Below, piece after piece: positions 1 to 64,000 of a stretch of DNA of 64,000 nt. The notes beneath the pieces are model-generated. The model had not been told where the DNA came from, made no database searches, and saw nothing but the letters and a program-made list of their open reading frames with translations. The number at the start of each line of letters is the position of its first letter. Positions within the stretch are counted from its first letter, which is position 1. Origin of the DNA: Bacteroidia bacterium (GTDB lineage Bacteria; Bacteroidota; Bacteroidia; 2-12-FULL-35-15); contig DASVUX010000011.1 in NCBI GenBank assembly GCA_036386835.1, forward strand, positions 192,291 through 256,290, given 5' to 3'. Made by a program: the position numbers and the translations under genes.

Positions 1-211
1 GGATCATCTCTTCTTTCATGAACATCTTCACTGCATCAGCAAGCGGCTGAAGGATCCCGAAAGGTCCCGCCCTGTCCGGCCCGATCCGGTCCTGGAGGAA
101 TGCAGCGATCTTCCGCTCTGCATATGTGCTGTAGGTAGCGACAAGCAAAGTAATTGCGAATACCGCAAGAACCATTATACCTTTATATATTAATAAATCA
201 GATAATCCCAT
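1..211 (-). CDS. nuoH: NADH-quinone oxidoreductase subunit H, N-terminal fragment; the gene runs off the window start
   Basis: Minus-strand translation from ATG at 211-209 gives MGLSDLLIYKGIMVLAVFAITLLVATYSTYAERKIAAFLQDRIGPDRAGPFGILQPLADAVKMFMKEE. This is the conserved NuoH N-terminus (ERK..A..Q.R.GPNR.GP.GLLQP.AD..K). It sits directly downstream of nuoG in operon order. Confidence 0.75.
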   Translation of the reverse strand, partial: MGLSDLLIYKGIMVLAVFAITLLVATYSTYAERKIAAFLQDRIGPDRAGPFGILQPLADAVKMFMKEEMI

Positions 212-220
212 AATCGATCT

Positions 221-1213
221 TTATTTTAAAGCTGATAATTGTCTTTGCTGTTTACTTACATCTAATTTCAACTGTGCAAGGTTCTCATAATGATTTGCAG
301 AGATCACCGACTGGCGCTCAATATGACGAGGCCCCTCGATTGTCCAGTCGTTGATATGTTTTTTCTCAAAGCGGCATTCATTACAGATCCACTCTTCCAC
401 TTCACCCCAGATATTTTTCCTTGCTGTAACACGCAATACATCCGTACCTTTTAACCATAATGCTACTTTACCAGTACACTTTGTACATGAACGGTGAGCA
501 TCCATCGGCTTGGTGAACCACACGCGGCTCTTGAAACGGAAAGTCCTGTCGGTCAATGCGCCAACCGGGCATACATCGATCACATTTCCTGAGAAATCAT
601 TTGTGATCACATTCTTGATATAAGTGCTGATCTCTGAAACATCTCCCCTGTTCATAACACCATGTACACGTGTATCGGTGATCTGATCAGCTGTTTTCAC
701 ACAACGGTAGCAAAGGATGCAACGGGTCATGTGTAATTTTATATAAGGTCCGATATCGATCTGCTGGAAAGTTCTGCGTTTGAAATCATAACGTGTTTTT
801 GCCATTCCGTGCCCGTAACCTAAATTCTGAAGGTCGCATTCTCCGGCCTGGTCACAAATAGGACAATCAAGAGGATGATTGATCAGGAGAAATTCAACAA
901 CTCCCTTGCGTGCTTCAAGAACATCAGGAGATGTTAAATTCTGAACTTCCATTCCGTCCATTACATTCGTCCTGCAGCTTGCAACCGGTTTAGGCATGGG
1001 GCGGGGATCCTTTTCAGAACCTTTAGTCACCTTCACGATGCAGGTGCGGCAATAACCACCGCTGGTCTTTAAATTGGAGTAATAACACATTGTAGGAGGT
1101 GCGATATTCTCTCCTGTATAATTTTTATCTTCCACAATTTTTCTCGCAGCCTGGAGGATGGTTGTCCCATCAGGTACTTCTATTGTGTGTCCGTCTATAG
1201 TTACTTTAGCCAT
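221..1213 (-). CDS. nuoG: NADH-quinone oxidoreductase subunit G, short Bacteroidota-type form of 330 aa
   Basis: N-terminal 2Fe-2S ferredoxin-like fold (MAKVTIDGHTIEVPDGTTILQAA), Cys clusters CYYS..C..C, CPICDQAGEC and CILCYRC. Position after nuoF in the operon. Confidence 0.85.
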   Translation of the reverse strand: MAKVTIDGHTIEVPDGTTILQAARKIVEDKNYTGENIAPPTMCYYSNLKTSGGYCRTCIVKVTKGSEKDPRPMPKPVASCRTNVMDGMEVQNLTSPDVLEARKGVVEFLLINHPLDCPICDQAGECDLQNLGYGHGMAKTRYDFKRRTFQQIDIGPYIKLHMTRCILCYRCVKTADQITDTRVHGVMNRGDVSEISTYIKNVITNDFSGNVIDVCPVGALTDRTFRFKSRVWFTKPMDAHRSCTKCTGKVALWLKGTDVLRVTARKNIWGEVEEWICNECRFEKKHINDWTIEGPRHIERQSVISANHYENLAQLKLDVSKQQRQLSALK

Positions 1214-1305
1214 TTTGTAATTCAGTTGGCAGTCTGCATAATTGATCAGTTGACAATACAGCTAGATCAATTTACAATACTGCATAAATTATTAATTTTC
1301 AAAAA

Positions 1306-2655
1306 TTACGCGTTCACCGGATTAAGATTGTGAACATTGTAATAATGCTTTACATCCTTTATTTTTTCCGGATAATTAATGTATTCTTCAAACTCTGCAC
1401 GGAAGTGTCGGATAGCGCTTGCCACAGGCCATGCTGCCGCATCGCCAAGCGGGCAAATCGTATTCCCTTCGATCTTGCGCTGGATATCCCAAAGCAGATC
1501 GATGTCACTCGGCTTACCATGACCTTCAATGATACGGTGCAATATTTTCTCCATCCAGCCGGTTCCTTCACGGCATGGTGAACATTGTCCGCAGCTTTCA
1601 TGATGGTAAAAACGCGCGAATGTATAAAGGTTTTTTACGATGCTTGTTGTTTCATCATAAACTATAAAACCTCCTGAACCAAGCATGCTTCCTGTTGCGA
1701 AACCACCTTCACTTAGTGATTCGTATGACATCAGGCGCGGCTCTCCTTTATCATTTTTTAATATTAATTCTGCAGGTAAAATAGGAACGGAAGAACCGCC
1801 GGCAACAACTGCCTTTAATTTTTTCCCGTTTAAAATTCCACCGCAGTACTCATCTGAATAAATGAATTCTTCAACCGGCAATCCTAATTCTATTTCATAA
1901 GTACCAGGTTTGTTAATATGTCCTGATGCAGAAATTAATTTTGTTCCTGTGCTTCTTCCAATACCGATCTTTGCGTACTCATCACCGCCCATCATAACGA
2001 TCGGGCAAACAGCTGCAATTGTTTCAACATTATTCACAACGGTTGGACGGCCCCATAAACCTGCAACAGCCGGGAATGGCGGCTTGATACGGGGATTACC
2101 GCGTTTGCCCTCCAATGATTCAAGCAGTGCTGTTTCTTCACCGCAGATATAAGCGCCAGCGCCAACCTGCACATAAAGGTCAAGCGAGTAATTGGTCCCT
2201 AAAATATTTTGTCCGAGATAACCTGCTGCGTAAGCTTCTTCAATTGCTTTTTCAAGAATGCGTGCAACGTAGAAGTATTCACCACGAATATAAATGTAAG
2301 ATGATTTTGCACCGAGGGCATAACTTGAAGTGATCATCCCTTCGATAAGCAAATGAGGAATCTTCTCCATCAGGTAACGATCCTTGAATGTTCCAGGCTC
2401 CGATTCATCTGCATTGCACACAAGATGACGGTCAACACCTTCCGGCTTTGCCAGGAAACTCCATTTCATCCCGGTTGGAAATCCTGCACCACCGCGTCCC
2501 CTCAAGCCTGATTTTTTCACCTCTTCGACTACATCGTTCGGGGTCATTGATTTTAATGCCTTTTCAACCGATGCATACCCGCCTTTTTCCCTGTACACCT
2601 GGAGTGTATGGATATTCGGAACTTCTGCGTGTTGTATTAATAATTTTTTGCCCAT
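1306..2655 (-). CDS. nuoF: NADH-quinone oxidoreductase subunit F (51 kDa, FMN/NADH-binding)
   Basis: GAGAYICGEETALLESLEG FMN-binding motif; RGGAGFPTG; C-terminal 4Fe-4S Cys motif ESCGQCSPCREG. 1-bp overlap with nuoE. Confidence 0.9.
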   Translation of the reverse strand: MGKKLLIQHAEVPNIHTLQVYREKGGYASVEKALKSMTPNDVVEEVKKSGLRGRGGAGFPTGMKWSFLAKPEGVDRHLVCNADESEPGTFKDRYLMEKIPHLLIEGMITSSYALGAKSSYIYIRGEYFYVARILEKAIEEAYAAGYLGQNILGTNYSLDLYVQVGAGAYICGEETALLESLEGKRGNPRIKPPFPAVAGLWGRPTVVNNVETIAAVCPIVMMGGDEYAKIGIGRSTGTKLISASGHINKPGTYEIELGLPVEEFIYSDEYCGGILNGKKLKAVVAGGSSVPILPAELILKNDKGEPRLMSYESLSEGGFATGSMLGSGGFIVYDETTSIVKNLYTFARFYHHESCGQCSPCREGTGWMEKILHRIIEGHGKPSDIDLLWDIQRKIEGNTICPLGDAAAWPVASAIRHFRAEFEEYINYPEKIKDVKHYYNVHNLNPVNA

Positions 2656-3194
2656 TATAATGTATTCTTATAATCAAGATCGGTATAACTTCGTTGTTTT
2701 CCTGCTGCGCGGTACTCTTCAATAAGGTTGTCCACTTTTTCAAGGGTCAGGTTTTCGTGGTAAGATGCCCCGCATTGCATCATTGGCGCTGAACCGCAGC
2801 TTCCAAGGCACTCAACTGTTTTCAGCGTAAACATTCCGTCAGCAGTAGTTTCGCCTTCCCTGATGTTCAAACGCTTCTCAATATGTTTTACAACATCTTC
2901 AGCACCACGCACCCAGCAGGATGATGTACGGCAAATTTCAAGCATGCATTTTCCAACAGGCTTCAGATTGAACATCGAATAGAAAGATGCTACTTCATAT
3001 ACTTCAATTGGTTTGATGTTTAAGATAGAAGCAACGTAATCCATTGACTCCGGGCTTAACCAGCCGCCAAATTCAGCCTGGGCAATATGAAGGATGGGGA
3101 TCAGGGCCGATTTGGATTTATCAGACGGGTAACGTCCTATGATCTTATTCACCGTTGCTAATGTTTCTTCGTTGAATTTAATTTCCTGTGACAT
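2655..3194 (-). CDS. nuoE: NADH-quinone oxidoreductase subunit E (24 kDa, 2Fe-2S)
   Basis: Thioredoxin-like 2Fe-2S subunit motifs CRTSSCWVRG and CLGSCGSAPMM; size 179 aa; operon position. Confidence 0.85.
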   Translation of the reverse strand: MSQEIKFNEETLATVNKIIGRYPSDKSKSALIPILHIAQAEFGGWLSPESMDYVASILNIKPIEVYEVASFYSMFNLKPVGKCMLEICRTSSCWVRGAEDVVKHIEKRLNIREGETTADGMFTLKTVECLGSCGSAPMMQCGASYHENLTLEKVDNLIEEYRAAGKQRSYTDLDYKNTL

Positions 3195-3247
3195 CTGTAT
3201 TCTGTGTTTCAGGTTGACTTGATTGCCAACACTAAATTGTCTTTTAT

Positions 3248-4459
3248 TTATGCGTCTAACTCACCGGCAATTACATTCATGCTGCTCATTGTAAGAATGG
3301 CATCTGAAAGATAAGCGCCCTTGATCATATCGGTATAAGCCTGGTAATAAATAAAACATGGCCTGCGGATGTGCATCCTGTAGGGAGTTCTTCCACCATC
3401 GCTGATGAGATAAAAACCAAGCTCTCCGTTTCCTCCTTCAACACAATGGTATACTTCACCAACAGGGACATCTGCTTCACCCATCACAATTTTAAAGTGA
3501 TAGATCAGTGCTTCCATGTTGTTGTATACTTCCTGTTTCGGGGGAAGGAAAAACTCAGGAACATCTGCATGAAAAATTCCTTCCGGTTCTTTTTTCACTT
3601 TTTCAATCGCCTGTTTGATAATGCTTAAGCTTTGCCACATTTCTTCTTCACGCACCATAAAGCGATCATATGTATCACCTTGTGTTCCGACAGGAACTGT
3701 AAATTCAAATTCTTCATACGAACAATACGGGTTCATTACCCGGACATCATAATCGACACCTGCAGCACGCAGGTTAGGCCCGGTGAAACCATAACCTAAA
3801 GCTTTTTCAGCAGTGATAGGACCGCAATTTATCGTACGATCCATAAAGATCCTGTTGCGCATCAACAGGTTCTCAAACTCTTTTAATTTACCCGGGAATT
3901 CATTTAAGAACTTATCTAGAAATGCCCATGCTTTAGGTGAAAAATCTCTTTCCAGTCCACCGATACGCCCAATATTGGTAGTTAAGCGGGCTCCGCATAA
4001 TTCTTCGAATATGTCGTAAATGCTTTCTCTTTGCTGGAAAATGTAAAGGAAACCGGTCATTGCACCGGTATCCACACCTATAACGCTGTTACAGATTATA
4101 TGATCTGCGATACGTGCAAGTTCCATAATAATAACACGGAGATACTGAACACGCTTAGGAATTTCGATCTTCAGTAATTTCTCAACGGTCATGTGCCAGC
4201 CCATATTATTGATCGGTGATGAACAATAATTCAGACGATCCGTCAATACGGTGATCTGGTAATATGGCCTGCGTTCTGCTATTTTCTCAAAAGCACGGTG
4301 GATATAACCAACGGTGGATTCCCCCTCGATAATAATCTCACCATCCATTTTCAGGACATTCTGGAAGATCCCGTGAGTGGCAGGATGTGTAGGACCAAGA
4401 TTCAGAGTTGTGTACTCGTTCTCTATCAGTTCCTGGTTAGTATTTTTTTCTTTAGCCAT
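3248..4459 (-). CDS. nuoD: NADH-quinone oxidoreductase subunit D (49 kDa)
   Basis: 403 aa. N-terminal LNLGPTHPATHG. Conserved NuoD blocks such as RIGGLERDF and the C-terminal IRRPCF..Y.A...MIKG.YLSD.I. Operon position. Confidence 0.9.
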   Translation of the reverse strand: MAKEKNTNQELIENEYTTLNLGPTHPATHGIFQNVLKMDGEIIIEGESTVGYIHRAFEKIAERRPYYQITVLTDRLNYCSSPINNMGWHMTVEKLLKIEIPKRVQYLRVIIMELARIADHIICNSVIGVDTGAMTGFLYIFQQRESIYDIFEELCGARLTTNIGRIGGLERDFSPKAWAFLDKFLNEFPGKLKEFENLLMRNRIFMDRTINCGPITAEKALGYGFTGPNLRAAGVDYDVRVMNPYCSYEEFEFTVPVGTQGDTYDRFMVREEEMWQSLSIIKQAIEKVKKEPEGIFHADVPEFFLPPKQEVYNNMEALIYHFKIVMGEADVPVGEVYHCVEGGNGELGFYLISDGGRTPYRMHIRRPCFIYYQAYTDMIKGAYLSDAILTMSSMNVIAGELDA

Positions 4460-4529
4460 TGTATTAAGTCAAAGTGTTTAAGTCAAAATAGAAAGAGTTT
4501 CCTTGTTTTGACTTTTCTCTCTTATTCCC

Positions 4530-5048
4530 TTATCGTCCGAACATTTTATCATCCTTATCCTCGCGTGTCCCATCTTCAAGAGGATATTCCTTCCGCATAG
4601 GGTGATACGTCATTTCATCCATATTTAATATTCGCTTGAGATTAGGATGCCCTTTAAATATGATTCCGTAGAAGTCGTATTCCTGGCGTTCCATCCAGTT
4701 GGCTGTAGGAAATAAGGTTGTTATTGTGGGAAGATTGGGATCGTTAACCGGGAAGAATGTTTTTAAACGGATACGGTGGTTTTTCGGAAGATTATGCAGC
4801 TGGTACATTACTCCAAGCTCCTGGCCTTTATTGTCAGGAAAATGAAGGCCGCACATCGTGGTAAGAAATGTGTATCCCAGTTCTTCGTCTTCCTTTAAAA
4901 ATTTGAGCACATCATAAATTGCGTCCCTCCTGATAATGAAGACCGGGAAATCGTAATGCTGTTCGGCCGCAACAACAGCATCCCCGAATTTTGCTGTTAA
5001 TCTGTCACCAACTGCTGCCAATAATGTGTTTTCCATATTGTTATTCAA
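4530..5048 (-). CDS. nuoC: NADH-quinone oxidoreductase subunit C (30 kDa)
   Basis: 172 aa with a typical NuoC core ([13 protein letters not shown]...MYQLHN). 8-bp overlap with nuoB. Confidence 0.85.
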
Positions 5049-5601
5049 TATTGTATTTTGCTAACAATGCTTTGTATTCCGGAGTATCCCGCCTTCTGAT
5101 CGACTCGGATTCCACCAGTTTCTGGATCTGTAGAATCCCGTCAAGTACCTGTTCAGGGCGTGGAGGGCAGCCGGGGATATACACATCCACAGGTATGATC
5201 CTGTCGATCCCCTGCAATACGCTGTATGTATCAAAAACACCTCCACTGGAAGCACATGCACCCATTGAAAGTACCCATTTAGGTTCAGCCATCTGCTCAT
5301 ACACCTGGCGCAAAACAGGACCCATCTTTTTGGAAATTGTTCCCATCACCATCAGCAAATCAGCCTGGCGCGGAGAAAAGCTTAAGCGCTCAGCGCCAAA
5401 ACGACCAAGATCATAAGTTGAAGCCATGGTTGCCATAAATTCAATCCCGCAGCAAGAAGTAGCAAAGGGTAATGGCCACAGGGAATTAGCCCGTGCCATC
5501 CCTACCACTTTATCTATCCGTGTAGCGAAGAACCCCGGCCCTTCAATGCCCGGAGGGGCATCCGCATCGAGGTTTACATTAGATTTTTCTTCTTTACTCA
5601 T
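5041..5601 (-). CDS. nuoB: NADH-quinone oxidoreductase subunit B (20 kDa, N2 4Fe-4S)
   Basis: [16 protein letters not shown] and the PGCPPRPE Cys ligand motifs of the N2 cluster. Confidence 0.9.
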
Positions 5602-5633
5602 TTTTATCCTTTCCCGCCATATGCGGTTATTTT

Positions 5634-6032
5634 TTAATTTAACGTTATTACCATTCCGGGAACCTTCCGTGCTTCTTTTCCGCTCTGAACCACCTGTACG
5701 GCCTCTATCAGCACTTTATTTCCCATCTTTTTCTTTTTATGCAGTTCCTGGATCGACTCCAGTGCCTGTTTACTGAATGCATTTCCTTTTGAAGGATATT
5801 CTATTTGTATTGTATCTTTTTTCTCGGCTTTCTGTATTGTAAGAATAAAAGAATTAATACTTACTCCTTTTTCATCCGCTATCAACTCCTTTTTGCAGGA
5901 CATAAATTCATCCCATGTCATGAAGCAATTGCCTGTTTTTCCGCACATTGAATACAATGGTTTTTCTTTTTGCGCACTGCCTGTAAAGGCAAATAACAAA
6001 AACAGGCAGATCAGCTGAAGCTTTACTCCCAC
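5634..6032 (-). CDS. hypothetical small secreted Cys-containing protein of 132 aa, inserted between nuoA and nuoB
   Basis: Signal-peptide-like N-terminus [21 protein letters not shown]. Several Cys (CGKTGNC, MSC). No recognisable family. Its start overlaps the nuoA stop by 10 bp, with a 32-bp gap before nuoB. Confidence 0.5.
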
Positions 6033-6394
6033 TTTAACGCCCCTTTTTTGATGATGTAATAAAATCCGACCAGCAGAAAGCCAACAAAAGTCAGCATTTC
6101 AATAAAACCAGTAAAGCCCAGGCTTTTGAAATTCACTGCCCAGGGATACATGAAAATAACCTCCACATCAAACAATACAAAAAGGATCGCCACCAGGAAA
6201 TATTTAATAGAAAAGGGTATCCTGGCATTTCCCTGAACTTCGATACCGCACTCAAACGTATCTTCTTTGATCTTTGATTTTCTTTTCGGGCCTAAGGCAT
6301 GGGTTGCAAACATAGTAGTTACAACAAATCCAAGCGCAACAATAAACATTAATGCAATAGGTAAAAAATCAATTGGAGTACTTGATGCCACCAT
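6023..6394 (-). CDS. nuoA: NADH-quinone oxidoreductase subunit A
   Basis: 123 aa, three predicted TM helices, conserved FECGIE motif; first gene of the operon. Confidence 0.85.
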   Translation of the reverse strand: MVASSTPIDFLPIALMFIVALGFVVTTMFATHALGPKRKSKIKEDTFECGIEVQGNARIPFSIKYFLVAILFVLFDVEVIFMYPWAVNFKSLGFTGFIEMLTFVGFLLVGFYYIIKKGALKWE

Positions 6395-6453
6395 AAATGT
6401 CCTGTTTTAGTTTAGAAGGTTCAATTTTAGGTATTTCTTTTGAAATATCCTTA

Positions 6454-6461
6454 ATTTTCAC
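6454..6461 (-). promoter_or_regulatory. candidate Bacteroidota sigma-A -7 box (TAAATTTG on the minus strand) upstream of nuoA
   Basis: The minus-strand motif TAAATTTG matches the TAnnTTTG -7 consensus of Bacteroidota promoters. It lies about 60 nt upstream of the nuoA start codon. No clear -33 TTG was found. Confidence 0.3.
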
Positions 6462-6569
6462 TACAAATTTACGATTTTTCCTGCGAAATGAAGCGCCTGA
6501 AAAGCTTATTTAGACTAATTACAAGCTGGCATTGTTCAACTTCAAAAATTCGCGTTTAAATGCTTTACC

Positions 6570-6602
6570 AAAAAAAATCGCCCGGTGATTTTCCACCGGG
6601 CG
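6570..6602 (-). terminator. rho-independent terminator after the 1868-aa adhesin gene
   Basis: Perfect 10-bp inverted repeat tcgcccggtg/caccgggcga at 6577-6586 and 6593-6602 with a 6-nt loop. It is followed on the minus strand by a 7-nt U-tract (plus-strand A-run at 6570-6576). Confidence 0.65.
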
Positions 6603-6625
6603 ACCTTATTTTCAACTGATTTACT

Positions 6626-9600
6626 TTAATAAACAACGATCTTTTTCACGGTTTCTTTTTTGCTGTTTGTCAGGCTGATGGTATAAATACCCTGGCCGTA
6701 TTCAACAACACTCATTTTCTTATTATAGCTACCCGAGAAGTCTTTCAGGTCGTCCTTAAAAATGAGCTGACCTAATGCATTGACGATCTCAACAGTATAA
6801 TTTCCCCTTTCGGCAGAATAGAACGAAATATTAAAGTTTCCGTCATTCGGGTTAGGGTAGATCAGTAATCCGTAAGGATTGGACATTTCAACAATTCCAA
6901 CACTTGTTATTACAACCGGGGCGGAGCCTGCAGATGCGCAGCCTCCTGTTGTAACTACAACTGTATACGTACCATTAGCAAGAACGGTATAGGTTTGGCC
7001 TGTAGCGCCTGCAATAGGATTACCATCTAAGTACCATTGATTTCCTGAAGCAGAGCTTGATGTAAGATCAAGTCCAAGCTGAGAAATTGTTGGTGTTGAT
7101 GGAGTAGAACCGGTATTGCCAACGTTAGCAGAAGTTGTAAATGTACAGCCATTTGCATCTGTCACCACTACAGGATATGTTCCTGCTGTGAAACCCGTAT
7201 AACTGGTGGTCGGAGTTGATCCGCTGCCATTTACTGAATAAGTGTAAGGCGCAGTTCCTCCTGTTGTGGCACCGATCATTATCGATCCGTCAGAAGCTCC
7301 GCAATTCGAATTCGTGCTGGTAACAACTGTTGCTGTCGGACCCGGTATATTTGTAACTGTTGCAGTTGTACTGAATGTACAAGAGTTCGCATCTGTGACA
7401 ACCACCGTATAAGTTCCTGCTGCTAGACCATTGTATGTAACGGTAGTTGTTGAAGCACCACCATTCACAGAGTACATATAAGCTGCTGTCCCTCCGGTTG
7501 TGTTTCCGATGTTAATCGCACCATTCGCGTTACCGCAAGTCGCATTCACAGTACTTACAGCCTGAGCTGTCGGGCCAGGGGTATTTGTAATTGTTGCCGA
7601 TGTGGTGAACATACATCCTGCAGCGTCCTTTACAATAACAGGGTACGAACCCGCTGCTAATCCCGTATAAGTTACGGTTGTTGTGAACCCGCTGCCGTTC
7701 ACAGAGTATGTATATGGACTTGTTCCGCCTGTAGCGGCTCCAATATTGATACTTCCGTTTGAAGCTCCGCACGTAGCATTAGTCGTGCTGGTCGATAATG
7801 CAGTCGGACCGGATGAATTAGAAACAGTTGCCGTTGTGCTGAACTGGCAACCGTTGGCATCCTGTACCACCACAGGATATGAACCTGCAGCTAAAGCCGT
7901 ATAAGATGTAGTTGTTGTAAAAGCACTTCCGTTAACTGAAAAAGCATACGGCCCTGTTCCGCCGGTGGTCGCACCTAATGTTATTGTTCCGGTGGACGCA
8001 CCACACGCGGTAGGCGTTGTTGTAGCTGCCTGAGCAGTTGGACCATTAACAACAGTTACAGCTGCTGTTCCTGCTATACTTGTACAACCGTTGGTAGTTA
8101 CAGTCACGCTGTAAGTTCCTGCCATGGCTGCTGTTGCAGAAGGACGGGTTGGATTCTGAACCGTTGATGTAAAGGCTGCAGGCCCTGTCCATGCATATGT
8201 TGCACCAGCTACTGTTGGTGTGGATAAAGTAATTGTAGAACCCACACAAACCGGGGTTGATGCTGTAACAGCAGGAGTTGCAGGAACTGCATTGATCACG
8301 ACTGTTGAAGTTCCCGCAGCACTTGTACAACCTCCCACTGTTACAGTCACACTGTAAGTTCCCGCCATTGCTGCTGTTGCAGAAGGACGTGTCGGGTTCT
8401 GAACTGCTGACGTAAATGAGGCCGGGCCTGTCCATGCATACGTTGCACCAGCCACCGTTGGTGTATTCAATGAAATTGTTTGACCTGCGCAATCAGGAGA
8501 GCTGGTTGTAACAGTTGGGGTTGCAGGAACTGCATTCACCACAACTGTAGCTGTGCCCGCTGCACTTGTACATCCGTTGGTTGTTACAGTCAAACTGTAA
8601 GTTCCTGCCATGGCTGCTGTTGCAGAAGGACGGGTTGGATTCTGAACTGCTGACGTAAATGAGGCCGGGCCCGTCCATGCATATGTTGCACCAGCTACTG
8701 TTGGTGTAGATAAAGCAATTGTAGAACCCACACAAACCGGGGTTGATGCTGTAACAGCAGGAGTTGCAGGGACTGCATTGATCACGACTGTTGAAGTTCC
8801 CGCAGCACTTGTACAACCTCCCACCGTTACAGTTACACTGTAGGTTCCCGCCATTGCTGCTGTTGCAGAAGGTCGTGTAGGGTTCTGAACTGCTGACGTA
8901 AATGAGGCCGGGCCTGTCCATGCATACGTTGCACCAGCCACCGTTGGTGTATTCAATGAAATTGTTTGCCCTGCGCAATCAGGAGAGCTGGTTGTAATTG
9001 TTGGCGTTGCAGGAATATTGTTTACAACTACCGCAACTGTACCGGCTAAGCTGGTACAGCCATTTGTTGTTACAGTAACGCTGTACGTTCCTGCCATTGC
9101 TGCTGTTGCAGAAGGACGGGTAGGATTCTGGACAGCTGAAGTAAAGGATGCAGGACCAGTCCATGCATATGTTGCACCCGCAACTGCAGGCGTTGACAAG
9201 GTAATTGTGGAGCCCACGCAAACCGGTGAATTAGATGTTGGAGCCGGAGTTGCCGGTAGTGCATTTACAACAACCGAAGCCGTTCCGGCAGCACTTGTAC
9301 ATCCGTTAACTGTAACAGTAACACTGTATGTGCCTGCCATTGCAGTTGTAGCAGAAGGACGGGTCGGGTTCTGAACCGCGGACGTAAATGAGGCCGGTCC
9401 TGTCCATGCATAAGTTGCACCAGTAACTGTTGGTGTATTCAGTGATATCGTTTGACCTGCACAATCAGGAGAGCTGGTTGTAACAGCCGGAGTGGATGGA
9501 ATTGCATTCACCGTCATTGTAATCGCGTTCGATGTAGCCGGGCTGCCGGTTACACCTGCAAGGTTTGAGGTCATTATTACTGTAACAACCTGCCCATTTG

Positions 9601-12232
9601 TTAAACCTGTTGTTGTGTAAGTTGGACTGTTCGTTCCAACGTTGGAGCCATTCACCTGCCACTGGTAGGAAGGTGATGTTCCTCCGTTTGTTGGAGTAGC
9701 GGTAAAAGTCACCGAAGTTCCTGCACAAATTGTGTTATCGGTATCGCTTGAAGCAATGTTCACGGAAGCAACAGCACCCGCAGTACTGTTAATGTTAATG
9801 TCATCCAGGTAAAGATTCTGACCGTAGCGGTTGGTAACTTCAAACTTAACAACAATGTTCTGTCCTACATACGAAGCCAGGTTTACTGTGTCTGTATCCC
9901 AGTCAGCTGCAACTGAAGGAGTGAAGGTAGCGTTTGTAGTCCCGCTTGTTGCCAGCTGTACGCCTTTTTTATAATACACTGCGGAGCCGTATGTTGCACC
10001 GCAATCCGTGGAAACATAGACTCTTAATTCATCATGATAATTATTAGGAGATGCGGCATCATTATAATATCTGTATGCTCTTTTGAATGTCATTCTTGGA
10101 GCAGTGGCACCAACAAGACTAATAGGACTTGAGAGAAGGTTATCCACCTGCATTGTGTCCGTATTATAGTTCCAGCACTCAATCGCAGCGCTGCCTGCGG
10201 CACTACCCGTGTTACCTGCGGCAGGTCTTCTTACAAGACCTTTGGCACCTGCTGTTCCCCATGCAGCTGAAGGTGCATCAGCATTCTGAACCGACCAGCC
10301 TGTGGGAGGAAAAGTTGCGCCTTCAAAATTCTGCACAACCGGTAATGCTCCTCCTGATATTGGAGTTATATAACTCGTCTTTATTTCACTGTCATTCCCG
10401 CTTGCGTTTGTAGCTAGAAGTGTGACTGTGTAAGGTCCAACGGTATTAAATTGCACCTGCGGGTGCTGGGAAGCTGCAGTTGTACCTCCAACATAAGTAA
10501 CAGAAGTCGGGCTGAATGTCCATGCCCACGAAGTCGGGGTGTTTGTGGAAATATCAGTAAACGTTACTGTTGAACCTACGCAGGGCGCTGTGTTGCTCGC
10601 TGTAAAATTTGCTACCGGAGCCGCCGGACCGCATGTAGGGAGCTGAAAGGAAAAGATCCGTGTTCTCGCTGCGCTGGCACCTGTGGTACCTCCCATGTAT
10701 TCTGAAGTACACCAGAAGGTTACTCCGTCAGGGTCAAGCACAAGTTGTGAATAGTCACCATCACGGTTAACACCGCCTGTTTGCGAACCTGTACCTGCAA
10801 TTGCGACAGACTCTGTTACAGGCATTGTACCTAACGGATCACAAGGCCTGCGTCCAGCATAATACAATCCAGGATAAATAGATGTCGCATCCGATTTCAG
10901 GTATGTAAATCCGATTGCACCGTTATTGTCCATCGCGATTCCACCCATCCATCTTGTAGCAGCATCAGGTGTGTATGTACCTTCCTGGTAAATTGACCAC
11001 GCTCCTGTTGATTGATTCTGGCGTAATTCGCACCATTTTAAGCTTCTTTGAGATGCACTTATCCTAACGGCCCATGTCAGACATACTGTATTGTAACCTG
11101 CCCATGATTTCCACTGGGCACGGTAAAGTACGATGCCACCGATGCCATCAAGTTTTTGAGTAGTGTTGGGCTGCGGGATATCATCCCAGCTTGGGCTGTA
11201 TGAACCGTCAAACGGAGCGGTAGGAAGCACCCCGGCTGAAGTAATAGTAGCTGTTGGAGTTGTGGGCGTCCAGTTAACAGCCATTTTATAAATGTTTACG
11301 GCATCCGTGAATCCGCCACCCCATCCGTTATCGGAATAAGAGAAGATAGGACAAGGTGTTCCTGCGGGAGGCAAAACCCCGTCAGAAGCATCTCCTGGCA
11401 TTGGTACAAAGAACCCGCCACCCTGCGGAGGCGAAAAGTTAGTATAAACCGCTCTTGCCGCCGGATTTCCGGCAAGCATTGCTGTTCTTTCAAAAACGAA
11501 TACCCTCTGAGTCTGGTTGGAAGTCATGTAATACCCATCCTGCCAAACGCCAAACTTTAAATAATCAGGAAACTCAGGTGAAGTGAAAGTGTATGTATAA
11601 TATGAGCCTAAAGGATTATTTGTCTGCGATATCGCAATGAACATATTATTGCCGGCAGTTCCGAACTGTGAAATAAACCAGCGGTCAGCCGCTTTATCAT
11701 ACATGATGATAGGGTCACCGTCATTAGAAGTTGCCGGGGACCACAAGCTGCCCACGTTCGCTGTGGAGAGAAGCGCTCCTGTGGATTTGTTATATACCCT
11801 GAAGGTGCAGGCATTAATTGCCTGGATATAATGAGTTGAGCTTACGGATCCGGAAGGGTCCATAGGGCGGAAACCTGCTGCATTTCCTCCCAGGAAGTTC
11901 ATTATCGGGGCTTTATTGGGAACCGTACCCATTTCTCTTTGTATTGTGGCTTCATCATTCCCGTATGCCGGGCCATCCTTCTCAACTGTAAACGGGAAAT
12001 TATGCGGCTTCCGCTTTTTCCTGTCGGGGGATTCCTTCCATGCTTTAGGATGCGGGGCATTGTCATCAACGGGATTTTCTGCTGCGAGCTCACTTAAAGG
12101 ACGGGTAATGTGAAAATCCGAGCATTGGATAGCAACGGAACCGCTGCTAACTACTTGGTTCATCGGAAGTTTTTGTGCCGACAAAGCACTGAACATACAA
12201 ACGCCCGAAAGAATAAGTGTGATTTTTTTCAT
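6626..12232 (-). CDS. giant secreted cell-surface protein (1868 aa) with type-A T9SS C-terminal sorting domain, PKD/Ig-like domains and tandem Thr/Ala-rich repeat modules
   Basis: Signal peptide MKKITLILSGVCMFSALSAQ. C-terminus ...YTISLTNSKKETVKKIVVY typical of Por_Secre_tail (TIGR04183). Six ~81-aa modules (..SPDCAGQTISLNTPTV.GATYAWTGPASFTSAVQNPTRPSATAAMAGTYSVTVT..GC) and four ~76-aa modules (GCxFSTTATVxNxxGPTA). Confidence 0.8.
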   Translation of the reverse strand: MKKITLILSGVCMFSALSAQKLPMNQVVSSGSVAIQCSDFHITRPLSELAAENPVDDNAPHPKAWKESPDRKKRKPHNFPFTVEKDGPAYGNDEATIQREMGTVPNKAPIMNFLGGNAAGFRPMDPSGSVSSTHYIQAINACTFRVYNKSTGALLSTANVGSLWSPATSNDGDPIIMYDKAADRWFISQFGTAGNNMFIAISQTNNPLGSYYTYTFTSPEFPDYLKFGVWQDGYYMTSNQTQRVFVFERTAMLAGNPAARAVYTNFSPPQGGGFFVPMPGDASDGVLPPAGTPCPIFSYSDNGWGGGFTDAVNIYKMAVNWTPTTPTATITSAGVLPTAPFDGSYSPSWDDIPQPNTTQKLDGIGGIVLYRAQWKSWAGYNTVCLTWAVRISASQRSLKWCELRQNQSTGAWSIYQEGTYTPDAATRWMGGIAMDNNGAIGFTYLKSDATSIYPGLYYAGRRPCDPLGTMPVTESVAIAGTGSQTGGVNRDGDYSQLVLDPDGVTFWCTSEYMGGTTGASAARTRIFSFQLPTCGPAAPVANFTASNTAPCVGSTVTFTDISTNTPTSWAWTFSPTSVTYVGGTTAASQHPQVQFNTVGPYTVTLLATNASGNDSEIKTSYITPISGGALPVVQNFEGATFPPTGWSVQNADAPSAAWGTAGAKGLVRRPAAGNTGSAAGSAAIECWNYNTDTMQVDNLLSSPISLVGATAPRMTFKRAYRYYNDAASPNNYHDELRVYVSTDCGATYGSAVYYKKGVQLATSGTTNATFTPSVAADWDTDTVNLASYVGQNIVVKFEVTNRYGQNLYLDDININSTAGAVASVNIASSDTDNTICAGTSVTFTATPTNGGTSPSYQWQVNGSNVGTNSPTYTTTGLTNGQVVTVIMTSNLAGVTGSPATSNAITMTVNAIPSTPAVTTSSPDCAGQTISLNTPTVTGATYAWTGPASFTSAVQNPTRPSATTAMAGTYSVTVTVNGCTSAAGTASVVVNALPATPAPTSNSPVCVGSTITLSTPAVAGATYAWTGPASFTSAVQNPTRPSATAAMAGTYSVTVTTNGCTSLAGTVAVVVNNIPATPTITTSSPDCAGQTISLNTPTVAGATYAWTGPASFTSAVQNPTRPSATAAMAGTYSVTVTVGGCTSAAGTSTVVINAVPATPAVTASTPVCVGSTIALSTPTVAGATYAWTGPASFTSAVQNPTRPSATAAMAGTYSLTVTTNGCTSAAGTATVVVNAVPATPTVTTSSPDCAGQTISLNTPTVAGATYAWTGPASFTSAVQNPTRPSATAAMAGTYSVTVTVGGCTSAAGTSTVVINAVPATPAVTASTPVCVGSTITLSTPTVAGATYAWTGPAAFTSTVQNPTRPSATAAMAGTYSVTVTTNGCTSIAGTAAVTVVNGPTAQAATTTPTACGASTGTITLGATTGGTGPYAFSVNGSAFTTTTSYTALAAGSYPVVVQDANGCQFSTTATVSNSSGPTALSTSTTNATCGASNGSINIGAATGGTSPYTYSVNGSGFTTTVTYTGLAAGSYPVIVKDAAGCMFTTSATITNTPGPTAQAVSTVNATCGNANGAINIGNTTGGTAAYMYSVNGGASTTTVTYNGLAAGTYTVVVTDANSCTFSTTATVTNIPGPTATVVTSTNSNCGASDGSIMIGATTGGTAPYTYSVNGSGSTPTTSYTGFTAGTYPVVVTDANGCTFTTSANVGNTGSTPSTPTISQLGLDLTSSSASGNQWYLDGNPIAGATGQTYTVLANGTYTVVVTTGGCASAGSAPVVITSVGIVEMSNPYGLLIYPNPNDGNFNISFYSAERGNYTVEIVNALGQLIFKDDLKDFSGSYNKKMSVVEYGQGIYTISLTNSKKETVKKIVVY
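7130..8040. repeat. intragenic tandem repeat family 2 (about 4 x ~228 bp) inside the 1868-aa gene; coordinates approximate
   Basis: Protein-level modules ..GPTAxAxxTxxATCGAxxGxIxIGxxTGGTxPYxYSVNG...YTxLAAGxYxVxVxDAxGCxFxTxAxVxN repeated four times. Confidence 0.55.
8040..9500. repeat. intragenic near-identical tandem repeats (6 x 243 bp, alternating A/B sub-modules) inside the 1868-aa gene; coordinates approximate
   Basis: Nucleotide blocks at 8046-8531 and 8532-9017 are almost identical over about 486 bp. The encoded modules 3 and 5 are identical at protein level. Confidence 0.7.
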
Positions 12233-12344
12233 GAGGTATTTACTATTTTAGTTTAGAGGATGCTAAAGGTAAAAAATTGAATATATAATTCCAAGAGAAA
12301 AGCATCACAAAAACACCTCAAATTAAGGTTTCGGAACCGTTCAC

Positions 12345-12376
12345 ATAAAAAAAGCCTGTCCGGACGAACAGGCTTT
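12345..12376 (-). terminator. rho-independent terminator after the 2338-aa gene
   Basis: Inverted repeat aagcctgt / acaggctt (12352-12359 and 12368-12375) with an 8-nt loop. A plus-strand A-run precedes it, giving a U-tract on the minus strand. It lies immediately after the stop at 12396. Confidence 0.55.
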
Positions 12377-12395
12377 TAACAAAGAACAAGAATGA

Positions 12396-15300
12396 CTAAT
12401 ATACAATCATCTTCTTAACCGTTTCCGATTTTGAATTTGTAATGCCAATAGTATAGATGCCCTGCCCGAATTCAGTCACAGTTAATTGACGGATATAGCT
12501 TCCTGTGAAATCATTCAGTGTTTCAGAATACACCTTTTGGCCCAGTGCGTTCATGATCTCGATCCGGTAGTCGGCCTTTTCGTTACTAAAGAACGACAAG
12601 GAAAACTCCCCATTGTTCGGATTCGGATAAACCATAAATTCATTGGCTGCGGCTCCTTCACTTATTCCTACAGTTGTAACAGATGTAACTGCAGAGGATA
12701 CTGATGAGCATCCATTAACTGTTACTATTACAGTGTAGTTGCCATTTGCGAGGAATGTATAATTCTGACCTGTTGCTCCAGCTATTGGCGATCCATTCAG
12801 ATACCACTGATTACCGGAAGCTGCACTTGATGAAAGCACAGAACCGGATTGAGTTATTGCCGGGGCCGGCGGAACAGGATTAACCATCATGCCAATACTG
12901 TTGCTTGCCGCTGCTGAAGGGGTCGCACATAATAATGAAGATGTGAGTGTGCACGTAACTACATCACCGTTATTTAAAGCCGAAGAAGAAAAAGCCGGGG
13001 AATTGCTTCCTGCTGCAACACTGTTTACCTGCCATTGATAGACCGGGGAGCCACCTTCATTATTAACCGAAGAGCTGAATGTAACAGGATCGCCAGCACA
13101 AATAATATTTGAAGGTGATACGGAAATCATAACCGAAGGTGTAACGTTGGTTCCGACACTCATAGTAATCCCTGCAGAAGTTGCAGCCGCGGGGCTTGCA
13201 CACACAGCACCAGAAGTCATCGTGCAGGAAACCACATCACCGTCAGCCAATGTTGAAGATGAATAAACCGCAGCATTAGACCCTGCATTCACACCATTCA
13301 CCTGCCATTGATAGGCTGGCGAATTTCCCCCGTTATTCCCGGAAGCCTGGAATGTAATTGGCTGTCCGTTGCACATAGGGTTCGATCCTGAAGCAATTGA
13401 CACTGTCAGCGAAGGGATTACTACAGGATTAACAGTCATTGTAATGGCATTCGATGCTATTGTTGCAGGCGATGCACATGTGGCATTGCTCGTCAGTACA
13501 CAACTAATTATATCGGCATCAGTCAAAGCGGAATTGCTATAAGAAATTCCTGTTCCGGCATTCGACCCATTCAGCAGCCATTGATAAGCAGGACTTGAGC
13601 CGCCATTGGTTGCAACCGCTGTAAATGATGCTGCCGACCCTGCACACATCGGGTTGCTGCCTGAAGTTTGGGTAATCGTAATTGCAGGAGTTACGCCCGG
13701 GTTTACGGTTACCGTTGTAGTTCCTGCGGGGCTGGTACACCCGGAAGCGGTGACAGTCACACTATAGGTCCCTGCCATAGCAGCTGTAGCAGGTGAACGG
13801 GAAGGGTTCTGCAATGTCGAACTGAAAGATCCCGGACCACTCCATGAATAAGATGCGCCCGCAACAGTTGATGCGGTGAAGTTAATTGACGTGCCTGCAC
13901 ATACAGGGGCATTACTTCCTGCTACAGGTGCGGAAGGAACAGGATTCACCGTCATGGTTATTCCTGTGGAAGTTACACTTGCAGGACTTGCGCACCCTGA
14001 GGAGGAAGTCATGGTACATGTAACAACCTGTCCGTTTGCAAGCTGTGATGAAGAATAAGTAGTACTGTTTGATCCTACATTTGAACCGTTCACCTGCCAT
14101 TGATATACGGGAGATGTTCCTCCATTTGCCGGAGTTGCAGTAAACACAACATTTGATCCCGCACATAACGGATTCGTTCCTCCTGTCTGCACCACAGAAA
14201 CGCCAGGTGTAACAGTTGAATTGACTGCAACTACTGTTGTACCTGCCAGGCTGGTACATCCGCTTACCGTAACTGTTACACTGTAGGTTCCTGCCATGGC
14301 TGCTGTAGCTGAAGGCCTGGTCGGGTTCTGAAGTGCGGATGTGAACGAAGGTCCGGTCCAGCTATAGCCAGCACCGACCACTGCGGGTGTGCTGAGATTG
14401 ATTGAAGTGCCTGTACACACAGGGGTGTTGCTTGACGCAGTAGGCGTTGAAGGGATAGGCGTAACACCAATGCTCACAGTAGAAATATTACTCTGGCATC
14501 CGTTTACAGTAACCGAGAGTGAATAAGTTCCCGCCATAGCTGAAGTAGCGTTGGTTAATGCCGGAGGATTCCTCACGGATGCGGAATAACTGTTCGGGCC
14601 TGTCCATGAATATACCGCTCCTGCAATACTATTGGATGTCAGCGTAATAGTACCGCCTGCGCAAACCGCAGCCGGGGTTGTGCTTCCATTTATATTCGCT
14701 ATTGGTGCAGTTGGGGTAGCATTCACAGTTACCGTAGCGGTGCCCGCTGGACTGGAACATCCGTTAGTCGCGACCGTGACACTGTATGTTCCGCTCATTG
14801 CTACAGTTGCCCCCGCTCTTGCCGGATTCTGTGCCGTACTTGTAAATGATCCCGGACCCGTCCATGAATATGCCGCTCCTGTTACAGCAGGTGTGCTAAG
14901 GTTGATAGTAGCGCCTGAACATAAAGGAGAATTGGTTGTAACTACCGGGGTTGCAGGGGTTTGGTTTACTGTCGCTACAGTAGTACCGGCAGCGCTAGTG
15001 CATCCTCCAACAGTTATTGTTAAGCTGTATGTTCCAGACATTGCAGCTGTAGCAGAGGTCAATGAAGGATTCTGCAAAGCGGATGTGAACGATAAAGGAC
15101 CGGACCAGCTATAAGTTGCACCGGTAATGGTGCCTGTGGTTAAATTTAATGCGGACCCTGAACAAACAGGTCCGTTATTGGCCGCAGCCGGTGCGGCTGG
15201 TGTTGGATTTACAATAACATTCGCTGTACCAGCTGCACTTGTACATCCTCCAGAAGTTACAGTTACACTATATGTGCCCGCCATGGCTGCTGTTGCAGCA

Positions 15301-18300
15301 GGACGTGTCGGGTTCTGTACTGCTGATGTAAAGGATGCAGGGCCGCTCCATGCATAAACTGCGCCCGCAACTGCCGGGGTAGATAAAGTAATTACAGATC
15401 CCTCGCACACAGGGCTGGATGCTGTGACAGCTGGCGTTGCAGGGACTGCATTCACAACTACGACAGCTGTACCGGCTGCACTTGCACAGCCCCCCACAGT
15501 TATTGTTAAGCTGTAAGTTCCCGCCATGGCTGCCGTTGCAGAAGGCCGTGTTGGATTTTGTACTGCTGATGTAAAGGAAGCAGGACCGGTCCAGCTATAC
15601 GTTGCCCCCGTTATTGCGGGCGTTGATAAAGATATGGCAGACCCCGCACAAACCGGTGAACTTGCTGTTACTGCAGGGGCAGCGGGTGTTGAATTTACTG
15701 TGACCGCAACCGTTCCAGCTACGCTGGTACACCCCCCGGCAGTGACCGTTAAGCTATAAGTCCCTGCCATAGCTGAAGTAGCAGATGCTAAAGAAGGATT
15801 CTGCAAAGCGGATGTAAATGATGCAGGGCCGCTCCAGGAATAGGTAGCCCCGGAAACCGCAGCTGTGGAAAGATTGATAGGCGTTCCGCTGCAGACAGGC
15901 GAATTAGATGCAGGTGCAGGTGTAGCGGGCAATGCATTCACTGTCATTGTGATTGCGTTTGAAGTTGCCGGACTGCCGGTAACACCCGGTAAATTTGATG
16001 TCATCTGGCATGTAACAACCTGGCCGCTGGTTAAAGTGCTTGTAGAGTATGTGGCACTGTTTGTTCCGACATTTGCTCCGTTTACTTTCCATTGGTAAGA
16101 AGGTGTTGTGCCGCCATTGACTGGTGTGGCAGTAAATACAGCAAGCGCCCCTGCACATATCGGGTTGGTACCTGTCGTCTGGGCAATGCTTACACTTGCT
16201 GTTGGTGAGCCTGCACCGGTAAGATTAATATTATCAAGATAAAGCATCTGCCCCCAGCCTGATCTGCTGGTAAATTTGAGAGTCACATTAGCTTGTCCTG
16301 CATACGAGCTTAAGTTCACTGTTTCTGTTCTCCATTGTGTATTCGTTGGAACGAACATGCTGGTTGCATTATCAGGTGCTGTTTGCAATCCTGTATAACC
16401 GCCTTTATTATAAACGGGTGTCCAGGTCACCCCGCAATTCGTGCTGATGTAAACAATAAGCGAATCTGTATACGTACCATTGTAACGTGCATAAGCCACA
16501 TCAAATGTCAGCTGTGCAGAAGTAACGCTTGCAAAAGAATATTTTGGGGTAATAATTTCGTCAATTGTTCCGACAATAGATGCTGCCGGGGAATAATTAT
16601 CCATTGCAACGCTGGAGGTGCTTGTGCCGAACCCGCCCACTGCAGTACTCTGGGCCCAGGTAACATCTGTATCCGCGTTGGTCTGGTACCATCCGGCCGG
16701 AAGATATGGTCCCTGGAATCCTTCAGCCAAAGGCAAAGCAGAGGTTCCGCTAACTACTATATACCCCGTTTTCGTTATGGGGTTACTACCGTTTGTATTG
16801 GTTGCCGTAAGTGTAACATTATACGTACCGGGAGTATTATAACAAATGTTGGTAGGGTTCTGAAGGGTTGATGAAGTGGTTACAGCACCGGTAAAGGTCC
16901 AGCTCCAGCCTGTTGGCGCACCACTTGAAAGATCGGTAAAATTAATGCAATCACCGGCACAGATATTTGTCCTGTTCGCTGAGAAATCTGCGACAGGAGG
17001 TGAAGTCCCCGGAGTAGCGAGATCTGACTGCCATACTCCACGGCCAAAAGTTGCTGCGCGCAACTTAGATGCGCCATAATGAATCTCCAGCTCTCTTACG
17101 CTTACGTTAGGAAGCCCTGTGTTGTAAGCGGTCCAGGCAGCTGAAGAGTTATCCCGGGTATAAACTCCAACATCCGTTCCGACATATAATACATCCGTTG
17201 GTGAACTGTTTTGGTAAACGATGCAGTTGGCTGGAATGTTCGGGAGGCCTGTTGAATAATTGGTCCATGTAACACCGGCATCAGGCGAATACCATACTTT
17301 ATTGGCAGCAGAATATCCTGAAAATGTTACCCAGACATGGGCAGGGTTGTTAGAAGCGACAGTTATATAAGTAATGGCAGCCGATGCAACAGGAAGTGTT
17401 CCTGTCCTGTCAACAAAACTTGTCCCGCTGTTAACAGATGCATAGAACTTGTTGATCTTTGCCATATACAGATAGTTACTGTCGGTTGGAGCATAAGCCA
17501 GTGCACAGATATTTCCTGTTCCACCTGTCACTGTCCCTAAAGCCGTCCATGCGGTCCCGCGGTTCCTGGAACGATAAGCCTGAGCCTTACCAACAATCAT
17601 TGTTGAAGCCTTTTGCGGGTTGAGAATGTATGGAGTTACCCAATCACCATCAGCATTAACACCTGTTCCACCGGATTGAACGATCGTTGTTGTTAAATTT
17701 CCACCTGTTGTAGTCCTGTTGATCTCACCATAATACAACTCTCCGTATTGAACATTTGCATTTGACCAGTCAATCGCTGCTTCCATTCCATCACCGCCTA
17801 AAGGCCTTGACCATGTAGTTGTACCGCTCCACCTGTTGGTGCCATTATCCTGCCAGCCTGTAAGAAGTAAATTAGCATTTGTTGCTGATAAACCTATCCT
17901 GTAGATCTGGGCAATCTGTAAGCCGTTGCTAAGATCGCTCCATGCGGTTCCCGAATTTGTGGTTTTGAACAGACCGCCATCACAGCCCGCGAAATAAGTT
18001 GTAGAGCTCCCGGGAATAAATTCCAAAGCATGGCAATCTGCATGCACATAAGGGGCACCGCTTCCTGTCCAATGTGCATTGATTGTCCAGTTAGTCCCTC
18101 CGTTTGTCGAGCGCCAGATATTCACCCCGCCCACAATGACTATGTCTGCATTTGTTGGCGAGGCAGCCAGGGCAAGATCATACCAGCCCTGGCCGCCTGC
18201 ATCGGAACCTGTGTTAGACCAACCAAGTATGTTTGGAGTTGTTGCACGCGTTGTAAAGTTCAACCCGCTGTCGGTTGAGCGGTATAACCCCTGGAACCCA

Positions 18301-19412
18301 TCATCAGACGCGAGAGACCCCAGGACATAAACGTATGCAGGGTTCGCTGCAGTAACAGCAATTGACAAACGGCCTACTACGGTATTTGCAGGAAGCCCTG
18401 AAGTAATATTTGTAAAAGTTGTACCGCCATTTGCCGAGCGGTAAAAACGTGTTGTACTTGCAGCGTACACAACGGTGGTATCGCCCGGTTTATATTCTAT
18501 GTCTTTTATATTTGCAGCTGCAGTTGCTATCTGAGTCCAGTTAGCTCCGGCATTTATAGTTCTGTAAACCCCATTGCTGGTAGCGGCAAAGATCGTGTTC
18601 GGATTAACAGGGTTCATTAATAAACGGCTGATCACTCTTCCGTTTGTTACAAGCCAGTTCAGTCCTGTAGGTGACCAGGTAGTTCCACCGTTAGTGGATT
18701 TAAGGACACCCACACTGTATGTATCAGATGCGTCACCATCACCTGTAGCGAGGTACATGACCTGGTTATTCGTAGGATGGATCGCCACATCGGTGCAGCC
18801 TATCACGGCAAGATTATCAGTATTGGTTGTCCAGCTCGTACCACCGGTAGTTGATTTCCAAAGGCCTCCGCCGGGGGAACCGACCCAGATCGTATTTGTT
18901 GTTGCAGGATCGAAGCGTACAAAATTTACCCTTCCGGCACCACCGCCACCAGTAGGTATTGATGTTGTCGGGCCGATAATGCTCCAGTTGGCAGCCAGCG
19001 TATTTGGTGTTGGACCTCCTGACATGCCACGGCTCTGGCCGGATGACTGGCTGGAATAAAAGTCTTCGTAATAGTCGTTCATCGCACTGATCATAACAGA
19101 ACGGTCTCCTGTAGGATACACCCGTGGACGCATAAAATCTTCCCAGCGCTTAAACGCTTTCCAGCCCGGAAGTTTTTGCTTCATAATTAAAGGTGCGTGT
19201 CCCGGAGCGCTCGCTGATTTGGTCTGAGTAACAGGACCCGGAACTTCAACGTACACAGCCCTGGAAGGATCTGACCAATACTGTTCAAATGATTGCTGAA
19301 CGGAATAAAAATTCACGGAAGGATCTTCCATCATGCTTTTCCAGCCCTGGGAATAAACTGCAGTACTAATAAGAATGGCTGAGCATAATAAAAAGGGTAT
19401 GCGTTTTTTCAT
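12396..19412 (-). CDS. giant secreted protein (2338 aa): N-terminal BNR/Asp-box beta-propeller region, PKD domain, jelly-roll-like domain, many Ig-like repeat modules, type-A T9SS C-terminal domain
   Basis: Signal peptide MKKRIPFLLCSAILISTAVYSQ. At least 10 BNR-like repeats (STNGGTTWS, SANGGTTFT, STDSGLNFT, STNGGTNWT, TTNSGTAWS, SRNRGTAWT, SPDAGVTWT...). PKD-like WSWTF motif. About 8 modules paralogous to those of the upstream gene (..SPVCxGSxIxLSTPAVxGATYSWxGPASFTSAxQNP..AMAGTYS.TVT.GGC). Several YQWQVNG-type Ig-like modules. C-terminus ..YTIGITNSKSETVKKMIVY. Confidence 0.8.
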   Translation of the reverse strand: MKKRIPFLLCSAILISTAVYSQGWKSMMEDPSVNFYSVQQSFEQYWSDPSRAVYVEVPGPVTQTKSASAPGHAPLIMKQKLPGWKAFKRWEDFMRPRVYPTGDRSVMISAMNDYYEDFYSSQSSGQSRGMSGGPTPNTLAANWSIIGPTTSIPTGGGGAGRVNFVRFDPATTNTIWVGSPGGGLWKSTTGGTSWTTNTDNLAVIGCTDVAIHPTNNQVMYLATGDGDASDTYSVGVLKSTNGGTTWSPTGLNWLVTNGRVISRLLMNPVNPNTIFAATSNGVYRTINAGANWTQIATAAANIKDIEYKPGDTTVVYAASTTRFYRSANGGTTFTNITSGLPANTVVGRLSIAVTAANPAYVYVLGSLASDDGFQGLYRSTDSGLNFTTRATTPNILGWSNTGSDAGGQGWYDLALAASPTNADIVIVGGVNIWRSTNGGTNWTINAHWTGSGAPYVHADCHALEFIPGSSTTYFAGCDGGLFKTTNSGTAWSDLSNGLQIAQIYRIGLSATNANLLLTGWQDNGTNRWSGTTTWSRPLGGDGMEAAIDWSNANVQYGELYYGEINRTTTGGNLTTTIVQSGGTGVNADGDWVTPYILNPQKASTMIVGKAQAYRSRNRGTAWTALGTVTGGTGNICALAYAPTDSNYLYMAKINKFYASVNSGTSFVDRTGTLPVASAAITYITVASNNPAHVWVTFSGYSAANKVWYSPDAGVTWTNYSTGLPNIPANCIVYQNSSPTDVLYVGTDVGVYTRDNSSAAWTAYNTGLPNVSVRELEIHYGASKLRAATFGRGVWQSDLATPGTSPPVADFSANRTNICAGDCINFTDLSSGAPTGWSWTFTGAVTTSSTLQNPTNICYNTPGTYNVTLTATNTNGSNPITKTGYIVVSGTSALPLAEGFQGPYLPAGWYQTNADTDVTWAQSTAVGGFGTSTSSVAMDNYSPAASIVGTIDEIITPKYSFASVTSAQLTFDVAYARYNGTYTDSLIVYISTNCGVTWTPVYNKGGYTGLQTAPDNATSMFVPTNTQWRTETVNLSSYAGQANVTLKFTSRSGWGQMLYLDNINLTGAGSPTASVSIAQTTGTNPICAGALAVFTATPVNGGTTPSYQWKVNGANVGTNSATYSTSTLTSGQVVTCQMTSNLPGVTGSPATSNAITMTVNALPATPAPASNSPVCSGTPINLSTAAVSGATYSWSGPASFTSALQNPSLASATSAMAGTYSLTVTAGGCTSVAGTVAVTVNSTPAAPAVTASSPVCAGSAISLSTPAITGATYSWTGPASFTSAVQNPTRPSATAAMAGTYSLTITVGGCASAAGTAVVVVNAVPATPAVTASSPVCEGSVITLSTPAVAGAVYAWSGPASFTSAVQNPTRPAATAAMAGTYSVTVTSGGCTSAAGTANVIVNPTPAAPAAANNGPVCSGSALNLTTGTITGATYSWSGPLSFTSALQNPSLTSATAAMSGTYSLTITVGGCTSAAGTTVATVNQTPATPVVTTNSPLCSGATINLSTPAVTGAAYSWTGPGSFTSTAQNPARAGATVAMSGTYSVTVATNGCSSPAGTATVTVNATPTAPIANINGSTTPAAVCAGGTITLTSNSIAGAVYSWTGPNSYSASVRNPPALTNATSAMAGTYSLSVTVNGCQSNISTVSIGVTPIPSTPTASSNTPVCTGTSINLSTPAVVGAGYSWTGPSFTSALQNPTRPSATAAMAGTYSVTVTVSGCTSLAGTTVVAVNSTVTPGVSVVQTGGTNPLCAGSNVVFTATPANGGTSPVYQWQVNGSNVGSNSTTYSSSQLANGQVVTCTMTSSSGCASPASVTSTGITMTVNPVPSAPVAGSNAPVCAGTSINFTASTVAGASYSWSGPGSFSSTLQNPSRSPATAAMAGTYSVTVTASGCTSPAGTTTVTVNPGVTPAITITQTSGSNPMCAGSAASFTAVATNGGSSPAYQWLLNGSNAGTGISYSNSALTDADIISCVLTSNATCASPATIASNAITMTVNPVVIPSLTVSIASGSNPMCNGQPITFQASGNNGGNSPAYQWQVNGVNAGSNAAVYSSSTLADGDVVSCTMTSGAVCASPAAATSAGITMSVGTNVTPSVMISVSPSNIICAGDPVTFSSSVNNEGGSPVYQWQVNSVAAGSNSPAFSSSALNNGDVVTCTLTSSLLCATPSAAASNSIGMMVNPVPPAPAITQSGSVLSSSAASGNQWYLNGSPIAGATGQNYTFLANGNYTVIVTVNGCSSVSSAVTSVTTVGISEGAAANEFMVYPNPNNGEFSLSFFSNEKADYRIEIMNALGQKVYSETLNDFTGSYIRQLTVTEFGQGIYTIGITNSKSETVKKMIVY
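14250..15950. repeat. intragenic diverged tandem repeats (about 7 x 243 bp) inside the 2338-aa gene, paralogous to the repeats at 8040-9500; coordinates approximate
   Basis: Protein modules NxxPAxPAxxxxSPVCxGSxIxLSTPAVxGATYSWxGPASFTSAxQNPxxxSATxAMAGTYSxTVTxGGCxSxAGTxxVxV. Confidence 0.55.
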
Positions 19413-19749
19413 AGCATTTTATTTTAACGGAATAACGAATCTAATTTTTAATTCGCGTATTATCAAGTTTTTATATCGCTTTTAGACGAATAATCTGTTT
19501 TAATAGACAATATTTTAAAACCGCACAGAATCCTTATAATAAAGGAAAGCTGATTAGTCCGAAAGTGGGTTGATTCTCTTTTTACTATTGAAAGCTATCT
19601 GTTTTGCCTTGTTTCTGCCATCTGGCATGTTTTTAGAAACTGATGATTTGGTTTAAACATTCTGATGTTGATTACTTTATTTCGATATTCTGAATGCCGA
19701 GTATTTGTTTTATAGCTTTATCAAAACATTTTTAAAACGTTCTGTATTT

Positions 19750-21081
19750 ATGGTGAAAGAGAAAAAAATTTTCGTTCTTGATACGTCTGTTATCATTTAT
19801 GATCACATGGCGGTTAAAAATTTCAAGGAACATGATGTTGTAATACCCATTACTGTTTTGGAAGAGCTCGACAATTTCAAAAAAGGGAATGACACAAAAA
19901 ACTTCGCTGCAAGAGAATTCACACGCTATATCGATAAGATCTCAATGGGGAACACTCTCCAGGACTGGATCAACATTAATGGCAAAGGCCATGGAATGAT
20001 CAAGATAGAGATGCATACTAGTTCGAAGATCGATGCTGAAAAGATCTTCGGGGAAAGGAAAGGCGATCACCGGATCCTGAATACAGCAATGTATGTTGCC
20101 GAACAATATCCTAAAAGGAAAGTAGTGATGGTGACCAAGGATATCAACCTTCGCATCAAGGCCAAATCTTTAAAGCTTACTGCTGAAGATTATGAAACAG
20201 GGAAGATCAAGGATGTAAATGAACAGCTTTATACCGGCAGGAGTGAGATCCAGAAGGTTGCTCCCGAAGTGATCAATGAGATCTACGAAAAAGGATTTTG
20301 CGAAACATCAAAACTTCTCAAGAAGCAGAAACCTTCTTCCAATCATTTCTATACGCTGAAGAACGGCTCTAAATCTGTTCTCGCGTCATACAGCCCAACA
20401 AAAGATGTCATTGAACGCGTTAAAAAAGTTACTGCCTTCGGGATCAACCCAAGAAATGCGGAACAGGCTTTTGCACTTGATGCCATTTTAAATCCCAACA
20501 TAAAACTTGTTTCTATACAAGGTGTTGCCGGAACAGGAAAAACCTTGTTATCCCTTGCTGGCGCGCTGGAGCAAAGGCGAAACTATCACCAGATCTATCT
20601 TGCGCGGCCGATCGTTCCGCTGAGCAACAAGGACATAGGTTATTTACCGGGAGATATTAAATCGAAGCTGAACCCATATATGGAACCGTTATGGGATAAC
20701 CTTAAATATATAAAAAACCAGTTCAGCGAAAAGGACCGGGAGTATAAGCAGATCAATGAAATGGTGGAACATGAGAAGCTTGTTGTATGCCCGCTTGCTT
20801 ATATCCGTGGAAGAAGCTTATCCGATGTATTCTTTATCGTTGACGAAGCTCAGAACCTGACCCCGCATGAAGTTAAAACTATTATTTCACGCGCAGGAGA
20901 AAACACTAAGATGATCTTCACAGGTGATATCTACCAGATAGATACTCCATATCTTGATACTCAGAGTAATGGATTGTCCTACCTGATTGACAAACTTAAA
21001 GATCAAAACCTGTACGCTCACATTACACTCGAAAAAGGTGAGCGCTCGGAACTGGCAAATCTTGCCAATGAATTCCTCTAG
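19750..21081 (+). CDS. PhoH-like ATPase with N-terminal PIN domain (YlaK-type)
   Basis: N-terminal PIN-like KKIFVLDTSVIIYD...VIPITVLEELD. Walker A GVAGTGKTLLSLAGA; Walker B FFIVDEAQNL. The longest ORF begins at 19705 (MFYSFIK...), but the in-frame ATG at 19750 (MVKEKKIFVLDTSV) matches typical PIN N-termini. Confidence 0.85.
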   Translation: MVKEKKIFVLDTSVIIYDHMAVKNFKEHDVVIPITVLEELDNFKKGNDTKNFAAREFTRYIDKISMGNTLQDWININGKGHGMIKIEMHTSSKIDAEKIFGERKGDHRILNTAMYVAEQYPKRKVVMVTKDINLRIKAKSLKLTAEDYETGKIKDVNEQLYTGRSEIQKVAPEVINEIYEKGFCETSKLLKKQKPSSNHFYTLKNGSKSVLASYSPTKDVIERVKKVTAFGINPRNAEQAFALDAILNPNIKLVSIQGVAGTGKTLLSLAGALEQRRNYHQIYLARPIVPLSNKDIGYLPGDIKSKLNPYMEPLWDNLKYIKNQFSEKDREYKQINEMVEHEKLVVCPLAYIRGRSLSDVFFIVDEAQNLTPHEVKTIISRAGENTKMIFTGDIYQIDTPYLDTQSNGLSYLIDKLKDQNLYAHITLEKGERSELANLANEFL

Positions 21082-21100
21082 GAACATAAAGAAAAATAAA

Positions 21101-21140
21101 ACGCTCCTGCTGGTCAACCGGCAGGAGCGTTTTTATTTTT
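21101..21140. terminator. bidirectional rho-independent terminator between the convergent PhoH-like gene and the propeller T9SS cargo gene
   Basis: Hairpin acgctcctgctgg-tcaa-ccggcaggagcgt (one mismatch) at 21101-21130. It is flanked by an A-run upstream and ttttattttt downstream, so it is usable on both strands. Confidence 0.65.
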
Positions 21141-21145
21141 AAAGG

Positions 21146-22234
21146 CTATTCCGAGATAATAATTCTTTTCGTTTCAAGATAAGAATCCGTTTCTACCTTC
21201 AGCAGGTATGTTCCGGGCGCAAGTCCGGACCTGCTGAAAAAAGTCGTCTGTTTTCCTGCCGCTTGATTTTCATTAACAATGGTTTTCACAAGAGCGCCTT
21301 TTACATCGAATAATTCTATCAGTACATTGCTGTTTTCACGTAATACATAATTAAGTTCCGCTGTTTTTACCAGCGGGTTCGGATTTACCGAGACATTTAG
21401 TTTTCCTGTAAGTAAAGCATCCTCAACCGTGGTACTGCTTCCGAAATAATGATACGTGGTATTGTTTGCAGCAACATTCGGAACCCCCAGTGTATCGGTA
21501 ACTGTATTATAAAAGATATCCGCCGGGTTACTTACCCCGGTCGGCACTACAACTGATGATGAAGAAAATGTATTGTTGAAGCGGGTGATTTTACTTCCAT
21601 TTGACCATGAAGACACATAATAATTTCCCGAGCCATCTTTAGCTATCCCATCACAATTTCCCAGGGAGGTTGCAGTAAGGATCGAAGTGGTAGAGTCGGC
21701 AAGGTTCACCTGCCTGATGGCTGCGGATGTGCCCCAGCTAACGAACACGCATCTGTTGTTAGGTTGATCAAAAATAATTCCGTTCGGTTTTGCTGTCAAT
21801 CCGCTGACAAAAGTAGTATATGTCTGAGCAGCAATATTAATCCTGTATATTTTATAACCATTAAAATCAGTAACGAAGAGATTTCCGTTATTGTCATGAG
21901 TAATGCCATTCAGGAAGGCAGCACCTGTAACTGTTAAATTCATCACCTGTGCTGCCGATGTGAGATCGTACCCTTTCACGTGGTTGCTTTGGTCACAAAC
22001 ATAAAGAACCGAACCAACTATTTCTATCCCGTATGGAGAACTTGGCAATGCTGTGAATACAGACAGGGCACCATTTGCGCTGTTCCTCGCCAGAATATTC
22101 CCTCCGCCTGTATTAGAGATGAGCCAGCGGTTATTAGCATAATCGAACTCTATACTCTCAGGACTATTATACGTTTGGGAATAAGCGCCAAGCGAAAGAA
22201 GTACGCCCGACAGGTAAAGGAAATTTTTTATCAT
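21146..22234 (-). CDS. secreted beta-propeller-like protein (NHL/SMP-30-like repeats, tentative) with type-A T9SS C-terminal domain
   Basis: The start is refined to the internal ATG giving MIKNFLYLSGVLLSLGAYSQ, a signal peptide. Repetitive blocks such as LYVCDQSNHVKGYDL, LFVTDFNGYKIYRI and YYVSSWSNGSKITRF. C-terminal ~80 aa ..LIELFDVKGALVKTIVNE...GTYLLKVETDSYLETKRIIISE resembles Por_Secre_tail. Confidence 0.65.
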   Translation of the reverse strand: MIKNFLYLSGVLLSLGAYSQTYNSPESIEFDYANNRWLISNTGGGNILARNSANGALSVFTALPSSPYGIEIVGSVLYVCDQSNHVKGYDLTSAAQVMNLTVTGAAFLNGITHDNNGNLFVTDFNGYKIYRINIAAQTYTTFVSGLTAKPNGIIFDQPNNRCVFVSWGTSAAIRQVNLADSTTSILTATSLGNCDGIAKDGSGNYYVSSWSNGSKITRFNNTFSSSSVVVPTGVSNPADIFYNTVTDTLGVPNVAANNTTYHYFGSSTTVEDALLTGKLNVSVNPNPLVKTAELNYVLRENSNVLIELFDVKGALVKTIVNENQAAGKQTTFFSRSGLAPGTYLLKVETDSYLETKRIIISE

Positions 22235-22265
22235 TTTGTTTGTTAAGTTGAAGGTATATAATCGA

Positions 22266-22475
22266 TTAGCTTTCTGATATTTCTTCCAGGTCCATCTTAC
22301 AAACCGGGCATTGCCCTGCTTTATCAAATTTTTCCTCTGTGCATTTCATCGGGCATTGATACTGGGTTTTTATATGTTCGTCTTCAACCTTTGCCGGTTC
22401 GGCACTTTGACTGCAACTAACAGCCAGAACAAGCGTAACAAAATACATTGTCAATATTAGGGTATGTTTTCTCAT
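22266..22475 (-). CDS. small lipoprotein with a four-Cys heavy-metal-binding domain (HMBD-like)
   Basis: Lipobox VLAVSC. Motif YQCPMKC....AGQCPVCKMDL matches the CPMxC...CPxCxM pattern of the N-terminal metal-binding domains of Bacteroidota CusB/CzcB-like and stand-alone HMBD proteins. Confidence 0.5.
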   Translation of the reverse strand: MRKHTLILTMYFVTLVLAVSCSQSAEPAKVEDEHIKTQYQCPMKCTEEKFDKAGQCPVCKMDLEEISES

Positions 22476-22586
22476 TGGCAGCAGAATTAAAGTTTATTAT
22501 TGACCAAATTACAGAAATTTATTAACAAGGGAAATTTTCGAAAACTTATAATTATATTTGTATTTCGCGTTTAACAATCATATCGA

Positions 22587-22877
22587 ATGAAAAGAATTTT
22601 ACTGCTGACTTTGCTTTTTACCGGAATATCTACCTTTTCTCATGCACAGTCTGCAGGGAAAGGCAGCAGTGAAAAATCTGGCGGGTTTTTCAGCCGGATT
22701 TTCAAGAAGGAGCAAAAACCTCATGGTCAGATGCGCCATTTTGATAAGCAGAAAAAAGATCCGAAAATGAAAAATAACGGTACGTCTTACCGGAGGAACC
22801 GTAAAAGCAAATACAATGTTGATGGAGATGGTTTTGGTACCGCAGGCCAGGGAAAGCAAAAGCGAAGAAGAAAATAA
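22587..22877 (+). CDS. hypothetical small secreted, highly basic protein (96 aa)
   Basis: Signal peptide MKRILLLTLLFTGISTFSHAQ. Lys/Arg/Gly-rich mature part ending GKQKRRRK. A hairpin terminator follows. Confidence 0.45.
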   Translation: MKRILLLTLLFTGISTFSHAQSAGKGSSEKSGGFFSRIFKKEQKPHGQMRHFDKQKKDPKMKNNGTSYRRNRKSKYNVDGDGFGTAGQGKQKRRRK

Positions 22878-22891
22878 TATTTAATCCAAAT

Positions 22892-22925
22892 AAAAGATCC
22901 GTTTAAAACGGATCTTTTTATTTTA
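22892..22925 (+). terminator. rho-independent terminator after the small basic protein gene
   Basis: Stem aaaagatccgt / acggatctttt (22892-22902 and 22908-22918) with loop ttaaa, followed by ttatttt. Confidence 0.5.
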
Positions 22926-22978
22926 CTTCTATCATCGTTGAATCCACATACTTCATAGCAAGCATATAATAGTATCGA

Positions 22979-23773
22979 CTACCGAACATTCCACAGATTT
23001 ACTGAGAAGCGGGACTCCAGTTCATTTTCAAGGGAATCGGGAAGCGCAGGAAAGAAATCGATCCCGGTTAAATGCTCAACAGAGTCAATGCTCACAGCGT
23101 AATTGAAAACAGAAACTTTATTTGCGCAATTGGGCATCACAAAAGCGATAGCCTTTAATTCAGGCGGCTTTGCATCCAGAACGACCTTGTAATAAAATTC
23201 AGGCACTGAAACTTTGTTCCCGCCTATTGATTTTAAGTTCCCGTTCAGTACGCCTGCAGTAACTACGAACACCTCTTCATTATCTTTTGCCCACTGCCTC
23301 ACATTCCCTTCAAGTTTTTTCCAGATGCCCCTGTTAAATGCCGGCAACTGAGGACTCATATTGCTCATCAGGAATGATTCGCTCATGGCAACATCATTCC
23401 AGGCCATATCACCGGCAGGACAAAGATGGCCGCGGTCATAGCCTGACTTTCTGTAATCCGCAGGGCTGGCTGAGCCTGTTAATACATCATTGTCAGCCCT
23501 GAAATCATCACCGCGTTCCTCGGAATTATTCAAACACATAGCGGCTGTGAGACGATAGGCAACCCACTGTGCCTGTTCATGATGTTCATTGTAACAAACA
23601 GAAAATGCTTTATGACTGATAACCAGTTCATCAACTGAATGCTTTGGCACAAAATTTTCCCTGAAAGTTTCCAGGCTGTCACCAAAAGGCCCACATCTGT
23701 AAGCCCTGCTTTTACTGAAGGGAAAAGTCCATGCAATGCAAACGACAAATAAAAGGGGGAATGATTTTCTCAA
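22979..23773 (-). CDS. secreted DNA/RNA non-specific endonuclease (Serratia NucA / EndoG family)
   Basis: Signal peptide MRKSFPLLFVVCIAWTFPFS. The family active-site motif DRGHLCPAGD (DRGH), with a downstream N-x-x-PQ...N region. Confidence 0.8.
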   Translation of the reverse strand: MRKSFPLLFVVCIAWTFPFSKSRAYRCGPFGDSLETFRENFVPKHSVDELVISHKAFSVCYNEHHEQAQWVAYRLTAAMCLNNSEERGDDFRADNDVLTGSASPADYRKSGYDRGHLCPAGDMAWNDVAMSESFLMSNMSPQLPAFNRGIWKKLEGNVRQWAKDNEEVFVVTAGVLNGNLKSIGGNKVSVPEFYYKVVLDAKPPELKAIAFVMPNCANKVSVFNYAVSIDSVEHLTGIDFFPALPDSLENELESRFSVNLWNVR

Positions 23774-23825
23774 AAACAGCTTACATTTACAAAGTTGAAA
23801 TAATGTGATTAAATATACAAAATAG

Positions 23826-24323
23826 ATGAAAACGCTTTACATAGTCCGTCATGCAAAATCTGATAAAGATAATACCACCCTCGAAGATATAGACAGGCCG
23901 CTGAATGCAAGAGGATATCCTGATGCGCATGCAATGGCCTTAAAGCTGAAGGCTGCCGGGGAAACACCGGAGCTGATGATCTCAAGTCCTGCCATCCGTG
24001 CACTGACAACCGCTCTGATCTTCGCAAGAAAATTCAACTATGATACAAAGAAGATAATCCTGGAAGACAGTCTGTATGAAACAGGTATGGAAGAATATAT
24101 GAATGTGATCCATAATACACCGGACTCCTATTCCACGGTAATGATCTTCGGGCATAATTCCACGATCTCTTCATTGGTGAACACATTAACCAAACCGTTT
24201 ACCGACAATGTACCCACATGCGGCATCATCGCAATTTCATTTCCCGGATCAAGCTGGAAGGATGTGGCGAAAGGGGCGGGTAAACTTGCATTATATGATT
24301 TTCCCAAAAACTTACAGCGTTAA
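23826..24323 (+). CDS. histidine phosphatase family protein (SixA-like phosphohistidine phosphatase)
   Basis: N-terminal LYIVRHAKSD (the RHG/RHA catalytic motif of the phosphoglycerate mutase-like fold). 165 aa is typical of SixA. A second conserved His lies in FGHNS. Confidence 0.75.
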   Translation: MKTLYIVRHAKSDKDNTTLEDIDRPLNARGYPDAHAMALKLKAAGETPELMISSPAIRALTTALIFARKFNYDTKKIILEDSLYETGMEEYMNVIHNTPDSYSTVMIFGHNSTISSLVNTLTKPFTDNVPTCGIIAISFPGSSWKDVAKGAGKLALYDFPKNLQR

Positions 24324-24399
24324 TTAAATGTTAAGGTTTAACACACCTGGTTTTTGCATCAGTTTTTTTATGATTTTTAATTAATCAATTTTAACCCAC

Positions 24400-24672
24400 A
24401 TGGACAAAAAAGCACTTCGTAAAGAATTAGAACTTGCATTGGTGAAATCAATCGAGGAAACCCTTAATAAACGCAATGCAATTGCAGGAAAGCAGATTAA
24501 AAAGAAGATAGAGGATGCTTCCAAAACTGTTGCTAAAAAATTCTTCAAGGTAATTAAAGAATTAAGCGCTGCGAATGCTTCAAAATCAGCTTCTGTAAAA
24601 AAGGCTCCTCTGAAGAAAGCTGCGCCTGCTAAGAAAACCAGTATAAAGCCTGCGGCTAAGAGGAAAAAATAA
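24400..24672 (+). CDS. small Lys/Ala-rich basic protein, histone H1-like
   Basis: 90 aa. The C-terminal tail KKAPLKKAAPAKKTSIKPAAKRKK is typical of bacterial histone H1-like/Hc1-type nucleoid proteins. It sits directly upstream of ppk1. Confidence 0.5.
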   Translation: MDKKALRKELELALVKSIEETLNKRNAIAGKQIKKKIEDASKTVAKKFFKVIKELSAANASKSASVKKAPLKKAAPAKKTSIKPAAKRKK

Positions 24673-24706
24673 ACCGTATCTTAGTTTTGTTTTTAGCAGC
24701 TGATTT

Positions 24707-26764
24707 ATGACCAAGAGGAATACGATTCTGATCAACCGTGAGTTAAGCTGGCTGGCATTTAATGAAAGAGTATTGCAGGAGGCGGAGGACGAGGCTGTGC
24801 CACTTATTGAACGCATTAAATTCCTGGGGATCTATTCAAATAACCGTGATGAATTTTTTCGCGTGCGTGTTGCCACCCTCAAACGTACTGCCAAACACCA
24901 CAAGAAAGCGGACGGGCTGATGGGTGAACACCCGAAACGCCTATTAGACAAGATCCAGAAGATTGTTATTGAACAGCAGAATAAGTTTGAAACAATTTAC
25001 CAGAAACTGATCCGTGAGCTGGAAACCCAAAACATCTTTATTATAAATGAAACGCAGCTAAATACTGAGCAGGAGCATTTCGTTAAAGAGTATTTCCGTG
25101 AAAAGGTGATGCCCTCGCTTTTCCCTATAATGCTTGGGAACAACAGCTTCCCGTACCTCAAAGATAAATCAGGCTACCTGATCATCAAACTGGGAAGGAA
25201 CAGCAAGACCAAAAAAAGTAAATATGCTCTTATTGAGGTCCCCACAGATGTACATTCGAGGTTTGTTGTTCTTCAGAAAGAAAATGAGAAAACCTATATC
25301 ATCCTCCTGGATGACGTGATCAGGGTTTGCCTAGAAGATATTTTCCCGAATTTCGAGCATGACTATATAGAGGCATACAATATAAAACTAACAAGAGATG
25401 CGGAAATGGATATTGATTACGACCTTTCCAAAAGCCTTATAGAGAAATTATCCAAGGGCCTTAAAGAGCGTAAAAAGGGCCAACCCGTGCGTTTGGTCTA
25501 TGATGCGCAGATCGCGCCTGACATCCTTAATTTCATAATGAAGAAGATCAAGCTGCGGAAAGAAGACAACCCGATTCCGGGCGGAAGATATCATAACTTC
25601 AAGGATTTTATTTCCTTTCCAACTATCGGCCCTCCGGAACTGATATATAAAAGGAACCCTGCATTGAAACATCCAGATCTTGCAGGCCAGCCCAACCTGT
25701 TTAAAGTACTTGCGAAGAAAGATGTACTCCTCACCTTTCCATACCAGTCTTACGAGCATGTGATCGATCTTTTACGCGAAGCATCCATTGATCCTAAGGT
25801 TCAGAGCATCCGCATCACACTATACCGTGTTGCGAAGAATTCCAATATTGTAAAGGCCCTGATCAACGCTATAAAGAACGGCAAGCAGGTAATAGCCGTT
25901 GTAGAGCTCCAGGCAAGGTTTGATGAGGAAGCGAATATTTATTGGTCTAATAAGCTGCAGGAAGAAGGTGCCAAAGTTTTATATGGCGTGCCCGGCTTGA
26001 AAGTTCATTCAAAAATGTTCCTTATTGCCCGGAAGGAAGGCCGAAAAATTAAACACTATGCACACGTTGGAACCGGTAACTTCAATGGTGATACTGCAAA
26101 AATATACACTGACCACAGCCTGCTTACCGCAAACAAACTAATAACAGACGAAGTAGAAAAAGTATTTGGCTTTTATGAAGACAATACCAAACCGGGGAAT
26201 TATAAGCATTTGCTGGTTTCCCCGTTCTTTATGCGTAAAAGGCTTATTCAGCTTGTAAATAAAGAGATCCGGAATGCCAAAGCCGGGAAACCGGCTTACA
26301 TTATCCTGAAACTGAATAACCTTGTTGACCCCGCAATGATCAAGAAGCTTTATGAAGCCAGTTCTCACGGTGTACAGGTAAAACTGATCGTGAGAGGAAT
26401 CTGTTCACTGATAGCGGGGGTTAAAGGACTCAGTGATAACATTGAAGCAATAAGCATCATTGACAAATACCTGGAGCATAGCCGGGTGTTCATATTTTGC
26501 AACAATGAGGATCCGAAATACTTTATATCTTCGGCTGACTGGATGACAAGGAATCTTGATCACCGCTCAGAGGTTGCACTGCCGATATATGATATAAAAA
26601 TTCAGCAGCAGGTAAGAAGCATTATCGATACACTGTGGAATGACAATACGAAGGCACGTATTTTGGGAAGCAAACAGGATAATGAATACCGTAAAAACAA
26701 ATCGGTTACGAGGGTACGGGCACAGGAAGATGTGTACCGGTTGTTGAACCAAAATAAAAAATAA
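24707..26764 (+). CDS. ppk: polyphosphate kinase 1
   Basis: 685 aa. N-terminal INRELSWLAFNERVLQEA; the conserved PPK1 region with the autophosphorylated His (LKVHSKM); a C-terminal pair of PLD-like domains. The ppx gene is adjacent. Confidence 0.9.
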   Translation: MTKRNTILINRELSWLAFNERVLQEAEDEAVPLIERIKFLGIYSNNRDEFFRVRVATLKRTAKHHKKADGLMGEHPKRLLDKIQKIVIEQQNKFETIYQKLIRELETQNIFIINETQLNTEQEHFVKEYFREKVMPSLFPIMLGNNSFPYLKDKSGYLIIKLGRNSKTKKSKYALIEVPTDVHSRFVVLQKENEKTYIILLDDVIRVCLEDIFPNFEHDYIEAYNIKLTRDAEMDIDYDLSKSLIEKLSKGLKERKKGQPVRLVYDAQIAPDILNFIMKKIKLRKEDNPIPGGRYHNFKDFISFPTIGPPELIYKRNPALKHPDLAGQPNLFKVLAKKDVLLTFPYQSYEHVIDLLREASIDPKVQSIRITLYRVAKNSNIVKALINAIKNGKQVIAVVELQARFDEEANIYWSNKLQEEGAKVLYGVPGLKVHSKMFLIARKEGRKIKHYAHVGTGNFNGDTAKIYTDHSLLTANKLITDEVEKVFGFYEDNTKPGNYKHLLVSPFFMRKRLIQLVNKEIRNAKAGKPAYIILKLNNLVDPAMIKKLYEASSHGVQVKLIVRGICSLIAGVKGLSDNIEAISIIDKYLEHSRVFIFCNNEDPKYFISSADWMTRNLDHRSEVALPIYDIKIQQQVRSIIDTLWNDNTKARILGSKQDNEYRKNKSVTRVRAQEDVYRLLNQNKK

Positions 26765-26768
26765 AACA

Positions 26769-27674
26769 TTGAAATTCGCAGCTATAGATATCGGGTCGAA
26801 CGCAGTAAGGTTATTGTTCTGCAATGTTCATATTCATAATGGAAAGACATCCATTAAAAAGGCGGAGCTTATTCGTGTCCCGATCAGGCTTGGTGAGGAT
26901 TCTTTCATTAATAAAAGGATCTCGGTAAAAAAAGCCGACAAGCTTGTGAAGGCAATGACTGCATTCAGGAACCTGATGGACGTTTATGATGCGGTGGATT
27001 ACCGGGCATGCGCCACTTCCGCAATGCGGGATGCCGATAACAGGTATGAAGTGGTGGAGCGGGTAAGAAAGGAAGCGGGTATAAAAATAGAGATCATTGA
27101 CGGAAAGACAGAAGCTGATATTATTTACTCCAGTCACATCACCCAGCATCTCGATAAGGACCAGAATTACCTTTATATTGATATTGGAGGAGGCAGCACC
27201 GAACTTACATTGTTTTCAAAAAACAAGGCGGTTGCCTCGCAGTCTTTTAACATTGGAACTATCAGGCTGCTTCATGACCAGGTGGATAAGGATTACTGGG
27301 GCTATTTCAAGAACTGGGTGAAAGAGATCTCGGCCGGTTACAGCCCTCTTACCGCGATTGGCTCCGGAGGAAATATCAACAAGCTTTATAAGATGACCTG
27401 CAAGAAGCCCGGGAAACCTTTATCTGTTACAAAGCTGAAATCGCTTTGCGAGCTTATTGAATCTTACACTTACGAAGAACGCATCCAGGAGCTTGGCATG
27501 AACCCTGACCGTGCAGATGTTATTATCCCTGCTTCCAGGATCCTTCTGACTGTCCTTAAAAAAGCGGAGATCGAAAAACTCATTGTTCCGCAAATCGGGC
27601 TCTCAGACGGCATGGTACACCAGCTGTATGAAAAGCACCTGGAAAAACTGATTGTCGAAAAAGATCTGAGCTAA
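26769..27674 (+). CDS. ppx: exopolyphosphatase / guanosine pentaphosphate phosphohydrolase (Ppx/GppA family)
   Basis: N-terminal AAIDIGSNAVRLL (ASKHA fold phosphate-1 motif) and YIDIGGGSTEL (phosphate-2). 301 aa; 4 bp downstream of ppk. Confidence 0.85.
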   Translation: MKFAAIDIGSNAVRLLFCNVHIHNGKTSIKKAELIRVPIRLGEDSFINKRISVKKADKLVKAMTAFRNLMDVYDAVDYRACATSAMRDADNRYEVVERVRKEAGIKIEIIDGKTEADIIYSSHITQHLDKDQNYLYIDIGGGSTELTLFSKNKAVASQSFNIGTIRLLHDQVDKDYWGYFKNWVKEISAGYSPLTAIGSGGNINKLYKMTCKKPGKPLSVTKLKSLCELIESYTYEERIQELGMNPDRADVIIPASRILLTVLKKAEIEKLIVPQIGLSDGMVHQLYEKHLEKLIVEKDLS

Positions 27675-28144
27675 GCCAGGTAATCCTTCCACTTTTCGGA
27701 TTCAGCAACCGTTTTCAGCAATTGATTTCTTTCCATTAGGAATTTCTGAAGATACCTTTTGAGAACAAGCCTGGAGAATAATTTGCCCAGCATCCCGAAT
27801 GGCGCCTCAAAGAAAAAATCATCTTTCATGATTGTCCTTCCACCATTCCATTCGAAGAAATGCTTGTGTTCTATCTTTTTAAAAGCACCTTTAAGCATAC
27901 GGTCTTCAAAAAAGAAGGGCGGATCCATGCCTGTTATGACTGATGTTAAATTCTGATACACACCAAAATGTTTGGCTCTCCAGGTGACCTGTTCATCCTT
28001 GCTGATGAGTCCGCTTGTTTTACCTGCAATTGCTTTCTCGTTTGTATGCGATGTGGTGATCACATGAAAATCAATGCTCCTTGCCAGGTCGAAGCAGCGT
28101 TCCACCGGGGCGTTGATAATTGTTGTCAGTTGTATGCGCGGCAT
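27671..28144 (-). CDS. SRPBCC (Bet v1-like / polyketide cyclase-dehydrase fold) family protein
   Basis: 157 aa with N-terminal IQLTTIINAPVERCFDLARSIDFH, resembling SRPBCC family proteins. Family assignment is by pattern only. Confidence 0.55.
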   Translation of the reverse strand: MPRIQLTTIINAPVERCFDLARSIDFHVITTSHTNEKAIAGKTSGLISKDEQVTWRAKHFGVYQNLTSVITGMDPPFFFEDRMLKGAFKKIEHKHFFEWNGGRTIMKDDFFFEAPFGMLGKLFSRLVLKRYLQKFLMERNQLLKTVAESEKWKDYLA

Positions 28145-28147
28145 TCT

Positions 28148-29065
28148 TTATTTTTTAACAAGGTCATTAATAGCTGATTCCGCTGTATTAAAACGAAATG
28201 TAAACCCTTCGGACAATAGTCTTGCAGGAACAACCCTCCTGCTTTTCAGCACGAGCTCCGTTTCCGTGCGCAGGACAAATGCGCCAATTTCAAGCATCCA
28301 TTCTGTTGCCGGAAGCCCTATTATCATACCCGTCCGTTCCCTCAGCAATTTCATAAAATCTTTGTTAAGAATGGGTTCAGGAGCGGCAAGATTATAAACG
28401 CCTGACCGGTGGTTCTGTATAAAATAAATGATTGCGTTGATAAAGTCCACCTCGTGGATCCAACTGATGTATTGGTTACCTGACCCCATTTTTCCACCGA
28501 GGCCTGCCCTCACAAGCTTTTCCAGAACTGGCATCACGCCACCTGAGCGGCCCAGGACCATCGAGATCCGCAGGGAGACTTTATGCGTTAACGGAGTATG
28601 CGCTTTATTAAATGCATCCTCCCATTGTTTACATACCTCAACAGAAAAACCACTGCCCATCTCTCCATCTGATTCGCTCATCTCTTTATCTTCCGCATTC
28701 CGGTATATTGTGGCTGATGCTGCATTGATCCACATCTTTGGCGGGGAAGCCGACTTCCGGATAATTTCTCCAAGAATTTTTGTAGCATTTACACGCGAGG
28801 AAATGATCCCGGCTTTATTCTTTTCGGTATAGCGGCAGTCAACGCTTTTCCCTGTAAGATTGATAACTACATCGGAAGAATCTATTTCTTTCGCCCAGCT
28901 GCCTGTAGTTTTACCGTCCCAGTTCAGATAACGGACATTACCGTCCTGCCGCTCCGGCCCCCTTGTAAGTACAATTACTTCCTGGACCGAATTACGAAAA
29001 TGCTTTATAATTGCATTTCCAAGAAACCCTGAACCACCGGCCAATAGTAGTTTATTTAATTTCAT
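28148..29065 (-). CDS. NAD-dependent epimerase/dehydratase family protein, YfcH/TIGR01777-like (SDR39U1)
   Basis: N-terminal Rossmann motif LLAGGSGFLGNAI; size 305 aa; a C-terminal DUF1731-like region. Confidence 0.7.
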   Translation of the reverse strand: MKLNKLLLAGGSGFLGNAIIKHFRNSVQEVIVLTRGPERQDGNVRYLNWDGKTTGSWAKEIDSSDVVINLTGKSVDCRYTEKNKAGIISSRVNATKILGEIIRKSASPPKMWINAASATIYRNAEDKEMSESDGEMGSGFSVEVCKQWEDAFNKAHTPLTHKVSLRISMVLGRSGGVMPVLEKLVRAGLGGKMGSGNQYISWIHEVDFINAIIYFIQNHRSGVYNLAAPEPILNKDFMKLLRERTGMIIGLPATEWMLEIGAFVLRTETELVLKSRRVVPARLLSEGFTFRFNTAESAINDLVKK

Positions 29066-29076
29066 AGCTCAGGTTT

Positions 29077-29511
29077 TTAAACCGGTTTAACAAAACTTTG
29101 TTGTGGGAATCCTTGTGCCTGGCGGGGTTTGGAACCGCTTCTTAATATCAGCAGCAGGAATAAATTAATAAACAGCACGAGCCCAAGTATAAGTATAAAG
29201 CCGCCAAGTTTGGAGCTCAGCACTTCCATGAGACTTTGCAAATTATTCAGCTCTTCGAGCATGTTTGTCCTGGTGACCTCGTTATATCTCCACTCTGCCC
29301 GGATCCTAAGGTTGATAATTGCAAAACCCAGGTTTACCAGGTAGAACCCCACCTGCAGTAATTTGTTTACAGAAAAGGCAAGCTCTGTCTGACCATGGAA
29401 AATATCCACAAGAAAAGCTTTTCCATTGTTATGAAGGGTCCTGGCAACCCAGATCGTCAGCGCTACTGCAACAGGCAGGTAGATGCTGTAAGCTAATACC
29501 GTGTAGTTCAT
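29077..29511 (-). CDS. hypothetical small integral membrane protein (paralog A)
   Basis: 144 aa with 3-4 predicted TM helices. It is paralogous to the next gene (NGKAFLVDIFHGQTELAFSVNKLLQVGFYLVNLGFAIINLRI versus RGRAFLVNTFKGDENTADSLNKVLLAGYYLVNAGYTIMALKV). Confidence 0.5.
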   Translation of the reverse strand: MNYTVLAYSIYLPVAVALTIWVARTLHNNGKAFLVDIFHGQTELAFSVNKLLQVGFYLVNLGFAIINLRIRAEWRYNEVTRTNMLEELNNLQSLMEVLSSKLGGFILILGLVLFINLFLLLILRSGSKPRQAQGFPQQSFVKPV

Positions 29512-29529
29512 GATAGTTATAATTTAAGT

Positions 29530-29889
29530 TTAATTAATATTTATTTGTTTGTTCCTTCTTCCAATAATGATCAGTGTTATTACATTGAAAAGATGCATTA
29601 CACCAAGGGTCAGAATGATTACACCAGCCTTTATACTTAAGACTTCAACCGTTTCCCTGAAGCTTCCGACCGTTTCCCATACTTTAAGGGCCATAATCGT
29701 ATACCCTGCATTTACCAGGTAATAACCCGCTAAAAGCACTTTATTAAGCGAATCCGCAGTGTTTTCGTCCCCTTTGAAAGTGTTGACCAGGAACGCCCTC
29801 CCTCTGCGGAAAAGCACAGCGCCAACATACAATACGATATAGAGCGTTAACAGGAGATAAGAGATGTATGTAAGTATATTGTAATTCAT
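29530..29889 (-). CDS. hypothetical small integral membrane protein (paralog B)
   Basis: 119 aa; same architecture as paralog A; tandem duplication. Confidence 0.5.
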   Translation of the reverse strand: MNYNILTYISYLLLTLYIVLYVGAVLFRRGRAFLVNTFKGDENTADSLNKVLLAGYYLVNAGYTIMALKVWETVGSFRETVEVLSIKAGVIILTLGVMHLFNVITLIIIGRRNKQININ

Positions 29890-29935
29890 GATTTCAAAAC
29901 TTTCAATAATTATTGAAACATTACGGCAAATTTTT

Positions 29936-30442
29936 TTACTTCATCAGCTTCATAAAAGATCCGATGAGCCAGTTCTCATCCGCTTTGATAAGTGTATCCA
30001 GTGTGGTGTCTGCCTTCTTCGCGAAGCGCTCAATTTGTTCCATTGTATCTACAAATGCTTTTACATTGCGGTCACGTTTATCACCATCCACTTTTTTCAC
30101 CTCATCAAGTACCTTGAATATCGGTTCAAGCTCGCGCTTCCTTCTTTCTTTCGCGATCTGCTTAAATACTTTATATATATCCTTTTCGGCTGAAAAATAT
30201 TCTTTGCGTTCACCCGATCTCAGTTCTTTCTGTACAAGCCCCCAGCCGATAAGGGTCCTCACATTCATATTTGCATTTCCCCTTGAAATGTTCAGGTCTT
30301 CCATGATCTCTTCTGCGGTAAGCGCATCGGGTGAAACCAGCAGTAAGGCATGCACCTGTGCCATGGTCCTGTTAATGCCCCAGCTGGAACCAAGGGTTCC
30401 CCAGGCATTTATAAACTTTTCCCTGCTTTCTGCTAATTTCAT
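29936..30442 (-). CDS. GbsR/MarR-type winged-helix transcriptional regulator
   Basis: 168 aa. FINAWGTLGSSWGINRTMAQVHALLLVSPDALTAEEIMEDLNISRGNANMNVRTLIGWGLV matches the wHTH region of the GbsR/OpcR-like family (MarR_2). Confidence 0.6.
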   Translation of the reverse strand: MKLAESREKFINAWGTLGSSWGINRTMAQVHALLLVSPDALTAEEIMEDLNISRGNANMNVRTLIGWGLVQKELRSGERKEYFSAEKDIYKVFKQIAKERRKRELEPIFKVLDEVKKVDGDKRDRNVKAFVDTMEQIERFAKKADTTLDTLIKADENWLIGSFMKLMK

Positions 30443-30526
30443 TTACAAAAGTATTACAGTACAAATGTAATATCTATTCGGAACTTTCAAAACTTTCTGA
30501 AAGTTTATTTTAATTTGCCAATAAAA

Positions 30527-30548
30527 AACCCCGGGGTCACCGGGGTTC
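30527..30548 (-). terminator. rho-independent terminator after the 1438-aa type-B cargo gene
   Basis: Palindromic hairpin aaccccgg-ggtcac-cggggtt. On the minus strand a uuuuuuauu tract follows it, 3 bp after the stop at 30552. Confidence 0.6.
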
Positions 30549-30551
30549 TTT

Positions 30552-33500
30552 TTAATTGCTCAGGAGCTGAATATAACCCTGCTTATCGTATTCGGTTTCG
30601 TTTCTTGTCTTCGCTTTTAAGATATAGAAATATGTACCATCCGAACTGCCTGAACCGTTCCAGCCCTGATCCTGGTCAGTGGACTCGAACACCTTGTGTC
30701 CCCAGCGGTTGAAGATGCTTATCGAATAGGAAACCAGTCCGTTTGATTTTACTTTAAATTCATCGTTGATACCATCCCCATTAGGAGTAAATACGTTTGG
30801 AATGATAACCTGGCAATCATTTGTAACTTCGTAAATCACTGTATCGCTGCTGAAATTACCACAAAGGTCCATTACCATGATCTCATACATGTTAACGCCT
30901 TCCTGCGTGGCCATAACCGTTGCATTAGCTTGGTTGGAACCGGAAATAGTATCTGTTATGATTCCTGATATTATTGACCAATTGAATACATTTCCACCGA
31001 AACCACCGGTAGTTGTTGAGTTCAATAATAATGGCTCGTCAACACAAACGGCCCCATCAGGTCCCGCTGTTACAACAAGCGGTGTGGCTGTAAGAACGTT
31101 CACAGTTACGCTGTCTGTCACAGGGTCGGCACACGCTGCAGTTCCTGTAACAGTGTAAGTTATCGTAGATGTGGCACCGGACACGGTAGTAGCACCGGTT
31201 GTATTGGATAATGCAGTGGCCGGGCTCCATGTATAATTTGTTGCGCCAGTAGCAGTAAGAACATTCGGTACTCCAGGGCATGCAGTAATGTCCTCTCCTG
31301 CGTCCACAGTCAATATCACTGAATTAGCAGCAGTTACCGTAACCACATCAGAAACAGGATCCGCACAGGCAGCTGTTCCTGTAACCGTATATGTAATTGT
31401 GGTCATAGGGCTGGACACCGGGTTAGCGATGGTTGTGCTTGAAAGCGCTGTAGCCGGGCTCCATGTATAGCTGGTCGCACCTGTGGCATTCAGTGTTGTT
31501 GAGGCGCCCGGGCAAACAGAAACATTACTGCCGGCATCCACATTTAGGATTACCGAATTGACCGCATTAACAGTTATGCTGTCGACCTGGGTAGGAGCAC
31601 AAGGCACATTGGCGGTAACTGTATAGGTGGTGGTTGTATTGGTTGTCGCTACAGGGTTGGCAATTGAAGGATTTGAAAGGGTTGCAGCAGGGCTCCAGAC
31701 ATATGTTGAGGCTCCTGAAGCGCTTAATGTTGTTGGCGTGCCGGGACACACGGTTACATCTGCACCTACAGTTAAAGTAAATGTTGCAGGTGGCAATGCG
31801 ATCACACTGATCGTAGATGTATCTGCACAACCGCTCATGTTGTCTGTAACTACTAAGGTATAAGTTGTATCACCCGGAACAAATGCCCCTGTGCTCTGGG
31901 AAGTCGGGCTTGCTATCAAAGGATTTGGTGACCACAGATACGTAAAGTTGGCGGTATCAGCAGTTCCTCCGCAATGATGGAACCGGATCTGCGGATGTGC
32001 CATGGCCGTCTGTGGGAACGGGTTAAGAGTTGAACATTGCTCATCAGAATCGCTTAACGAATAGATCGTAGAAACATACGTGGTGGCATCATTCGTTGTA
32101 ATACAGTTATTCGTGTAGTTTGAGCCCGGATTTAACTCGCTGAAGCAAACCTGTACAATCACATTTGATATTCCGTCCCACTCGAATGAACCGGTAAACG
32201 GATGTGCATTCCAGCCTGTTGTAACATTGTAGGTTGCCGCAGGGAACACGGTCATGATACCAGGTTCAAAATCTGTAGCGCTGCTTGGGAAGCTTGTTAA
32301 ATTGGTACAGGTCATTCCTATTGAAAAATTGTGATAGGTGGAGATCCCGTTTATGGAAACAACATTGAAATCGATCTGTTCGATCTTTCCGCCCGTGATC
32401 CCTGCAGCATTTAATTCAGCTGCTGTATAAAGGTATTGCTGGCGAACCGATGTATACCAGTTTCCATATGGTGCAGGGTACGTGGTTGTAGTGTTGGATC
32501 CATTACCTGCACCTACAGTACCCGCTACTGCTCCTGAACATCCTACCGGGCTTACACCGCAAACTGCAGGAACTGCAGCTCCGAAATTTGCATGCAGCTG
32601 GATGGAATCACCAAGGCAAGCCGCAGAAGTGTAGCTTAATGTAGGATCCGGAGGGTAAGACGGTATTATTGTGATTATTGTAGTATCGAGCTTCACGCAG
32701 CCAACACTATTCGTGATCGCTACGTAATAATTATAAGTGCCCGGGGTGGTGATAGTGGCCACAGGATTCGGGATAGTGGTGCTGCTCAGGTAAGTTGCAG
32801 GGCTCCATGAATATCCATAAGTTCCGGTCGGGTTCACAACCGTATTTAACTGGATTGGATTTGCAAGACAGGATGTAGCTGTGCTTTGTGTTGTAGTAAA
32901 TGTATAATCAGGAGTAACGAATACTGTTACGGTATCTATATTGATACAGGTCCCTGTAAGATCACTTGTGACGATATACGTAGTAGTATCTGTTGGTGTA
33001 GCAACAGGATTAGCACACGGATTACAGGAAAAATTTGTTCCTACAACAATCGGAGGTCCGCTCAGTACCGTCCAGTTAAAGGTTGTTCCTCCTGTAGCGC
33101 TCAGGTTAGCACTTTGATTTCCGCAAAGAACCGTATCGCTGTTTGCAATTGTTCTGATCGCAGGCTGCACCAAAGCAGTAACGGTATCTTTTTTCTGGCA
33201 ACCAAAAGGACTGGTAATATTCACATAATAAGTAAATGTCCCGGCTGTGTTAATTGTCGCTGTAGGATTTGCGATAGAGTCATCATCAAGATCCGTTGAT
33301 GGCGTCCAATAGAAATCATAAGTTCCGGCCGGTGAACCTGAAACATTGAACTGTACAGATTGATCAAGACAAAGTGATGCCGTGCTTTGAGTGGTTGTAA
33401 AACTGAAATCCGGAACAACTGTAACGGTTACTGTATCCTTATTAACACAGGTTCCGCTAAGGTCACTGGTTACTTCATAAACAGTGGTCACTGATGGTGT

Positions 33501-34841
33501 GGCAACAGGGTTGTCACATGGGTTACATGAGAAATTAGTTCCTATTACTATGGGATCACCGCTGATTACCGCCCAGTTGAAGATGCTTCCGCCTGTGGCT
33601 GCGAATGTCGCAGACTGCGGCCCGCAAATGATCTGGTCAATTCCGCCAAGTGTCCTTGGCTGCACCTGGATGTCGTAAACAAATGTTTGCTGACCCGGTA
33701 CCGGGCATGCACCGTCATTTACAGTAATGCTGAACGTAGTATTTGTATTTGCAGTTCCTCCCGGAGCTGTCCAGCTTATCGTGGCAACAAGAGGATTTGA
33801 ACCAGAAGTTGTGATCACTGAACCCGGAAGCACAGAGGCAAGATTGGATATGATAAACAAGCTATCTGCTGAGTTAACGTCTGTAAACGTTGCGTTGAAT
33901 GTAAAATTTGAGCCTTCACATAATTCTATTGAGAATGGCCCTGTTTGCACAGCCGTACCAGTCATTCCGGTAATTGCACCGGCACCGGCATCCGGAACAA
34001 TATTAGAGCAGTTCTGAACGATAAATTGTATATCACGCATTACTGTCCCGATAAGGTTTCCCGCGGCATCGAATTCCTCTACAAGCACAACAACCACAAA
34101 ATTTCCGAGAGTTGTTGGGGTGAACGTAAGCATTCCTGTAAGCGGATCGATCGTAATACCTGGTATTGGGGAGGAAGCAGAATAACCTGGATTGTAAGCA
34201 AGATTTGTGGACGTACCTGTACCAAAATCGTAATCCAGGGCATTCACTAATGAATAGTACAGGGAATCACCGTCTGTTTCCACCACACCGTAACTGTAAT
34301 TTACTGCCTGACCCTGGCATACATAAGGGATCGGCTGTGAGGTAAAGGATGGAGAATTATTACATGGTGCGGTAACACTGTTTATGGTTGCTTCTATATA
34401 ACTTCCGAAAGAGGAAGCATTTACAAGATTCAATACCGCATTATTACGGCAGCAAACATTCCATTGGGCAGTCCATGTATCACATGGAGGAGCAAGCGTT
34501 ACTGTACCGGTGAAATTGAAGACCCACATACCCGGTAAACTACCTCCGTTACAGGTACTGTTATTCAGCTGTGTAGGACAAAGCTGTGATATTTCCGTCC
34601 CGCCCGGGTTAAGAACATTTACTGTTGTGGTCATTGTCTGGCCGCATGTACTGGTAAAAGTTATTGTCTGCGTTGCACCCGGATCAAAGCCAAGACAATC
34701 AACAAACAGGTTTAAGTTGATCTGGTACTGGTTATTACCAAGACAAACATAACTAAGATCACCTCCTGCAATGTGGGAGGCTTTAGCCGGGTTAATTAAG
34801 AAAATGGAAAGGAAGAAAATGGACGCAATTATTTTTTTCAT
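30552..34841 (-). CDS. large secreted protein with type-B T9SS C-terminal domain (gliding-motility-associated CTD, TIGR04131-like) and many Ig-like/PKD-like repeat modules
   Basis: The start is refined to MKKIIASIFFLSIFLINPAKA. C-terminus VIIPNVFTPNGDGINDEFKV...IFNRWGHKVFEST...GWNGS...GTYFYILKAKT...YIQLLSN is the type-B CTD signature. Internal repeats TxxTxTYTVTGTAACADPVxDxVTVxAxNSVIL and others. Confidence 0.8.
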   Translation of the reverse strand: MKKIIASIFFLSIFLINPAKASHIAGGDLSYVCLGNNQYQINLNLFVDCLGFDPGATQTITFTSTCGQTMTTTVNVLNPGGTEISQLCPTQLNNSTCNGGSLPGMWVFNFTGTVTLAPPCDTWTAQWNVCCRNNAVLNLVNASSFGSYIEATINSVTAPCNNSPSFTSQPIPYVCQGQAVNYSYGVVETDGDSLYYSLVNALDYDFGTGTSTNLAYNPGYSASSPIPGITIDPLTGMLTFTPTTLGNFVVVVLVEEFDAAGNLIGTVMRDIQFIVQNCSNIVPDAGAGAITGMTGTAVQTGPFSIELCEGSNFTFNATFTDVNSADSLFIISNLASVLPGSVITTSGSNPLVATISWTAPGGTANTNTTFSITVNDGACPVPGQQTFVYDIQVQPRTLGGIDQIICGPQSATFAATGGSIFNWAVISGDPIVIGTNFSCNPCDNPVATPSVTTVYEVTSDLSGTCVNKDTVTVTVVPDFSFTTTQSTASLCLDQSVQFNVSGSPAGTYDFYWTPSTDLDDDSIANPTATINTAGTFTYYVNITSPFGCQKKDTVTALVQPAIRTIANSDTVLCGNQSANLSATGGTTFNWTVLSGPPIVVGTNFSCNPCANPVATPTDTTTYIVTSDLTGTCINIDTVTVFVTPDYTFTTTQSTATSCLANPIQLNTVVNPTGTYGYSWSPATYLSSTTIPNPVATITTPGTYNYYVAITNSVGCVKLDTTIITIIPSYPPDPTLSYTSAACLGDSIQLHANFGAAVPAVCGVSPVGCSGAVAGTVGAGNGSNTTTTYPAPYGNWYTSVRQQYLYTAAELNAAGITGGKIEQIDFNVVSINGISTYHNFSIGMTCTNLTSFPSSATDFEPGIMTVFPAATYNVTTGWNAHPFTGSFEWDGISNVIVQVCFSELNPGSNYTNNCITTNDATTYVSTIYSLSDSDEQCSTLNPFPQTAMAHPQIRFHHCGGTADTANFTYLWSPNPLIASPTSQSTGAFVPGDTTYTLVVTDNMSGCADTSTISVIALPPATFTLTVGADVTVCPGTPTTLSASGASTYVWSPAATLSNPSIANPVATTNTTTTYTVTANVPCAPTQVDSITVNAVNSVILNVDAGSNVSVCPGASTTLNATGATSYTWSPATALSSTTIANPVSSPMTTITYTVTGTAACADPVSDVVTVTAANSVILTVDAGEDITACPGVPNVLTATGATNYTWSPATALSNTTGATTVSGATSTITYTVTGTAACADPVTDSVTVNVLTATPLVVTAGPDGAVCVDEPLLLNSTTTGGFGGNVFNWSIISGIITDTISGSNQANATVMATQEGVNMYEIMVMDLCGNFSSDTVIYEVTNDCQVIIPNVFTPNGDGINDEFKVKSNGLVSYSISIFNRWGHKVFESTDQDQGWNGSGSSDGTYFYILKAKTRNETEYDKQGYIQLLSN

Positions 34842-34979
34842 TTGTATTGATTTTGTGTAATAACTCAAAGAAAATTAACAGTTATATAAAACCGATAATA
34901 TATATCGTTTGCTAAAATAGTCTTTTTATTTAAATTACAATGCAGCGGGGAAATTCCAGCTCTCCCCTGCTTTCCCCTA

Positions 34980-37900
34980 TTAACTTCCGAGAACCTGCAC
35001 ATGCCCTTTTTCTTCTGTTTCAGAGCCATCGGCCCCTTTGATCTTTAAGATGTAAAAATAGGTTCCGTCCTCTGCCTTACCGCTGTCGGAGGAGCCATCC
35101 CAGCCACTGGCCGCGTCTCCACTCCATTCATAAATCTTTTTTCCCCAGCGGTTGAATATAGCGCCATCCACCCCGGTGACACCAATCGACTGGATCCCGA
35201 AGAAATCATTCTTATTATCACTGTTTGGTGTAAAAACATTCGGGATGGAATAGGTCATCTCTTCAAACACCTCGATAGTGAATACTGCTGAATCGACACA
35301 AGGGAAGCCTCCGTTGGTAGCATACAACAGTACGGTGTAGGTTCCGTTTGCCGCGTAAATCGCAGATGGGTCGGTTAGTGTTGAAACGGCTCCGTTGCCA
35401 AAATCCCAGGTATAATTTATTGCTCCTGTAGATGTGTTCGTAAAGCTAACAGTTAAAGGTTTAGGCCCTGAAGGGGGAGTTGCCGTAAAGGACGCATTGA
35501 CATTAGATATTTGCCCGACATTTACCGTTTGTGACGTTGCGCATCCCAAAGCATCAGTAATTATCACATTATACATTCCCTGGCTTAACGAAGAAAATGT
35601 ATTTCCGCTTTGCGGTGCATTTCCGTTAAGGGAATACATAAAGGGACCTGTTCCCCCGCTTACCGCACCAATTGTTATCTCACCGTCATTATCAAAACAT
35701 GTTTCATCGCTGACTGACGCTGTGGCTACTGTAATCGTATTGCTAACAGTTACAACCACCGTATCACTGTCTGTACATCCTGCCAAATTTGATCCTGTGA
35801 CGATATAGGAGGTTGTCTGGGAAGGATTGGCTGACGGATTTGCAATATTGCTGATATTAAGTCCGGCTGACGGGCTCCAGAAATAGGAATTTGCTCCTGA
35901 GGCATTCAGCTGAGCGGACAGCCCGCTGCAGATGCTTACATCCTGCCCTGCATTAACAACCGGAACGGAATTAACGGTGATGGTCACCTGCGAAGTCGCG
36001 GTACAGAATCCTGCTCCTGTAACGGTTACGGTATAAGTTGTTGTTGTAGAAGGGAAAGCAAAAGGATTCTGAATTATTGTGCTGCTTAACCCTGCAGCAG
36101 GTGCCCAGGAATATGTCACACCTCCGCTGGGATTAAGTATTGTACTGTCGCCCATGCAAATACTGGTATTTGTTCCTGCATTGGCAGCCGGTATATTATG
36201 AACCACTACGGTAACCGTATCCTGTGAAGAGCAGCCATTGAGATCGGTACCTGTTACAGTGTACAAGGTGGTTACGCCCGGGGAAGCAACAGGATTTGGT
36301 ATGTTCGGGTTATTAAGCGAACCCGCGGGTGACCATGAATATGTGTTTGCACCGCTTACAGAAAGATTTGCATTTGAACCATTGCAGACTGAAAGTGAAG
36401 CACCGGAATTCACTGCAGGAAGCGAATTAACCCCAACAGTAACATAGGCTGTATCCGAGCAGCCGGAGCCTGCTGTACCAATCACCGTATAGGTTGTTGA
36501 AGAAGAAGGAAATGCAAGCGGATTTGCGATGGAGTCATCGCTTAATGTTGCAGCGGGTAACCAGTAATATGTAAGAGCTCCGCTAACGTTCAGCGCGGTA
36601 CTATCTCCCTGGCATATAACAGCATTACCGGCAGCAGTGATGGTTAAACCATTCAGACCAATATTAACAGTGTCTGTATTCACACAGCCATTGGTATCAA
36701 CCCCGGTAACTACGTATGTAGTTGGAGAGCCAGGACTTGCGACCGGATTAGAAAGAGTGGAATCGTTTAGTGTTGCACCGGGTGACCACATATAGCTGTC
36801 CGCACCGCTTGCGTTCAGGTTGATACCCGATCCGATGCATATGCTAAGGTCTGGTCCTGCATTCACTGACGGCAGTGAATCAACCCTTACAAATACACTG
36901 TCGATACCTGAACATCCGAGTGCATCCGTAACCATAACTGTGTACGTGACAGAGGAAAGCGGCCCCGCAACCGGATTAAAAACAGATGTATCACTCAGGC
37001 CTGCCGAAGGAACCCATGCATACTGCATCCCCCCTGAGGCTGAAAGCATGATGCTGTCTCCTAAACAAATACTAGTATCAGCACCGGCATCTGCAACCAC
37101 GGCAGGAATAATTGTAATGATTACGGAATCACTGGCGGAACAGCCGGTACTGCTATTGGAAACTGTAACATAATAGACCATATTACCTGTCGGGCTTGCC
37201 ACAGGGTTTGCTATGGACGGATTACTAAGATCTGTGGCCGGTGACCAGAGATAGCTATCTCCTCCGCTTGCCCCCAGCATTATACTGCTACCCTGGCAAA
37301 TAGCAGTATCCGGGCCTGCATCTGCTCCCGGGTTAAGAATAATAACGGAAACCGTATCACTGCTGCTGCACCCTACGGAGTTGGTGATGGTTAATGTATA
37401 AGTTGTTGTTACAACGGGTGTGGCCACAGGAGTAAGAATGGTAGAATCATCAAGGGTTGCAGCCGGGCTCCAGGAATAAGTCCCGACTGGTCCGTTTCCT
37501 CCAAGCATTATATTATCCCCGCTACAGATCCCGGATGGAAATCCTGCATCAACAACAGGTGCAAACTCAACCCCTACAGATACCGTATCAAAACCTACAC
37601 AGCCGGATGCGTCAGTGACCATAACGGTATAAACGGTTGTGGAGGACGGGCTGGCGATCGGATTTGCAATTGCAGGATTGTTAAGTCCTGTTGCAGGAGA
37701 CCAGGAATATATTGTGCCTCCGCTAGCACCAAGCATAGTGGATGAGCCCTGGCAGATCTTCGTGTACGGACCTGCGTCAACAGGAATATTAATGGAATTA
37801 ACCACCACGGTATCTGTGTTATTACCTCCGGTAGCAACCCCGCAGCCATTAGGCCCGTCCACTTTTGCATAATAATATTGAGGAGAGGCGACCGGGCTTA

Positions 37901-38753
37901 GTGTAACATTGGCCCCTGTGCCAACAAGCGCATTGGATGGGAATTCATACCAGTTAATGGTGTAAGTTGCTGAGCCGTTTGGCGTGTACCTCCAGCCCTC
38001 GTTGCTGGCTGTCCATTGCGTGTTGTTCCGGCCCGGAACCGTGAAGGCAACAGTACCTGCCGCATTATGAACTCCTTGGGTTGCAAGGCCGGGATTAGCT
38101 GTTGGCCATGAAAGACAGTTTGGTTTACTAACAATAAAATTCTCTATCGTATTCCAGGTCTCATATATGATTATCTGAAAGGTTCCACGGTTTCCCGTGC
38201 ATTGATACATTGGAATATTATTCCATGTAACCACCAATCTTCGGAAAGGAGCTGTTCCCAGTGTTTGATGGTTTATGTAGGGCCCTGTTCCGAACCCTGG
38301 ATGCCAGTCCTGCCATGGCCCCATGATGCAATTCTTAGGGACTGCCGCAACTGTAGAAGGGATAGTAGCTGCAGTGTATGTGGTTGCGCTTGCTCCCTGC
38401 GGGGTAAATGCAATCCAGCCATTAGACCCGATGTAGAAATTGGTGTAAGAAGTACCAAAAAAACAAAACGAAAACCCGATCGGGAAAGGACCAACCTGTG
38501 AATCGTCAGTTGCAGAAGACGTAATACCACCAGTTAAAGGTCCCGGAGCAAAGGGAATGCTTGAAACAGCGTAGGAGTTTGTAGGCAGGCTGCCGGGTGC
38601 AGTTGGTGCACCGGGTGGCGTTATGGTGGCAGTCAGGTTTACTGAGCCCCCGGAACAGATGTTTGAAACCTCCGGCTCTGCATCTATTGTTTGTGCTCTT
38701 AGAAACTGGGTATTAAAATATATTAAGGAGAGTATAAAAAATAAACGTTTCAT
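34980..38753 (-). CDS. large secreted protein with type-B T9SS C-terminal domain and ~12 tandem Ig-like modules (YSWSPAxGLxxxxIxNPxAxPxxTTxYTV)
   Basis: The start is refined to MKRLFFILSLIYFNTQFLRAQ. C-terminus IPNVFTPNSDNKNDFFGIQS...IFNRWGKKIYEWSG...GWDGS...GTYFYILKIKG..GHVQVLGS. A PKD-like module ..YTWDFGNG.. lies near the C-terminus. Confidence 0.8.
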   Translation of the reverse strand: MKRLFFILSLIYFNTQFLRAQTIDAEPEVSNICSGGSVNLTATITPPGAPTAPGSLPTNSYAVSSIPFAPGPLTGGITSSATDDSQVGPFPIGFSFCFFGTSYTNFYIGSNGWIAFTPQGASATTYTAATIPSTVAAVPKNCIMGPWQDWHPGFGTGPYINHQTLGTAPFRRLVVTWNNIPMYQCTGNRGTFQIIIYETWNTIENFIVSKPNCLSWPTANPGLATQGVHNAAGTVAFTVPGRNNTQWTASNEGWRYTPNGSATYTINWYEFPSNALVGTGANVTLSPVASPQYYYAKVDGPNGCGVATGGNNTDTVVVNSINIPVDAGPYTKICQGSSTMLGASGGTIYSWSPATGLNNPAIANPIASPSSTTVYTVMVTDASGCVGFDTVSVGVEFAPVVDAGFPSGICSGDNIMLGGNGPVGTYSWSPAATLDDSTILTPVATPVVTTTYTLTITNSVGCSSSDTVSVIILNPGADAGPDTAICQGSSIMLGASGGDSYLWSPATDLSNPSIANPVASPTGNMVYYVTVSNSSTGCSASDSVIITIIPAVVADAGADTSICLGDSIMLSASGGMQYAWVPSAGLSDTSVFNPVAGPLSSVTYTVMVTDALGCSGIDSVFVRVDSLPSVNAGPDLSICIGSGINLNASGADSYMWSPGATLNDSTLSNPVASPGSPTTYVVTGVDTNGCVNTDTVNIGLNGLTITAAGNAVICQGDSTALNVSGALTYYWLPAATLSDDSIANPLAFPSSSTTYTVIGTAGSGCSDTAYVTVGVNSLPAVNSGASLSVCNGSNANLSVSGANTYSWSPAGSLNNPNIPNPVASPGVTTLYTVTGTDLNGCSSQDTVTVVVHNIPAANAGTNTSICMGDSTILNPSGGVTYSWAPAAGLSSTIIQNPFAFPSTTTTYTVTVTGAGFCTATSQVTITVNSVPVVNAGQDVSICSGLSAQLNASGANSYFWSPSAGLNISNIANPSANPSQTTSYIVTGSNLAGCTDSDTVVVTVSNTITVATASVSDETCFDNDGEITIGAVSGGTGPFMYSLNGNAPQSGNTFSSLSQGMYNVIITDALGCATSQTVNVGQISNVNASFTATPPSGPKPLTVSFTNTSTGAINYTWDFGNGAVSTLTDPSAIYAANGTYTVLLYATNGGFPCVDSAVFTIEVFEEMTYSIPNVFTPNSDNKNDFFGIQSIGVTGVDGAIFNRWGKKIYEWSGDAASGWDGSSDSGKAEDGTYFYILKIKGADGSETEEKGHVQVLGS

Positions 38754-38888
38754 CAAATCTGATTTTTTAAAGTTTACGGGAGTAAAAGTACAAAAACCTT
38801 TGATAGCGGCTACGTTTTTTTCGTACATCAGAAGTCCAGCACTGTATTTAAAAATCTGACCTGCAATTCAATACAAAAAGAGCAAACC

Positions 38889-39881
38889 TTACCTGGTCAA
38901 TTTGATGGTTCCTTTTTGGTCGTATTTTTTGCCGTCAATACCTATTGCATTGATAATGAAGAAATAGATTCCTTCTTTAGCGGGTTTACCTTCCAGGTCC
39001 TTTCCGTCCCACTGGCCTTTTGTGCCCTGCCATTTATAAATCGTAGTTCCTGTCTTGTCAAAAATAACCACATCCATGTTAGAAATATCCTGGCTGTTTA
39101 CTTTGAACACATCCACAGAACCATCTCCGTTCGGAGAGAAAGTAGTGGGAACTGAAGAGATGGACGAGTTACCGAAGACTTCTATTTTCACACTATCGGT
39201 GGATATTTTCCCGTCAGGACCGGTGGATGTGAGAGAGATGGTATATATTCCCGGAATATCATAAACATGTACAGGGTTTGCACCTGTTTCTTTCTGGCCG
39301 TCACCGAAATCCCATTTGTTAACCTTACCGGTGCCGCTGTTTGAAACATTGACGATCAGCGGTACGGTGCCGCCAATGGGTGATGCGGAGATAGATGCAA
39401 TCGTGTGATCAGAATACTGGCTGATCACCTCTTTCATTTTTTCTTTTTTGATATGTGTCGGGCTTTTATCCGTCTTCTGTGCTTTCCCGCTCTCTGCCGG
39501 CAGAGTATTCTCTTTTACAGCCGGGGTATTGCTTTGTGCTGATGTGTTATCTGTTAAGAATTCTTTAATCTCCTGCGGGGCTAAAGGTTTAACGGTTTCA
39601 TGCTGTTCCCCGGCCACCGGTTGCTTTGTTTCTGCGCCTGGCTTTGGCTGGGATTTCCCGCCTAAATTCATGATCACTACGGTAGATATTACAGCCGCGG
39701 CAGATGAAACCACAGCCACAATCGTACTTGTGCCTATCTTATTCAATAATGCTTTTCCAAGTAATCCGATCCCAATACCTTTCAGGGCAGTCTGTATGTT
39801 GGACCATACACCAGGACTCACCTCAGCCTCAAAATCCTTAAACGAATCCTTGAAAAGATCCTCTATATCGTTTTTCTTCAT
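38889..39881 (-). CDS. membrane-anchored protein (anti-sigma-like topology) with PKD domain and type-B T9SS C-terminal domain
   Basis: No cleavable signal peptide: a ~45-aa charged N-terminus MKKNDIEDLFKDSFKDFEAEV..W..I, then one TM segment (IGTSTIVAVVSSAAAVISTVVIM), a Pro/Lys-rich linker, PKD motif KWDFGDGQKETGANPVHVYDIPGIYTISL, and type-B CTD PTTFSPNGDGSVDVFKV...IFDKTGTTIYKWQG...GIYFFIINA. The start codon lies 3 bp after the ECF sigma stop. Confidence 0.65.
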   Translation of the reverse strand: MKKNDIEDLFKDSFKDFEAEVSPGVWSNIQTALKGIGIGLLGKALLNKIGTSTIVAVVSSAAAVISTVVIMNLGGKSQPKPGAETKQPVAGEQHETVKPLAPQEIKEFLTDNTSAQSNTPAVKENTLPAESGKAQKTDKSPTHIKKEKMKEVISQYSDHTIASISASPIGGTVPLIVNVSNSGTGKVNKWDFGDGQKETGANPVHVYDIPGIYTISLTSTGPDGKISTDSVKIEVFGNSSISSVPTTFSPNGDGSVDVFKVNSQDISNMDVVIFDKTGTTIYKWQGTKGQWDGKDLEGKPAKEGIYFFIINAIGIDGKKYDQKGTIKLTR

Positions 39882-39884
39882 AAT

Positions 39885-40415
39885 TTATTCCCTGTCTACC
39901 GGGATAATTTTTTGCAAATGAGCTTTCGCCCGTGAATATTGAGATTTGGAGGTGCCTTCGGAAATTCCAAGCATATCACCTATTTCTTTGTGGGAGTAGC
40001 CCTCAATAGCATAAAGGTTAAATACGGTGCGAAAACCTGTGGGTAGTGTCTGAATGATTTTCAAGAGATCCTTCGCAGCAAAGCTTTCGCTCATGTAATT
40101 GCTTGAAGGAAGCATGAATTCAACACTCTCCAGTTCTATGTTTTGTTTCAGTTTCTTGTTTTTTCTAATGTTGGTAAGGGCCGTATTCACCATTATCTTT
40201 CTTACCCATCCTTCCAGTGAACCTGCGCCCCTGAATGTTTCGATGTTCTGAAAGACGCTGATAAACCCATTCTGCACTACATCTTCAGCCTCTTCGTGAT
40301 TGTCGCAATAACGCAGACAAACACCCATCATTTTCTTTGAAAAACGCTCGTACAGATGCCTTTGAGCTATGGCATCTTTTTTAATGCAACCTTGTACTAT
40401 TTGCTCATCGGTCAT
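39885..40415 (-). CDS. ECF-type RNA polymerase sigma-70 factor
   Basis: 176 aa. Region 2 (DAIAQRHLYERFSKKMMGVCLRYCDNHEEAEDVVQNGFISVFQ) and region 4 HTH (YAIEGYSHKEIGDMLGISEGTSKSQYSRAKAHLQKII). Confidence 0.85.
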   Translation of the reverse strand: MTDEQIVQGCIKKDAIAQRHLYERFSKKMMGVCLRYCDNHEEAEDVVQNGFISVFQNIETFRGAGSLEGWVRKIMVNTALTNIRKNKKLKQNIELESVEFMLPSSNYMSESFAAKDLLKIIQTLPTGFRTVFNLYAIEGYSHKEIGDMLGISEGTSKSQYSRAKAHLQKIIPVDRE

Positions 40416-40431
40416 AACGTTTTTCTACCAG

Positions 40432-40461
40432 TTAAGACACAAAGTTGCAACATTTGGTTGC
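40432..40461 (-). promoter_or_regulatory. candidate ECF-type autoregulatory promoter upstream of the sigma gene
   Basis: Minus strand reads GCAACC-(18 nt)-TCTTAA, which resembles AAC-containing -35 and TCTnA -10 elements of ECF promoters, about 15 nt upstream of the ATG. It overlaps the inverted repeat tgcaac-atttg-gttgca (40446-40462). Confidence 0.25.
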
Positions 40462-40532
40462 ACAGGAAGTGAAATTTTTACTTTTTATTAACAAATGTAT
40501 TTTTAACCAATAAACAATAGCACTTTTGAAAA

Positions 40533-42932
40533 ATGGGAAAGAAATTTAAAAGCAAAACACAGGGTAAAAAAAAGAGTTATTTTTTTGAAGAGGTACTCAA
40601 TGTGCTTTCCAAATCGCCTTCTAAAAGCTTAAATTACAAGCAAATAGCATCCGAACTTAACGTTACCGACCACTCTCAGCGATTACTCATCAACTCCATA
40701 CTTGAGGAGCTTGAAGCAAACGATGCCGTATCGCAGGTGGAACGGGGCAAATTTAAACTTAAAAGCACTGAACGTTATATTTCCGGCAAGGTTGATATGA
40801 CGGCTTCTGGAACCGCTTATATCATATCGGAGGAATCAGAAGATGACGTGCTTGTAAACCAGAAAAAGACCCTTAATGCCCTGCATGGCGACATGGTGCG
40901 GGTATTATTATACCCTAAAAGAAAGGGGAAGCAGGAAGGGGAGATCGTTGAGGTACTTGAACGCGCCAAAACAGAATTCGTGGGAACAATACAGCTTTCA
41001 CCCCGGTTTGCATTCCTTGTCCCAAGCAACAACAAAATGCACGTGGATATTTATATTCCGCTGGAAAAACTCAACGGGGCAAAAGATGGCCAGAAAGCTA
41101 TTGCAAAAATCGTTGAATGGCCTAAGAATGGTGTAAACCCAATAGGCGAAATTAAAGAAGTGCTCGGGGATGTTGGCGATAACAACACCGAAATGCATGC
41201 AATCCTGGCGGAATACGGCCTGCCTTATCATTTCCCGAAGGATGTGGAACGTGCTGCTGACCTTATCCCTGTAGAGATTACTGAGGAGGAAGTCGCTAAA
41301 AGACGCGATTTCCGTAAGATCACCACATTCACGATCGATCCGGTGGATGCCAAGGATTTCGATGATGCTTTATCCATCCAGAAACTAAAAAACGGCAACT
41401 GGGAGATCGGGGTACACATCGCAGATGTGAGCCATTACGTGAAGCCGGGCTCTATGATTGATATTGAAGCGGTTAGCCGTGCTACCTCTGTATACCTTGT
41501 TGACCGCGTGGTTCCCATGCTTCCGGAAATCTTATCCAATAATGTCTGCTCTTTACGTCCTAACGAAGAAAAACTTTGCTTTTCAGCTGTTTTTGAAATG
41601 ACCGATGAAGCGGAAGTGGTGCAGGAATGGATTGGCCGGACTGTAATCAATTCCGATAAACGTTTCACATACGAGCAGGCCCAGGAAGTAATTGAAACAG
41701 GCGAAGGGGACTTTTCGGAAGAGATACTTACGCTTGACCGGCTTGCCAAGATCCTTCGTGCAAACCGTTTCAAAAAAGGAAGTATTGCATTTGAAAAAAT
41801 GGAAGTGAAATTTCACCTTGATGAAGCAGGGAATCCAACCGGAGTTTATTTTAAAATCGCAAAGGACTCAAATCAGCTGATTGAAGATTTCATGCTGCTG
41901 GCTAACCGTAAGGTCGCTGAATTTGTTGGCAAGGCGAAAGAAAAACAGGAAGGCAGGAAAGAAGCTGAACCGAAACGCGCTTTTGTGTACCGTGTCCATG
42001 ACAAACCCAATCCCGACAAGCTGGCAAGCTTTGCTGAATTTGTCGGCAAGTTTGGTTATAAGCTGAACATTAAAAATGAAAAAAGTGTTGCTGATTCACT
42101 GAACAACCTTTTAAAGGAAGTTAATGAAAAAAAGGAATCAGGCGTGATTGAATTGCTTGCGATCCGGACGATGGCAAAAGCGATCTATACCACAAAGAAT
42201 ATCGGTCACTACGGCTTAGGCTTTGAATATTATACTCATTTCACTTCTCCGATCAGGCGTTACCCCGATGTAATGGTCCACCGGTTATTGCAGCACTACC
42301 TGGATGGCGGGAAAAGCGCTGATGCCGAAAAACTGGAGGAGGATTGCATTCACTCTTCCGACATGGAGAAACTGGCGGCAGATGCGGAACGCTCTTCTAT
42401 CAAATACAAGCAGGTGCAATATCTCAAGGATAAGATCGGGCAGGAATATGACGGAAAGATTTCCGGTGTTACAGAATGGGGGATTTTTGTGGAAATAATT
42501 GAGAACCATTGTGAAGGAATGATCCGTTTACGCGACCTTACTGATGATAATTATTTCTTTGATGAGGACAATTATTGTCTTCGCGGAAAAAAGAACGGAA
42601 AAGTATTAACCCTGGGAGATGAAGTAAGAATAGAAGTGAAGCGTGCCGATCTTGTAAAGAAGCAGCTGGATTTTGCACTTGTTGAAATGAAGGATCAAAG
42701 GCCCGGTGAAAGAAAACAAGAAAGAAGCAACTCGACTTCAAGGAAATCTGAGCCGGGAAAAAAATCTTACGGGAATAAACGTTCTGGAAATGCCCGGCAG
42801 GGAAATGAAGAACCTAAGCATGAGCGGCCGTTAAACGAACGTCCCCAGGCAGAGAATCCGAATAAAAGACCTGAACCCAAAAAAGGTACTGAAGGAAAAG
42901 CATTCAGTGATGAGTGGGGATTTGAGATCTGA
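40533..42932 (+). CDS. rnr: ribonuclease R
   Basis: 799 aa. Cold-shock/OB N-terminal domains; RNB catalytic domain (FTIDPVDAKDFDDALS, HIADVSHYV); S1 domain; a Lys/Arg/Glu-rich C-terminal tail. Confidence 0.9.
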   Translation: MGKKFKSKTQGKKKSYFFEEVLNVLSKSPSKSLNYKQIASELNVTDHSQRLLINSILEELEANDAVSQVERGKFKLKSTERYISGKVDMTASGTAYIISEESEDDVLVNQKKTLNALHGDMVRVLLYPKRKGKQEGEIVEVLERAKTEFVGTIQLSPRFAFLVPSNNKMHVDIYIPLEKLNGAKDGQKAIAKIVEWPKNGVNPIGEIKEVLGDVGDNNTEMHAILAEYGLPYHFPKDVERAADLIPVEITEEEVAKRRDFRKITTFTIDPVDAKDFDDALSIQKLKNGNWEIGVHIADVSHYVKPGSMIDIEAVSRATSVYLVDRVVPMLPEILSNNVCSLRPNEEKLCFSAVFEMTDEAEVVQEWIGRTVINSDKRFTYEQAQEVIETGEGDFSEEILTLDRLAKILRANRFKKGSIAFEKMEVKFHLDEAGNPTGVYFKIAKDSNQLIEDFMLLANRKVAEFVGKAKEKQEGRKEAEPKRAFVYRVHDKPNPDKLASFAEFVGKFGYKLNIKNEKSVADSLNNLLKEVNEKKESGVIELLAIRTMAKAIYTTKNIGHYGLGFEYYTHFTSPIRRYPDVMVHRLLQHYLDGGKSADAEKLEEDCIHSSDMEKLAADAERSSIKYKQVQYLKDKIGQEYDGKISGVTEWGIFVEIIENHCEGMIRLRDLTDDNYFFDEDNYCLRGKKNGKVLTLGDEVRIEVKRADLVKKQLDFALVEMKDQRPGERKQERSNSTSRKSEPGKKSYGNKRSGNARQGNEEPKHERPLNERPQAENPNKRPEPKKGTEGKAFSDEWGFEI

Positions 42933-42935
42933 TTC

Positions 42936-43340
42936 TCAGTCGATAAGCGCCTCTAACAGCCTTGCTGTGTCGTCTCCTGACTTGCTGTTCTTGAGGTTCA
43001 GCGGCTTTAATATATAGCCTGTTACGCCCAGGTTTTGTGCAGCCATCTTATCATATTCTTCCCCGGAAGTAGTAATGATGAATATTTTTATGTTTTTAAG
43101 GCTGTAATAACTTTTAACTATTCCTAAAAATTCAAGGCCGTTCATTTTCGGCATGTTTATATCCAGCAGGATCACATCCGGCTGGATCTTGTTCTCTTCC
43201 GATGTAAGCATTTCAATAGCATCCACGCCATTATGTGCAACATGGAGCGTGTGGTTAATGTGGTTTTTTTTGAGTGACCTTCTGATGCTCTCCACATCCA
43301 GGTAATCATCCTCCACTAAAAGAATAACACTGTTTTTCAT
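42936..43340 (-). CDS. stand-alone response-regulator receiver domain protein (CheY-like)
   Basis: 134 aa. VILLVEDD with phospho-acceptor Asp in ILLDINMP and a conserved Lys (YILKP). No output domain. 4-bp overlap (ATGA) with the upstream kinase gene. Confidence 0.8.
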   Translation of the reverse strand: MKNSVILLVEDDYLDVESIRRSLKKNHINHTLHVAHNGVDAIEMLTSEENKIQPDVILLDINMPKMNGLEFLGIVKSYYSLKNIKIFIITTSGEEYDKMAAQNLGVTGYILKPLNLKNSKSGDDTARLLEALID

Positions 43341-44809
43341 ATCTGGTTCTTAATATCGGCCTTTGGCCAGGTAAAAATAAATGATGTGCCTTTTCCTAAC
43401 TCGGACTCCACCCTGATCGTCCCTTTATTGTCCTCTATCACTTTCTTAACGATGGCAAGGCCAACGCCCGTACTTTCAAAGGCATCACGTTCCTGCAGTG
43501 TCTGAAAGATGATAAAGATTTTATCAAAATACTTGGAATCAATCCCGGGCCCATTATCAGTAACATAAAAACAATAATGGTCTGTGAATTCTTCTGAACG
43601 GATAATGATCTTCCCGTCTTTACGATGGTTATATTTTACGGCATTGCTGATCAGGTTGGAAAAAACCTGTTCCAGGTGGAGCTTCTCTGCAAACAATGTC
43701 GGCATCGGTCCGATCACCACATTATAATTACGTGGAACGAGCAGGTCTATTAATTCCCTGACAAGAATTTCGAGTTCGATCTTTTCGGTCCCACGCTTTA
43801 TTTTTCCTACCCGGGCATACTCCAGCAGACCGTTAATCATGTTCTCAAGCCTGTTTGTTCTTCCTTTGATCAATGAAAGGTTGTGCCTGATTTCGGGTGT
43901 GGTGTCCTGCTCGTGATCTTCTTCCACCCAGGAAACTATATTTGCAATCCCACGCAGGGGTGCCTTGAGGTCATGCGAAACCACATACGCGAACTGGTCA
44001 AGTTCCCTGTTCTTTTTTGTAAGCTCGTTAAAATTCTTCTCCAGTGTGAGAGACATGGTATTCAATGATATTGCAAGGTTATTAAGCTCATCTTTCTTAT
44101 TATCTTCAATAGTGCGGAATTCCCCTTTTGAAATCGCCTTGGCAAGATTTACCATTTTGGAGATCCTCTTGGTAATAACCCTGATGAGATAAAAGCTGGA
44201 TATAATTGCAAGAAATACAGAAGCGACTGTAAGTGAAAGGGTAATGATTTTTGTACTTTCCAATGATTGCTGGAGTGCTTTTCTTCTTTCCTGCCTGATC
44301 TGGTATTCAAGATTATCAAAGCCACGGAAAATATTCTGGATGCGGTCATTAAGCTTTTTGCCAACTTCTGTCCTTAGCTTTGTTTCAAATAACTGCTGGT
44401 ATAATTTACTTGCATCCGGGAAGGTATCGAGGCGCGTAGTTATAAGCTGTTTTGAATATTGGATCCACTGGTGGTGCAGCTTATTAATCGTATCCAGGTC
44501 ATTCTTTTGCGCAGTGGTAGAAACCAGTCCGCGCTCCTCTTCCAGCCGCGGTGGAACACTTTTGAGTCCATGGTAATATGGCTGCAGAAAGCTTTTTTGC
44601 CCTGTAAGTAAGAATCCCCTGAAACCGCTCTGCATCTCAATCATTTCTTTCTGAAGCAGATTTGAGTTCCGGATGATCGTTTCTGAATTACTGATATAGG
44701 TCGTATTCCTGATGACTTCGTTTGATAACTTCTGGTTAACAAAAAAGTCAATTACAAAAATAAAGATCAATATAAAAAAGCCCGTGAAGAGCTGAAACTT
44801 TATCGACAT
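43337..44809 (-). CDS. sensor histidine kinase with periplasmic helical sensor (CHASE3-like, tentative), HAMP, HisKA and HATPase domains
   Basis: TM1 at the N-terminus, a ~170-aa periplasmic region, TM2 (ITLSLTVASVFLAIISSFYLI), HAMP, H-box VSHDLKAPLRG, and N/G1/G2 boxes (NAVKYN, DNGPGID, GTGVGLAIV). Confidence 0.8.
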   Translation of the reverse strand: MSIKFQLFTGFFILIFIFVIDFFVNQKLSNEVIRNTTYISNSETIIRNSNLLQKEMIEMQSGFRGFLLTGQKSFLQPYYHGLKSVPPRLEEERGLVSTTAQKNDLDTINKLHHQWIQYSKQLITTRLDTFPDASKLYQQLFETKLRTEVGKKLNDRIQNIFRGFDNLEYQIRQERRKALQQSLESTKIITLSLTVASVFLAIISSFYLIRVITKRISKMVNLAKAISKGEFRTIEDNKKDELNNLAISLNTMSLTLEKNFNELTKKNRELDQFAYVVSHDLKAPLRGIANIVSWVEEDHEQDTTPEIRHNLSLIKGRTNRLENMINGLLEYARVGKIKRGTEKIELEILVRELIDLLVPRNYNVVIGPMPTLFAEKLHLEQVFSNLISNAVKYNHRKDGKIIIRSEEFTDHYCFYVTDNGPGIDSKYFDKIFIIFQTLQERDAFESTGVGLAIVKKVIEDNKGTIRVESELGKGTSFIFTWPKADIKNQI

Positions 44810-44921
44810 TGCTGAGTATTTACAATAGAATTCCCATTGAAGAATTCGGGTAATGCGATATTAAGTATAAAAAAATAAAATCGGAATTGAGAAGATGAGA
44901 ATTCTTACTGTAACGCAAAAA

Positions 44922-44941
44922 TTGTAGAATCCATTCTACAA
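44922..44941. promoter_or_regulatory. perfect 9-2-9 palindrome TTGTAGAAT-CC-ATTCTACAA in the promoter region of the HK/RR operon
   Basis: Read directly. It lies 113 bp upstream of the kinase start codon (44809) and just downstream of the LytTR-regulator terminator. The 2-nt spacer is too short for a stable hairpin, which favours a protein-binding operator. Confidence 0.35.
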
Positions 44942-44975
44942 CTCTGTTAATATTATTCAGGAACCGGCTTAAATT

Positions 44976-45008
44976 AAAAAAGCCATCGCTTTTTGCAATG
45001 GCTTTTTA
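44976..45008 (-). terminator. rho-independent terminator after the LytTR response regulator gene (usable bidirectionally)
   Basis: Hairpin aagccatcgc-ttttt-gcaatggctt flanked by an A-run and a T-run. 19 bp downstream of the stop at 45027. Confidence 0.55.
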
Positions 45009-45026
45009 TGAGTGGTTCCCTGGTTT

Positions 45027-45779
45027 TTAAACCATGTTCAATCTTTTTGACAGATCATCTTTATAAGAGCCCCCGATCGGGATCAGCTTTTTGTCTTCTT
45101 CAAGAATCAGGTTTGGCTGTTCGATCGCAACGATCTTATCGATGCGCACAATGAATGAACGGTGAACCCTGATGAAATCACTTGCAGGTAATTTCTTCTC
45201 TATATCCTTCATTGTAGAATGTATGGTGTAGCGCGCGCTTGCAGTATTGATCACGACATAATCCTTAAGCGCTTCCACAAAATAAATATCGCTTGTTTTC
45301 ACTTTTACAAGCCTTGAATTCGACTTAACAAAAATTATATCCTTCGATTCTTTATTTTCAACTATCGAATAAAGAAAATCGCGTTCCTTTTTAACATCCG
45401 TTTCTTTCTCATGCTTGTAGATCGCCATTTCAATAGATGTATGCAGATCGATCTCTTTAAAAGGCTTGATGATATATCCGTAGGGTTCTGAAACTTTTGC
45501 CTTGCTTAATGTGCTTTCATCAGCATATGCAGTAAGGTAAATCACAGGGATGTTGAATTTTTCACGGATCTGGCCTGCTGCTTCAATGCCGCTCATATCG
45601 CCTTTAAGCATGATGTCCATCAGGACAAGGTCCGGTTTAACTTCTTCCGCTGTACGGATAGCGTCTTCACCGGTAGAACACATTCCAACCACAGTATAAC
45701 CGAGTTTTTTCAAGCTGTGCTGAATGTCTTTTGCTACTATGCTTTCGTCTTCAACTATTAGAATATTTGTTTTTGACAT
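45027..45779 (-). CDS. LytTR-family two-component response regulator (LytR/AlgR type)
   Basis: Receiver domain NILIVEDE...DLVLMDIMLKGDMSG...IKPF, and a C-terminal LytTR DNA-binding domain (FVKSNSRLVKVKTSDIYFVEALKDYVVINT...FIRVHRSFIV). Confidence 0.85.
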   Translation of the reverse strand: MSKTNILIVEDESIVAKDIQHSLKKLGYTVVGMCSTGEDAIRTAEEVKPDLVLMDIMLKGDMSGIEAAGQIREKFNIPVIYLTAYADESTLSKAKVSEPYGYIIKPFKEIDLHTSIEMAIYKHEKETDVKKERDFLYSIVENKESKDIIFVKSNSRLVKVKTSDIYFVEALKDYVVINTASARYTIHSTMKDIEKKLPASDFIRVHRSFIVRIDKIVAIEQPNLILEEDKKLIPIGGSYKDDLSKRLNMV

Positions 45780-45782
45780 CTT

Positions 45783-48700
45783 CTATATGCGGTTTTTTAC
45801 TTGATTCTGTTTAAATATGATCGTGTACTTTGTGCCGTTGGATGAATCCATCTCAATACTGCCGTTCAACTGGTCGGTCAAAGTTACAACTAATTGTAAT
45901 CCGAGCGACTGTGTATTCCTGTAATCTATTTCCTTCGGAAGGCCTATGCCGTTATCAGCGACTTCCAGCACAAGGTTCTCCTTATCCAGGACCATTTTTA
46001 CCGAGATCTCCCCTTCGCCTTTTTTATCGACAAATGCATATTTTAATGCGTTGGAAACGATCTCGTTAATGATCAATCCACATGGAATAGCCAGGTCTAA
46101 ATTAAGAAAAACATTTTGAATGTCAAGACTTAATTTTATTTCCTTGTCAAAATTAGAATACGATTGTATCAGGTTATGAGAAAGATTAACCACATATTCG
46201 GAAAAGTTAATGCTGGAAAAATCTTTTGTCTGGTATAAACTTTCATGGATAAATGCCATTGACTTTATCCGATTCTGGCTTTCCTTCAGTATATTAAGTG
46301 TTCCCTGGTCCTTCACGTATGATGACTGCAGGTTCAGGATGCTTGATATTACCTGGAGATTATTCTTCACGCGGTGATGTACTTCTTTGAGCAACACCTC
46401 TTTTTCCTGGAGCGACTGTTTAATCTTTTCCTCGGCAAGCTTTTTCTCCGTTATATCATTTCCTATCCCGGATATTTCCCTCACATTGCCGTTCTCGTCA
46501 AAGATCGGGTTAAGATAGATCTCGCGCCAAACAACGTCTCCGTTACGGTCTACCAGCTTTGTTTCAAAATGCTGGCGTTCGCCCCGTAATGCAGCTTTGT
46601 CTTTCTGAACCCAGAAATTATTATAATCGTTTGATGTGAGCATTTCGTCAGCAGCCATGTTTAAACCGATAAAAACTTCGGTGTTATAATGCTTCTTAAA
46701 AAAATGTGCGAAGTTCTTATTATAGGAGGTGAGGCACAAATTGGTATCAAGGGTCCAGATCACATGTGAACTGCTTTCGAAAACTGCATTCAGTTTTGCT
46801 GACTGCCCTCGTAATTGTTCCTCCGCCTGCTTGAGCTCCGAGATATCACGCGAAACACCCATTGCCCCAACAATTTCCCCGACTTCATTCCGGAGTACCG
46901 AAGCGGATAAAAATGCAGTGAAGCGCTCACCGTTTTTCCGGATATTACTTACTTCTCCTGAATAAACCCCTGTTTTAAACAGCTTCTCATCAGTTATCTG
47001 GACTCGTTGCTTTGGGTCTTCATAAAGCATGCTTACGTGCTTTCCGATCACTTCCTCGGGACTGTAGCCAAACGTGCGCTGCGCTGCAGCATTGAATTCA
47101 GTAATAAACCCATCCTTATCAGAGGCGCAGATCATATCAAGTGAGCTTTCTATCAGCAGCCGTGTGTATTTCTGGGATTCCTGCAGCTGTAGCTGGATGA
47201 CCTTCCGTTTGGTGATCTCCTGTTCAAGCAATTCGTTTGTTTCCTCAGCGATCTGCGCGCGCATCTGTTCCTTTACGAGCTGCTTCTGTGTGGATATGTC
47301 ATGTACTACTGTTAAAACTGCATCTTTACCATTAAATTTAATGAGGATCGGCTTGGTCTCCACTTCTCTTATTTCACCTGATAGGGTTTTAATTTTTATT
47401 TCGGTGAACTCCTGGGGTTCGCCTGCAATGACTTTACTAATCCGGCTCAGGATAGTTGGCTTGTATTCCGGGAGAAGGAAATCGAAGAGAGAATAGTTCA
47501 GGGCCTCTTCAGGATCCCTTATTCCTACAAGCCTTGTAGCGCTTGGATTTGCAAATACAACTTTACCGTTAATGTGTATAAAGACGCCATCTGGTGAATA
47601 ATCGACAAGGCTCTTGTAGTTCTCCCTGCTGCGTTTCAGTTCCACCTCGAATTTCTGACGGTCCGTGGCATCTATAATAAACCCTTCCAGGAACAAAAGA
47701 TCGCCATCTTCTGAAAAAACCCCCTCCCCTTTTTCCCATACCCATTTCACTTCATCATTAGCTGTCTTTATCTTATACGAAAGCACGTAAGGTTTTTTGC
47801 GCTCAAGCGCTGATGCAACCTTTGCTCTTACCTTCTGCCTGTCTTCCGGCATAATCAGGTCATTGTATGCGACCTTTTTATTGTGGATCATATCAACCGG
47901 CCTGTAACCTGTTAATTCCGCACAGCCCTTGCTTACAAACAACATTGTCCAGGAACCGTCAAAGTTACACCGGTAGGCCATACCCGGCAGGTTATTCATT
48001 AATGTAGAAAGTGTCCGTTCGCTTTCACGAAGGCTGGTCTCATATTGTTTGCGTTCTGTAATATTATAAATAACAGTTGCTTTGATCGTCTTTCCGAAAT
48101 AGGGGATGTTCTGTGCTTTTGTTTCCACGGTCATTATAGCTCCATCCTTCCTTACGGTTTGCACTTCAAATGGCTCGGACTTAGGAAGTCGTGAGAATTT
48201 TTTGGCCATGCTTCTCTGTTCGGGAATGACGAAATCATCAACAACATCTTTCCCAAGTATTTCATTCACATGATTATAGCCGTACATTTTCAGGAACTGA
48301 TCATTCGCATCAATGATGCGGCCGTGTTCAGAAAAAACGATCCCTTCAAAGGTTGCATTCGAAAGTATCTTAAATCTTTCTTCGCTTTCCTTCTGCTGGG
48401 TGATGTCCCTGGAAATCCCTTCAATTGCAATAATTTTTCCTTCACTGTTCCTTACTGGCGTGTTTACAGTTTCTGTCCAGACAGCTGTACCATCCTTGCG
48501 GATCCAGCGAAGTTTAATGTTAGGTTCACGTACATTATTGATCGGCCGGTTCTCAAAAATAAGCTTCTCCGAATCCCCGAGAATGTGCCGGTCCTCGGGA
48601 TGAATGATCTTAAAGCCAAGGTTGGGGTCCTTATAAAAATCTTCCGGAGTATAACCGGTAAGATTATAAATAGAAGGGCTCACATATCCATATCGTGGTG

Positions 48701-50045
48701 CGGGGCGGAGTTCAAAACGATAAACTACATCAAGCGCATTCTCTGCAAGCATCCTGAATTTTTCTTCACTTTCCTTCAGCTGGCGCTCTGCATTTATCTG
48801 AGCGCTGACATCTCTCACCAGCCCGAAATTCCCAATGTGATTACCTGATGCGTCTATCTGGGGCGTGATCCTTTCTTCGATCCAGATGTATTCTTTTTTT
48901 GAACGGTGATAAAACCTGTAAACAAACTCCTGCGGCTTCCTTGTTCTCCTTAGGTCCTTCGCAACTTTTCTTATTTTATCTATATCATCCGGGTGGCATA
49001 ATGCTACAAGTGTATCCCCTGATTTCTCATATTCTTTAGGTGTTACATCAAGGATTTGTTTTATCTGCCTGCTGAGATACTTTACTCTTCTTTTCCCTTC
49101 CGGCAAAAACTCAATGTAATAAACCAGTTCCAAAATATTATTCAGGACCTGTGAAAGATCCTCGCGGCTTTGTTTTAAAATATCCTCATTCTTCTTCCGC
49201 TCTGTAACATCCCTTGTGATTCCTTCTATTGCGACCATCCTGCCTTTACTGTCGTGCACAGGTATGTTCACGCTTTCGATCCAAACCACTTTCTTATCTT
49301 TCCGGATACTTCTGAAAAGCACCGGGGGCAATACAGCTCCGCGCTTTGCCTTTGCGATCTTTGCATTGTTGGCATCAGCAATTACCCGGTCCTCCGGGTG
49401 AATTATCCTGGTGCCCAGCATCGGGTCCTTATAATATTCGCCCTGAGAATATCCCGTGATCTTTTTAACTGAGGGACTGATAAATTCACATGCAAAGTCC
49501 GGGTACACCCGGTAGCGGTAAATAATATCTGCTGCATTCTGTGCAAGCATCCTGAATTTTTCCTCGTTCTGTGAAAGCTTCTCCTTCGCCTCTACTTCTT
49601 TGGTTATATTGGTTGCTTCAACAATTACTGCAGCGATTTTTTTATTTTCATACAGCGGTGTTGCTTTACAGGAAAAAACAGCGGCCTTTCCGGAAACAGA
49701 GTACGCTCTGGTCATGTATTCCCTGGACTTCCCGGTTTTAAAAACGGAGGTGATGGCGTTGCGCACAAGAGCGCGCGATTCCGGGAACACAAGATCAAAA
49801 GCCTTTTTACCAAGCACATCACTTTTTTTCCGGCCCTTCCCGGTTTTATTGACATCAAGAATGTTTAGCTTATGATCAACAACAGCAACAGTATTACCGG
49901 AGTGCTTAAAAACGCTTAGCCAGGGAACTCCTGCAACCTTTTTTTTGGAAACGGTGGCCTTATCCCTGTTTTTTGAATCAAGCCTTCGCTGAAGCTTTTT
50001 GAGTTCGGCAATAAGCTCTGATTTGGTTTTAGAGGAGAGAGGCAT
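45783..50045 (-). CDS. cytoplasmic multi-PAS/PAC sensor histidine kinase with HisKA_2-type phospho-acceptor and HATPase domains (1420 aa)
   Basis: No TM segments. At least seven PAS/PAC-like modules (repeated ..GxxxWxxxVNTPVxxxxGKIIAIEGISRDITExK.. blocks). H-box EVHHRVKNNLQVISSILNLQ is characteristic of HisKA_2. The C-terminal ATP-binding G-boxes include DNGIGLP. The start is 3 bp after the MORN gene stop, and the stop is 3 bp before the LytTR regulator start. Confidence 0.85.
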   Translation of the reverse strand: MPLSSKTKSELIAELKKLQRRLDSKNRDKATVSKKKVAGVPWLSVFKHSGNTVAVVDHKLNILDVNKTGKGRKKSDVLGKKAFDLVFPESRALVRNAITSVFKTGKSREYMTRAYSVSGKAAVFSCKATPLYENKKIAAVIVEATNITKEVEAKEKLSQNEEKFRMLAQNAADIIYRYRVYPDFACEFISPSVKKITGYSQGEYYKDPMLGTRIIHPEDRVIADANNAKIAKAKRGAVLPPVLFRSIRKDKKVVWIESVNIPVHDSKGRMVAIEGITRDVTERKKNEDILKQSREDLSQVLNNILELVYYIEFLPEGKRRVKYLSRQIKQILDVTPKEYEKSGDTLVALCHPDDIDKIRKVAKDLRRTRKPQEFVYRFYHRSKKEYIWIEERITPQIDASGNHIGNFGLVRDVSAQINAERQLKESEEKFRMLAENALDVVYRFELRPAPRYGYVSPSIYNLTGYTPEDFYKDPNLGFKIIHPEDRHILGDSEKLIFENRPINNVREPNIKLRWIRKDGTAVWTETVNTPVRNSEGKIIAIEGISRDITQQKESEERFKILSNATFEGIVFSEHGRIIDANDQFLKMYGYNHVNEILGKDVVDDFVIPEQRSMAKKFSRLPKSEPFEVQTVRKDGAIMTVETKAQNIPYFGKTIKATVIYNITERKQYETSLRESERTLSTLMNNLPGMAYRCNFDGSWTMLFVSKGCAELTGYRPVDMIHNKKVAYNDLIMPEDRQKVRAKVASALERKKPYVLSYKIKTANDEVKWVWEKGEGVFSEDGDLLFLEGFIIDATDRQKFEVELKRSRENYKSLVDYSPDGVFIHINGKVVFANPSATRLVGIRDPEEALNYSLFDFLLPEYKPTILSRISKVIAGEPQEFTEIKIKTLSGEIREVETKPILIKFNGKDAVLTVVHDISTQKQLVKEQMRAQIAEETNELLEQEITKRKVIQLQLQESQKYTRLLIESSLDMICASDKDGFITEFNAAAQRTFGYSPEEVIGKHVSMLYEDPKQRVQITDEKLFKTGVYSGEVSNIRKNGERFTAFLSASVLRNEVGEIVGAMGVSRDISELKQAEEQLRGQSAKLNAVFESSSHVIWTLDTNLCLTSYNKNFAHFFKKHYNTEVFIGLNMAADEMLTSNDYNNFWVQKDKAALRGERQHFETKLVDRNGDVVWREIYLNPIFDENGNVREISGIGNDITEKKLAEEKIKQSLQEKEVLLKEVHHRVKNNLQVISSILNLQSSYVKDQGTLNILKESQNRIKSMAFIHESLYQTKDFSSINFSEYVVNLSHNLIQSYSNFDKEIKLSLDIQNVFLNLDLAIPCGLIINEIVSNALKYAFVDKKGEGEISVKMVLDKENLVLEVADNGIGLPKEIDYRNTQSLGLQLVVTLTDQLNGSIEMDSSNGTKYTIIFKQNQVKNRI

Positions 50046-50048
50046 ATT

Positions 50049-51602
50049 TTATTTGATGCTTGGCTCTGAGGTAGGCGTTTCGGGTGTTACTTTAACCCCG
50101 TCAAAACGGATTTCAATATCATTCTTAAAAAGTATTGTCAGGAAAAGGAAACCCGACTCATCATAAAACTTCCAATCCCCTTCTTTTAATCCGCCAACAT
50201 ACTTTCCTGTCTGCCTTTCTTTCCCGTTCGGATAGTAGAATGTCTGTAACCCGTCAGGAATGCCGTCAATGAACTTTCCTGAAAAGCGTAATTTCCCGGT
50301 TGAGGTGTAATAATGTTTCCACTCTCCATCGCGTCTGTCGGCCTTATAGCTGCCTTCTTCCCTGTAGTCAGGAGCTTCCAGCACCCAGGGCCCTTCTTTT
50401 AAACCATCAATGTATTCGCCCTTCGTGATTATTTTTGCACTGTCAGGACCAGCATCGCTGTATTCGGTCATCATGCCATCCTGGAGATCATTCCGGTAAT
50501 TCTCTTCCCTTAAGAGATTGCCGCTTTCATAGTACCACTTCCAGATTCCCTGGGCCTTGCCCTTTTTATCATATTTCCCTTTCTGCTCCACTTTACCGTT
50601 TGCATGATAGAAGACCCATTCGCCAATCCTTTTTCCGTTGAGATATTCGCCTTTTGATTTAACCTGACCGTTCGGGTGATACTCCACCCATGGCCCCTGC
50701 TGCCGGCCCGCTGTATCAAGGATTCCTTCACCGGTTAATACTCCTTCGGAATACATTTTAGCCCCAATCACTTTTCCTTCGGGAGAGAACTCCCGCTGTA
50801 TGCCTTCTGCCACACCATCCTTATACGTTGCAGTGAATTTAACCGATCCATTATCGTGATAGGTTGTTTTAACATCCAGCTTCGCCAGTTCGGGAGCATT
50901 CGTCTGAAGAACCCCGTTAATGTATTTGGTGGTATTTACAAGACTCCCTTTGGGTGAGTATTCTTTGAGATAACCGTTCATCTTGTCATCGGAGTAAGTC
51001 ACTTCCGTTTTGATCACACCTGTAGGATAGAAGGTTTTCCACATCCCCTGTTTCAGCCCGTTTGCATCCTTCCGGTTGATCTTTTCCTCTTTCTGCACAA
51101 AGCCCATTTTGTATTGGGTGATCGTTATAATGGTGCTGTCGGGCGCATACTCATATCCGGCCCCTTCCTCTTTACCCGCTACAAACGGAATCGTTTGCTT
51201 TACCTTTCCATCCTTATAATAATTCACCGTATTACCCTGCTTTACATCATTCTCGTAATTTTCTGCAGTGACTACAACCCCTTCTTTTGTATCATAGATT
51301 TTCTTAGGGCCATTCTTCTTTCCTTCCGTGTAATTGAATTCAAAAGCAAGTTTGCCCTGCTCATTGTAGAAACGCCAGGTACTATCGAGCATGAAATTCT
51401 TCCGGTTGCCTTCCGATTTAAGCTTCCCGGTTTGAGAATACGTTTTCCAATAGCCGTCCGGCTTACCGTCTTTCATCGGGCCTTCGCTGGAAACTACCCC
51501 ATTATCATAATAGAATTTATTATAGCCGTTGGGATTGGTTGGTACCTGTGCGTATAAACACACAGGTAAAAACAATAAGAGCAGTCTGAATATGCTTTTC
51601 AT
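50049..51602 (-). CDS. secreted MORN-repeat protein (YwqK-like repeat family)
   Basis: Signal peptide MKSIFRLLLLFLPVCLYAQ. More than 15 degenerate ~23-aa repeats of the form G.W..YY.NG.L...G.Y..G...G.W. Confidence 0.7.
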   Translation of the reverse strand: MKSIFRLLLLFLPVCLYAQVPTNPNGYNKFYYDNGVVSSEGPMKDGKPDGYWKTYSQTGKLKSEGNRKNFMLDSTWRFYNEQGKLAFEFNYTEGKKNGPKKIYDTKEGVVVTAENYENDVKQGNTVNYYKDGKVKQTIPFVAGKEEGAGYEYAPDSTIITITQYKMGFVQKEEKINRKDANGLKQGMWKTFYPTGVIKTEVTYSDDKMNGYLKEYSPKGSLVNTTKYINGVLQTNAPELAKLDVKTTYHDNGSVKFTATYKDGVAEGIQREFSPEGKVIGAKMYSEGVLTGEGILDTAGRQQGPWVEYHPNGQVKSKGEYLNGKRIGEWVFYHANGKVEQKGKYDKKGKAQGIWKWYYESGNLLREENYRNDLQDGMMTEYSDAGPDSAKIITKGEYIDGLKEGPWVLEAPDYREEGSYKADRRDGEWKHYYTSTGKLRFSGKFIDGIPDGLQTFYYPNGKERQTGKYVGGLKEGDWKFYDESGFLFLTILFKNDIEIRFDGVKVTPETPTSEPSIK

Positions 51603-51758
51603 AATTTATCTTCTATACAAATTTAATCAAAAATGCAGCGGTTTCAAAACAGAAGAAGCTCCTCATCTGATTTTTCCTGCTTTTTTAACGTCTTTTGCAA
51701 TGTCATTAATTTCAGGTCTTTCAGAATAATGTTATACTTTTATAAAAAACAACGTACC

Positions 51759-52865
51759 ATGTTACGATTAAAATTTTTAGTGCCGGGGTTATTATGTTCG
51801 GGGCTATGTGCAGCCCAGATCACCATTACCGCTGCTGACATTGCGAATGCCGGGGATACATTACGTGTTAGCACCCTGTCCACAACCCAGGGAATTAACC
51901 ATACTTTAACCGGGCCGGGATATACATGGGATTTTTCAAGCCTTCAACCTGATATGCAGCGATTTGAAAAATTTGACGCACCATCCGCCTTTCCCTCTCC
52001 GTACAACCTTCTTTTTAATCCCGCGAATACTTCTTATGGTAAAGTGAATTATCAGAACATAGGTTCTGTTTTTCCGGGATTCAGCATTGATGCGGATTAC
52101 GATTTTTTCAAGGAAACAGCTGTCATGCTGCGCCAGAACGGTATTGGCTATGTGCTGAACGGCATACCGGTGCCAATGAATTACTCCATGCCTGATACCA
52201 TTTATGAATTTCCTGTTGAGTTCGGGGATACAACGAGCGGAGATTATAAATTTTCAACCCCTTCGTTTGCAGCCATTCCGTTCTATTATGGTGAAGTAGG
52301 CCACCGTGAAAGTGTTGTGGATGGATGGGGAGATCTCATTACTCCTTTCGGCACATTCCCTTCTTTGAGGGTCCGTGCTGTGATCACCGCTACAGATTCT
52401 CTTTACATCGATACTCTTGGTTTCGGTGTTTCGATCCCACGGCCTCCAAGGTTTGAATACAAATGGCTTGCAGCAGGATCAAAGGTGCCGCTGTTACAGG
52501 TGGATGCAACAGATGCGGGAGGGTCTGAAATTGTAACAGGTGTGTTTTACCGTGACAGCGTGCGGAATGTGCCACAGGTAGGCATCCAGGAAATTTACAC
52601 GATGAGCGGTTTTTCTGTTTCCCCGAACCCCTGCTCTGAGACAGCTGTTATAAATTATAGTTTAAACGGTTACGCTAAAGTAAAGATCAGCATCTCTAAT
52701 ACCCTCGGCCAGGTTGTTTCCGTTATCTCGGATGAAAAGCTGCAAGCAGGGAAACAAGCTCTGACAATAGATGTTAAGTCGCTGGGACTTGAAAGTGGGA
52801 TTTATTTTGTGACGCTGGAAAGCGGGAATAAAAGGGACGTAAAGAGGCTGGTGGTTGGGAAGTAA
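51759..52865 (+). CDS. secreted protein with type-A T9SS C-terminal sorting domain; N-terminal domain of unknown function
   Basis: The start is refined to MLRLKFLVPGLLCSGLCAAQ (ATG at 51759). The longer ORF from 51633 has no signal peptide. The C-terminal ~85 aa SGFSVSPNPCSETAVINYSLNGYAKVKISISNTLGQVVSVISDEKLQAGKQALTIDVKSLGLESGIYFVTLESGNKRDVKRLVVGK fits Por_Secre_tail. Confidence 0.65.
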   Translation: MLRLKFLVPGLLCSGLCAAQITITAADIANAGDTLRVSTLSTTQGINHTLTGPGYTWDFSSLQPDMQRFEKFDAPSAFPSPYNLLFNPANTSYGKVNYQNIGSVFPGFSIDADYDFFKETAVMLRQNGIGYVLNGIPVPMNYSMPDTIYEFPVEFGDTTSGDYKFSTPSFAAIPFYYGEVGHRESVVDGWGDLITPFGTFPSLRVRAVITATDSLYIDTLGFGVSIPRPPRFEYKWLAAGSKVPLLQVDATDAGGSEIVTGVFYRDSVRNVPQVGIQEIYTMSGFSVSPNPCSETAVINYSLNGYAKVKISISNTLGQVVSVISDEKLQAGKQALTIDVKSLGLESGIYFVTLESGNKRDVKRLVVGK

Positions 52866-53190
52866 CGTGTCATTTCGAACGGAACAACGTGAAAGAGAAA
52901 TCTCATTATAAAAGATTTCTCCTTATAGTCGAAATGACAAATAAGCAACGGGTTAACCTCTGCTCATATTATCACCTTGGAGAGATTCCGTCTCGCAGCA
53001 CGGAATGACGATCATACTGCATCCTGTCTGTCATTTCGAACGGAACAACGTGAAGAGAGAAATCTCATTATAAAAGATTTCTCCTTATAGTCGAAATGAC
53101 AAATAAGCAACCGGTTTACTCTGCTCATATTATCACCTTGGAGAGATTCTGCCTGCAATACAGAATGTGCGGTCTGCGCAAACAGCTTAT
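52866..53190. repeat. tandem duplication of a ~161-bp structured intergenic element (two copies, each with nested hairpins)
   Basis: Copy 1 is about 52869-53029 and copy 2 about 53030-53190; the first ~135 nt are near-identical. Each copy holds an outer 10-bp stem gtcatttcga...tcgaaatgac that encloses an inner 9-bp hairpin gagaaatct-cattataaa-agatttctc. Each also has a 3-prime hairpin whose sequence differs between copies but keeps pairing (attccgt..acggaat versus attctg..cagaat). Confidence 0.6.
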
Positions 53191-55172
53191 TTACTGCCTT
53201 CTGAAAATGTGGAGATCGCAATGATCTGGATCTTTCTTTCAAGTGCGGCTGCAGGGCTGTAAACAGAATTCTTGGTATCATAATAATCATCACTCACATT
53301 CGGCCTGGCTTTTAATTCCCCGATCTGCTCATCGATAAAAGTTATACTGCCCTCATTAGAATTTTGATTATCCAAATACTTTACGAACACTCCATTCTGG
53401 TATTCCATGAAATAATTGCGAAGGCTCGAAATCCTTCTTTTTGCAAGATTAACGTTGTAATCGGTTGATGCCAGCGGGCTGCAGAACCCCTTCATTGTTA
53501 TGGTCACTTTTTCCTTATCCTTTAATACTTTCAGCATCAGCTGCGCGAATTTATCAAGGTCCTGCATACCTGCATCCACGCTGTCGTCAAAGAGATTATC
53601 AATATCGCTGTATGCCCTTTCAATATTCTCCGCGGCAGCACCTTTAGAATATTCCTTTTTATACTGCTCCCGCATAGCGGAATAATCTTCATACGTCTTC
53701 TTATAGTTCTTTGTTGTTGTTGTAGCAAGCGTTTTCTTGTCAGGCTCATCATTGTGAAAATACAATGTAAGTGGCACAAGCAGCTTCATCTGCGTTACAA
53801 AGATCTTTGTACTGTCAACAACCACAGGCGGTTCATCTATCCGCGGGATCTTAAATGTGTAAATGTCATTGCAGCAGCTTTCTTTTTCCTCAAAATAGGA
53901 CCCGATTCGGTTAGACGATAAAAATGCTGCTGTTTTCTGAGAATTTATACTGAAATAAATATCGTTATAACTGGTATTGATGGGTGAACCAAGGTTCTTT
54001 ACATCAGAAAATTCTTTGTCCTTAAATTCGCTTCTGAAAATATCAAAAGCCCCCAGTCCTTTATGCCATGTGGAGGAGAAAAATAGCTCCTGGCAGGGTT
54101 TGCAATAAAACGGTGTGATCTCATCTTCAATAGAGTTTATCTTCTTCCCTGCATTTACCGCCTTATCAAAAGTCCCGTCCTTATTTATTCTGCTGTACCA
54201 TATATCCATCTGGCCTTCACCACCGGGCCGGTTGGAAGAAAAAAACAAGACTTCCTGTTCACCTAGAAAGCCAACCGCAGGCTGCGTGTTATTTGTTCCC
54301 TTTTTATTGATCTCTTCGGGAAGCAGCTGCAATGGGGACCAGTGGCCATCTTTAAAATCTGAAGAATAGATCTCACAATTAAACGACTGTCCGTCTTTCT
54401 GAACGCAGCGGGTTATATAAACTTTTGTAAAATCATTATTGAATGCAGTATTCGCGTTGTGGATCCCGTTCTTGTTAAACAGTGAATCCAGCTCCTCTGC
54501 TTTCTGCCATCTGATGCTGTCCTTCTTTGAAGTATAGATCTTATTATAACTTACATTATTCTTCTTGTCGTGGTCTTTTTTATCCCGTAATGAAGAGAAA
54601 TATAAAACACTGTCCACCTGGATGGGCGCATATTCAGATACTTTGCTGTTCACTGCACTGTCAAGATGGATCACATTTACCGACTTGTCAGCCCCGGCCA
54701 TCAGCAGCTGTGCATAGTCACAGGCAGCAACTTCCTGGATCGCCTTTTTAACGTAATAGCTGTCCTTTTTCTTTTTATTTTTCTTAGCATATTTATCGAA
54801 CATCTTTTTGGCATCCTTGTATTTCCCTTTATTCTTCCTGATCATTGCAAGCCAGAAGGAGCATTCAGGATACAGCTTGCCCTGGGAATCTTTTTTAAAA
54901 ACTTTTGAATACCAGTGGTCGGCAATATCGTAATCATAGTTCAACCGGCTGGCTTCAGCATATTTATACTGGATCGCCATATCGCTGGAGTCCTGGTTAA
55001 TTGCCTGGTTATAATAAATCGCTGCCGAGAAAAAATCATTGTCCGCAAAAGCTTTATCGCCATCTTCAATTAGCTGTTTCAGCTTCTGGGCTTGAAGGGG
55101 AGATGATAGATAGGAGATATTAGATATTAGAACGGCAATAAGAACAAAGAGAACTCTTGAGTATTGCCTCAT
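53187..55172 (-). CDS. OmpA-family protein with N-terminal TPR-like repeats and a TolB/WD40-like beta-propeller (PorE-like architecture)
   Basis: The start is refined to MRQYSRVLFVLIAVLISNISYLSSPLQAQ (ATG at 55172), which avoids the overlap with porP. A TPR-like N-terminus, TolB-like repeats (FSSNRPGGEGQMDIWYS), and a C-terminal OmpA_C motif TDYNVNLAKRRISSLRNYF. Confidence 0.7.
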   Translation of the reverse strand: MRQYSRVLFVLIAVLISNISYLSSPLQAQKLKQLIEDGDKAFADNDFFSAAIYYNQAINQDSSDMAIQYKYAEASRLNYDYDIADHWYSKVFKKDSQGKLYPECSFWLAMIRKNKGKYKDAKKMFDKYAKKNKKKKDSYYVKKAIQEVAACDYAQLLMAGADKSVNVIHLDSAVNSKVSEYAPIQVDSVLYFSSLRDKKDHDKKNNVSYNKIYTSKKDSIRWQKAEELDSLFNKNGIHNANTAFNNDFTKVYITRCVQKDGQSFNCEIYSSDFKDGHWSPLQLLPEEINKKGTNNTQPAVGFLGEQEVLFFSSNRPGGEGQMDIWYSRINKDGTFDKAVNAGKKINSIEDEITPFYCKPCQELFFSSTWHKGLGAFDIFRSEFKDKEFSDVKNLGSPINTSYNDIYFSINSQKTAAFLSSNRIGSYFEEKESCCNDIYTFKIPRIDEPPVVVDSTKIFVTQMKLLVPLTLYFHNDEPDKKTLATTTTKNYKKTYEDYSAMREQYKKEYSKGAAAENIERAYSDIDNLFDDSVDAGMQDLDKFAQLMLKVLKDKEKVTITMKGFCSPLASTDYNVNLAKRRISSLRNYFMEYQNGVFVKYLDNQNSNEGSITFIDEQIGELKARPNVSDDYYDTKNSVYSPAAALERKIQIIAISTFSEGSK

Positions 55173-55336
55173 AAATCCATCGCACATACGTGGACTCTGT
55201 TCAGCATAACCATTATTTACTGCAGCAGGTAATGAAGAGATTGCTTCGTTAGTGCCTCGCTCCTTCGGTCGCCATAGGCTTGCTGCAGACGATGCGCAAT
55301 GACGTTCCGTATCAATGATCCTGGTCTCCGGCATAC

Positions 55337-56353
55337 TTACATATAAATTGGACAAACGCGTTTTTTGGCAACGAAAGGAACGATCTTCTTAAAAATATAA
55401 ATGACGGAGATCTCGAATCCACCTCTGCGGTTTGTTGCTTCGATAAGCTTTGAAGTATTCACATCATAGCTGATCCCGACATTAAAATTCCGGTAATCAA
55501 CGTTGGCTGCTAAAATGAAAGCATCCTTAACACGGTAGAAAGCACCAAGAGACACGGCTGTTTCCAATCCATTCACTCCTTTCAGGTGATATTTACCAAA
55601 CAACCCCAAAAGTGTTTCCTGGAATTTGCCCTGGCGTTGGTACATAAAGCTCGGCAAGATATCAAGTTTCGCAGCCACCGGGATCTGTCCGAGGCCGCTT
55701 ACTGTTGTCTTTATATCCAGGCGGATATCATCATCGTTAAAGAAGGATTGCTTCGGCCTGTTAAGATGGAATGCGGACACACCGAAATTAACTTTGGTGC
55801 GGTTGGTTTTGCGCCAGTAATAAACGAAACCAGCTCCCATGTCAAAATATGTAATGCGTGTCCTGGAGAAGTTCTCACCGCTTGCGAGCGATGCGTTGTA
55901 CTGATCACCGTCATACTGGTTGTCGAATGTAAGGGCATTCACATTAAAACTTTTTGTGGTGATCCCCGGTTGGATAGCAACAGAGAGGAAGTGAGCTGAA
56001 TCTTTCGTAAGCTTTTTGATATATGATCCTGAAAGCAGGACCTGGGTTGTTCCGAAACGTGAATCACCTGATTTGTCATTGTTTATCTGCAGACCAACAC
56101 CGGGAACATCATTTTCAAGCCTGGTTTTTAAACGGGTATCGCCTGCAAGCGAAAAGGTTTTGTAAGGCACCGGGATTGCAGACCACTGGCTCCGGTAATT
56201 CCCGGCAAAGCGCCAGTCGCCATCAAACAAACCGGTTTGGGCAGGATTTAAATTCTGGGGAGAAGCGTTGAACTGGGAATAATGAATGTCCTGTGCATAG
56301 GAAGACCCTATACACAAAAACAGGAAAAATAATATGAGATTATTTTTATTCAT
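55337..56353 (-). CDS. PorP/SprF-family type IX secretion system outer-membrane protein
   Basis: Signal peptide, then the family-typical N-terminus QDIHYSQFNASPQNLNPAQTG. A ~300-aa predicted beta-barrel ending in an aromatic residue. It lies directly after a type-B CTD cargo gene (start codon abuts that gene's stop). Confidence 0.8.
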   Translation of the reverse strand: MNKNNLILFFLFLCIGSSYAQDIHYSQFNASPQNLNPAQTGLFDGDWRFAGNYRSQWSAIPVPYKTFSLAGDTRLKTRLENDVPGVGLQINNDKSGDSRFGTTQVLLSGSYIKKLTKDSAHFLSVAIQPGITTKSFNVNALTFDNQYDGDQYNASLASGENFSRTRITYFDMGAGFVYYWRKTNRTKVNFGVSAFHLNRPKQSFFNDDDIRLDIKTTVSGLGQIPVAAKLDILPSFMYQRQGKFQETLLGLFGKYHLKGVNGLETAVSLGAFYRVKDAFILAANVDYRNFNVGISYDVNTSKLIEATNRRGGFEISVIYIFKKIVPFVAKKRVCPIYM

Positions 56354-59300
56354 CTATCGTATCAATGTTGTATTTCCTTTTTTCCTAAGCTCATCCCCGT
56401 TATAGCATTTTCCTCTTAAATACCATGCAAACACTGCAGGGTCAGCCTTCATGCCGTTATAAAAACCATCCCATCCTTTTGTAATATCATTTGTTTCAAA
56501 CACCATTTGCCCCCAGCGGTTATAAACAGCAAAATACACTTCCGTTATATCATTGCTTCTTACATAAAGAATATCATTCTCACCATCCATGTTCGGAGTG
56601 AATGTATTCGGAACAAAAACATTATCGGCCTTGCACTGCATTGATACCACATAAATAGTTACGGATGCAGTCCTTGGGCAGCCTGTAGAATCAAGGATTG
56701 AAACGGTATATGTGGTTGTTTCAGTTGGAGAAACTTCCGGGTGAAAGCCATGTATATTGCTGACGCCCGTGACCGGAAACCATGTGACGGTAAGGTTCGT
56801 ATCCGTTATTGCATGGATTACAGTGGCGGTGCCTTCAGGAATTGTATCCGAATTTGCAGTTGCCGACAGCGGGTATATATTCGGATCGATCACATACACG
56901 GTTGTGGACTGTGTTTGCAGGCAAGTGTCACCCAGTGAATTTATCGTGCTGATAGTTGCGGTATAGGTTGTTGTAACAGCAGGATTTGCAACCGGGTTTG
57001 CGATTACAGAAGATGAAAGTGATGCAGAAGGAGACCAGCTGTAAGCAAATCCTCCTGTTGCCAGGAGCTGGGTCCCGTTCTTTTCTATACATATTGTGTC
57101 ATCCGGGCTGATGGTTGTGGTAGCACCGTTATAACTTACCTGGACGGTTGTGGTATCACTGCAGCCATTGATGGTACTTGTTACAAGCTCCACATCATAG
57201 CTTCCTGCTGCGGCAAAAAGATGTGTCGGGTTCTGAAGGGTGGATGTTCCCCCGTCATCAAAATCCCACTCCCACGATACAGGCGCTACGGCAGAAGAAT
57301 CGTAGAATGAAAACAGATCGGTGCAGGGCAATGCCGCAAAATCAAAGTCGGCATTTATCCCGGGAAATACGGTGATTGATAATGAAACGGTATCCCATGT
57401 CGAACAGCTTGCGGTATCTTTAGAATATAACTGAACGACATAATTCCCGGAAGGAGTGAATGTCTGTGAAGGATTAAAAACAGTCGAGGTTGTGTTTCCA
57501 TTTCCAAAATTCCAAAGATAAACGGACGAAGATGGATTTTCGTTTGTGAATTGTATTGTTAGAGGATCGCAGCCGCTGGTGACAGGGGATGAGAATTGTG
57601 TTGTATCTGCCTTTAAATACACGGTTGTGGTTAGTACCAGCGGACAGGTATCATTAGATGAATTAACCGTTTGGATGGTTACGGTATAAGTAGTTGCCGT
57701 ATCCGGACTTGCAACCGGGTTAGCGATATTCGGATTATTCAATGATCCCGCGGGACTCCAGCTATAAGCAAAACCACCGCCTGCATTCAGCTGTATCGAG
57801 GTTCCGGTACAGATCGTGTCAGCCGGGGTAACGGAAACCGGTGGCGGCCCGACAAGATTCACCGGGATGCTTATGGTGTCGGCACATCCATTAACTGTTT
57901 GTGTGATCAGCTGAACATTATACACCCCTGCTGAATCGTACAGATGTGAAGGATTTTGAATGGAAGCTGAATCACTATCGCCAAAATTCCATTCCCAGGA
58001 AACCGGTGCAGAAAATGAAGAATCATTAAAGTTTACCTGGTTGGTACATTGCAATGAGGCGTAATTAAAGCTGGCTGTGATTCCCGGGTAAACGGTTACA
58101 TACTGAAATGCGGTATCATATATATTGCAGCTGCCGGGCTTGTTCACGATCAGTTGTACCATGTAGGTACCTGCATCCGGAAATGTATGAACAGGGTTAA
58201 GAACACTTGATGTTGTATCACCTCCGCCAAAATCCCAGAGAAATGTCCCGCCTGTACCGCTTTGATTCTGGAACTCCACAGTGAGGGGGGCACATCCATC
58301 GATATGATCAACAGTGAAATTTGCCTGTGCCAAAGGAACCTGGAAGTCAAGCCTGAAAACCCCGTTATTACAATTGTTGTTTTGGGTGTTATGGTTTGGA
58401 TTTCCGGGCGTTCCCGGCCATGCGCCCGGTGTTACGGGAAAATCATCATAACCTCCGCAGCCTGCGCATACAGACTGATAAACAATTCCCTTTTTATCAA
58501 AACGGCTGGTGCCCCCATCCACATGCTCCCTGCTTTGTCCCCCACCGAAATATGAACCATATAATAAACTGGAAGCATTGGTAGAAAGAACCAGTAAATA
58601 AAAATTGAATCCATCAGTAGACGGTTGAATGGCATTGGGTGTAATCGGCATTCCGCCTGTTAAACTTCCTGTTAAAATATTTCCACCCCAGCCGGAAACG
58701 TAAATATTTTCGCAATAATCCACAAGAAATGCTGAAGGGGAAATAGTCGGGAATGGGGTTCCGTTGCCAAAAACCGTTGAAAATATAACTGTATTCAGTG
58801 AGTCATTTATTTTGGTGATGAACTGTCCGCTGCCGGGGTTGTTGTAGGTTCCCGGGGTCACCGGCATCGACCCCCTTGTTTGTCCCACCACATATACATC
58901 ACCATCCTTGTCAAGCTGTACAAAATATGTCTGGTCATATTGGGCTGTCCCCCAATAAGTAGAAGCGATCATTGCACTGCCGTCCCCTTTGATCCTTGTG
59001 ATGAACCCATCTGCCTGTCCCCCTGAATACGAGGGCCTGAGCACACCTGGAGTTGTGGAAAAATCAAGGCTCCGTGTTCCTCCCGCAACACATACATTGG
59101 AAGAGTCGTCTATGGCAATGGCATAACCGGCATCATTGTCTGATCCGCCAAGGAATGTGCTCCAGAGCAACTGGGACAGATCAGGATTCAGTTTCATGAC
59201 TACTGCGTCCTGCTTGCCGCCAAGTGTGTTATCAATGCTGTTCACCATTGGAAAATCGCTTGACCTGGTTGAGCTGTTAATATATACATTGCCATATTGA

Positions 59301-60685
59301 TCCACGTTGATCTCCCCGCGGTATTGATCCCCGTAATTGTATTGCAGGGAATCATATTGTGATTCATACACCGGCATGCTTTGGCCGGCAACAGGATCAA
59401 AGAAATTGTTTATGAACACACTGTCATTATTGTAATTTGTCCCGTCATTCAGGCTTCCCCCGATATATGTTGAACCAAGTAATGACGTTCCGGCTGAGTT
59501 GAACTTAGCGAGGTAGATATCTGTTCCTCCATAGAAGTATGTCCCGTTGTTATAGAAGTACATGGCTATCCCTCCGTTGAAGGTCGCATCATACGCGTTA
59601 GCACTAACGGGAAAATCCGTTGAGCCCGTTGCACCGTAAAGGAACAATTCATCCTGTGCATTTACTACAAGACTTGTAACCACCTCTGTTCCGGTAAAAC
59701 CTCCGAGATAAGTTGAATACTGAAGAAATGCACCGGAGGAATCATACTTTGTAATTACAACATCCGTTCTTCCGTAAATATATGTGCTGGAACCGTTCCA
59801 GCTTGGATCAAATGCACCTACTGTAGTTGGATATCCCACTCCATAAGCAATTCCCCCGGAGTAAAGGTTCCCATCCGAATCATAAGTGGCAGTCATACCA
59901 AAATTATCCGCAATAGAACCCGAAGATGCTGCAAAAACTAAAACAGGATCAATAATTAACTCTTTGGTTTTATCATATCCGCGGGGAAATTTAAAATGAA
60001 CGATGTTATCCTTCAGAACGAATTTACAAGGCACCTCAACTTCTTTCCCGTCTATTACCTGGTATGCATAAGGCTCCTGCTCCACCATCTCGTTAAGGCT
60101 TGTCTTTAACACAAGGGATCCGTTTTTCAGGCTGATGTTATCAAGGCCTTCGTATAATAAGCGGATCTCGTTGGGATCACCGTTCGGGGCGACAATAAAA
60201 TTATATTTAATGTTATTTTCTTTTCCCAGGACCTGCAGCCCGATTCCTTTATAGAGTTCTTGATAATTTACTTCCTTAAAATTCCTTACTGCGGATGACC
60301 ATTTTGATTTGTCATTGCCCATAAAGAAATTACAATAATCCGGTGTCGGGGCAGTGGATGAATGCGTGACTGCGGATGAAGAGTTAAGGAACGTCATCCG
60401 GAAAGCATGCGTGGCAATGTTTATTGAATTGCCTTTTCCTCCGACATGATTTTTTCTCAGGGTTTCCTTATCATAGAAATTATAGGTAAAGCAGTTTTTT
60501 TCCAGGAAGAGTGCACCGCCATCCAGATGTGCACGATATAACACATTCCTTTCCCACTGGTTTTTATTTTCTGTAAACTTTATTCCTGCCTGGGATTTTT
60601 TAGGCGTACGGATATCGCCTGCAAAAAGAATTGCCGGACTAAGGAAGAAAAACAGCAGAAGATATTTTTTTATGCTTGCTATCAA
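56354..60685 (-). CDS. large secreted SBBP-repeat beta-propeller / PKD-domain protein with type-B T9SS C-terminal domain (1443 aa)
   Basis: Signal peptide MIASIKKYLLLFFFLSPAILFAG. SBBP-like repeats (LGGSDNDAGYAIAIDDSSNVCVAGGTRSLDFSTTPG and similar). Several PKD modules (FLWDFGGGDTTSS, WEWNFGDSDSAS, YLWNFGNGNTTST, WEWDFDDGGTST). Type-B CTD VFVPNTFTPNMDGENDILYV...YNRWGQMVFETND..GWDGF. Confidence 0.8.
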   Translation of the reverse strand: MIASIKKYLLLFFFLSPAILFAGDIRTPKKSQAGIKFTENKNQWERNVLYRAHLDGGALFLEKNCFTYNFYDKETLRKNHVGGKGNSINIATHAFRMTFLNSSSAVTHSSTAPTPDYCNFFMGNDKSKWSSAVRNFKEVNYQELYKGIGLQVLGKENNIKYNFIVAPNGDPNEIRLLYEGLDNISLKNGSLVLKTSLNEMVEQEPYAYQVIDGKEVEVPCKFVLKDNIVHFKFPRGYDKTKELIIDPVLVFAASSGSIADNFGMTATYDSDGNLYSGGIAYGVGYPTTVGAFDPSWNGSSTYIYGRTDVVITKYDSSGAFLQYSTYLGGFTGTEVVTSLVVNAQDELFLYGATGSTDFPVSANAYDATFNGGIAMYFYNNGTYFYGGTDIYLAKFNSAGTSLLGSTYIGGSLNDGTNYNNDSVFINNFFDPVAGQSMPVYESQYDSLQYNYGDQYRGEINVDQYGNVYINSSTRSSDFPMVNSIDNTLGGKQDAVVMKLNPDLSQLLWSTFLGGSDNDAGYAIAIDDSSNVCVAGGTRSLDFSTTPGVLRPSYSGGQADGFITRIKGDGSAMIASTYWGTAQYDQTYFVQLDKDGDVYVVGQTRGSMPVTPGTYNNPGSGQFITKINDSLNTVIFSTVFGNGTPFPTISPSAFLVDYCENIYVSGWGGNILTGSLTGGMPITPNAIQPSTDGFNFYLLVLSTNASSLLYGSYFGGGQSREHVDGGTSRFDKKGIVYQSVCAGCGGYDDFPVTPGAWPGTPGNPNHNTQNNNCNNGVFRLDFQVPLAQANFTVDHIDGCAPLTVEFQNQSGTGGTFLWDFGGGDTTSSVLNPVHTFPDAGTYMVQLIVNKPGSCNIYDTAFQYVTVYPGITASFNYASLQCTNQVNFNDSSFSAPVSWEWNFGDSDSASIQNPSHLYDSAGVYNVQLITQTVNGCADTISIPVNLVGPPPVSVTPADTICTGTSIQLNAGGGFAYSWSPAGSLNNPNIANPVASPDTATTYTVTIQTVNSSNDTCPLVLTTTVYLKADTTQFSSPVTSGCDPLTIQFTNENPSSSVYLWNFGNGNTTSTVFNPSQTFTPSGNYVVQLYSKDTASCSTWDTVSLSITVFPGINADFDFAALPCTDLFSFYDSSAVAPVSWEWDFDDGGTSTLQNPTHLFAAAGSYDVELVTSTINGCSDTTTVQVSYNGATTTISPDDTICIEKNGTQLLATGGFAYSWSPSASLSSSVIANPVANPAVTTTYTATISTINSLGDTCLQTQSTTVYVIDPNIYPLSATANSDTIPEGTATVIHAITDTNLTVTWFPVTGVSNIHGFHPEVSPTETTTYTVSILDSTGCPRTASVTIYVVSMQCKADNVFVPNTFTPNMDGENDILYVRSNDITEVYFAVYNRWGQMVFETNDITKGWDGFYNGMKADPAVFAWYLRGKCYNGDELRKKGNTTLIR

Positions 60686-60907
60686 GTGTTCCGTTGATGA
60701 ATCTATTCAAAAATAAGCAAAATGTCATTCATTTGCTTTGCTGTCTGCCACCAATAAGTAATATTCGCTTCCCAAGCCTGTTTTTAAGACCATTATTTTA
60801 CTGTTCGGGTTGCATCTGTGCTGAAATTTCCCTCATTAAGAATTCCCTGCATTTAACGGCAGCAACTAAACTAATTAATTAAAGTAAAACTAATGGTGCG
60901 CAGTAAT

Positions 60908-63900
60908 TTATTGTATCAGCGTTACATGCCCGATCTTTGATTTTATCTCATCTCCGGAACATTTTGTTTTGTACTTGACTTTCCATACATATACATCAGG
61001 TTTGGTAAGGCTGCCTTTATAAAAACCGTCCCAGCCTTCGTTCTGCTTTTCAGTTTCATAAATCAATTCTCCCCAGCGGTTAAAGATCATCAGATCAAAA
61101 TAGGTGATGTCCGCGCCTTTGCCTGTGAATATGTCATTTAGACCATTTTCATTCGGGGTAAATGAATTCGGGAACCATAATACACCATTACCTAAACCGC
61201 CTTCGATGTTAATCGTGTCGCTCACATAACAACCCGAGGAATTCGCAACAACCCAATATACACCGGCTTCAAGCACCTCAATAGAAGGTGTGATCTCACC
61301 GGTTGACCACAAATAGCTGCTTGCCTGCACACCTGATTCAAGAGTATATCTCTCAACGTTACAAAGCGTTGTGCTGCTTGTCCACGCCACAGGAGGTATG
61401 GCATTTATCAAAGTTGTATCCGATACACTGCAATGCATATTGGATGCAACAACTATGTGTGGTCCTCCTGCTGAGGTTGTGATTGTCTGTGTCTGATCGC
61501 CTGTAGACCAGGAATAAGCTAAAGCTGTGTTGCCGGCATCCAGTGTAACGGATGTTTGCGGACACAGATCGATTGATGAAGGAAGGTTTACCACGGGATA
61601 AGGAACGTAGCTGATATTGACAGTGTCCTTATTCTGGCAGAATCCGACAACAGCTGTTACCCAATACTGGCCCGCTGTTGAAACATTAATGACAGGTGAT
61701 GATGCACCCGTTGACCATAAATAGGTGGCACCGGGGGTGGTCGCATCGAGCGTGATCGCCTGTCCGGCACATAAGGTAGTATCAGGAACCAGCGGAATAA
61801 AATAAACTTCAAAAAGCACAGTGCTCGCAGTGCTGCTGCAGTGCTGATTCGAGGCAGTAACTATGTAGTTCCCTGTTGAGGAAGCATAAATATCCTCCAG
61901 AGTATCTCCTGTTGACCAGATATACTCTTCAGCTGATCCTCCCGGCTGAAGGAGTGCGGAATCTCCGGGGCAAATGGTAATGGCTGGAATGAGGCTTATT
62001 ACAGGATAATCAATGTATCCAATGCTGATCGTATCATTCCGTGTACAGCCGGCAAAGGACAGGCTTACCCAGTATTCCCCGGCCGCTGAGACACTAATTG
62101 AATTGGTAACCGCTCCTGTTGACCACAGGTAAGAAGCTCCCGGATAACTGATATCCAATGTGATCGTTTGCCCCGCACACAGGTTTGTATCAGGCCCCAA
62201 TACAGGAAAAACAAGTTCATAGGTGTTTGTGGCGGCTGTTGTGCTGCATTGAAAATTAGACGCTGTTACGGAATACGTGCCGCTCTCTGAAACAATAATA
62301 TTCTGCGTGGTGTCTGCAGTTGACCATAGGTAAGCTGTTGCCGGAATTCCCCCATTCAGCACCAGCGAGTCATCCGGGCAGATGATTGTTGAGGCGGGCA
62401 GGGTGATCACGGGATAAGGAATATAATTTACGATAATTGTATCTGAACGTGTGCAGGGGCCGAGTGTCACCTGCACCCAGTATTGCCCTGCTGTTGTAAC
62501 TGTGATAGAGGGAGTAACCGCGCCTGTTGACCACAGATAACTTAACCCGGGTTCAAAAACATTCAGCTGTAGGGTTTGCCCGTCACAAAGGGAAGTGTCA
62601 TTTCCCAGGAACGGCTCCAGTATGATCTCCGCGATCTGCAGCGTGTCAGCGGTTGAACAATGATTGTTGCTTACTTCCACCCAGAATTCCCCGGGGCTTG
62701 TAGCAGTGATTGTTTGTGTAGAATCCCCCGAAGACCAGTAATAACCGATGCCCGGCTGGCTGCCGGCATCCAGGAGAAGATTGACGGATTCACAAAGTAT
62801 GGTGTCGTTGCCCAGGCTGACTAGCGGGTATGGCGCAACTACAACTGTAAGATCGGAGGTGTCAGCGAAAAGGCATCCCGTGGAATCAATCGCTATGAGC
62901 CTCACATCATAAGTGCCGGGCAGAGGATACTGATGGGTTGGAGAGGATTGTGTACTGATGGGGCTGCCGTCTCCGAAATCCCACAAATAATTCAATGCAT
63001 TTGCACTCGCATTATTAAAATGCACAGAGTCGCCTGCACAAATAGTGTCGTTCGGAAAAATGTTTGCATCCGCGCTTACCCCGGCTGTCTGGAAATCGAA
63101 TTTAAATACCCCCATGTTGCAGTTGAACGACTTATTAATTCCGGATGAAGGCACTCCCGGAGTTAAAGGAGTATAAGTTGGCGATCCATAAGGCCATGAG
63201 CCGGGTGTAACCGGAAAGTCGTCATTCCCCCCACAACCGGCACAAACGGCCTGGTAAACAATTCCTTTCTTGTCGAAGCGGCTTGTGCCCCCGTCAACAT
63301 GCTCCTGTGTTTGTCCGCCACCAAAATAGGTACCATACAATAATGAAGTTGCGTCTGGCGCCAGGACAAAAAGATAAAAATTAAAACCATCGGTAGCCGG
63401 CTGAAACGCGCCCGGAGTCAGTGGCATATTGGTGGTTGGGGTGCCAAGAAGAATATTGCCTCCCCAGCCGCAGACGTAAATATTTCCGCACACATCCACC
63501 AGAAAGGCTGCCGGGGAAATATTTACCTGTCCGTTTCCATTACCGAAAATTGTGGTGAAAAGCGTTGATGTGAGGGTGCTGTTCATTTTCCAGATGAACT
63601 GTTTACTGTTCGGATTTGAATAGACACCAGCTGAAACCGGCATGCTGCCAAGGGATTGCCCGATAATGTAAACGTTAAAAAAATTATCGAGCTGGATGAG
63701 GAAACTCTGGTCGTATGCATTCGTCCCTATCAGCGTGGAATTGAGAATAGCCGCTCCATCATTGCTGATCTTGGTGACATAGCCATCCGATTGACCACCA
63801 TTATAGAGCGTCCCGATAGCACCTGGTGTTGTCGGGAAATTAACTGAGTTCGTACCACCTGTAGTATAAACGTTGGATTGCGGATCAAGTACAAGGGCAT

Positions 63901-64000
63901 AACAACCATCATCCAGTGAGCCTCCAAGATAAGTGCTCCAGGTCATAGCGCTGAGATCTGGCGGCATTTTGAAAACAACTCCGTCCATGCCACCTCCCGG
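60908..64000 (-). CDS. large secreted SBBP-repeat protein with type-B T9SS C-terminal domain, paralog of the 1443-aa gene; N-terminus lies beyond the window end
   Basis: Type-B CTD LWFPNSFTPNENGLNDIFTG...IFNRWGELIYETE..GWDGF. The N-terminal part is about 80 percent identical by eye to the neighbouring gene (DGFNFYLFVLAPDATSLLYGTYFGGGQTQEHVDGGTSRFDKKGIVYQAVCAGCGG). ~85-aa modules LWSTGxxTxxIxV..AGxYWV...C.R.DTI.I repeat five times. The ORF is still open at position 64000. Confidence 0.75.
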   Translation of the reverse strand, partial: PGGGMDGVVFKMPPDLSAMTWSTYLGGSLDDGCYALVLDPQSNVYTTGGTNSVNFPTTPGAIGTLYNGGQSDGYVTKISNDGAAILNSTLIGTNAYDQSFLIQLDNFFNVYIIGQSLGSMPVSAGVYSNPNSKQFIWKMNSTLTSTLFTTIFGNGNGQVNISPAAFLVDVCGNIYVCGWGGNILLGTPTTNMPLTPGAFQPATDGFNFYLFVLAPDATSLLYGTYFGGGQTQEHVDGGTSRFDKKGIVYQAVCAGCGGNDDFPVTPGSWPYGSPTYTPLTPGVPSSGINKSFNCNMGVFKFDFQTAGVSADANIFPNDTICAGDSVHFNNASANALNYLWDFGDGSPISTQSSPTHQYPLPGTYDVRLIAIDSTGCLFADTSDLTVVVAPYPLVSLGNDTILCESVNLLLDAGSQPGIGYYWSSGDSTQTITATSPGEFWVEVSNNHCSTADTLQIAEIILEPFLGNDTSLCDGQTLQLNVFEPGLSYLWSTGAVTPSITVTTAGQYWVQVTLGPCTRSDTIIVNYIPYPVITLPASTIICPDDSLVLNGGIPATAYLWSTADTTQNIIVSESGTYSVTASNFQCSTTAATNTYELVFPVLGPDTNLCAGQTITLDISYPGASYLWSTGAVTNSISVSAAGEYWVSLSFAGCTRNDTISIGYIDYPVISLIPAITICPGDSALLQPGGSAEEYIWSTGDTLEDIYASSTGNYIVTASNQHCSSTASTVLFEVYFIPLVPDTTLCAGQAITLDATTPGATYLWSTGASSPVINVSTAGQYWVTAVVGFCQNKDTVNISYVPYPVVNLPSSIDLCPQTSVTLDAGNTALAYSWSTGDQTQTITTSAGGPHIVVASNMHCSVSDTTLINAIPPVAWTSSTTLCNVERYTLESGVQASSYLWSTGEITPSIEVLEAGVYWVVANSSGCYVSDTINIEGGLGNGVLWFPNSFTPNENGLNDIFTGKGADITYFDLMIFNRWGELIYETEKQNEGWDGFYKGSLTKPDVYVWKVKYKTKCSGDEIKSKIGHVTLIQ

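Follow-up and report, generated by a model that had tools for sequence, protein, structure and literature searches.

A probable mosaic cluster of TGTC/CGTC-tagged palindromic repeats between two convergent genes of a Bacteroidia bacterium

The 325-bp stretch at positions 52866–53190 of the window (the whole 64-kb stretch of DNA analysed here) is very probably a small mosaic cluster of TGTC/CGTC-tagged palindromic repeats, in one superfamily with the dRS3/NTS repeats of Neisseria and the Ssn-related motifs (SRM). Hairpin repeats of this family travel with a GIY-YIG single-strand nuclease, and we therefore see no new RNA gene at this site. Each 161-nt copy is made of three arms. Two inverted TCGA-class arms form a 72-nt hairpin around a 9-nt loop, and the third arm, on the minus strand, follows after about 45 nt. 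The 72-nt hairpin is a gene-less arm-loop-arm doublet, REPIN- or MITE-like in character, and the composite unit stands twice in tandem.

Anatomy of the duplicated locus

The cluster and the two genes that border it are laid out as follows.

51759–52865, plus strand: upstream flanking gene, T9SS cargo protein with a C-terminal sorting domain, 368-aa form (Pfam Por_Secre_tail, E = 4.6e-12)
52868–52939: hairpin (doublet) 1, consisting of arm a1, loop CATTATAAA and inverted arm b1, with stems of 11 bp (outer) and 9 bp (inner) (inverted-repeat search, DNA folding)
52868–52902, plus strand: arm a1, TGTCATTTCGA-ACGGAACAACGTGAAA-GAGAAATC, TGTC-tagged, TCGA class, left half of hairpin 1 (strict GTCATT..AATC arm scan)
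52914–52939, minus strand: arm b1, TGTCATTTCGA-CT-ATA-AG-GAGAAATC, canonical short arm (arm scan, family pattern)
52940–52983: spacer 1, AAATAAGCAACGGGTTAACCTCTGCTCATATTATCACCTTGGAGA
52984–53010, minus strand: arm c1, CGTCATTCCGTGCTGCGAGACGGAATC, CGTC-tagged, CC/GG class, ATTCCGT/ACGGAAT stem of 7 bp (arm scan, DNA folding, −5.1 kcal/mol)
53029–53101: hairpin (doublet) 2, consisting of arm a2 (53029–53064, plus strand), loop, and arm b2 (53076–53101, minus strand)
53102–53144: spacer 2, copy of spacer 1
53145–53170, minus strand: arm c2, GCACATTCTGTATTGCAGGCAGAATC, CT/AG class, with a decayed tag (CACATT for GTCATT) (relaxed arm scan, DNA folding, −3.1 kcal/mol)
53187–55172, minus strand: downstream flanking gene, OmpA-like, TPR-containing protein, 661-aa form (stop codon at 53187–53189)

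The 321-nt gap between the convergent genes is filled by two adjacent copies with a period of 161/162 nt. A direct-repeat search paired 52868–52893 with 53029–53054 at 100% identity, 52894–52957 with 53056–53119 at 97%, and 52958–52993 with 53119–53154 at 94%; Tandem Repeats Finder, unlike this search, did not list the two-copy array. In the pairwise alignment the copies differ at four columns up to ...GGAGAGATTC, that is, they are about 97% identical by our count, while the next ~22 nt, which include the second hairpin of each copy, are about 73% identical by count, and nothing can be aligned beyond. The tandem duplication of ~161 bp that had been proposed from the sequence-only reading of this DNA is thereby confirmed, as is its convergent setting, with the Por_Secre_tail protein ending at 52865 on the plus strand and the OmpA-like gene stopping at 53187–53189 on the minus strand. 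A search with four sub-sequences at up to three mismatches found no further copies in the 64-kb window.

The flanking genes are borders, the T9SS cargo gene on the left and the OmpA-like gene on the right, and lie outside the element. The exact 368-aa product of the upstream gene is on record in other assemblies, and the 410-aa open reading frame has no exact-product match because the true start is further downstream. The OmpA-like gene sits in a PorP/SprF-CHU_C (T9SS) cluster. The two-copy state is genuine and is not an artefact of assembly, a concern that had been raised together with the duplication. Over the locus a JGI metagenome contig agrees with the window letter for letter, though the two may be one record. 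In Logan, the assemblies of three other runs break off at window positions 52923 (SRR10954972 and SRR10955009) and 53120 (SRR10954988), which are the points where 31-mers become common to both copies.

The outer stem, TGTCATTTCGA/TCGAAATGACA, had been read as 10 bp; it comprises 11 bp and is 100% complementary in both copies. The 9-bp inner stem, GAGAAATCT/AGATTTCTC, closes the loop as originally described. The second hairpin reads ATTCCGT-CTCGCAGC-ACGGAAT in copy 1 and ATTCTG-CCTGCAATA-CAGAAT in copy 2, and the observation that its pairing is kept despite the change in sequence also holds, since a C-G pair has become T-A by a double compensatory change and just one pair has been lost. The interpretation of this 3-prime portion as a free-standing second hairpin of a single 161-nt element does not hold. 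This portion is the third of the repeat arms and lies on the opposite strand, as arm c1 in copy 1 and arm c2 in copy 2, and the change from c1 to c2 is a switch from the CC/GG to the CT/AG class. In the sister lineage, positions 12055–12080 of L206 hold arm c1 with a single change.

Each half of a hairpin follows the same arm frame, in which (C/T)GTCATT is followed by a short imperfect palindrome and AATC. All six arms share ATTyy...rrAAT-C. The tag is TGTCATT in four of them (a1, b1, a2 and b2) and CGTCATT in c1, and has decayed to GCACATT in c2. The five strict GTCATT...AATC arms and the decayed sixth all fall within 52868–53170, and the rest of the 64-kb window has none. Arm b1 is built from a 5-bp ATTTC/GAAAT stem, a tandem GA/GA and then a CT/AG pair-step, and arm a1 departs from the canonical 25-nt arm, GTCATTTCGAACGAAGTGAGAAATC, by small insertions in its interior. 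Folded as single-stranded DNA, the 76-nt hairpin reaches −16.2 kcal/mol (z = −4.8). Arms a and b, of the TCGA class, yield −1 to −2 kcal/mol and z near 0 by themselves under nearest-neighbour DNA parameters. These arms barely fold alone, and the argument for a stand-alone arm hairpin is therefore one of covariation and not of energy.

Spacer and tail, compared by BLAST with the 120 family loci described below, had no homologue apart from the same organism; a spacer 22-mer had no match in the metagenome collection without this organism; and the spacer was not found next to family hairpins elsewhere. Spacer 1 may tentatively be regarded as a decayed long-type left arm, as it resembles positions 3661–3710 of locus L018, a comparison with one arm type in one locus.

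A cross-phylum hairpin family and its GIY-YIG partner

The outer stem alone (GTCATTTCGAA N30–60 TCGAAATGAC) recurs at no fewer than 120 loci (at least 120) in genome contigs, compared with about 8 expected by chance according to our own calculation (596 Gb × 2 strands × 31 spacings / 4^21). The outer-stem matches listed come from Bacteroidota, Ignavibacteriota, Chloroflexota, Desulfobacterota, Patescibacteria, Spirochaetota, Nitrospirota and Gammaproteobacteria. The inner boxes GARAAATC...GATTTYTC are present as well in 107 of the 128 distinct matches listed, around a variable loop of 2–31 nt. A REP/MITE-like repeat family had been among the candidates offered for the element, and the recurrence across phyla bears this candidate out. 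Arrays are typical for the hairpin family, some with periods of 84–86 nt (L018, L074 and L099) and others composite (L145, L197, L130 and L205). A blastn search of the hairpin against plasmids returned no match, and a literature search by sequence strings returned primers only.

The arms of the family fall into classes that covary cleanly. The dinucleotide that follows GTCATT predicts the complementary dinucleotide before AATC, with counts of 67/98 for TC-GA, 50/78 for CC-GG, 73/97 for CT-AG and 9/25 for GC-GC, and with off-diagonal counts of 0–3. Beyond the conserved tandem GA/GA, both of the next pairs are kept in 164 of 276 distinct arms, which include 10 dinucleotide types. The stem that changed between the two copies in the window thus covaries by class throughout the family, and the earlier claim that a nucleic-acid structure is under selection here stands.

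Among the 25 Pfam families listed for 144 open reading frames located within 700 nt of hairpins, a list that leaves out most families matched by one open reading frame, GIY-YIG is the only notable recurrent one (2 open reading frames). The two GIY-YIG genes encode about 105 aa apiece and lie directly beside the largest hairpin arrays (L018 and L074). The association is also evident from the side of the protein. An arm lies within 300 nt in 58 of 80 metagenome loci that encode relatives of the GIY-YIG partner, the density of arms is 2.34 per kb within 250 nt compared with 0.05–0.18 per kb beyond 500 nt, and arms are 15- to 20-fold enriched beside genes for ~100-aa single-domain GIY-YIG proteins. 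Upstream of the gene the nearest arm favours the plus strand by 27:9, and downstream it favours the minus strand by 29:10, which corresponds to an arm-gene-arm geometry. The closest GIY-YIG relatives (80–90% identity, L126–L131) carry the TCGA class of the window.

Over 85 residues the L074 protein shares 47% identity (pairwise E = 5e-28) with a 94-aa GIY-YIG open reading frame of N. gonorrhoeae, an SsnA orthologue, which is itself flanked, within 3.2 kb, by nine repeats that agree exactly with the NTS consensus. Beside L185, a 62%-identical relative, stands the flanking sequence TGTCATTCCCGCGCAAGCGGGAATCTAT, and this does satisfy the published SRM search string. The GIY-YIG partner had no solved relative in the PDB and no specific family model in NCBIfam. 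The 64-kb window itself contains no GIY-YIG gene; repeats flank an Ssn-type gene at the level of the family (the 58 loci above) and not locally.

Known repeat systems and rival readings

Chenal et al. (Nat Commun 2025; PMC11893778) characterised SsnA as a 94-aa site-specific ssDNA nuclease of the GIY-YIG type (cd10448) that binds NTS, a repeat containing dRS3, cuts upstream of it, and has no activity on dsDNA or RNA. The homologues shown to bind the tagged ssDNA strand specifically and to cleave it upstream are those of Neisseria and Wolbachia (PMC11893778). A typical SRM or NTS-like repeat would be expected in tens to hundreds of copies per genome. The repeats described here resemble them in the tag (C/T)GTCATT, the imperfect palindrome and the 3' AATC (compare NTS CGTCATTCCCGCGMAVGCGGGAATCYRG with arm c1 of the window, CGTCATTCCGTGCTGCGAGACGGAATC), and in being intergenic, clustered and inverted on both sides of a GIY-YIG gene of ~95–105 aa. 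They differ in that the arm stem of our family is A/T-rich (ATTTC/GAAAT), and after it come a tandem GA/GA, which is conserved, and a second helix, which varies, whereas the NTS stem is G/C. Loops are longer here, and the arms commonly occur as a tight arm-loop-arm doublet, folding into a single hairpin of 60–80 nt. Moreover, the cognate gene is absent from the window, and the enzymes of this Ssn subfamily are predicted nucleases. The published SRM search string, HGTCWYN(0-2)YYVSBRHN(0-5)WNVSBRGN(0-2)RNCYNB (PMC11893778), matched none of the window's arms on either strand, while an NTS control passed; it matched only 2 of the 80 GIY-YIG loci. Membership in the superfamily is consequently argued from the arm frame in common, from the hairpin and from the association with the protein, and not from the authors' operational definition.

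CGTC- and TGTC-tagged REPs were reported by Di Nocera, De Gregorio and Rocco (BMC Genomics 2013; PMC3733652) from Proteobacteria, Bacteroidetes, Chlorobi, Spirochaetes and Thermotogae, with dRS3 as the CGTC-1 family; no tyrosine transposase flanked by CGTC repeats was found, and no dedicated enzyme. These REPs share with our arms an unpaired CGTC tag that is often TGTC, a stem that opens with A-T pairs, and a prevalence of inverted dimers able to form a single large stem-loop. The four described families, however, have stems of 8–9 bp, loops of 4–5 nt and a CCA-like tail (PMC3733652), compared with 5 bp, GA/GA and then at least 2 bp in the arms described here, whose loops measure 3–16 nt. The window's arms accordingly agree with this class in the tag, the ATT/AAT start of the stem and the a/b inverted dimer, and lie outside the described families in stem and loop sizes.

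REP/REPIN-RAYT systems and BIMEs, reportedly described by Nunvar in 2010, by Bertels and Rainey in 2011 and by Ton-Hoang in 2012, offer a further comparison. The likeness consists in a short palindrome recognised as ssDNA, in inverted doublets that are hairpins, in gene-less copies scattered through intergenic DNA and in an enzyme gene flanked by repeats. A GTAG tag and an HUH tyrosine transposase on that side contrast with a TGTC/CGTC tag and a GIY-YIG protein on ours, where any transposition by an Ssn enzyme would be putative. The two inverted short palindromes in one long hairpin, the BIME-like clusters and the pattern of presence and absence among relatives would all suit a classical REP/REPIN moved by RAYT (an IS200/IS605-type tyrosine transposase), or a MITE of a DDE transposon. 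We nevertheless consider such an origin very unlikely, given the TGTC/CGTC tag in place of GTAG, the absence of any transposase among the Pfam families listed near the hairpins, and the strength of the GIY-YIG association on the protein side; for RAYT, the survey of CGTC repeats by Di Nocera et al. argues in the same direction. Still less probable, to the point that we give it hardly any weight, is a local neutral tandem duplication of unique intergenic DNA with chance inverted repeats, belonging to no family and having no function. In its favour, the window holds only two copies, and the ~45-nt spacer was found nowhere else; but the hairpin boxes recur across phyla far above the chance expectation, and the same arm frame surrounds Ssn-type genes. 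The cross-phylum recurrence refutes this explanation for the hairpins; it may apply to the spacer only.

The locus might instead encode a structured RNA under selection as RNA, whether as two small-RNA genes, as a 3'-UTR element, or as a terminator lacking a U-tract or a stabiliser for the mRNA of the T9SS cargo or the OmpA-like gene. We regard this as improbable. The element stands directly 3' of two stop codons and is therefore probably transcribed as 3' UTR from both sides, and the whole 325 nt folded as RNA gave z = −4.5 and −5.4 for the two strands, far better than shuffled sequences. REP-type repeats also affect 3'-end stability in other bacteria (PMC3733652), and the cluster may have a secondary effect of this kind on mRNA 3' ends. 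However, Rfam 15 covariance models gave no match at gathering score in the whole window, and at E ≤ 10 the locus attracted only chance-level microRNA-type matches (E = 6–8); the sequence had likewise not been recognised as RNase P RNA, tmRNA, SRP RNA or 6S RNA. No T-run follows the stems, and a terminator scan had no match at the hairpins, its only matches lying at 53420–53437 inside the OmpA-like gene, in agreement with the earlier remark that the element has no U-tract and is not a canonical intrinsic terminator. The family occurs in every type of intergenic context, including 17 cases between divergent genes, with arms on both strands. What is conserved are sequence boxes shared across phyla around a variable loop and clustered around a nuclease gene; the published partner enzymes cut ssDNA and neither bind nor cut RNA (PMC11893778); and the copies in the sister lineage are losing their stems. 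Neither the small-RNA gene pair nor the structured 3-prime UTR of the T9SS cargo gene, both proposed initially, is supported by this evidence.

Three other kinds of element were considered and dropped: integron attC sites (GTTRRRY cores are absent), CRISPR (its repeats would be direct, and these are inverted) and hammerhead-type ribozymes (the core is unmet and there is no Rfam match).

Relatives at the same gene pair and the meaning of the cluster

The same convergent genes stand 44, 29 and 13 nt apart in L207, L208 and L209, which represent empty sites, while L210 and L211 have unrelated small genes at this position; no arms are present anywhere in the 14–22 kb available for L207–L211. In the sister lineage L206 (91% protein identity) related units stand at this site on either side of a 274-aa gene, and these copies are decaying and losing stems. 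Copy number in this clade looks low: the 64 kb contain a single cluster, and the 14–22 kb stretches of the five relatives L207–L211 contain none. The presence of two related units in the sister lineage implies that the duplication may be old, and the first ~125 nt of the two copies are alike either by gene conversion or by recent duplication. In Neisseria, NIMEs or "minimal mobile elements" are units of 50–150 bp bounded by dRS3-type hairpins and arranged in tandem between genes. The locus is similar to them in that the same site in relatives holds different small genes or none. It differs in phylum and arm class, and in that the cluster is tiny (two units) and has no known link to transformation.

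These comparisons lead us to the following interpretation of the repeat cluster. The arms would act as sites at the level of DNA, with a single-stranded arm folding into a small stem-loop. By analogy with the published enzymes, we infer that an Ssn nuclease, a single-domain GIY-YIG protein of ~100 aa, binds the folded arm and would nick only the tagged strand a few nucleotides 5' of the tag; the same analogy would extend to the particular arms found in the window. Full elements would consist of the nuclease gene between inverted arms, and doublets and arrays would be derivatives that lack the gene and spread or persist between genes. The presence and absence of the cluster among relatives suggest that it has been mobile. 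Its place between two convergent stop codons is a site where insertion is harmless. The cluster is probably a relic, as the 64 kb contain no nuclease gene, one tag has decayed and the copies of the sister lineage are decaying.

It is possible, although we hold it to be doubtful, that TCGA-class doublets are non-autonomous mobile elements moved in trans by Ssn-type GIY-YIG nucleases, horizontally across phyla, and that the gap between the T9SS cargo and OmpA-like genes is, in this Bacteroidia clade, a hot spot of cassette exchange bounded by such units. A hot spot of this kind would explain why relatives have a 274-aa, a 186-aa or a 146-aa gene at the site, or nothing. If the doublets were such elements, they would constitute a REPIN/RAYT-like system built on a different nuclease fold and mostly missed by the published SRM definition.

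The result is mainly a correction, in that an apparent novel pair of structured RNAs is a cluster of a known class of DNA repeat. For annotators it means that neither small-RNA genes nor spurious repeat-born small open reading frames should be called at this site. At the level of the family the additions are modest: arms often form tight inverted doublets and tandem arrays, and their classes covary cleanly. The arm classes TCGA, CTGA, CCGA and GCGA, which accompany Ssn-type nucleases in Bacteroidota, Chloroflexota, Ignavibacteriota and others, escape the published SRM string. They enlarge the range of candidate Ssn/target pairs, whose interest lies in their use as ssDNA tools, and strengthen the analogy with REPIN-RAYT systems.

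Tandem units built from inverted arms

The 321-nt gap between the stop codons of two convergent genes is filled almost entirely by two side-by-side copies of a 161/162-nt unit. The flanking genes are:

ends at 52865, plus strand: T9SS cargo gene (Por_Secre_tail)
53187–53189, minus strand: stop codon of the OmpA-like gene

The two copies differ in just four columns up to ...GGAGAGATTC (about 97% identity, counted by hand in a pairwise alignment), are about 73% identical over the following ~22 nt by the same kind of count, and do not align beyond that. Each copy opens with a 72-nt hairpin, with an 11-bp outer stem (TGTCATTTCGA/TCGAAATGACA), a 9-bp inner stem (GAGAAATCT/AGATTTCTC) and the loop CATTATAAA; about 45 nt further on, copy 1 has the small hairpin ATTCCGT-N8-ACGGAAT and copy 2 its counterpart ATTCTG-N9-CAGAAT. 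Folded as DNA, the 76-nt hairpin has an energy of -16.2 kcal/mol (z = -4.8). The sequence-only reading had described the duplication, the nested stems and the second hairpins correctly. It had also named an assembly artefact as a possible refutation, which is ruled out: the Logan assemblies of three other runs stop at window positions 52923 and 53120, which is where the copies begin to have 31-mers in common. A JGI contig, perhaps the same record as the window, is identical over the locus. Tandem Repeats Finder, applied to window 50000–56000, missed the 2 x 161-nt repeat, which is clearly shown by repeat search and pairwise alignment; two-copy arrays with a divergent end of the second copy can escape this program. 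No further copies of the element occur elsewhere in the 64-kb window, and the Rfam scan proposed earlier returned no matching family. Each hairpin carries a sigma-70-like match on the minus strand (TCGACT-16 nt-TATAAT, 10/12; window 52905–52932 and 53067–53094), probably a by-product of the repeat sequence and meaningless, since Bacteroidota promoters follow another consensus.

Each half of the hairpin is composed of (C/T)GTCATT, a short imperfect palindrome and AATC, for example GTCATTTCGAACGAAGTGAGAAATC. The hairpin is two inverted arms, and the unit is the arm rather than the hairpin. Five strict arms and one decayed arm are present in the window, all within the element:

52868–52902, plus strand: arm a1
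52914–52939, minus strand: arm b1
52984–53010, minus strand: arm c1, minus-strand sequence CGTCATTCCGTGCTGCGAGACGGAATC
53029–53064, plus strand: arm a2
53076–53101, minus strand: arm b2
53145–53170, minus strand: arm c2, sequence GCACATTCTGTATTGCAGGCAGAATC, tag decayed

The small hairpin noted earlier is in fact arm c, viewed from the wrong strand; its pairing stands, its status as a separate hairpin does not. The arms are built from an A/T-rich 5-bp stem, a conserved tandem GA/GA and a second short helix, with longer loops. On their own, arms a and b barely fold under nearest-neighbour parameters (-1 to -2 kcal/mol, z about 0), and c1 (-5.1 kcal/mol) and c2 (-3.1 kcal/mol) fold better. A long arm type occurs at L018, a locus of the hairpin family (2436–2470, 3661–3710 and 4029–4080), with the insert ...CTGCTCAGGATAAAyTCC... 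between outer and inner boxes. The window spacer 52957–52990, CTCTGCTCATATTATCACCTTGGAGA, resembles this arm type, a short similarity at one locus only; the exact spacer 22-mer had no match in the scan of metagenome contigs and is present in JGI contig Ga0334953_000015, from a different collection.

The hairpin family and its GIY-YIG partner

The outer stem alone (GTCATTTCGAA-N30-60-TCGAAATGAC) served as query against one genome from each species, with the inner boxes not required. The scan yielded at least 120 loci compared with about 8 calculated by chance; these matches place the element in a very large family. The matches listed include Bacteroidota, Ignavibacteriota, Chloroflexota, Desulfobacterota, Patescibacteria, Spirochaetota, Nitrospirota and Gammaproteobacteria. 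GARAAATC and GATTTYTC, though not asked for, are both present in 107 of the 128 distinct matches listed, separated by a loop of 2–31 nt without conserved sequence. Among the matches listed, 128 of 151 hairpins are intergenic, in co-directional (74), convergent (24) or divergent (17) gene contexts. Head-to-tail arrays with a period of 84–86 nt occur at L018 and at two further family loci, L074 and L099.

Of the Pfam families in the 144 ORFs lying up to 700 nt from the family hairpins listed, GIY-YIG (2 ORFs) was the sole notable one to recur. Both genes encode single-domain proteins of about 105 aa and adjoin the largest arrays (L018, L074). A protein-side search provided 80 metagenome loci encoding relatives of this protein (L126–L205), and 58 of the 80 have an arm within 300 nt of the gene. 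Within 250 nt of the gene there are 2.34 arms per kb, compared with 0.05–0.18 per kb beyond 500 nt. The nearest upstream arm usually shares the gene's strand (27:9) and the nearest one downstream usually has the opposite strand (29:10), so the gene sits between inverted arms. The closest relatives (80–90% identity) are accompanied by arms of the window's TCGA class, other loci by CTGA, CCGA, GCGA or CCCG classes. Some arrays alternate two arm classes on opposite strands at fixed spacing (L145, L205, L130, L197), as with TCGA(+)/CCGA(-) every ~196 nt around the GIY-YIG gene of L145 and CCGG(-)/CTGA(+) every ~37 nt in L205; such heterodimer arrays are reminiscent of BIMEs.

Covariation was assessed in the arms of the GIY-YIG loci with no pairing filter applied. 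The complementary dinucleotide ahead of AATC can be predicted from the one that follows GTCATT:

Head and tail dinucleotides of arms at GIY-YIG loci
TC/GA: 67/98
CC/GG: 50/78
CT/AG: 73/97
GC/GC: 9/25
off-diagonal cells: 0–3

Past the GA/GA step, both next pairs are kept in 164 of 276 distinct arms, with ten dinucleotide types, compared with about 6% by chance. The compensatory change between c1 (C-G) and c2 (T-A) moves the arm from class CC/GG to class CT/AG. The selected stem had therefore been deduced correctly, because the copy-to-copy change is a switch between covarying classes. The change arose either in place or via exchange with another arm, which two sequences cannot tell apart.

Relation to Ssn-related motifs and tagged REPs

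In Neisseria, the repeat NTS, CGTCATTCCCGCGMAVGCGGGAATCYRG, which contains dRS3, surrounds ssnA, the gene of a 94-aa single-domain GIY-YIG protein (cd10448; Chenal et al. 2025, PMC11893778). On ssDNA, SsnA binds the NTS hairpin and cleaves upstream of it, without action on dsDNA or RNA, and Ssn-related motifs (SRMs) lie near 71% of ssnA homologues (PMC11893778). The frame GTCATT...AATC is common to NTS and the arms described here. The L074 protein is 47% identical over 85 residues (E = 5e-28, pairwise) to the 94-aa GIY-YIG ORF of the N. gonorrhoeae ssnA locus (L212, 1489–1773), which has nine exact NTS repeats around it within 3.2 kb. The source of L212, PLSDB NZ_CP119140.1 and NZ_CP119142.1, comprises two 2.17-Mb Neisseria gonorrhoeae chromosomes filed as plasmids.

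CGTC-tagged REPs, whose tag is often TGTC and whose stems open with A-T pairs, were classified by Di Nocera et al. 2013 (PMC3733652). They are mostly inverted dimers able to fold as one large stem-loop, and occur in Bacteroidetes, Chlorobi, Spirochaetes, Thermotogae and Proteobacteria; in that scheme dRS3 forms family CGTC-1, and the study identified no transposase dedicated to these repeats (PMC3733652).

The degenerate SRM string of Chenal et al. matches none of the window's arms. It fits 2 of the 80 GIY-YIG loci, compared with 58 of 80 for the simple frame GTCATT..stem..AATC; the arm flanking L185, a 62%-identical relative, fits it. The arms at these loci (CTGA 73, TCGA 66, CCGA 25, GCGA 8) appear to fall outside the published operational definition, from which the present arms depart by their A/T-rich 5-bp stem, GA/GA, second short helix and longer loops. 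Although the string test failed, the shared frame, the covariation and the protein association lead us to file the element as a further member of the TGTC/CGTC-tagged REPs, or Ssn-related motifs.

History and possible role of the window cluster

Within this Bacteroidia clade, the content of the gap between the T9SS-cargo and OmpA-like genes varies. The gap measures 44, 29 and 13 nt in relatives L207, L208 and L209 (OmpA-like identity 88%, 83% and 88%), and holds unrelated genes in L210 (186-aa, lipoprotein-like, 8055–8615) and L211 (146-aa, 8062–8502); no arms occur in L207–L211 over their 14–22 kb. In L206, the closest relative (91%), the corresponding site carries family units in the order T9SS stop, diverged a/b hairpin with two uncompensated outer-stem mismatches, 274-aa gene (12262–13086, weak DUF6624 match), arm-a remnant, intact arm b, spacer, and an arm c one base different from window c1. 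Units in L206 and empty or arm-less sites in L207–L211 indicate that the cluster was acquired in the common ancestor of L206 and the window lineage. Two units were either already present in that ancestor or arose twice, and the 274-aa gene either entered between the units or was once there and has been lost. In the window, the two units resemble each other far more over their first ~125 nt than in their c arms, a pattern indicative of recent duplication or gene conversion. The surrounding gliding/T9SS-type cluster (window 45783–60685) has a conserved order in all relatives examined and includes two CHU_C-domain proteins (1443 aa in the window, about 1490 aa in related loci), PorP/SprF, OmpA-like and MORN-repeat proteins and a 1420-aa multi-PAS histidine kinase.

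The element most likely acts at the DNA level. While the original observation is confirmed and its REP/MITE-like option upheld, the RNA options (small RNA, structured 3' UTR) are unsupported. In single-stranded DNA, an arm would be bound and nicked by an Ssn-type nuclease, presumably also at the window locus, and doublets and arrays would be gene-less derivatives of arm-gene-arm elements. Because the 64-kb window contains no GIY-YIG gene, copy number is seemingly low, one tag has decayed and the sister copies are decaying, the window cluster is probably a relic in tolerant 3' intergenic DNA. It is possible that it has a side effect on the 3' ends of both neighbouring mRNAs, as reported for other REPs.

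Follow-up and report, generated by a model that had tools for sequence, protein, structure and literature searches.

A gene for T9SS type-B cargo usually has a cognate porP/sprF-like gene after it (PMC12618676, PMC9143113). What, then, is built where two large cargo genes precede a single such gene and a gene for a PorE-like protein follows? This arrangement occurs on the minus strand of a 64-kb stretch of DNA (the window) from an uncultured freshwater Bacteroidia MAG, in the order cargo A, cargo B, PorP/SprF, PorE-like. A sequence-only reading had described a sprB-like locus in which one PorP serves two near-identical paralogs. The cargo-then-shuttle rule on which it relied is supported by the literature cited above, and HMM domain searches upheld its calls of type-B cargo, PorP/SprF and a PorE-like architecture. 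We find that the locus is an ordinary instance of a known Bacteroidota surface-protein module, probably made up of two large secreted proteins, an outer-membrane shuttle for one or both of them and a cell-wall tether. The domain identities, the gene order and its conservation, and the age of the duplication come directly from this analysis.

Both large open reading frames predicted from the letters are present on the minus strand, the one at 60908-64000 being partial. It holds the C-terminal 1031 codons of cargo A, a type-B T9SS cargo of 1494 aa, with the frame open to the window edge. The whole gene lies at positions 962-5446 of a related contig (L001), and the full-length protein combines a signal peptide and DUF7948 with an SBBP propeller, a single PKD domain, eight repeats of ~68 aa with the motif YxWSTG, and a type-B CTD of the class that we call A-type (about 60911-61174, minus strand). 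Its N-terminus, MTRLQTKYLLLLLLFTRMVSVHA, reads by eye as a Sec signal peptide, and DUF7948 (PF25778) was taken from a precomputed Pfam list. Cargo B (56354-60685, minus strand) is a type-B cargo of 1443 aa with a signal peptide (N-terminus (M)IASIKKYLLLFFFLSPAILFA, also read by eye as Sec), DUF7948 (243 bits), an SBBP-type propeller, four PKD domains (PKD_4, 138 bits over 4 stretches) and a type-B CTD of the B-type class (about 56357-56617, minus strand).

Type-B CTDs were called at the NCBI cutoff of 35 bits on TIGR04131, with a cutoff of 27 for CHU_C (PF13585). The CTDs proposed for both large genes lie above the TIGR04131 cutoff, at 54.9 bits in cargo A and 40.9 in cargo B, with CHU_C scores of 52.4 and 48.7, respectively. 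Cargo A also matches PKD_4 (69.5 bits) and SBBP (PF06739; 32.1 bits, cutoff 20.5), the latter model reaching 18.2 bits in cargo B, under the cutoff. Together with three further type-B proteins of the window discussed below (T1, T2 and T3), all of these CTDs fall in the last ~90 residues, with CHU_C scores of 48.7-76.9 bits.

Over 1078 aa the two cargo proteins share 35% identity, and 50-residue windows reach a maximum of 82-88% (A 673-748, B 696-770), so that the earlier figure of about 80% over ~100 aa is correct. The further claim, that these are near-identical tandem paralogs posing a recombination and assembly hazard, is refuted at the DNA level. Even the best-conserved stretch is only 70-73% identical in nucleotides, and the longest DNA repeat shared by the genes is 152 nt at 78% identity. 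Synonymous sites are saturated, third-codon-position identity is 36%, and 59%-65% of the identical residues are encoded by different codons. The tandem layout and the one stretch of locally high amino-acid identity are all that would favor an assembly artefact (a repeat that was collapsed or wrongly duplicated) or a duplication both recent and prone to recombination. Against either, the C-terminal halves are unlike, with four PKD domains in B and eight YxWSTG repeats in A; the layout is 100% identical in five contigs assembled from separate samples (JGI, three SRA runs and ENA); and the A-then-B order is kept in other species (L006, L007, L024 and L040). We regard such an origin as extremely improbable. 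A and B are old, well-diverged paralogs, and cargo A, at the 5' end of the array, is B's DUF7948/SBBP head on a different stalk and with a different class of CTD.

Directly after cargo B lies the gene for a PorP/SprF-family outer-membrane shuttle and anchor (55337-56353, minus strand; 338 aa with a signal peptide). It matches TIGR03519 at 195 bits (cutoff 90.55), residues 3-321 aligning to positions 2-292 of the 292-position model, and PF11751 over its full length at 142.5 bits (cutoff 22.3). As the sequence-only reading had noted, its start abuts the cargo stop: the ATG is at 56353 and the stop codon of cargo B at 56354-56356. No further PorP/SprF gene was found among the larger open reading frames (at least 110 aa) of the window that were scanned.

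Genome contigs contain 359 confirmed relatives of this PorP. Our comparison set comprised 44 loci from species-representative genomes in which PorP is at least 60% identical. The cargo/PorP arrangement is conserved in all 44 and in 21 more distant loci. In every one of the 44, the cargo adjacent to PorP carries a B-type CTD (61-100% identical to that of B, 37-48% to that of A), from which we infer that the PorP next to cargo B is cognate to it. More than one cargo gene lies 5' of a single PorP in 12 of the 37 loci with at least 9 kb of upstream sequence, and six of these 12 have two B-type cargo genes. A-type cargo, present in a minority of loci, always lies farther upstream and is never adjacent to PorP (0/44). 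It sits directly 5' of B-type cargo in nine of the PorP-selected loci, and likewise in L086, which was retrieved by its A-type CTD alone.

Does the single PorP also carry cargo A? The statement that one PorP serves two cargo proteins was too strong, as the gene is touched only by cargo with B-type CTDs in the 44 loci and A represents a distinct, conserved class. A-type CTDs are 53-74% identical among A orthologs and 33-48% identical to B-type CTDs. The CTDs of A and B themselves are 42% identical, a value at which shuttle sharing cannot be predicted, and for this reason we consider the chances evenly balanced that cargo A is a second client of the local PorP, sharing it with B. The published cases from F. 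johnsoniae lie on both sides of this value. There, the Fjoh_3952 CTD showed no crosstalk with the shuttle of another pair whose own cargo CTD is 43% identical, which would suit a cargo A that pairs with an unlinked PorP/SprF paralog and leaves the local one to B. Yet a single F. johnsoniae shuttle serves three orphan cargo proteins whose CTDs are only slightly more than 44% identical to each other.

Gene position is similarly divided. That A would be a functional orphan is suggested by its separate CTD class, by its absence from the PorP-adjacent position, and by cargo with A-like CTDs (about 50% identical) in loci of other lineages, L091 and L107, for which we found no PorP within 10 kb downstream. 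The 222-nt spacer between A and B (60686-60907, minus strand) points the same way: it carries a promoter-like motif of the Bacteroidota -7 type, TATTTTTG, at 60715-60708, 23 nt 5' of the TTG start of cargo B. Such motifs occur at 0.4 per kb across the window, or about 0.09 expected in 222 nt, and the one in the spacer faintly hints that cargo B may have a promoter of its own. No terminator-like site was found in the spacer. Against orphan status, A-type cargo always stands directly 5' of a B-type cargo/PorP array, L086 included, with only 40-54 nt between A and B in the relatives. Taking these observations together, we give the orphan reading slightly less than an even chance.

The last gene of the array encodes a PorE-like periplasmic protein (53187-55172, minus strand). 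The OmpA-like frame had been started at TTG 55355, but the conserved start is instead the ATG at 55172, which gives a protein of 661 aa with a Sec signal peptide. The extension to 55355 has no signal peptide and is probably untranslated, and the methionine at 55172 is kept in the PorE-like orthologs. With this start, the gene begins ~165 nt past PorP and does not overlap it. Of 41 related loci, 34 have it directly 3' of PorP and the other seven lack a PorE-like gene.

The PorE-like protein comprises the Sec signal peptide, TPR, a propeller of the PD40/TolB type and, after a linker, a divergent OmpA_C-like domain. The TPR region matches a PDB profile (E 4.5e-13), and the PorE (NF052230) and CHU_0125 (NF053607) models match residues 26-445 with E values of about 1e-52 to 1e-57, supporting the proposed PorE-type architecture over the TPR and propeller. 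The OmpA_C match is weak: Pfam OmpA reaches 22.3 bits, below its cutoff of 27.2. All 16 diverse orthologs match NF052230, with E values of about 1e-52 or lower (1.2e-54 for the best); OmpA is detected in nine of them, PD40 in seven and SPOR in four. No CRD was detected in the protein, and its AF2 model is poor (pLDDT 56).

In PorE, the triad D576, N584 and R591 binds peptidoglycan (PMC12773672). Placed by motif spacing, the counterparts here are S565, N573 and R580, and the serine at the aspartate position is invariant in the 16 diverse and 26 close orthologs. Wall binding by the PorE-like protein is therefore not assured. Its signal peptide, MRQYSRVLFVLIAVLISNISYLSSPLQAQ, contains no Cys and hence no lipobox, as in most PorE homologs of gliding species, which are likewise non-lipoproteins.

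Could this gene instead encode the organism's core T9SS PorE, required for secretion generally and not a cargo-linked paralog? The PorE domain order and the significant NF052230 match (E 6e-52) would be expected of it. However, the score of 176.9 bits is far under the cutoff of 600, and CHU_0125 (OmpA-like outer membrane integrity protein) matches slightly better. Among curated models the latter scores best, over the TPR and propeller region, although its 195.5 bits likewise fall far short of the 620 equivalog cutoff and the alignment leaves out the C-terminal third of the protein. The missing lipobox, the serine in place of the triad aspartate, the absence of the gene from seven of the 41 orthologous loci and C-terminal additions that differ between lineages (SPOR, DUF1573) also speak against a core role, as does the presence of several non-lipoprotein PorE homologs in gliding Bacteroidota. 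We consider it unlikely that this is the core PorE.

The presence of the PorE-like gene also places the locus among the surface-protein systems that have been studied. In F. johnsoniae, 5-6 operons combine type-B cargo with an SprF-like gene and a PorE-like gene. One of them is Fjoh_3952/3951/3950, modelled in the literature as a surface complex that is static and anchored to the wall (PMC12618676, PMC9143113); Fjoh_3952 is immobile and depends on Fjoh_3951. Compared by gene content, our locus has the logic and order of that operon, and because it includes a PorE-like gene we assign it to the same static-anchor class. It differs in that the cargo head combines DUF7948 with an SBBP propeller, one shuttle is preceded by two cargo paralogs of different CTD classes, and the OmpA_C triad is degenerate, with Ser for Asp.

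The label sprB-like, by contrast, does not hold. SprB resembles the cargo here in having a type-B CTD and in needing the PorP/SprF-family protein encoded directly 3', SprF. A mobile system of that kind, in which the cargo would be propelled along the cell surface as a gliding adhesin, could be imagined from this gene pair. But SprB is built of SprB repeats, and the SprB repeat model (PF13573) has no match in cargo A or B; within the window it matches only in 34980-38828 and 6626-12232. Moreover, the dynamic cargo proteins of F. johnsoniae, SprB along with Fjoh_4750 and Fjoh_1123, do not share an operon with a PorE-like gene, whereas one follows PorP here. Mobility of A and B is thus improbable, and we consider it quite likely that the region is a T9SS module of type-B cargo, PorP-like shuttle and PorE-like tether in the static-anchor class.

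In P. gingivalis, the type-B cargo PG1035 is held by PorP, which in turn binds PorE, a protein of TPR, propeller, CRD and OmpA_C domains that binds peptidoglycan; the propeller domain has been implicated in PorP binding. There, PorP and PorE are single-copy core T9SS parts and PorE, a lipoprotein, carries a D/N/R triad, whereas here both are cargo-linked paralogs and the PorE-like protein is a non-lipoprotein with an S/N/R triad. By analogy with the work in F. johnsoniae and P. gingivalis, from which we take secretion, pairing with the shuttle, contact between PorP and PorE and anchoring to the wall, cargo B would be exported by Sec, recognized by the T9SS translocon through its type-B CTD and passed to the PorP/SprF protein encoded directly 3', its cognate shuttle and anchor. 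The PorE-like protein probably binds PorP through its TPR/propeller part, and its divergent OmpA_C-like end probably ties the complex to peptidoglycan. The outcome would be a large, adhesin-like propeller head held immobile at the cell surface.

Elsewhere in the window, three genes at 30552-39881 had been described as orphan type-B cargo. There is indeed no PorP next to them, and TIGR04131 scores of 44.2, 45.7 and 41.8 bits confirm their CTDs. T1 (30552-34868) and T2 (34980-38828), both on the minus strand, are large type-B cargo with signal peptides read by eye (44.2 and 45.7 bits, respectively), and T2 carries one of the SprB repeat matches. Orphans of this kind are no surprise, since three of the 12 type-B cargo proteins of F. 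johnsoniae are orphans sharing one unlinked shuttle. That shuttle, Fjoh_1677, sets a precedent for type-B cargo lacking a neighboring porP as well as for one shuttle with several cargo proteins; no orphan shuttle like it was seen in the 64-kb window. The neighbors of T1 and T2 include a MarR regulator, a YfcH epimerase and small open reading frames with no family matches.

The third gene, T3 (38889-39881, minus strand; 330 aa, 41.8 bits), is not ordinary cargo. It begins 3 nt after the stop of an ECF sigma factor gene (39885-40415, minus strand; TIGR02937 97.7 bits, cutoff 42.9; Sigma70_r2 and r4_2) that heads the unit. T3 has a conserved N-terminal cytoplasmic module of ~45 aa, one transmembrane segment (about residues 50-70), a linker, a PKD domain and the type-B CTD. 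Hydropathy places its hydrophobic segment at residues 50-70, so that T3 does not read as having a signal peptide. In alignments the N-terminal module and transmembrane segment are conserved and the linker is hypervariable. In the window and in L166, L167 and L168, 3-5 nt separate the sigma gene from T3; L027 and L096 have the pair as well, and the pairing is kept in every orthologous T3 locus examined. T1 and T2 lie downstream of the pair, where orthologous loci hold either zero or two CHU_C genes. About 94 clusters at 50% identity contain the N-terminal module, and seven of 10 sampled distant proteins with it end in a type-B CTD (CHU_C).

T3 is thus a putative anti-sigma-like partner rather than plain cargo, judging by its layout and genomic pairing, and the pair is a more interesting lead than the orphan cargo genes themselves. 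None of its Pfam or NCBIfam matches is to an anti-sigma family, and we found no description of a T3-like protein in the searchable literature. Its closest parallel is the PorA-PorXY-SigP pathway of P. gingivalis, in which a T9SS-CTD protein likewise feeds an ECF sigma pathway (PMC7712824). PorA, however, is a secreted surface protein with a type-A CTD and acts via a two-component system, whereas T3 is membrane-anchored, its CTD is type-B and its gene starts 3 nt past the sigma gene. We tentatively suggest, as a possibility that is still rather unlikely, that T3 is a membrane-anchored, anti-sigma-like partner of the ECF factor whose periplasmic PKD domain and type-B CTD, borne on a long flexible linker, are engaged by the T9SS or a PorP-like shuttle, such that secretion activity controls sigma release. 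If so, secretion activity would set the expression of the downstream type-B cargo genes.

The flagged locus is encoded entirely on the minus strand, so its genes run from right to left. The first, cargo A (60908-64000), is an ORF open at the window edge; its 1031 codons are the C-terminal part of a protein of 1494 aa, whose whole gene is found at 962-5446 of L001, a contig that agrees with the window over 18.6 kb with no mismatches. The window sequence matches contig Ga0334953_000015 (266 kb) of JGI metagenome 3300034031, or an identical sequence. Cargo A is followed by cargo B (56354-60685), and TIGR04131 bears out the type-B CTDs that the sequence-only reading had assigned to both genes, with 54.9 bits for cargo A and 40.9 for cargo B against a curated cutoff of 35 (CHU_C, 52.4 and 48.7 bits). 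The SBBP propeller fared less evenly: cargo A reaches 32.1 bits, while cargo B, at 18.2, stays below the cutoff of 20.5. Cargo B contains DUF7948 (243 bits) and four PKD domains; DUF7948 is also present in the full-length cargo A, together with a single PKD domain. Where cargo B has its four PKD domains, cargo A has a stalk of eight tandem repeats of ~68 aa (60908-62750, minus strand; residues about 400-930 of the partial protein) with the signature Y-x-W-S-T-G ... G-x-Y-x-V ... C ... D-T. These YxWSTG repeats have no Pfam match, and in the DNA only a 408-nt periodicity is visible, at 64-79% identity. A PDB sequence search with the cargo B head (residues 1-795) gave no match, and a literature search combining SBBP with type IX secretion gave no papers. 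The PorP/SprF gene (55337-56353) gives full-length matches to TIGR03519 (195 bits; cutoff, 90.55) and PF11751 (142.5 bits), and its ATG immediately follows the cargo B stop codon, confirming the abutting arrangement first read from the sequence.

The two cargo genes had been described as near-identical, with an attendant recombination and assembly hazard. Overall, cargo A and cargo B are 35% identical over 1078 residues. Identity is 50-88% over the N-terminal ~760 residues (DUF7948 and propeller) and 20-40% in the C-terminal halves, which also differ in build. Even the best-conserved stretch, at 82-88% amino-acid identity, reaches only 70-73% at the nucleotide level and 36% at third positions, and residues identical between the paralogs use different codons in 59% to 65% of cases. 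Gene conversion might have produced the 80% identity stretch, but it can be rejected because synonymous sites there are saturated. Judged by these figures, the pair carries the signature of an old duplicate under purifying selection, neither a recent duplication nor a converted one. No DNA repeat shared by the two genes exceeds 152 nt (at 78% identity); the same arrangement occurs at 100% identity in separately assembled contigs (a JGI sample, three SRA runs and an ENA assembly); and the A-then-B order is also found in other species. Together with the codon divergence, these observations refute the assembly hazard.

Directly downstream of PorP lies the PorE-like gene (53187-55172, minus strand). 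It encodes 661 aa from a Met at 55172, where its orthologs also start; a 722-aa TTG-started ORF that overlaps PorP is therefore an over-extension. The protein has a signal peptide, MRQYSRVLFVLIAVLISNISYLSSPLQAQ, without a lipobox cysteine. Its TPR/propeller region (residues 26-445) matches the NCBIfam PorE and CHU_0125 models at 176.9 and 195.5 bits, far under the respective cutoffs (600 and 620). In the PDB, a profile built from 16 orthologs found TPR proteins (E 4.5e-13) and, weakly, Pal-type OmpA_C; the PorE-like sequence by itself had just two TPR-like matches there, both weak (above E 0.05), and the solved PorE OmpA_C domain was not among the PDB matches. Pfam recognizes OmpA in 9 of the 16 orthologs, PD40 propeller repeats in 7 and SPOR in 4. 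An AlphaFold2 model built with 26 close homologs was too poor for a fold search (mean pLDDT 56, pTM 0.38). PorE binds peptidoglycan through D576, N584 and R591 (PMC12773672). By motif spacing, these correspond to S565, N573 and R580 in the window protein, and the serine that replaces the triad aspartate is invariant in the PorE-like family. We therefore regard the protein as PorE-like in architecture and homologous to PorE over its N-terminal two thirds, but as lying outside the PorE equivalog family, with an altered wall-binding site. The PorE architecture proposed earlier thus stands for the TPR and propeller region and the model match, and is weakened by the low score and the faint Pal-type OmpA_C match. 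Among the orthologs (for example P0043, P0056, P0057, P0076, P0079, L025, L034 and L044), many carry an extra C-terminal SPOR domain, a domain that binds peptidoglycan; some distant ones have DUF1573/HYDIN-type Ig domains instead. Loss of the triad aspartate, with gain of SPOR in some lineages, is a hint that the wall may be held by other means.

In Flavobacterium johnsoniae, five or six operons consist of a type-B cargo, a porP/sprF-like gene and a porE-like gene, as in Fjoh_3952/3951/3950, and their products are modeled as a static complex tied to the wall, whereas mobile cargo such as SprB come without a PorE-like gene (PMC9143113, PMC12618676). The window locus has the cargo, PorP-like, PorE-like order of Fjoh_3952/3951/3950; unlike the SprB system, it includes a PorE-like gene, and neither cargo A nor cargo B contains SprB repeats. 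By this comparison, it fits the static-anchor class. Given this fit and the missing repeats, the earlier "sprB-like" label is a misnomer. Overall, what the first reading observed holds in the main, and its interpretation in part. We conclude that the flagged locus is a T9SS anchoring operon of the ordinary type-B cargo/PorP-like/PorE-like kind plus an extra upstream paralog, one more instance, in an uncultured freshwater Bacteroidia, of an operon already described in F. johnsoniae.

With the PorP protein as query, a scan of a single genome for each species yielded 80 loci (86-41% identity), all in uncultured Bacteroidota MAGs, which we annotated by BLAST against the window proteins; the counts that follow are limited to loci whose PorP is at least 60% identical. 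The cargo directly upstream of PorP carried a B-type CTD in 44 of 44 cases, 61-100% identical to that of cargo B and 37-48% to that of cargo A, and a PorE-like gene lay directly downstream in 34 of 41. A second cargo was present upstream at 11 loci (five A-type, six B-type) and a third at four, all A-type; a single PorP behind several cargo genes is thus a common arrangement in this lineage. A-type CTDs form a conserved class of their own, and the cargo that carry them always occupy the 5' end of the array, with none adjoining PorP. A metagenome scan with an alignment of A-type CTDs returned at least 600 stretches, mostly generic type-B CTDs; among the matches listed, resemblance to the A type is limited to L086 and L087 and, to a weaker degree, L088-L091. 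In L086, the best of those listed, an A-type cargo is directly followed by a B-type cargo. That B-type cargo (4799-5618; CTD 71% identical to that of cargo B) is followed by 517 nt with no detected PorP fragment, in contrast to the 44 genome loci, where PorP comes directly next. Most type-B cargo in the metagenome sample had no neighboring PorP, as judged on short contigs by a lineage-built PorP model of limited reach.

These data support cargo B well as the cognate cargo of the local PorP. Whether cargo A shares it, as first proposed, is a more even matter. The last 100 residues of the two cargo are 42% identical. In F. johnsoniae, three orphans with CTDs >44% identical share one shuttle and a 68% identical pair cross-talks, but the shuttle of a 43%-identical partner gave no secretion support (PMC12618676); the outcome for A and B is therefore not predictable from identity. 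Cargo A could instead depend on an unlinked shuttle, as its separate CTD class would suggest, and orphan A-like cargo do occur elsewhere: no PorP was found downstream of the cargo with A-like CTDs (about 50% identity) in contigs L091 and L107. The A-B spacer is also long in this genome, at 222 nt, and contains a Bacteroidota -7 promoter-like motif, TATTTTTG, at 60708-60715 (minus strand), 23 nt upstream of the cargo B TTG start. This was the one TAnnTTTG site in a hand scan of the spacer, which is weak evidence; sigma-70 promoter and intrinsic terminator scans, with a tool that lacks Bacteroidota promoters, found no more sites than in shuffled sequence. Conserved synteny, however, and a spacing of only 40-54 nt in related genomes speak for sharing. 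On balance, we give sharing of the local PorP by both cargo about an even chance. Natural arrays of one PorP after one to three cargo of two CTD classes offer a comparative set for CTD-shuttle specificity, the basis of which a 2025 F. johnsoniae study reportedly left open.

A further type-B trio lies on the minus strand at 30552-39881 (T1, 30552-34868; T2, 34980-38828; T3, 38889-39881) and had been called orphan. Among the larger ORFs scanned (at least 110 aa), the only PorP/SprF gene found in the window is that at 55337-56353, the others belonging to another family or to none. Two candidates for a hidden PorP were discarded, a 305-aa ORF (28148-29065) being a YfcH-type epimerase and a 330-aa ORF (221-1213) a NuoG-like subunit. 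The latter belongs to a housekeeping nuo (NADH dehydrogenase) operon segment, nuoA to nuoG-like (221-6394, minus strand), at the left window end. In F. johnsoniae, 3 of 12 type-B cargo are orphans served by the orphan shuttle Fjoh_1677, and the window trio likewise has no adjacent shuttle. The orphan description thus holds for the gene neighborhood, but T3 is different in kind, with no signal peptide and an ECF sigma gene 3 nt upstream. In all, nine window genes encode a T9SS sorting domain, the five type-B CTD genes and four with type-A CTDs (Por_Secre_tail; 6626-12232, 12396-19412 and 21146-22327 on the minus strand, 51633-52865 on the plus strand). Two of the type-A cargo are giant proteins of 1868 and 2338 aa, with matches to SprB repeat, Ig_7 and Sortilin-Vps10.

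T3, the first gene of the trio, starts 3 nt after the ECF sigma gene (39885-40415, minus strand). Its product is a single-pass membrane protein in which a conserved hydrophilic N-terminus of ~45 residues precedes a transmembrane segment at about residues 50-70; a hypervariable linker then leads to a PKD domain and the type-B CTD. L027 retains the sigma-T3 pair, as do three orthologous loci retrieved via T3 homologs (49-57% identity), and a distant pair occurs in L096 (sigma 42% identical, partner 24%). In these loci, the partner, of ~330 aa, begins 3-5 nt after the sigma gene (L027, 20050-21014; L096, 1158-2809, minus strand; L166, L167 and L168, about 8465-10026). Zero, two and two type-B CTD genes lie downstream in the three orthologous loci. 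L166-L168 also share a syntenic block with the window (42936-51602, minus strand; 40533-42932, plus strand) that comprises a MORN-repeat protein, a giant multi-PAS HWE/HisKA_2 histidine kinase, a LytTR response regulator, RNase R, the ECF sigma and T3; a CHASE3 histidine kinase and receiver pair (42936-44809) is a window-only insert. The N-terminal module of T3, used alone as query, has matches in 94 clusters at 50% identity, invariably N-terminal; of 10 distant members sampled, 7 have CHU_C at the other end.

T3 has no detectable anti-sigma domain. Even so, its topology and linkage suggest a putative anti-sigma-like partner with a periplasmic end like a T9SS type-B substrate. From gene order and topology alone, T3 is a candidate for an anti-sigma-like protein that bears a secretion signal. 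In the literature searched, no such protein was described, and only the paper on PorA acting on PorXY-SigP (PMC7712824) came up as a conceptual neighbor; the likeness is one of concept, T3 being membrane-anchored. Within this neighborhood, only the sigma-T3 pair merits separate study: if the reading is true, it would link T9SS activity to transcription and would matter more than the flagged locus.
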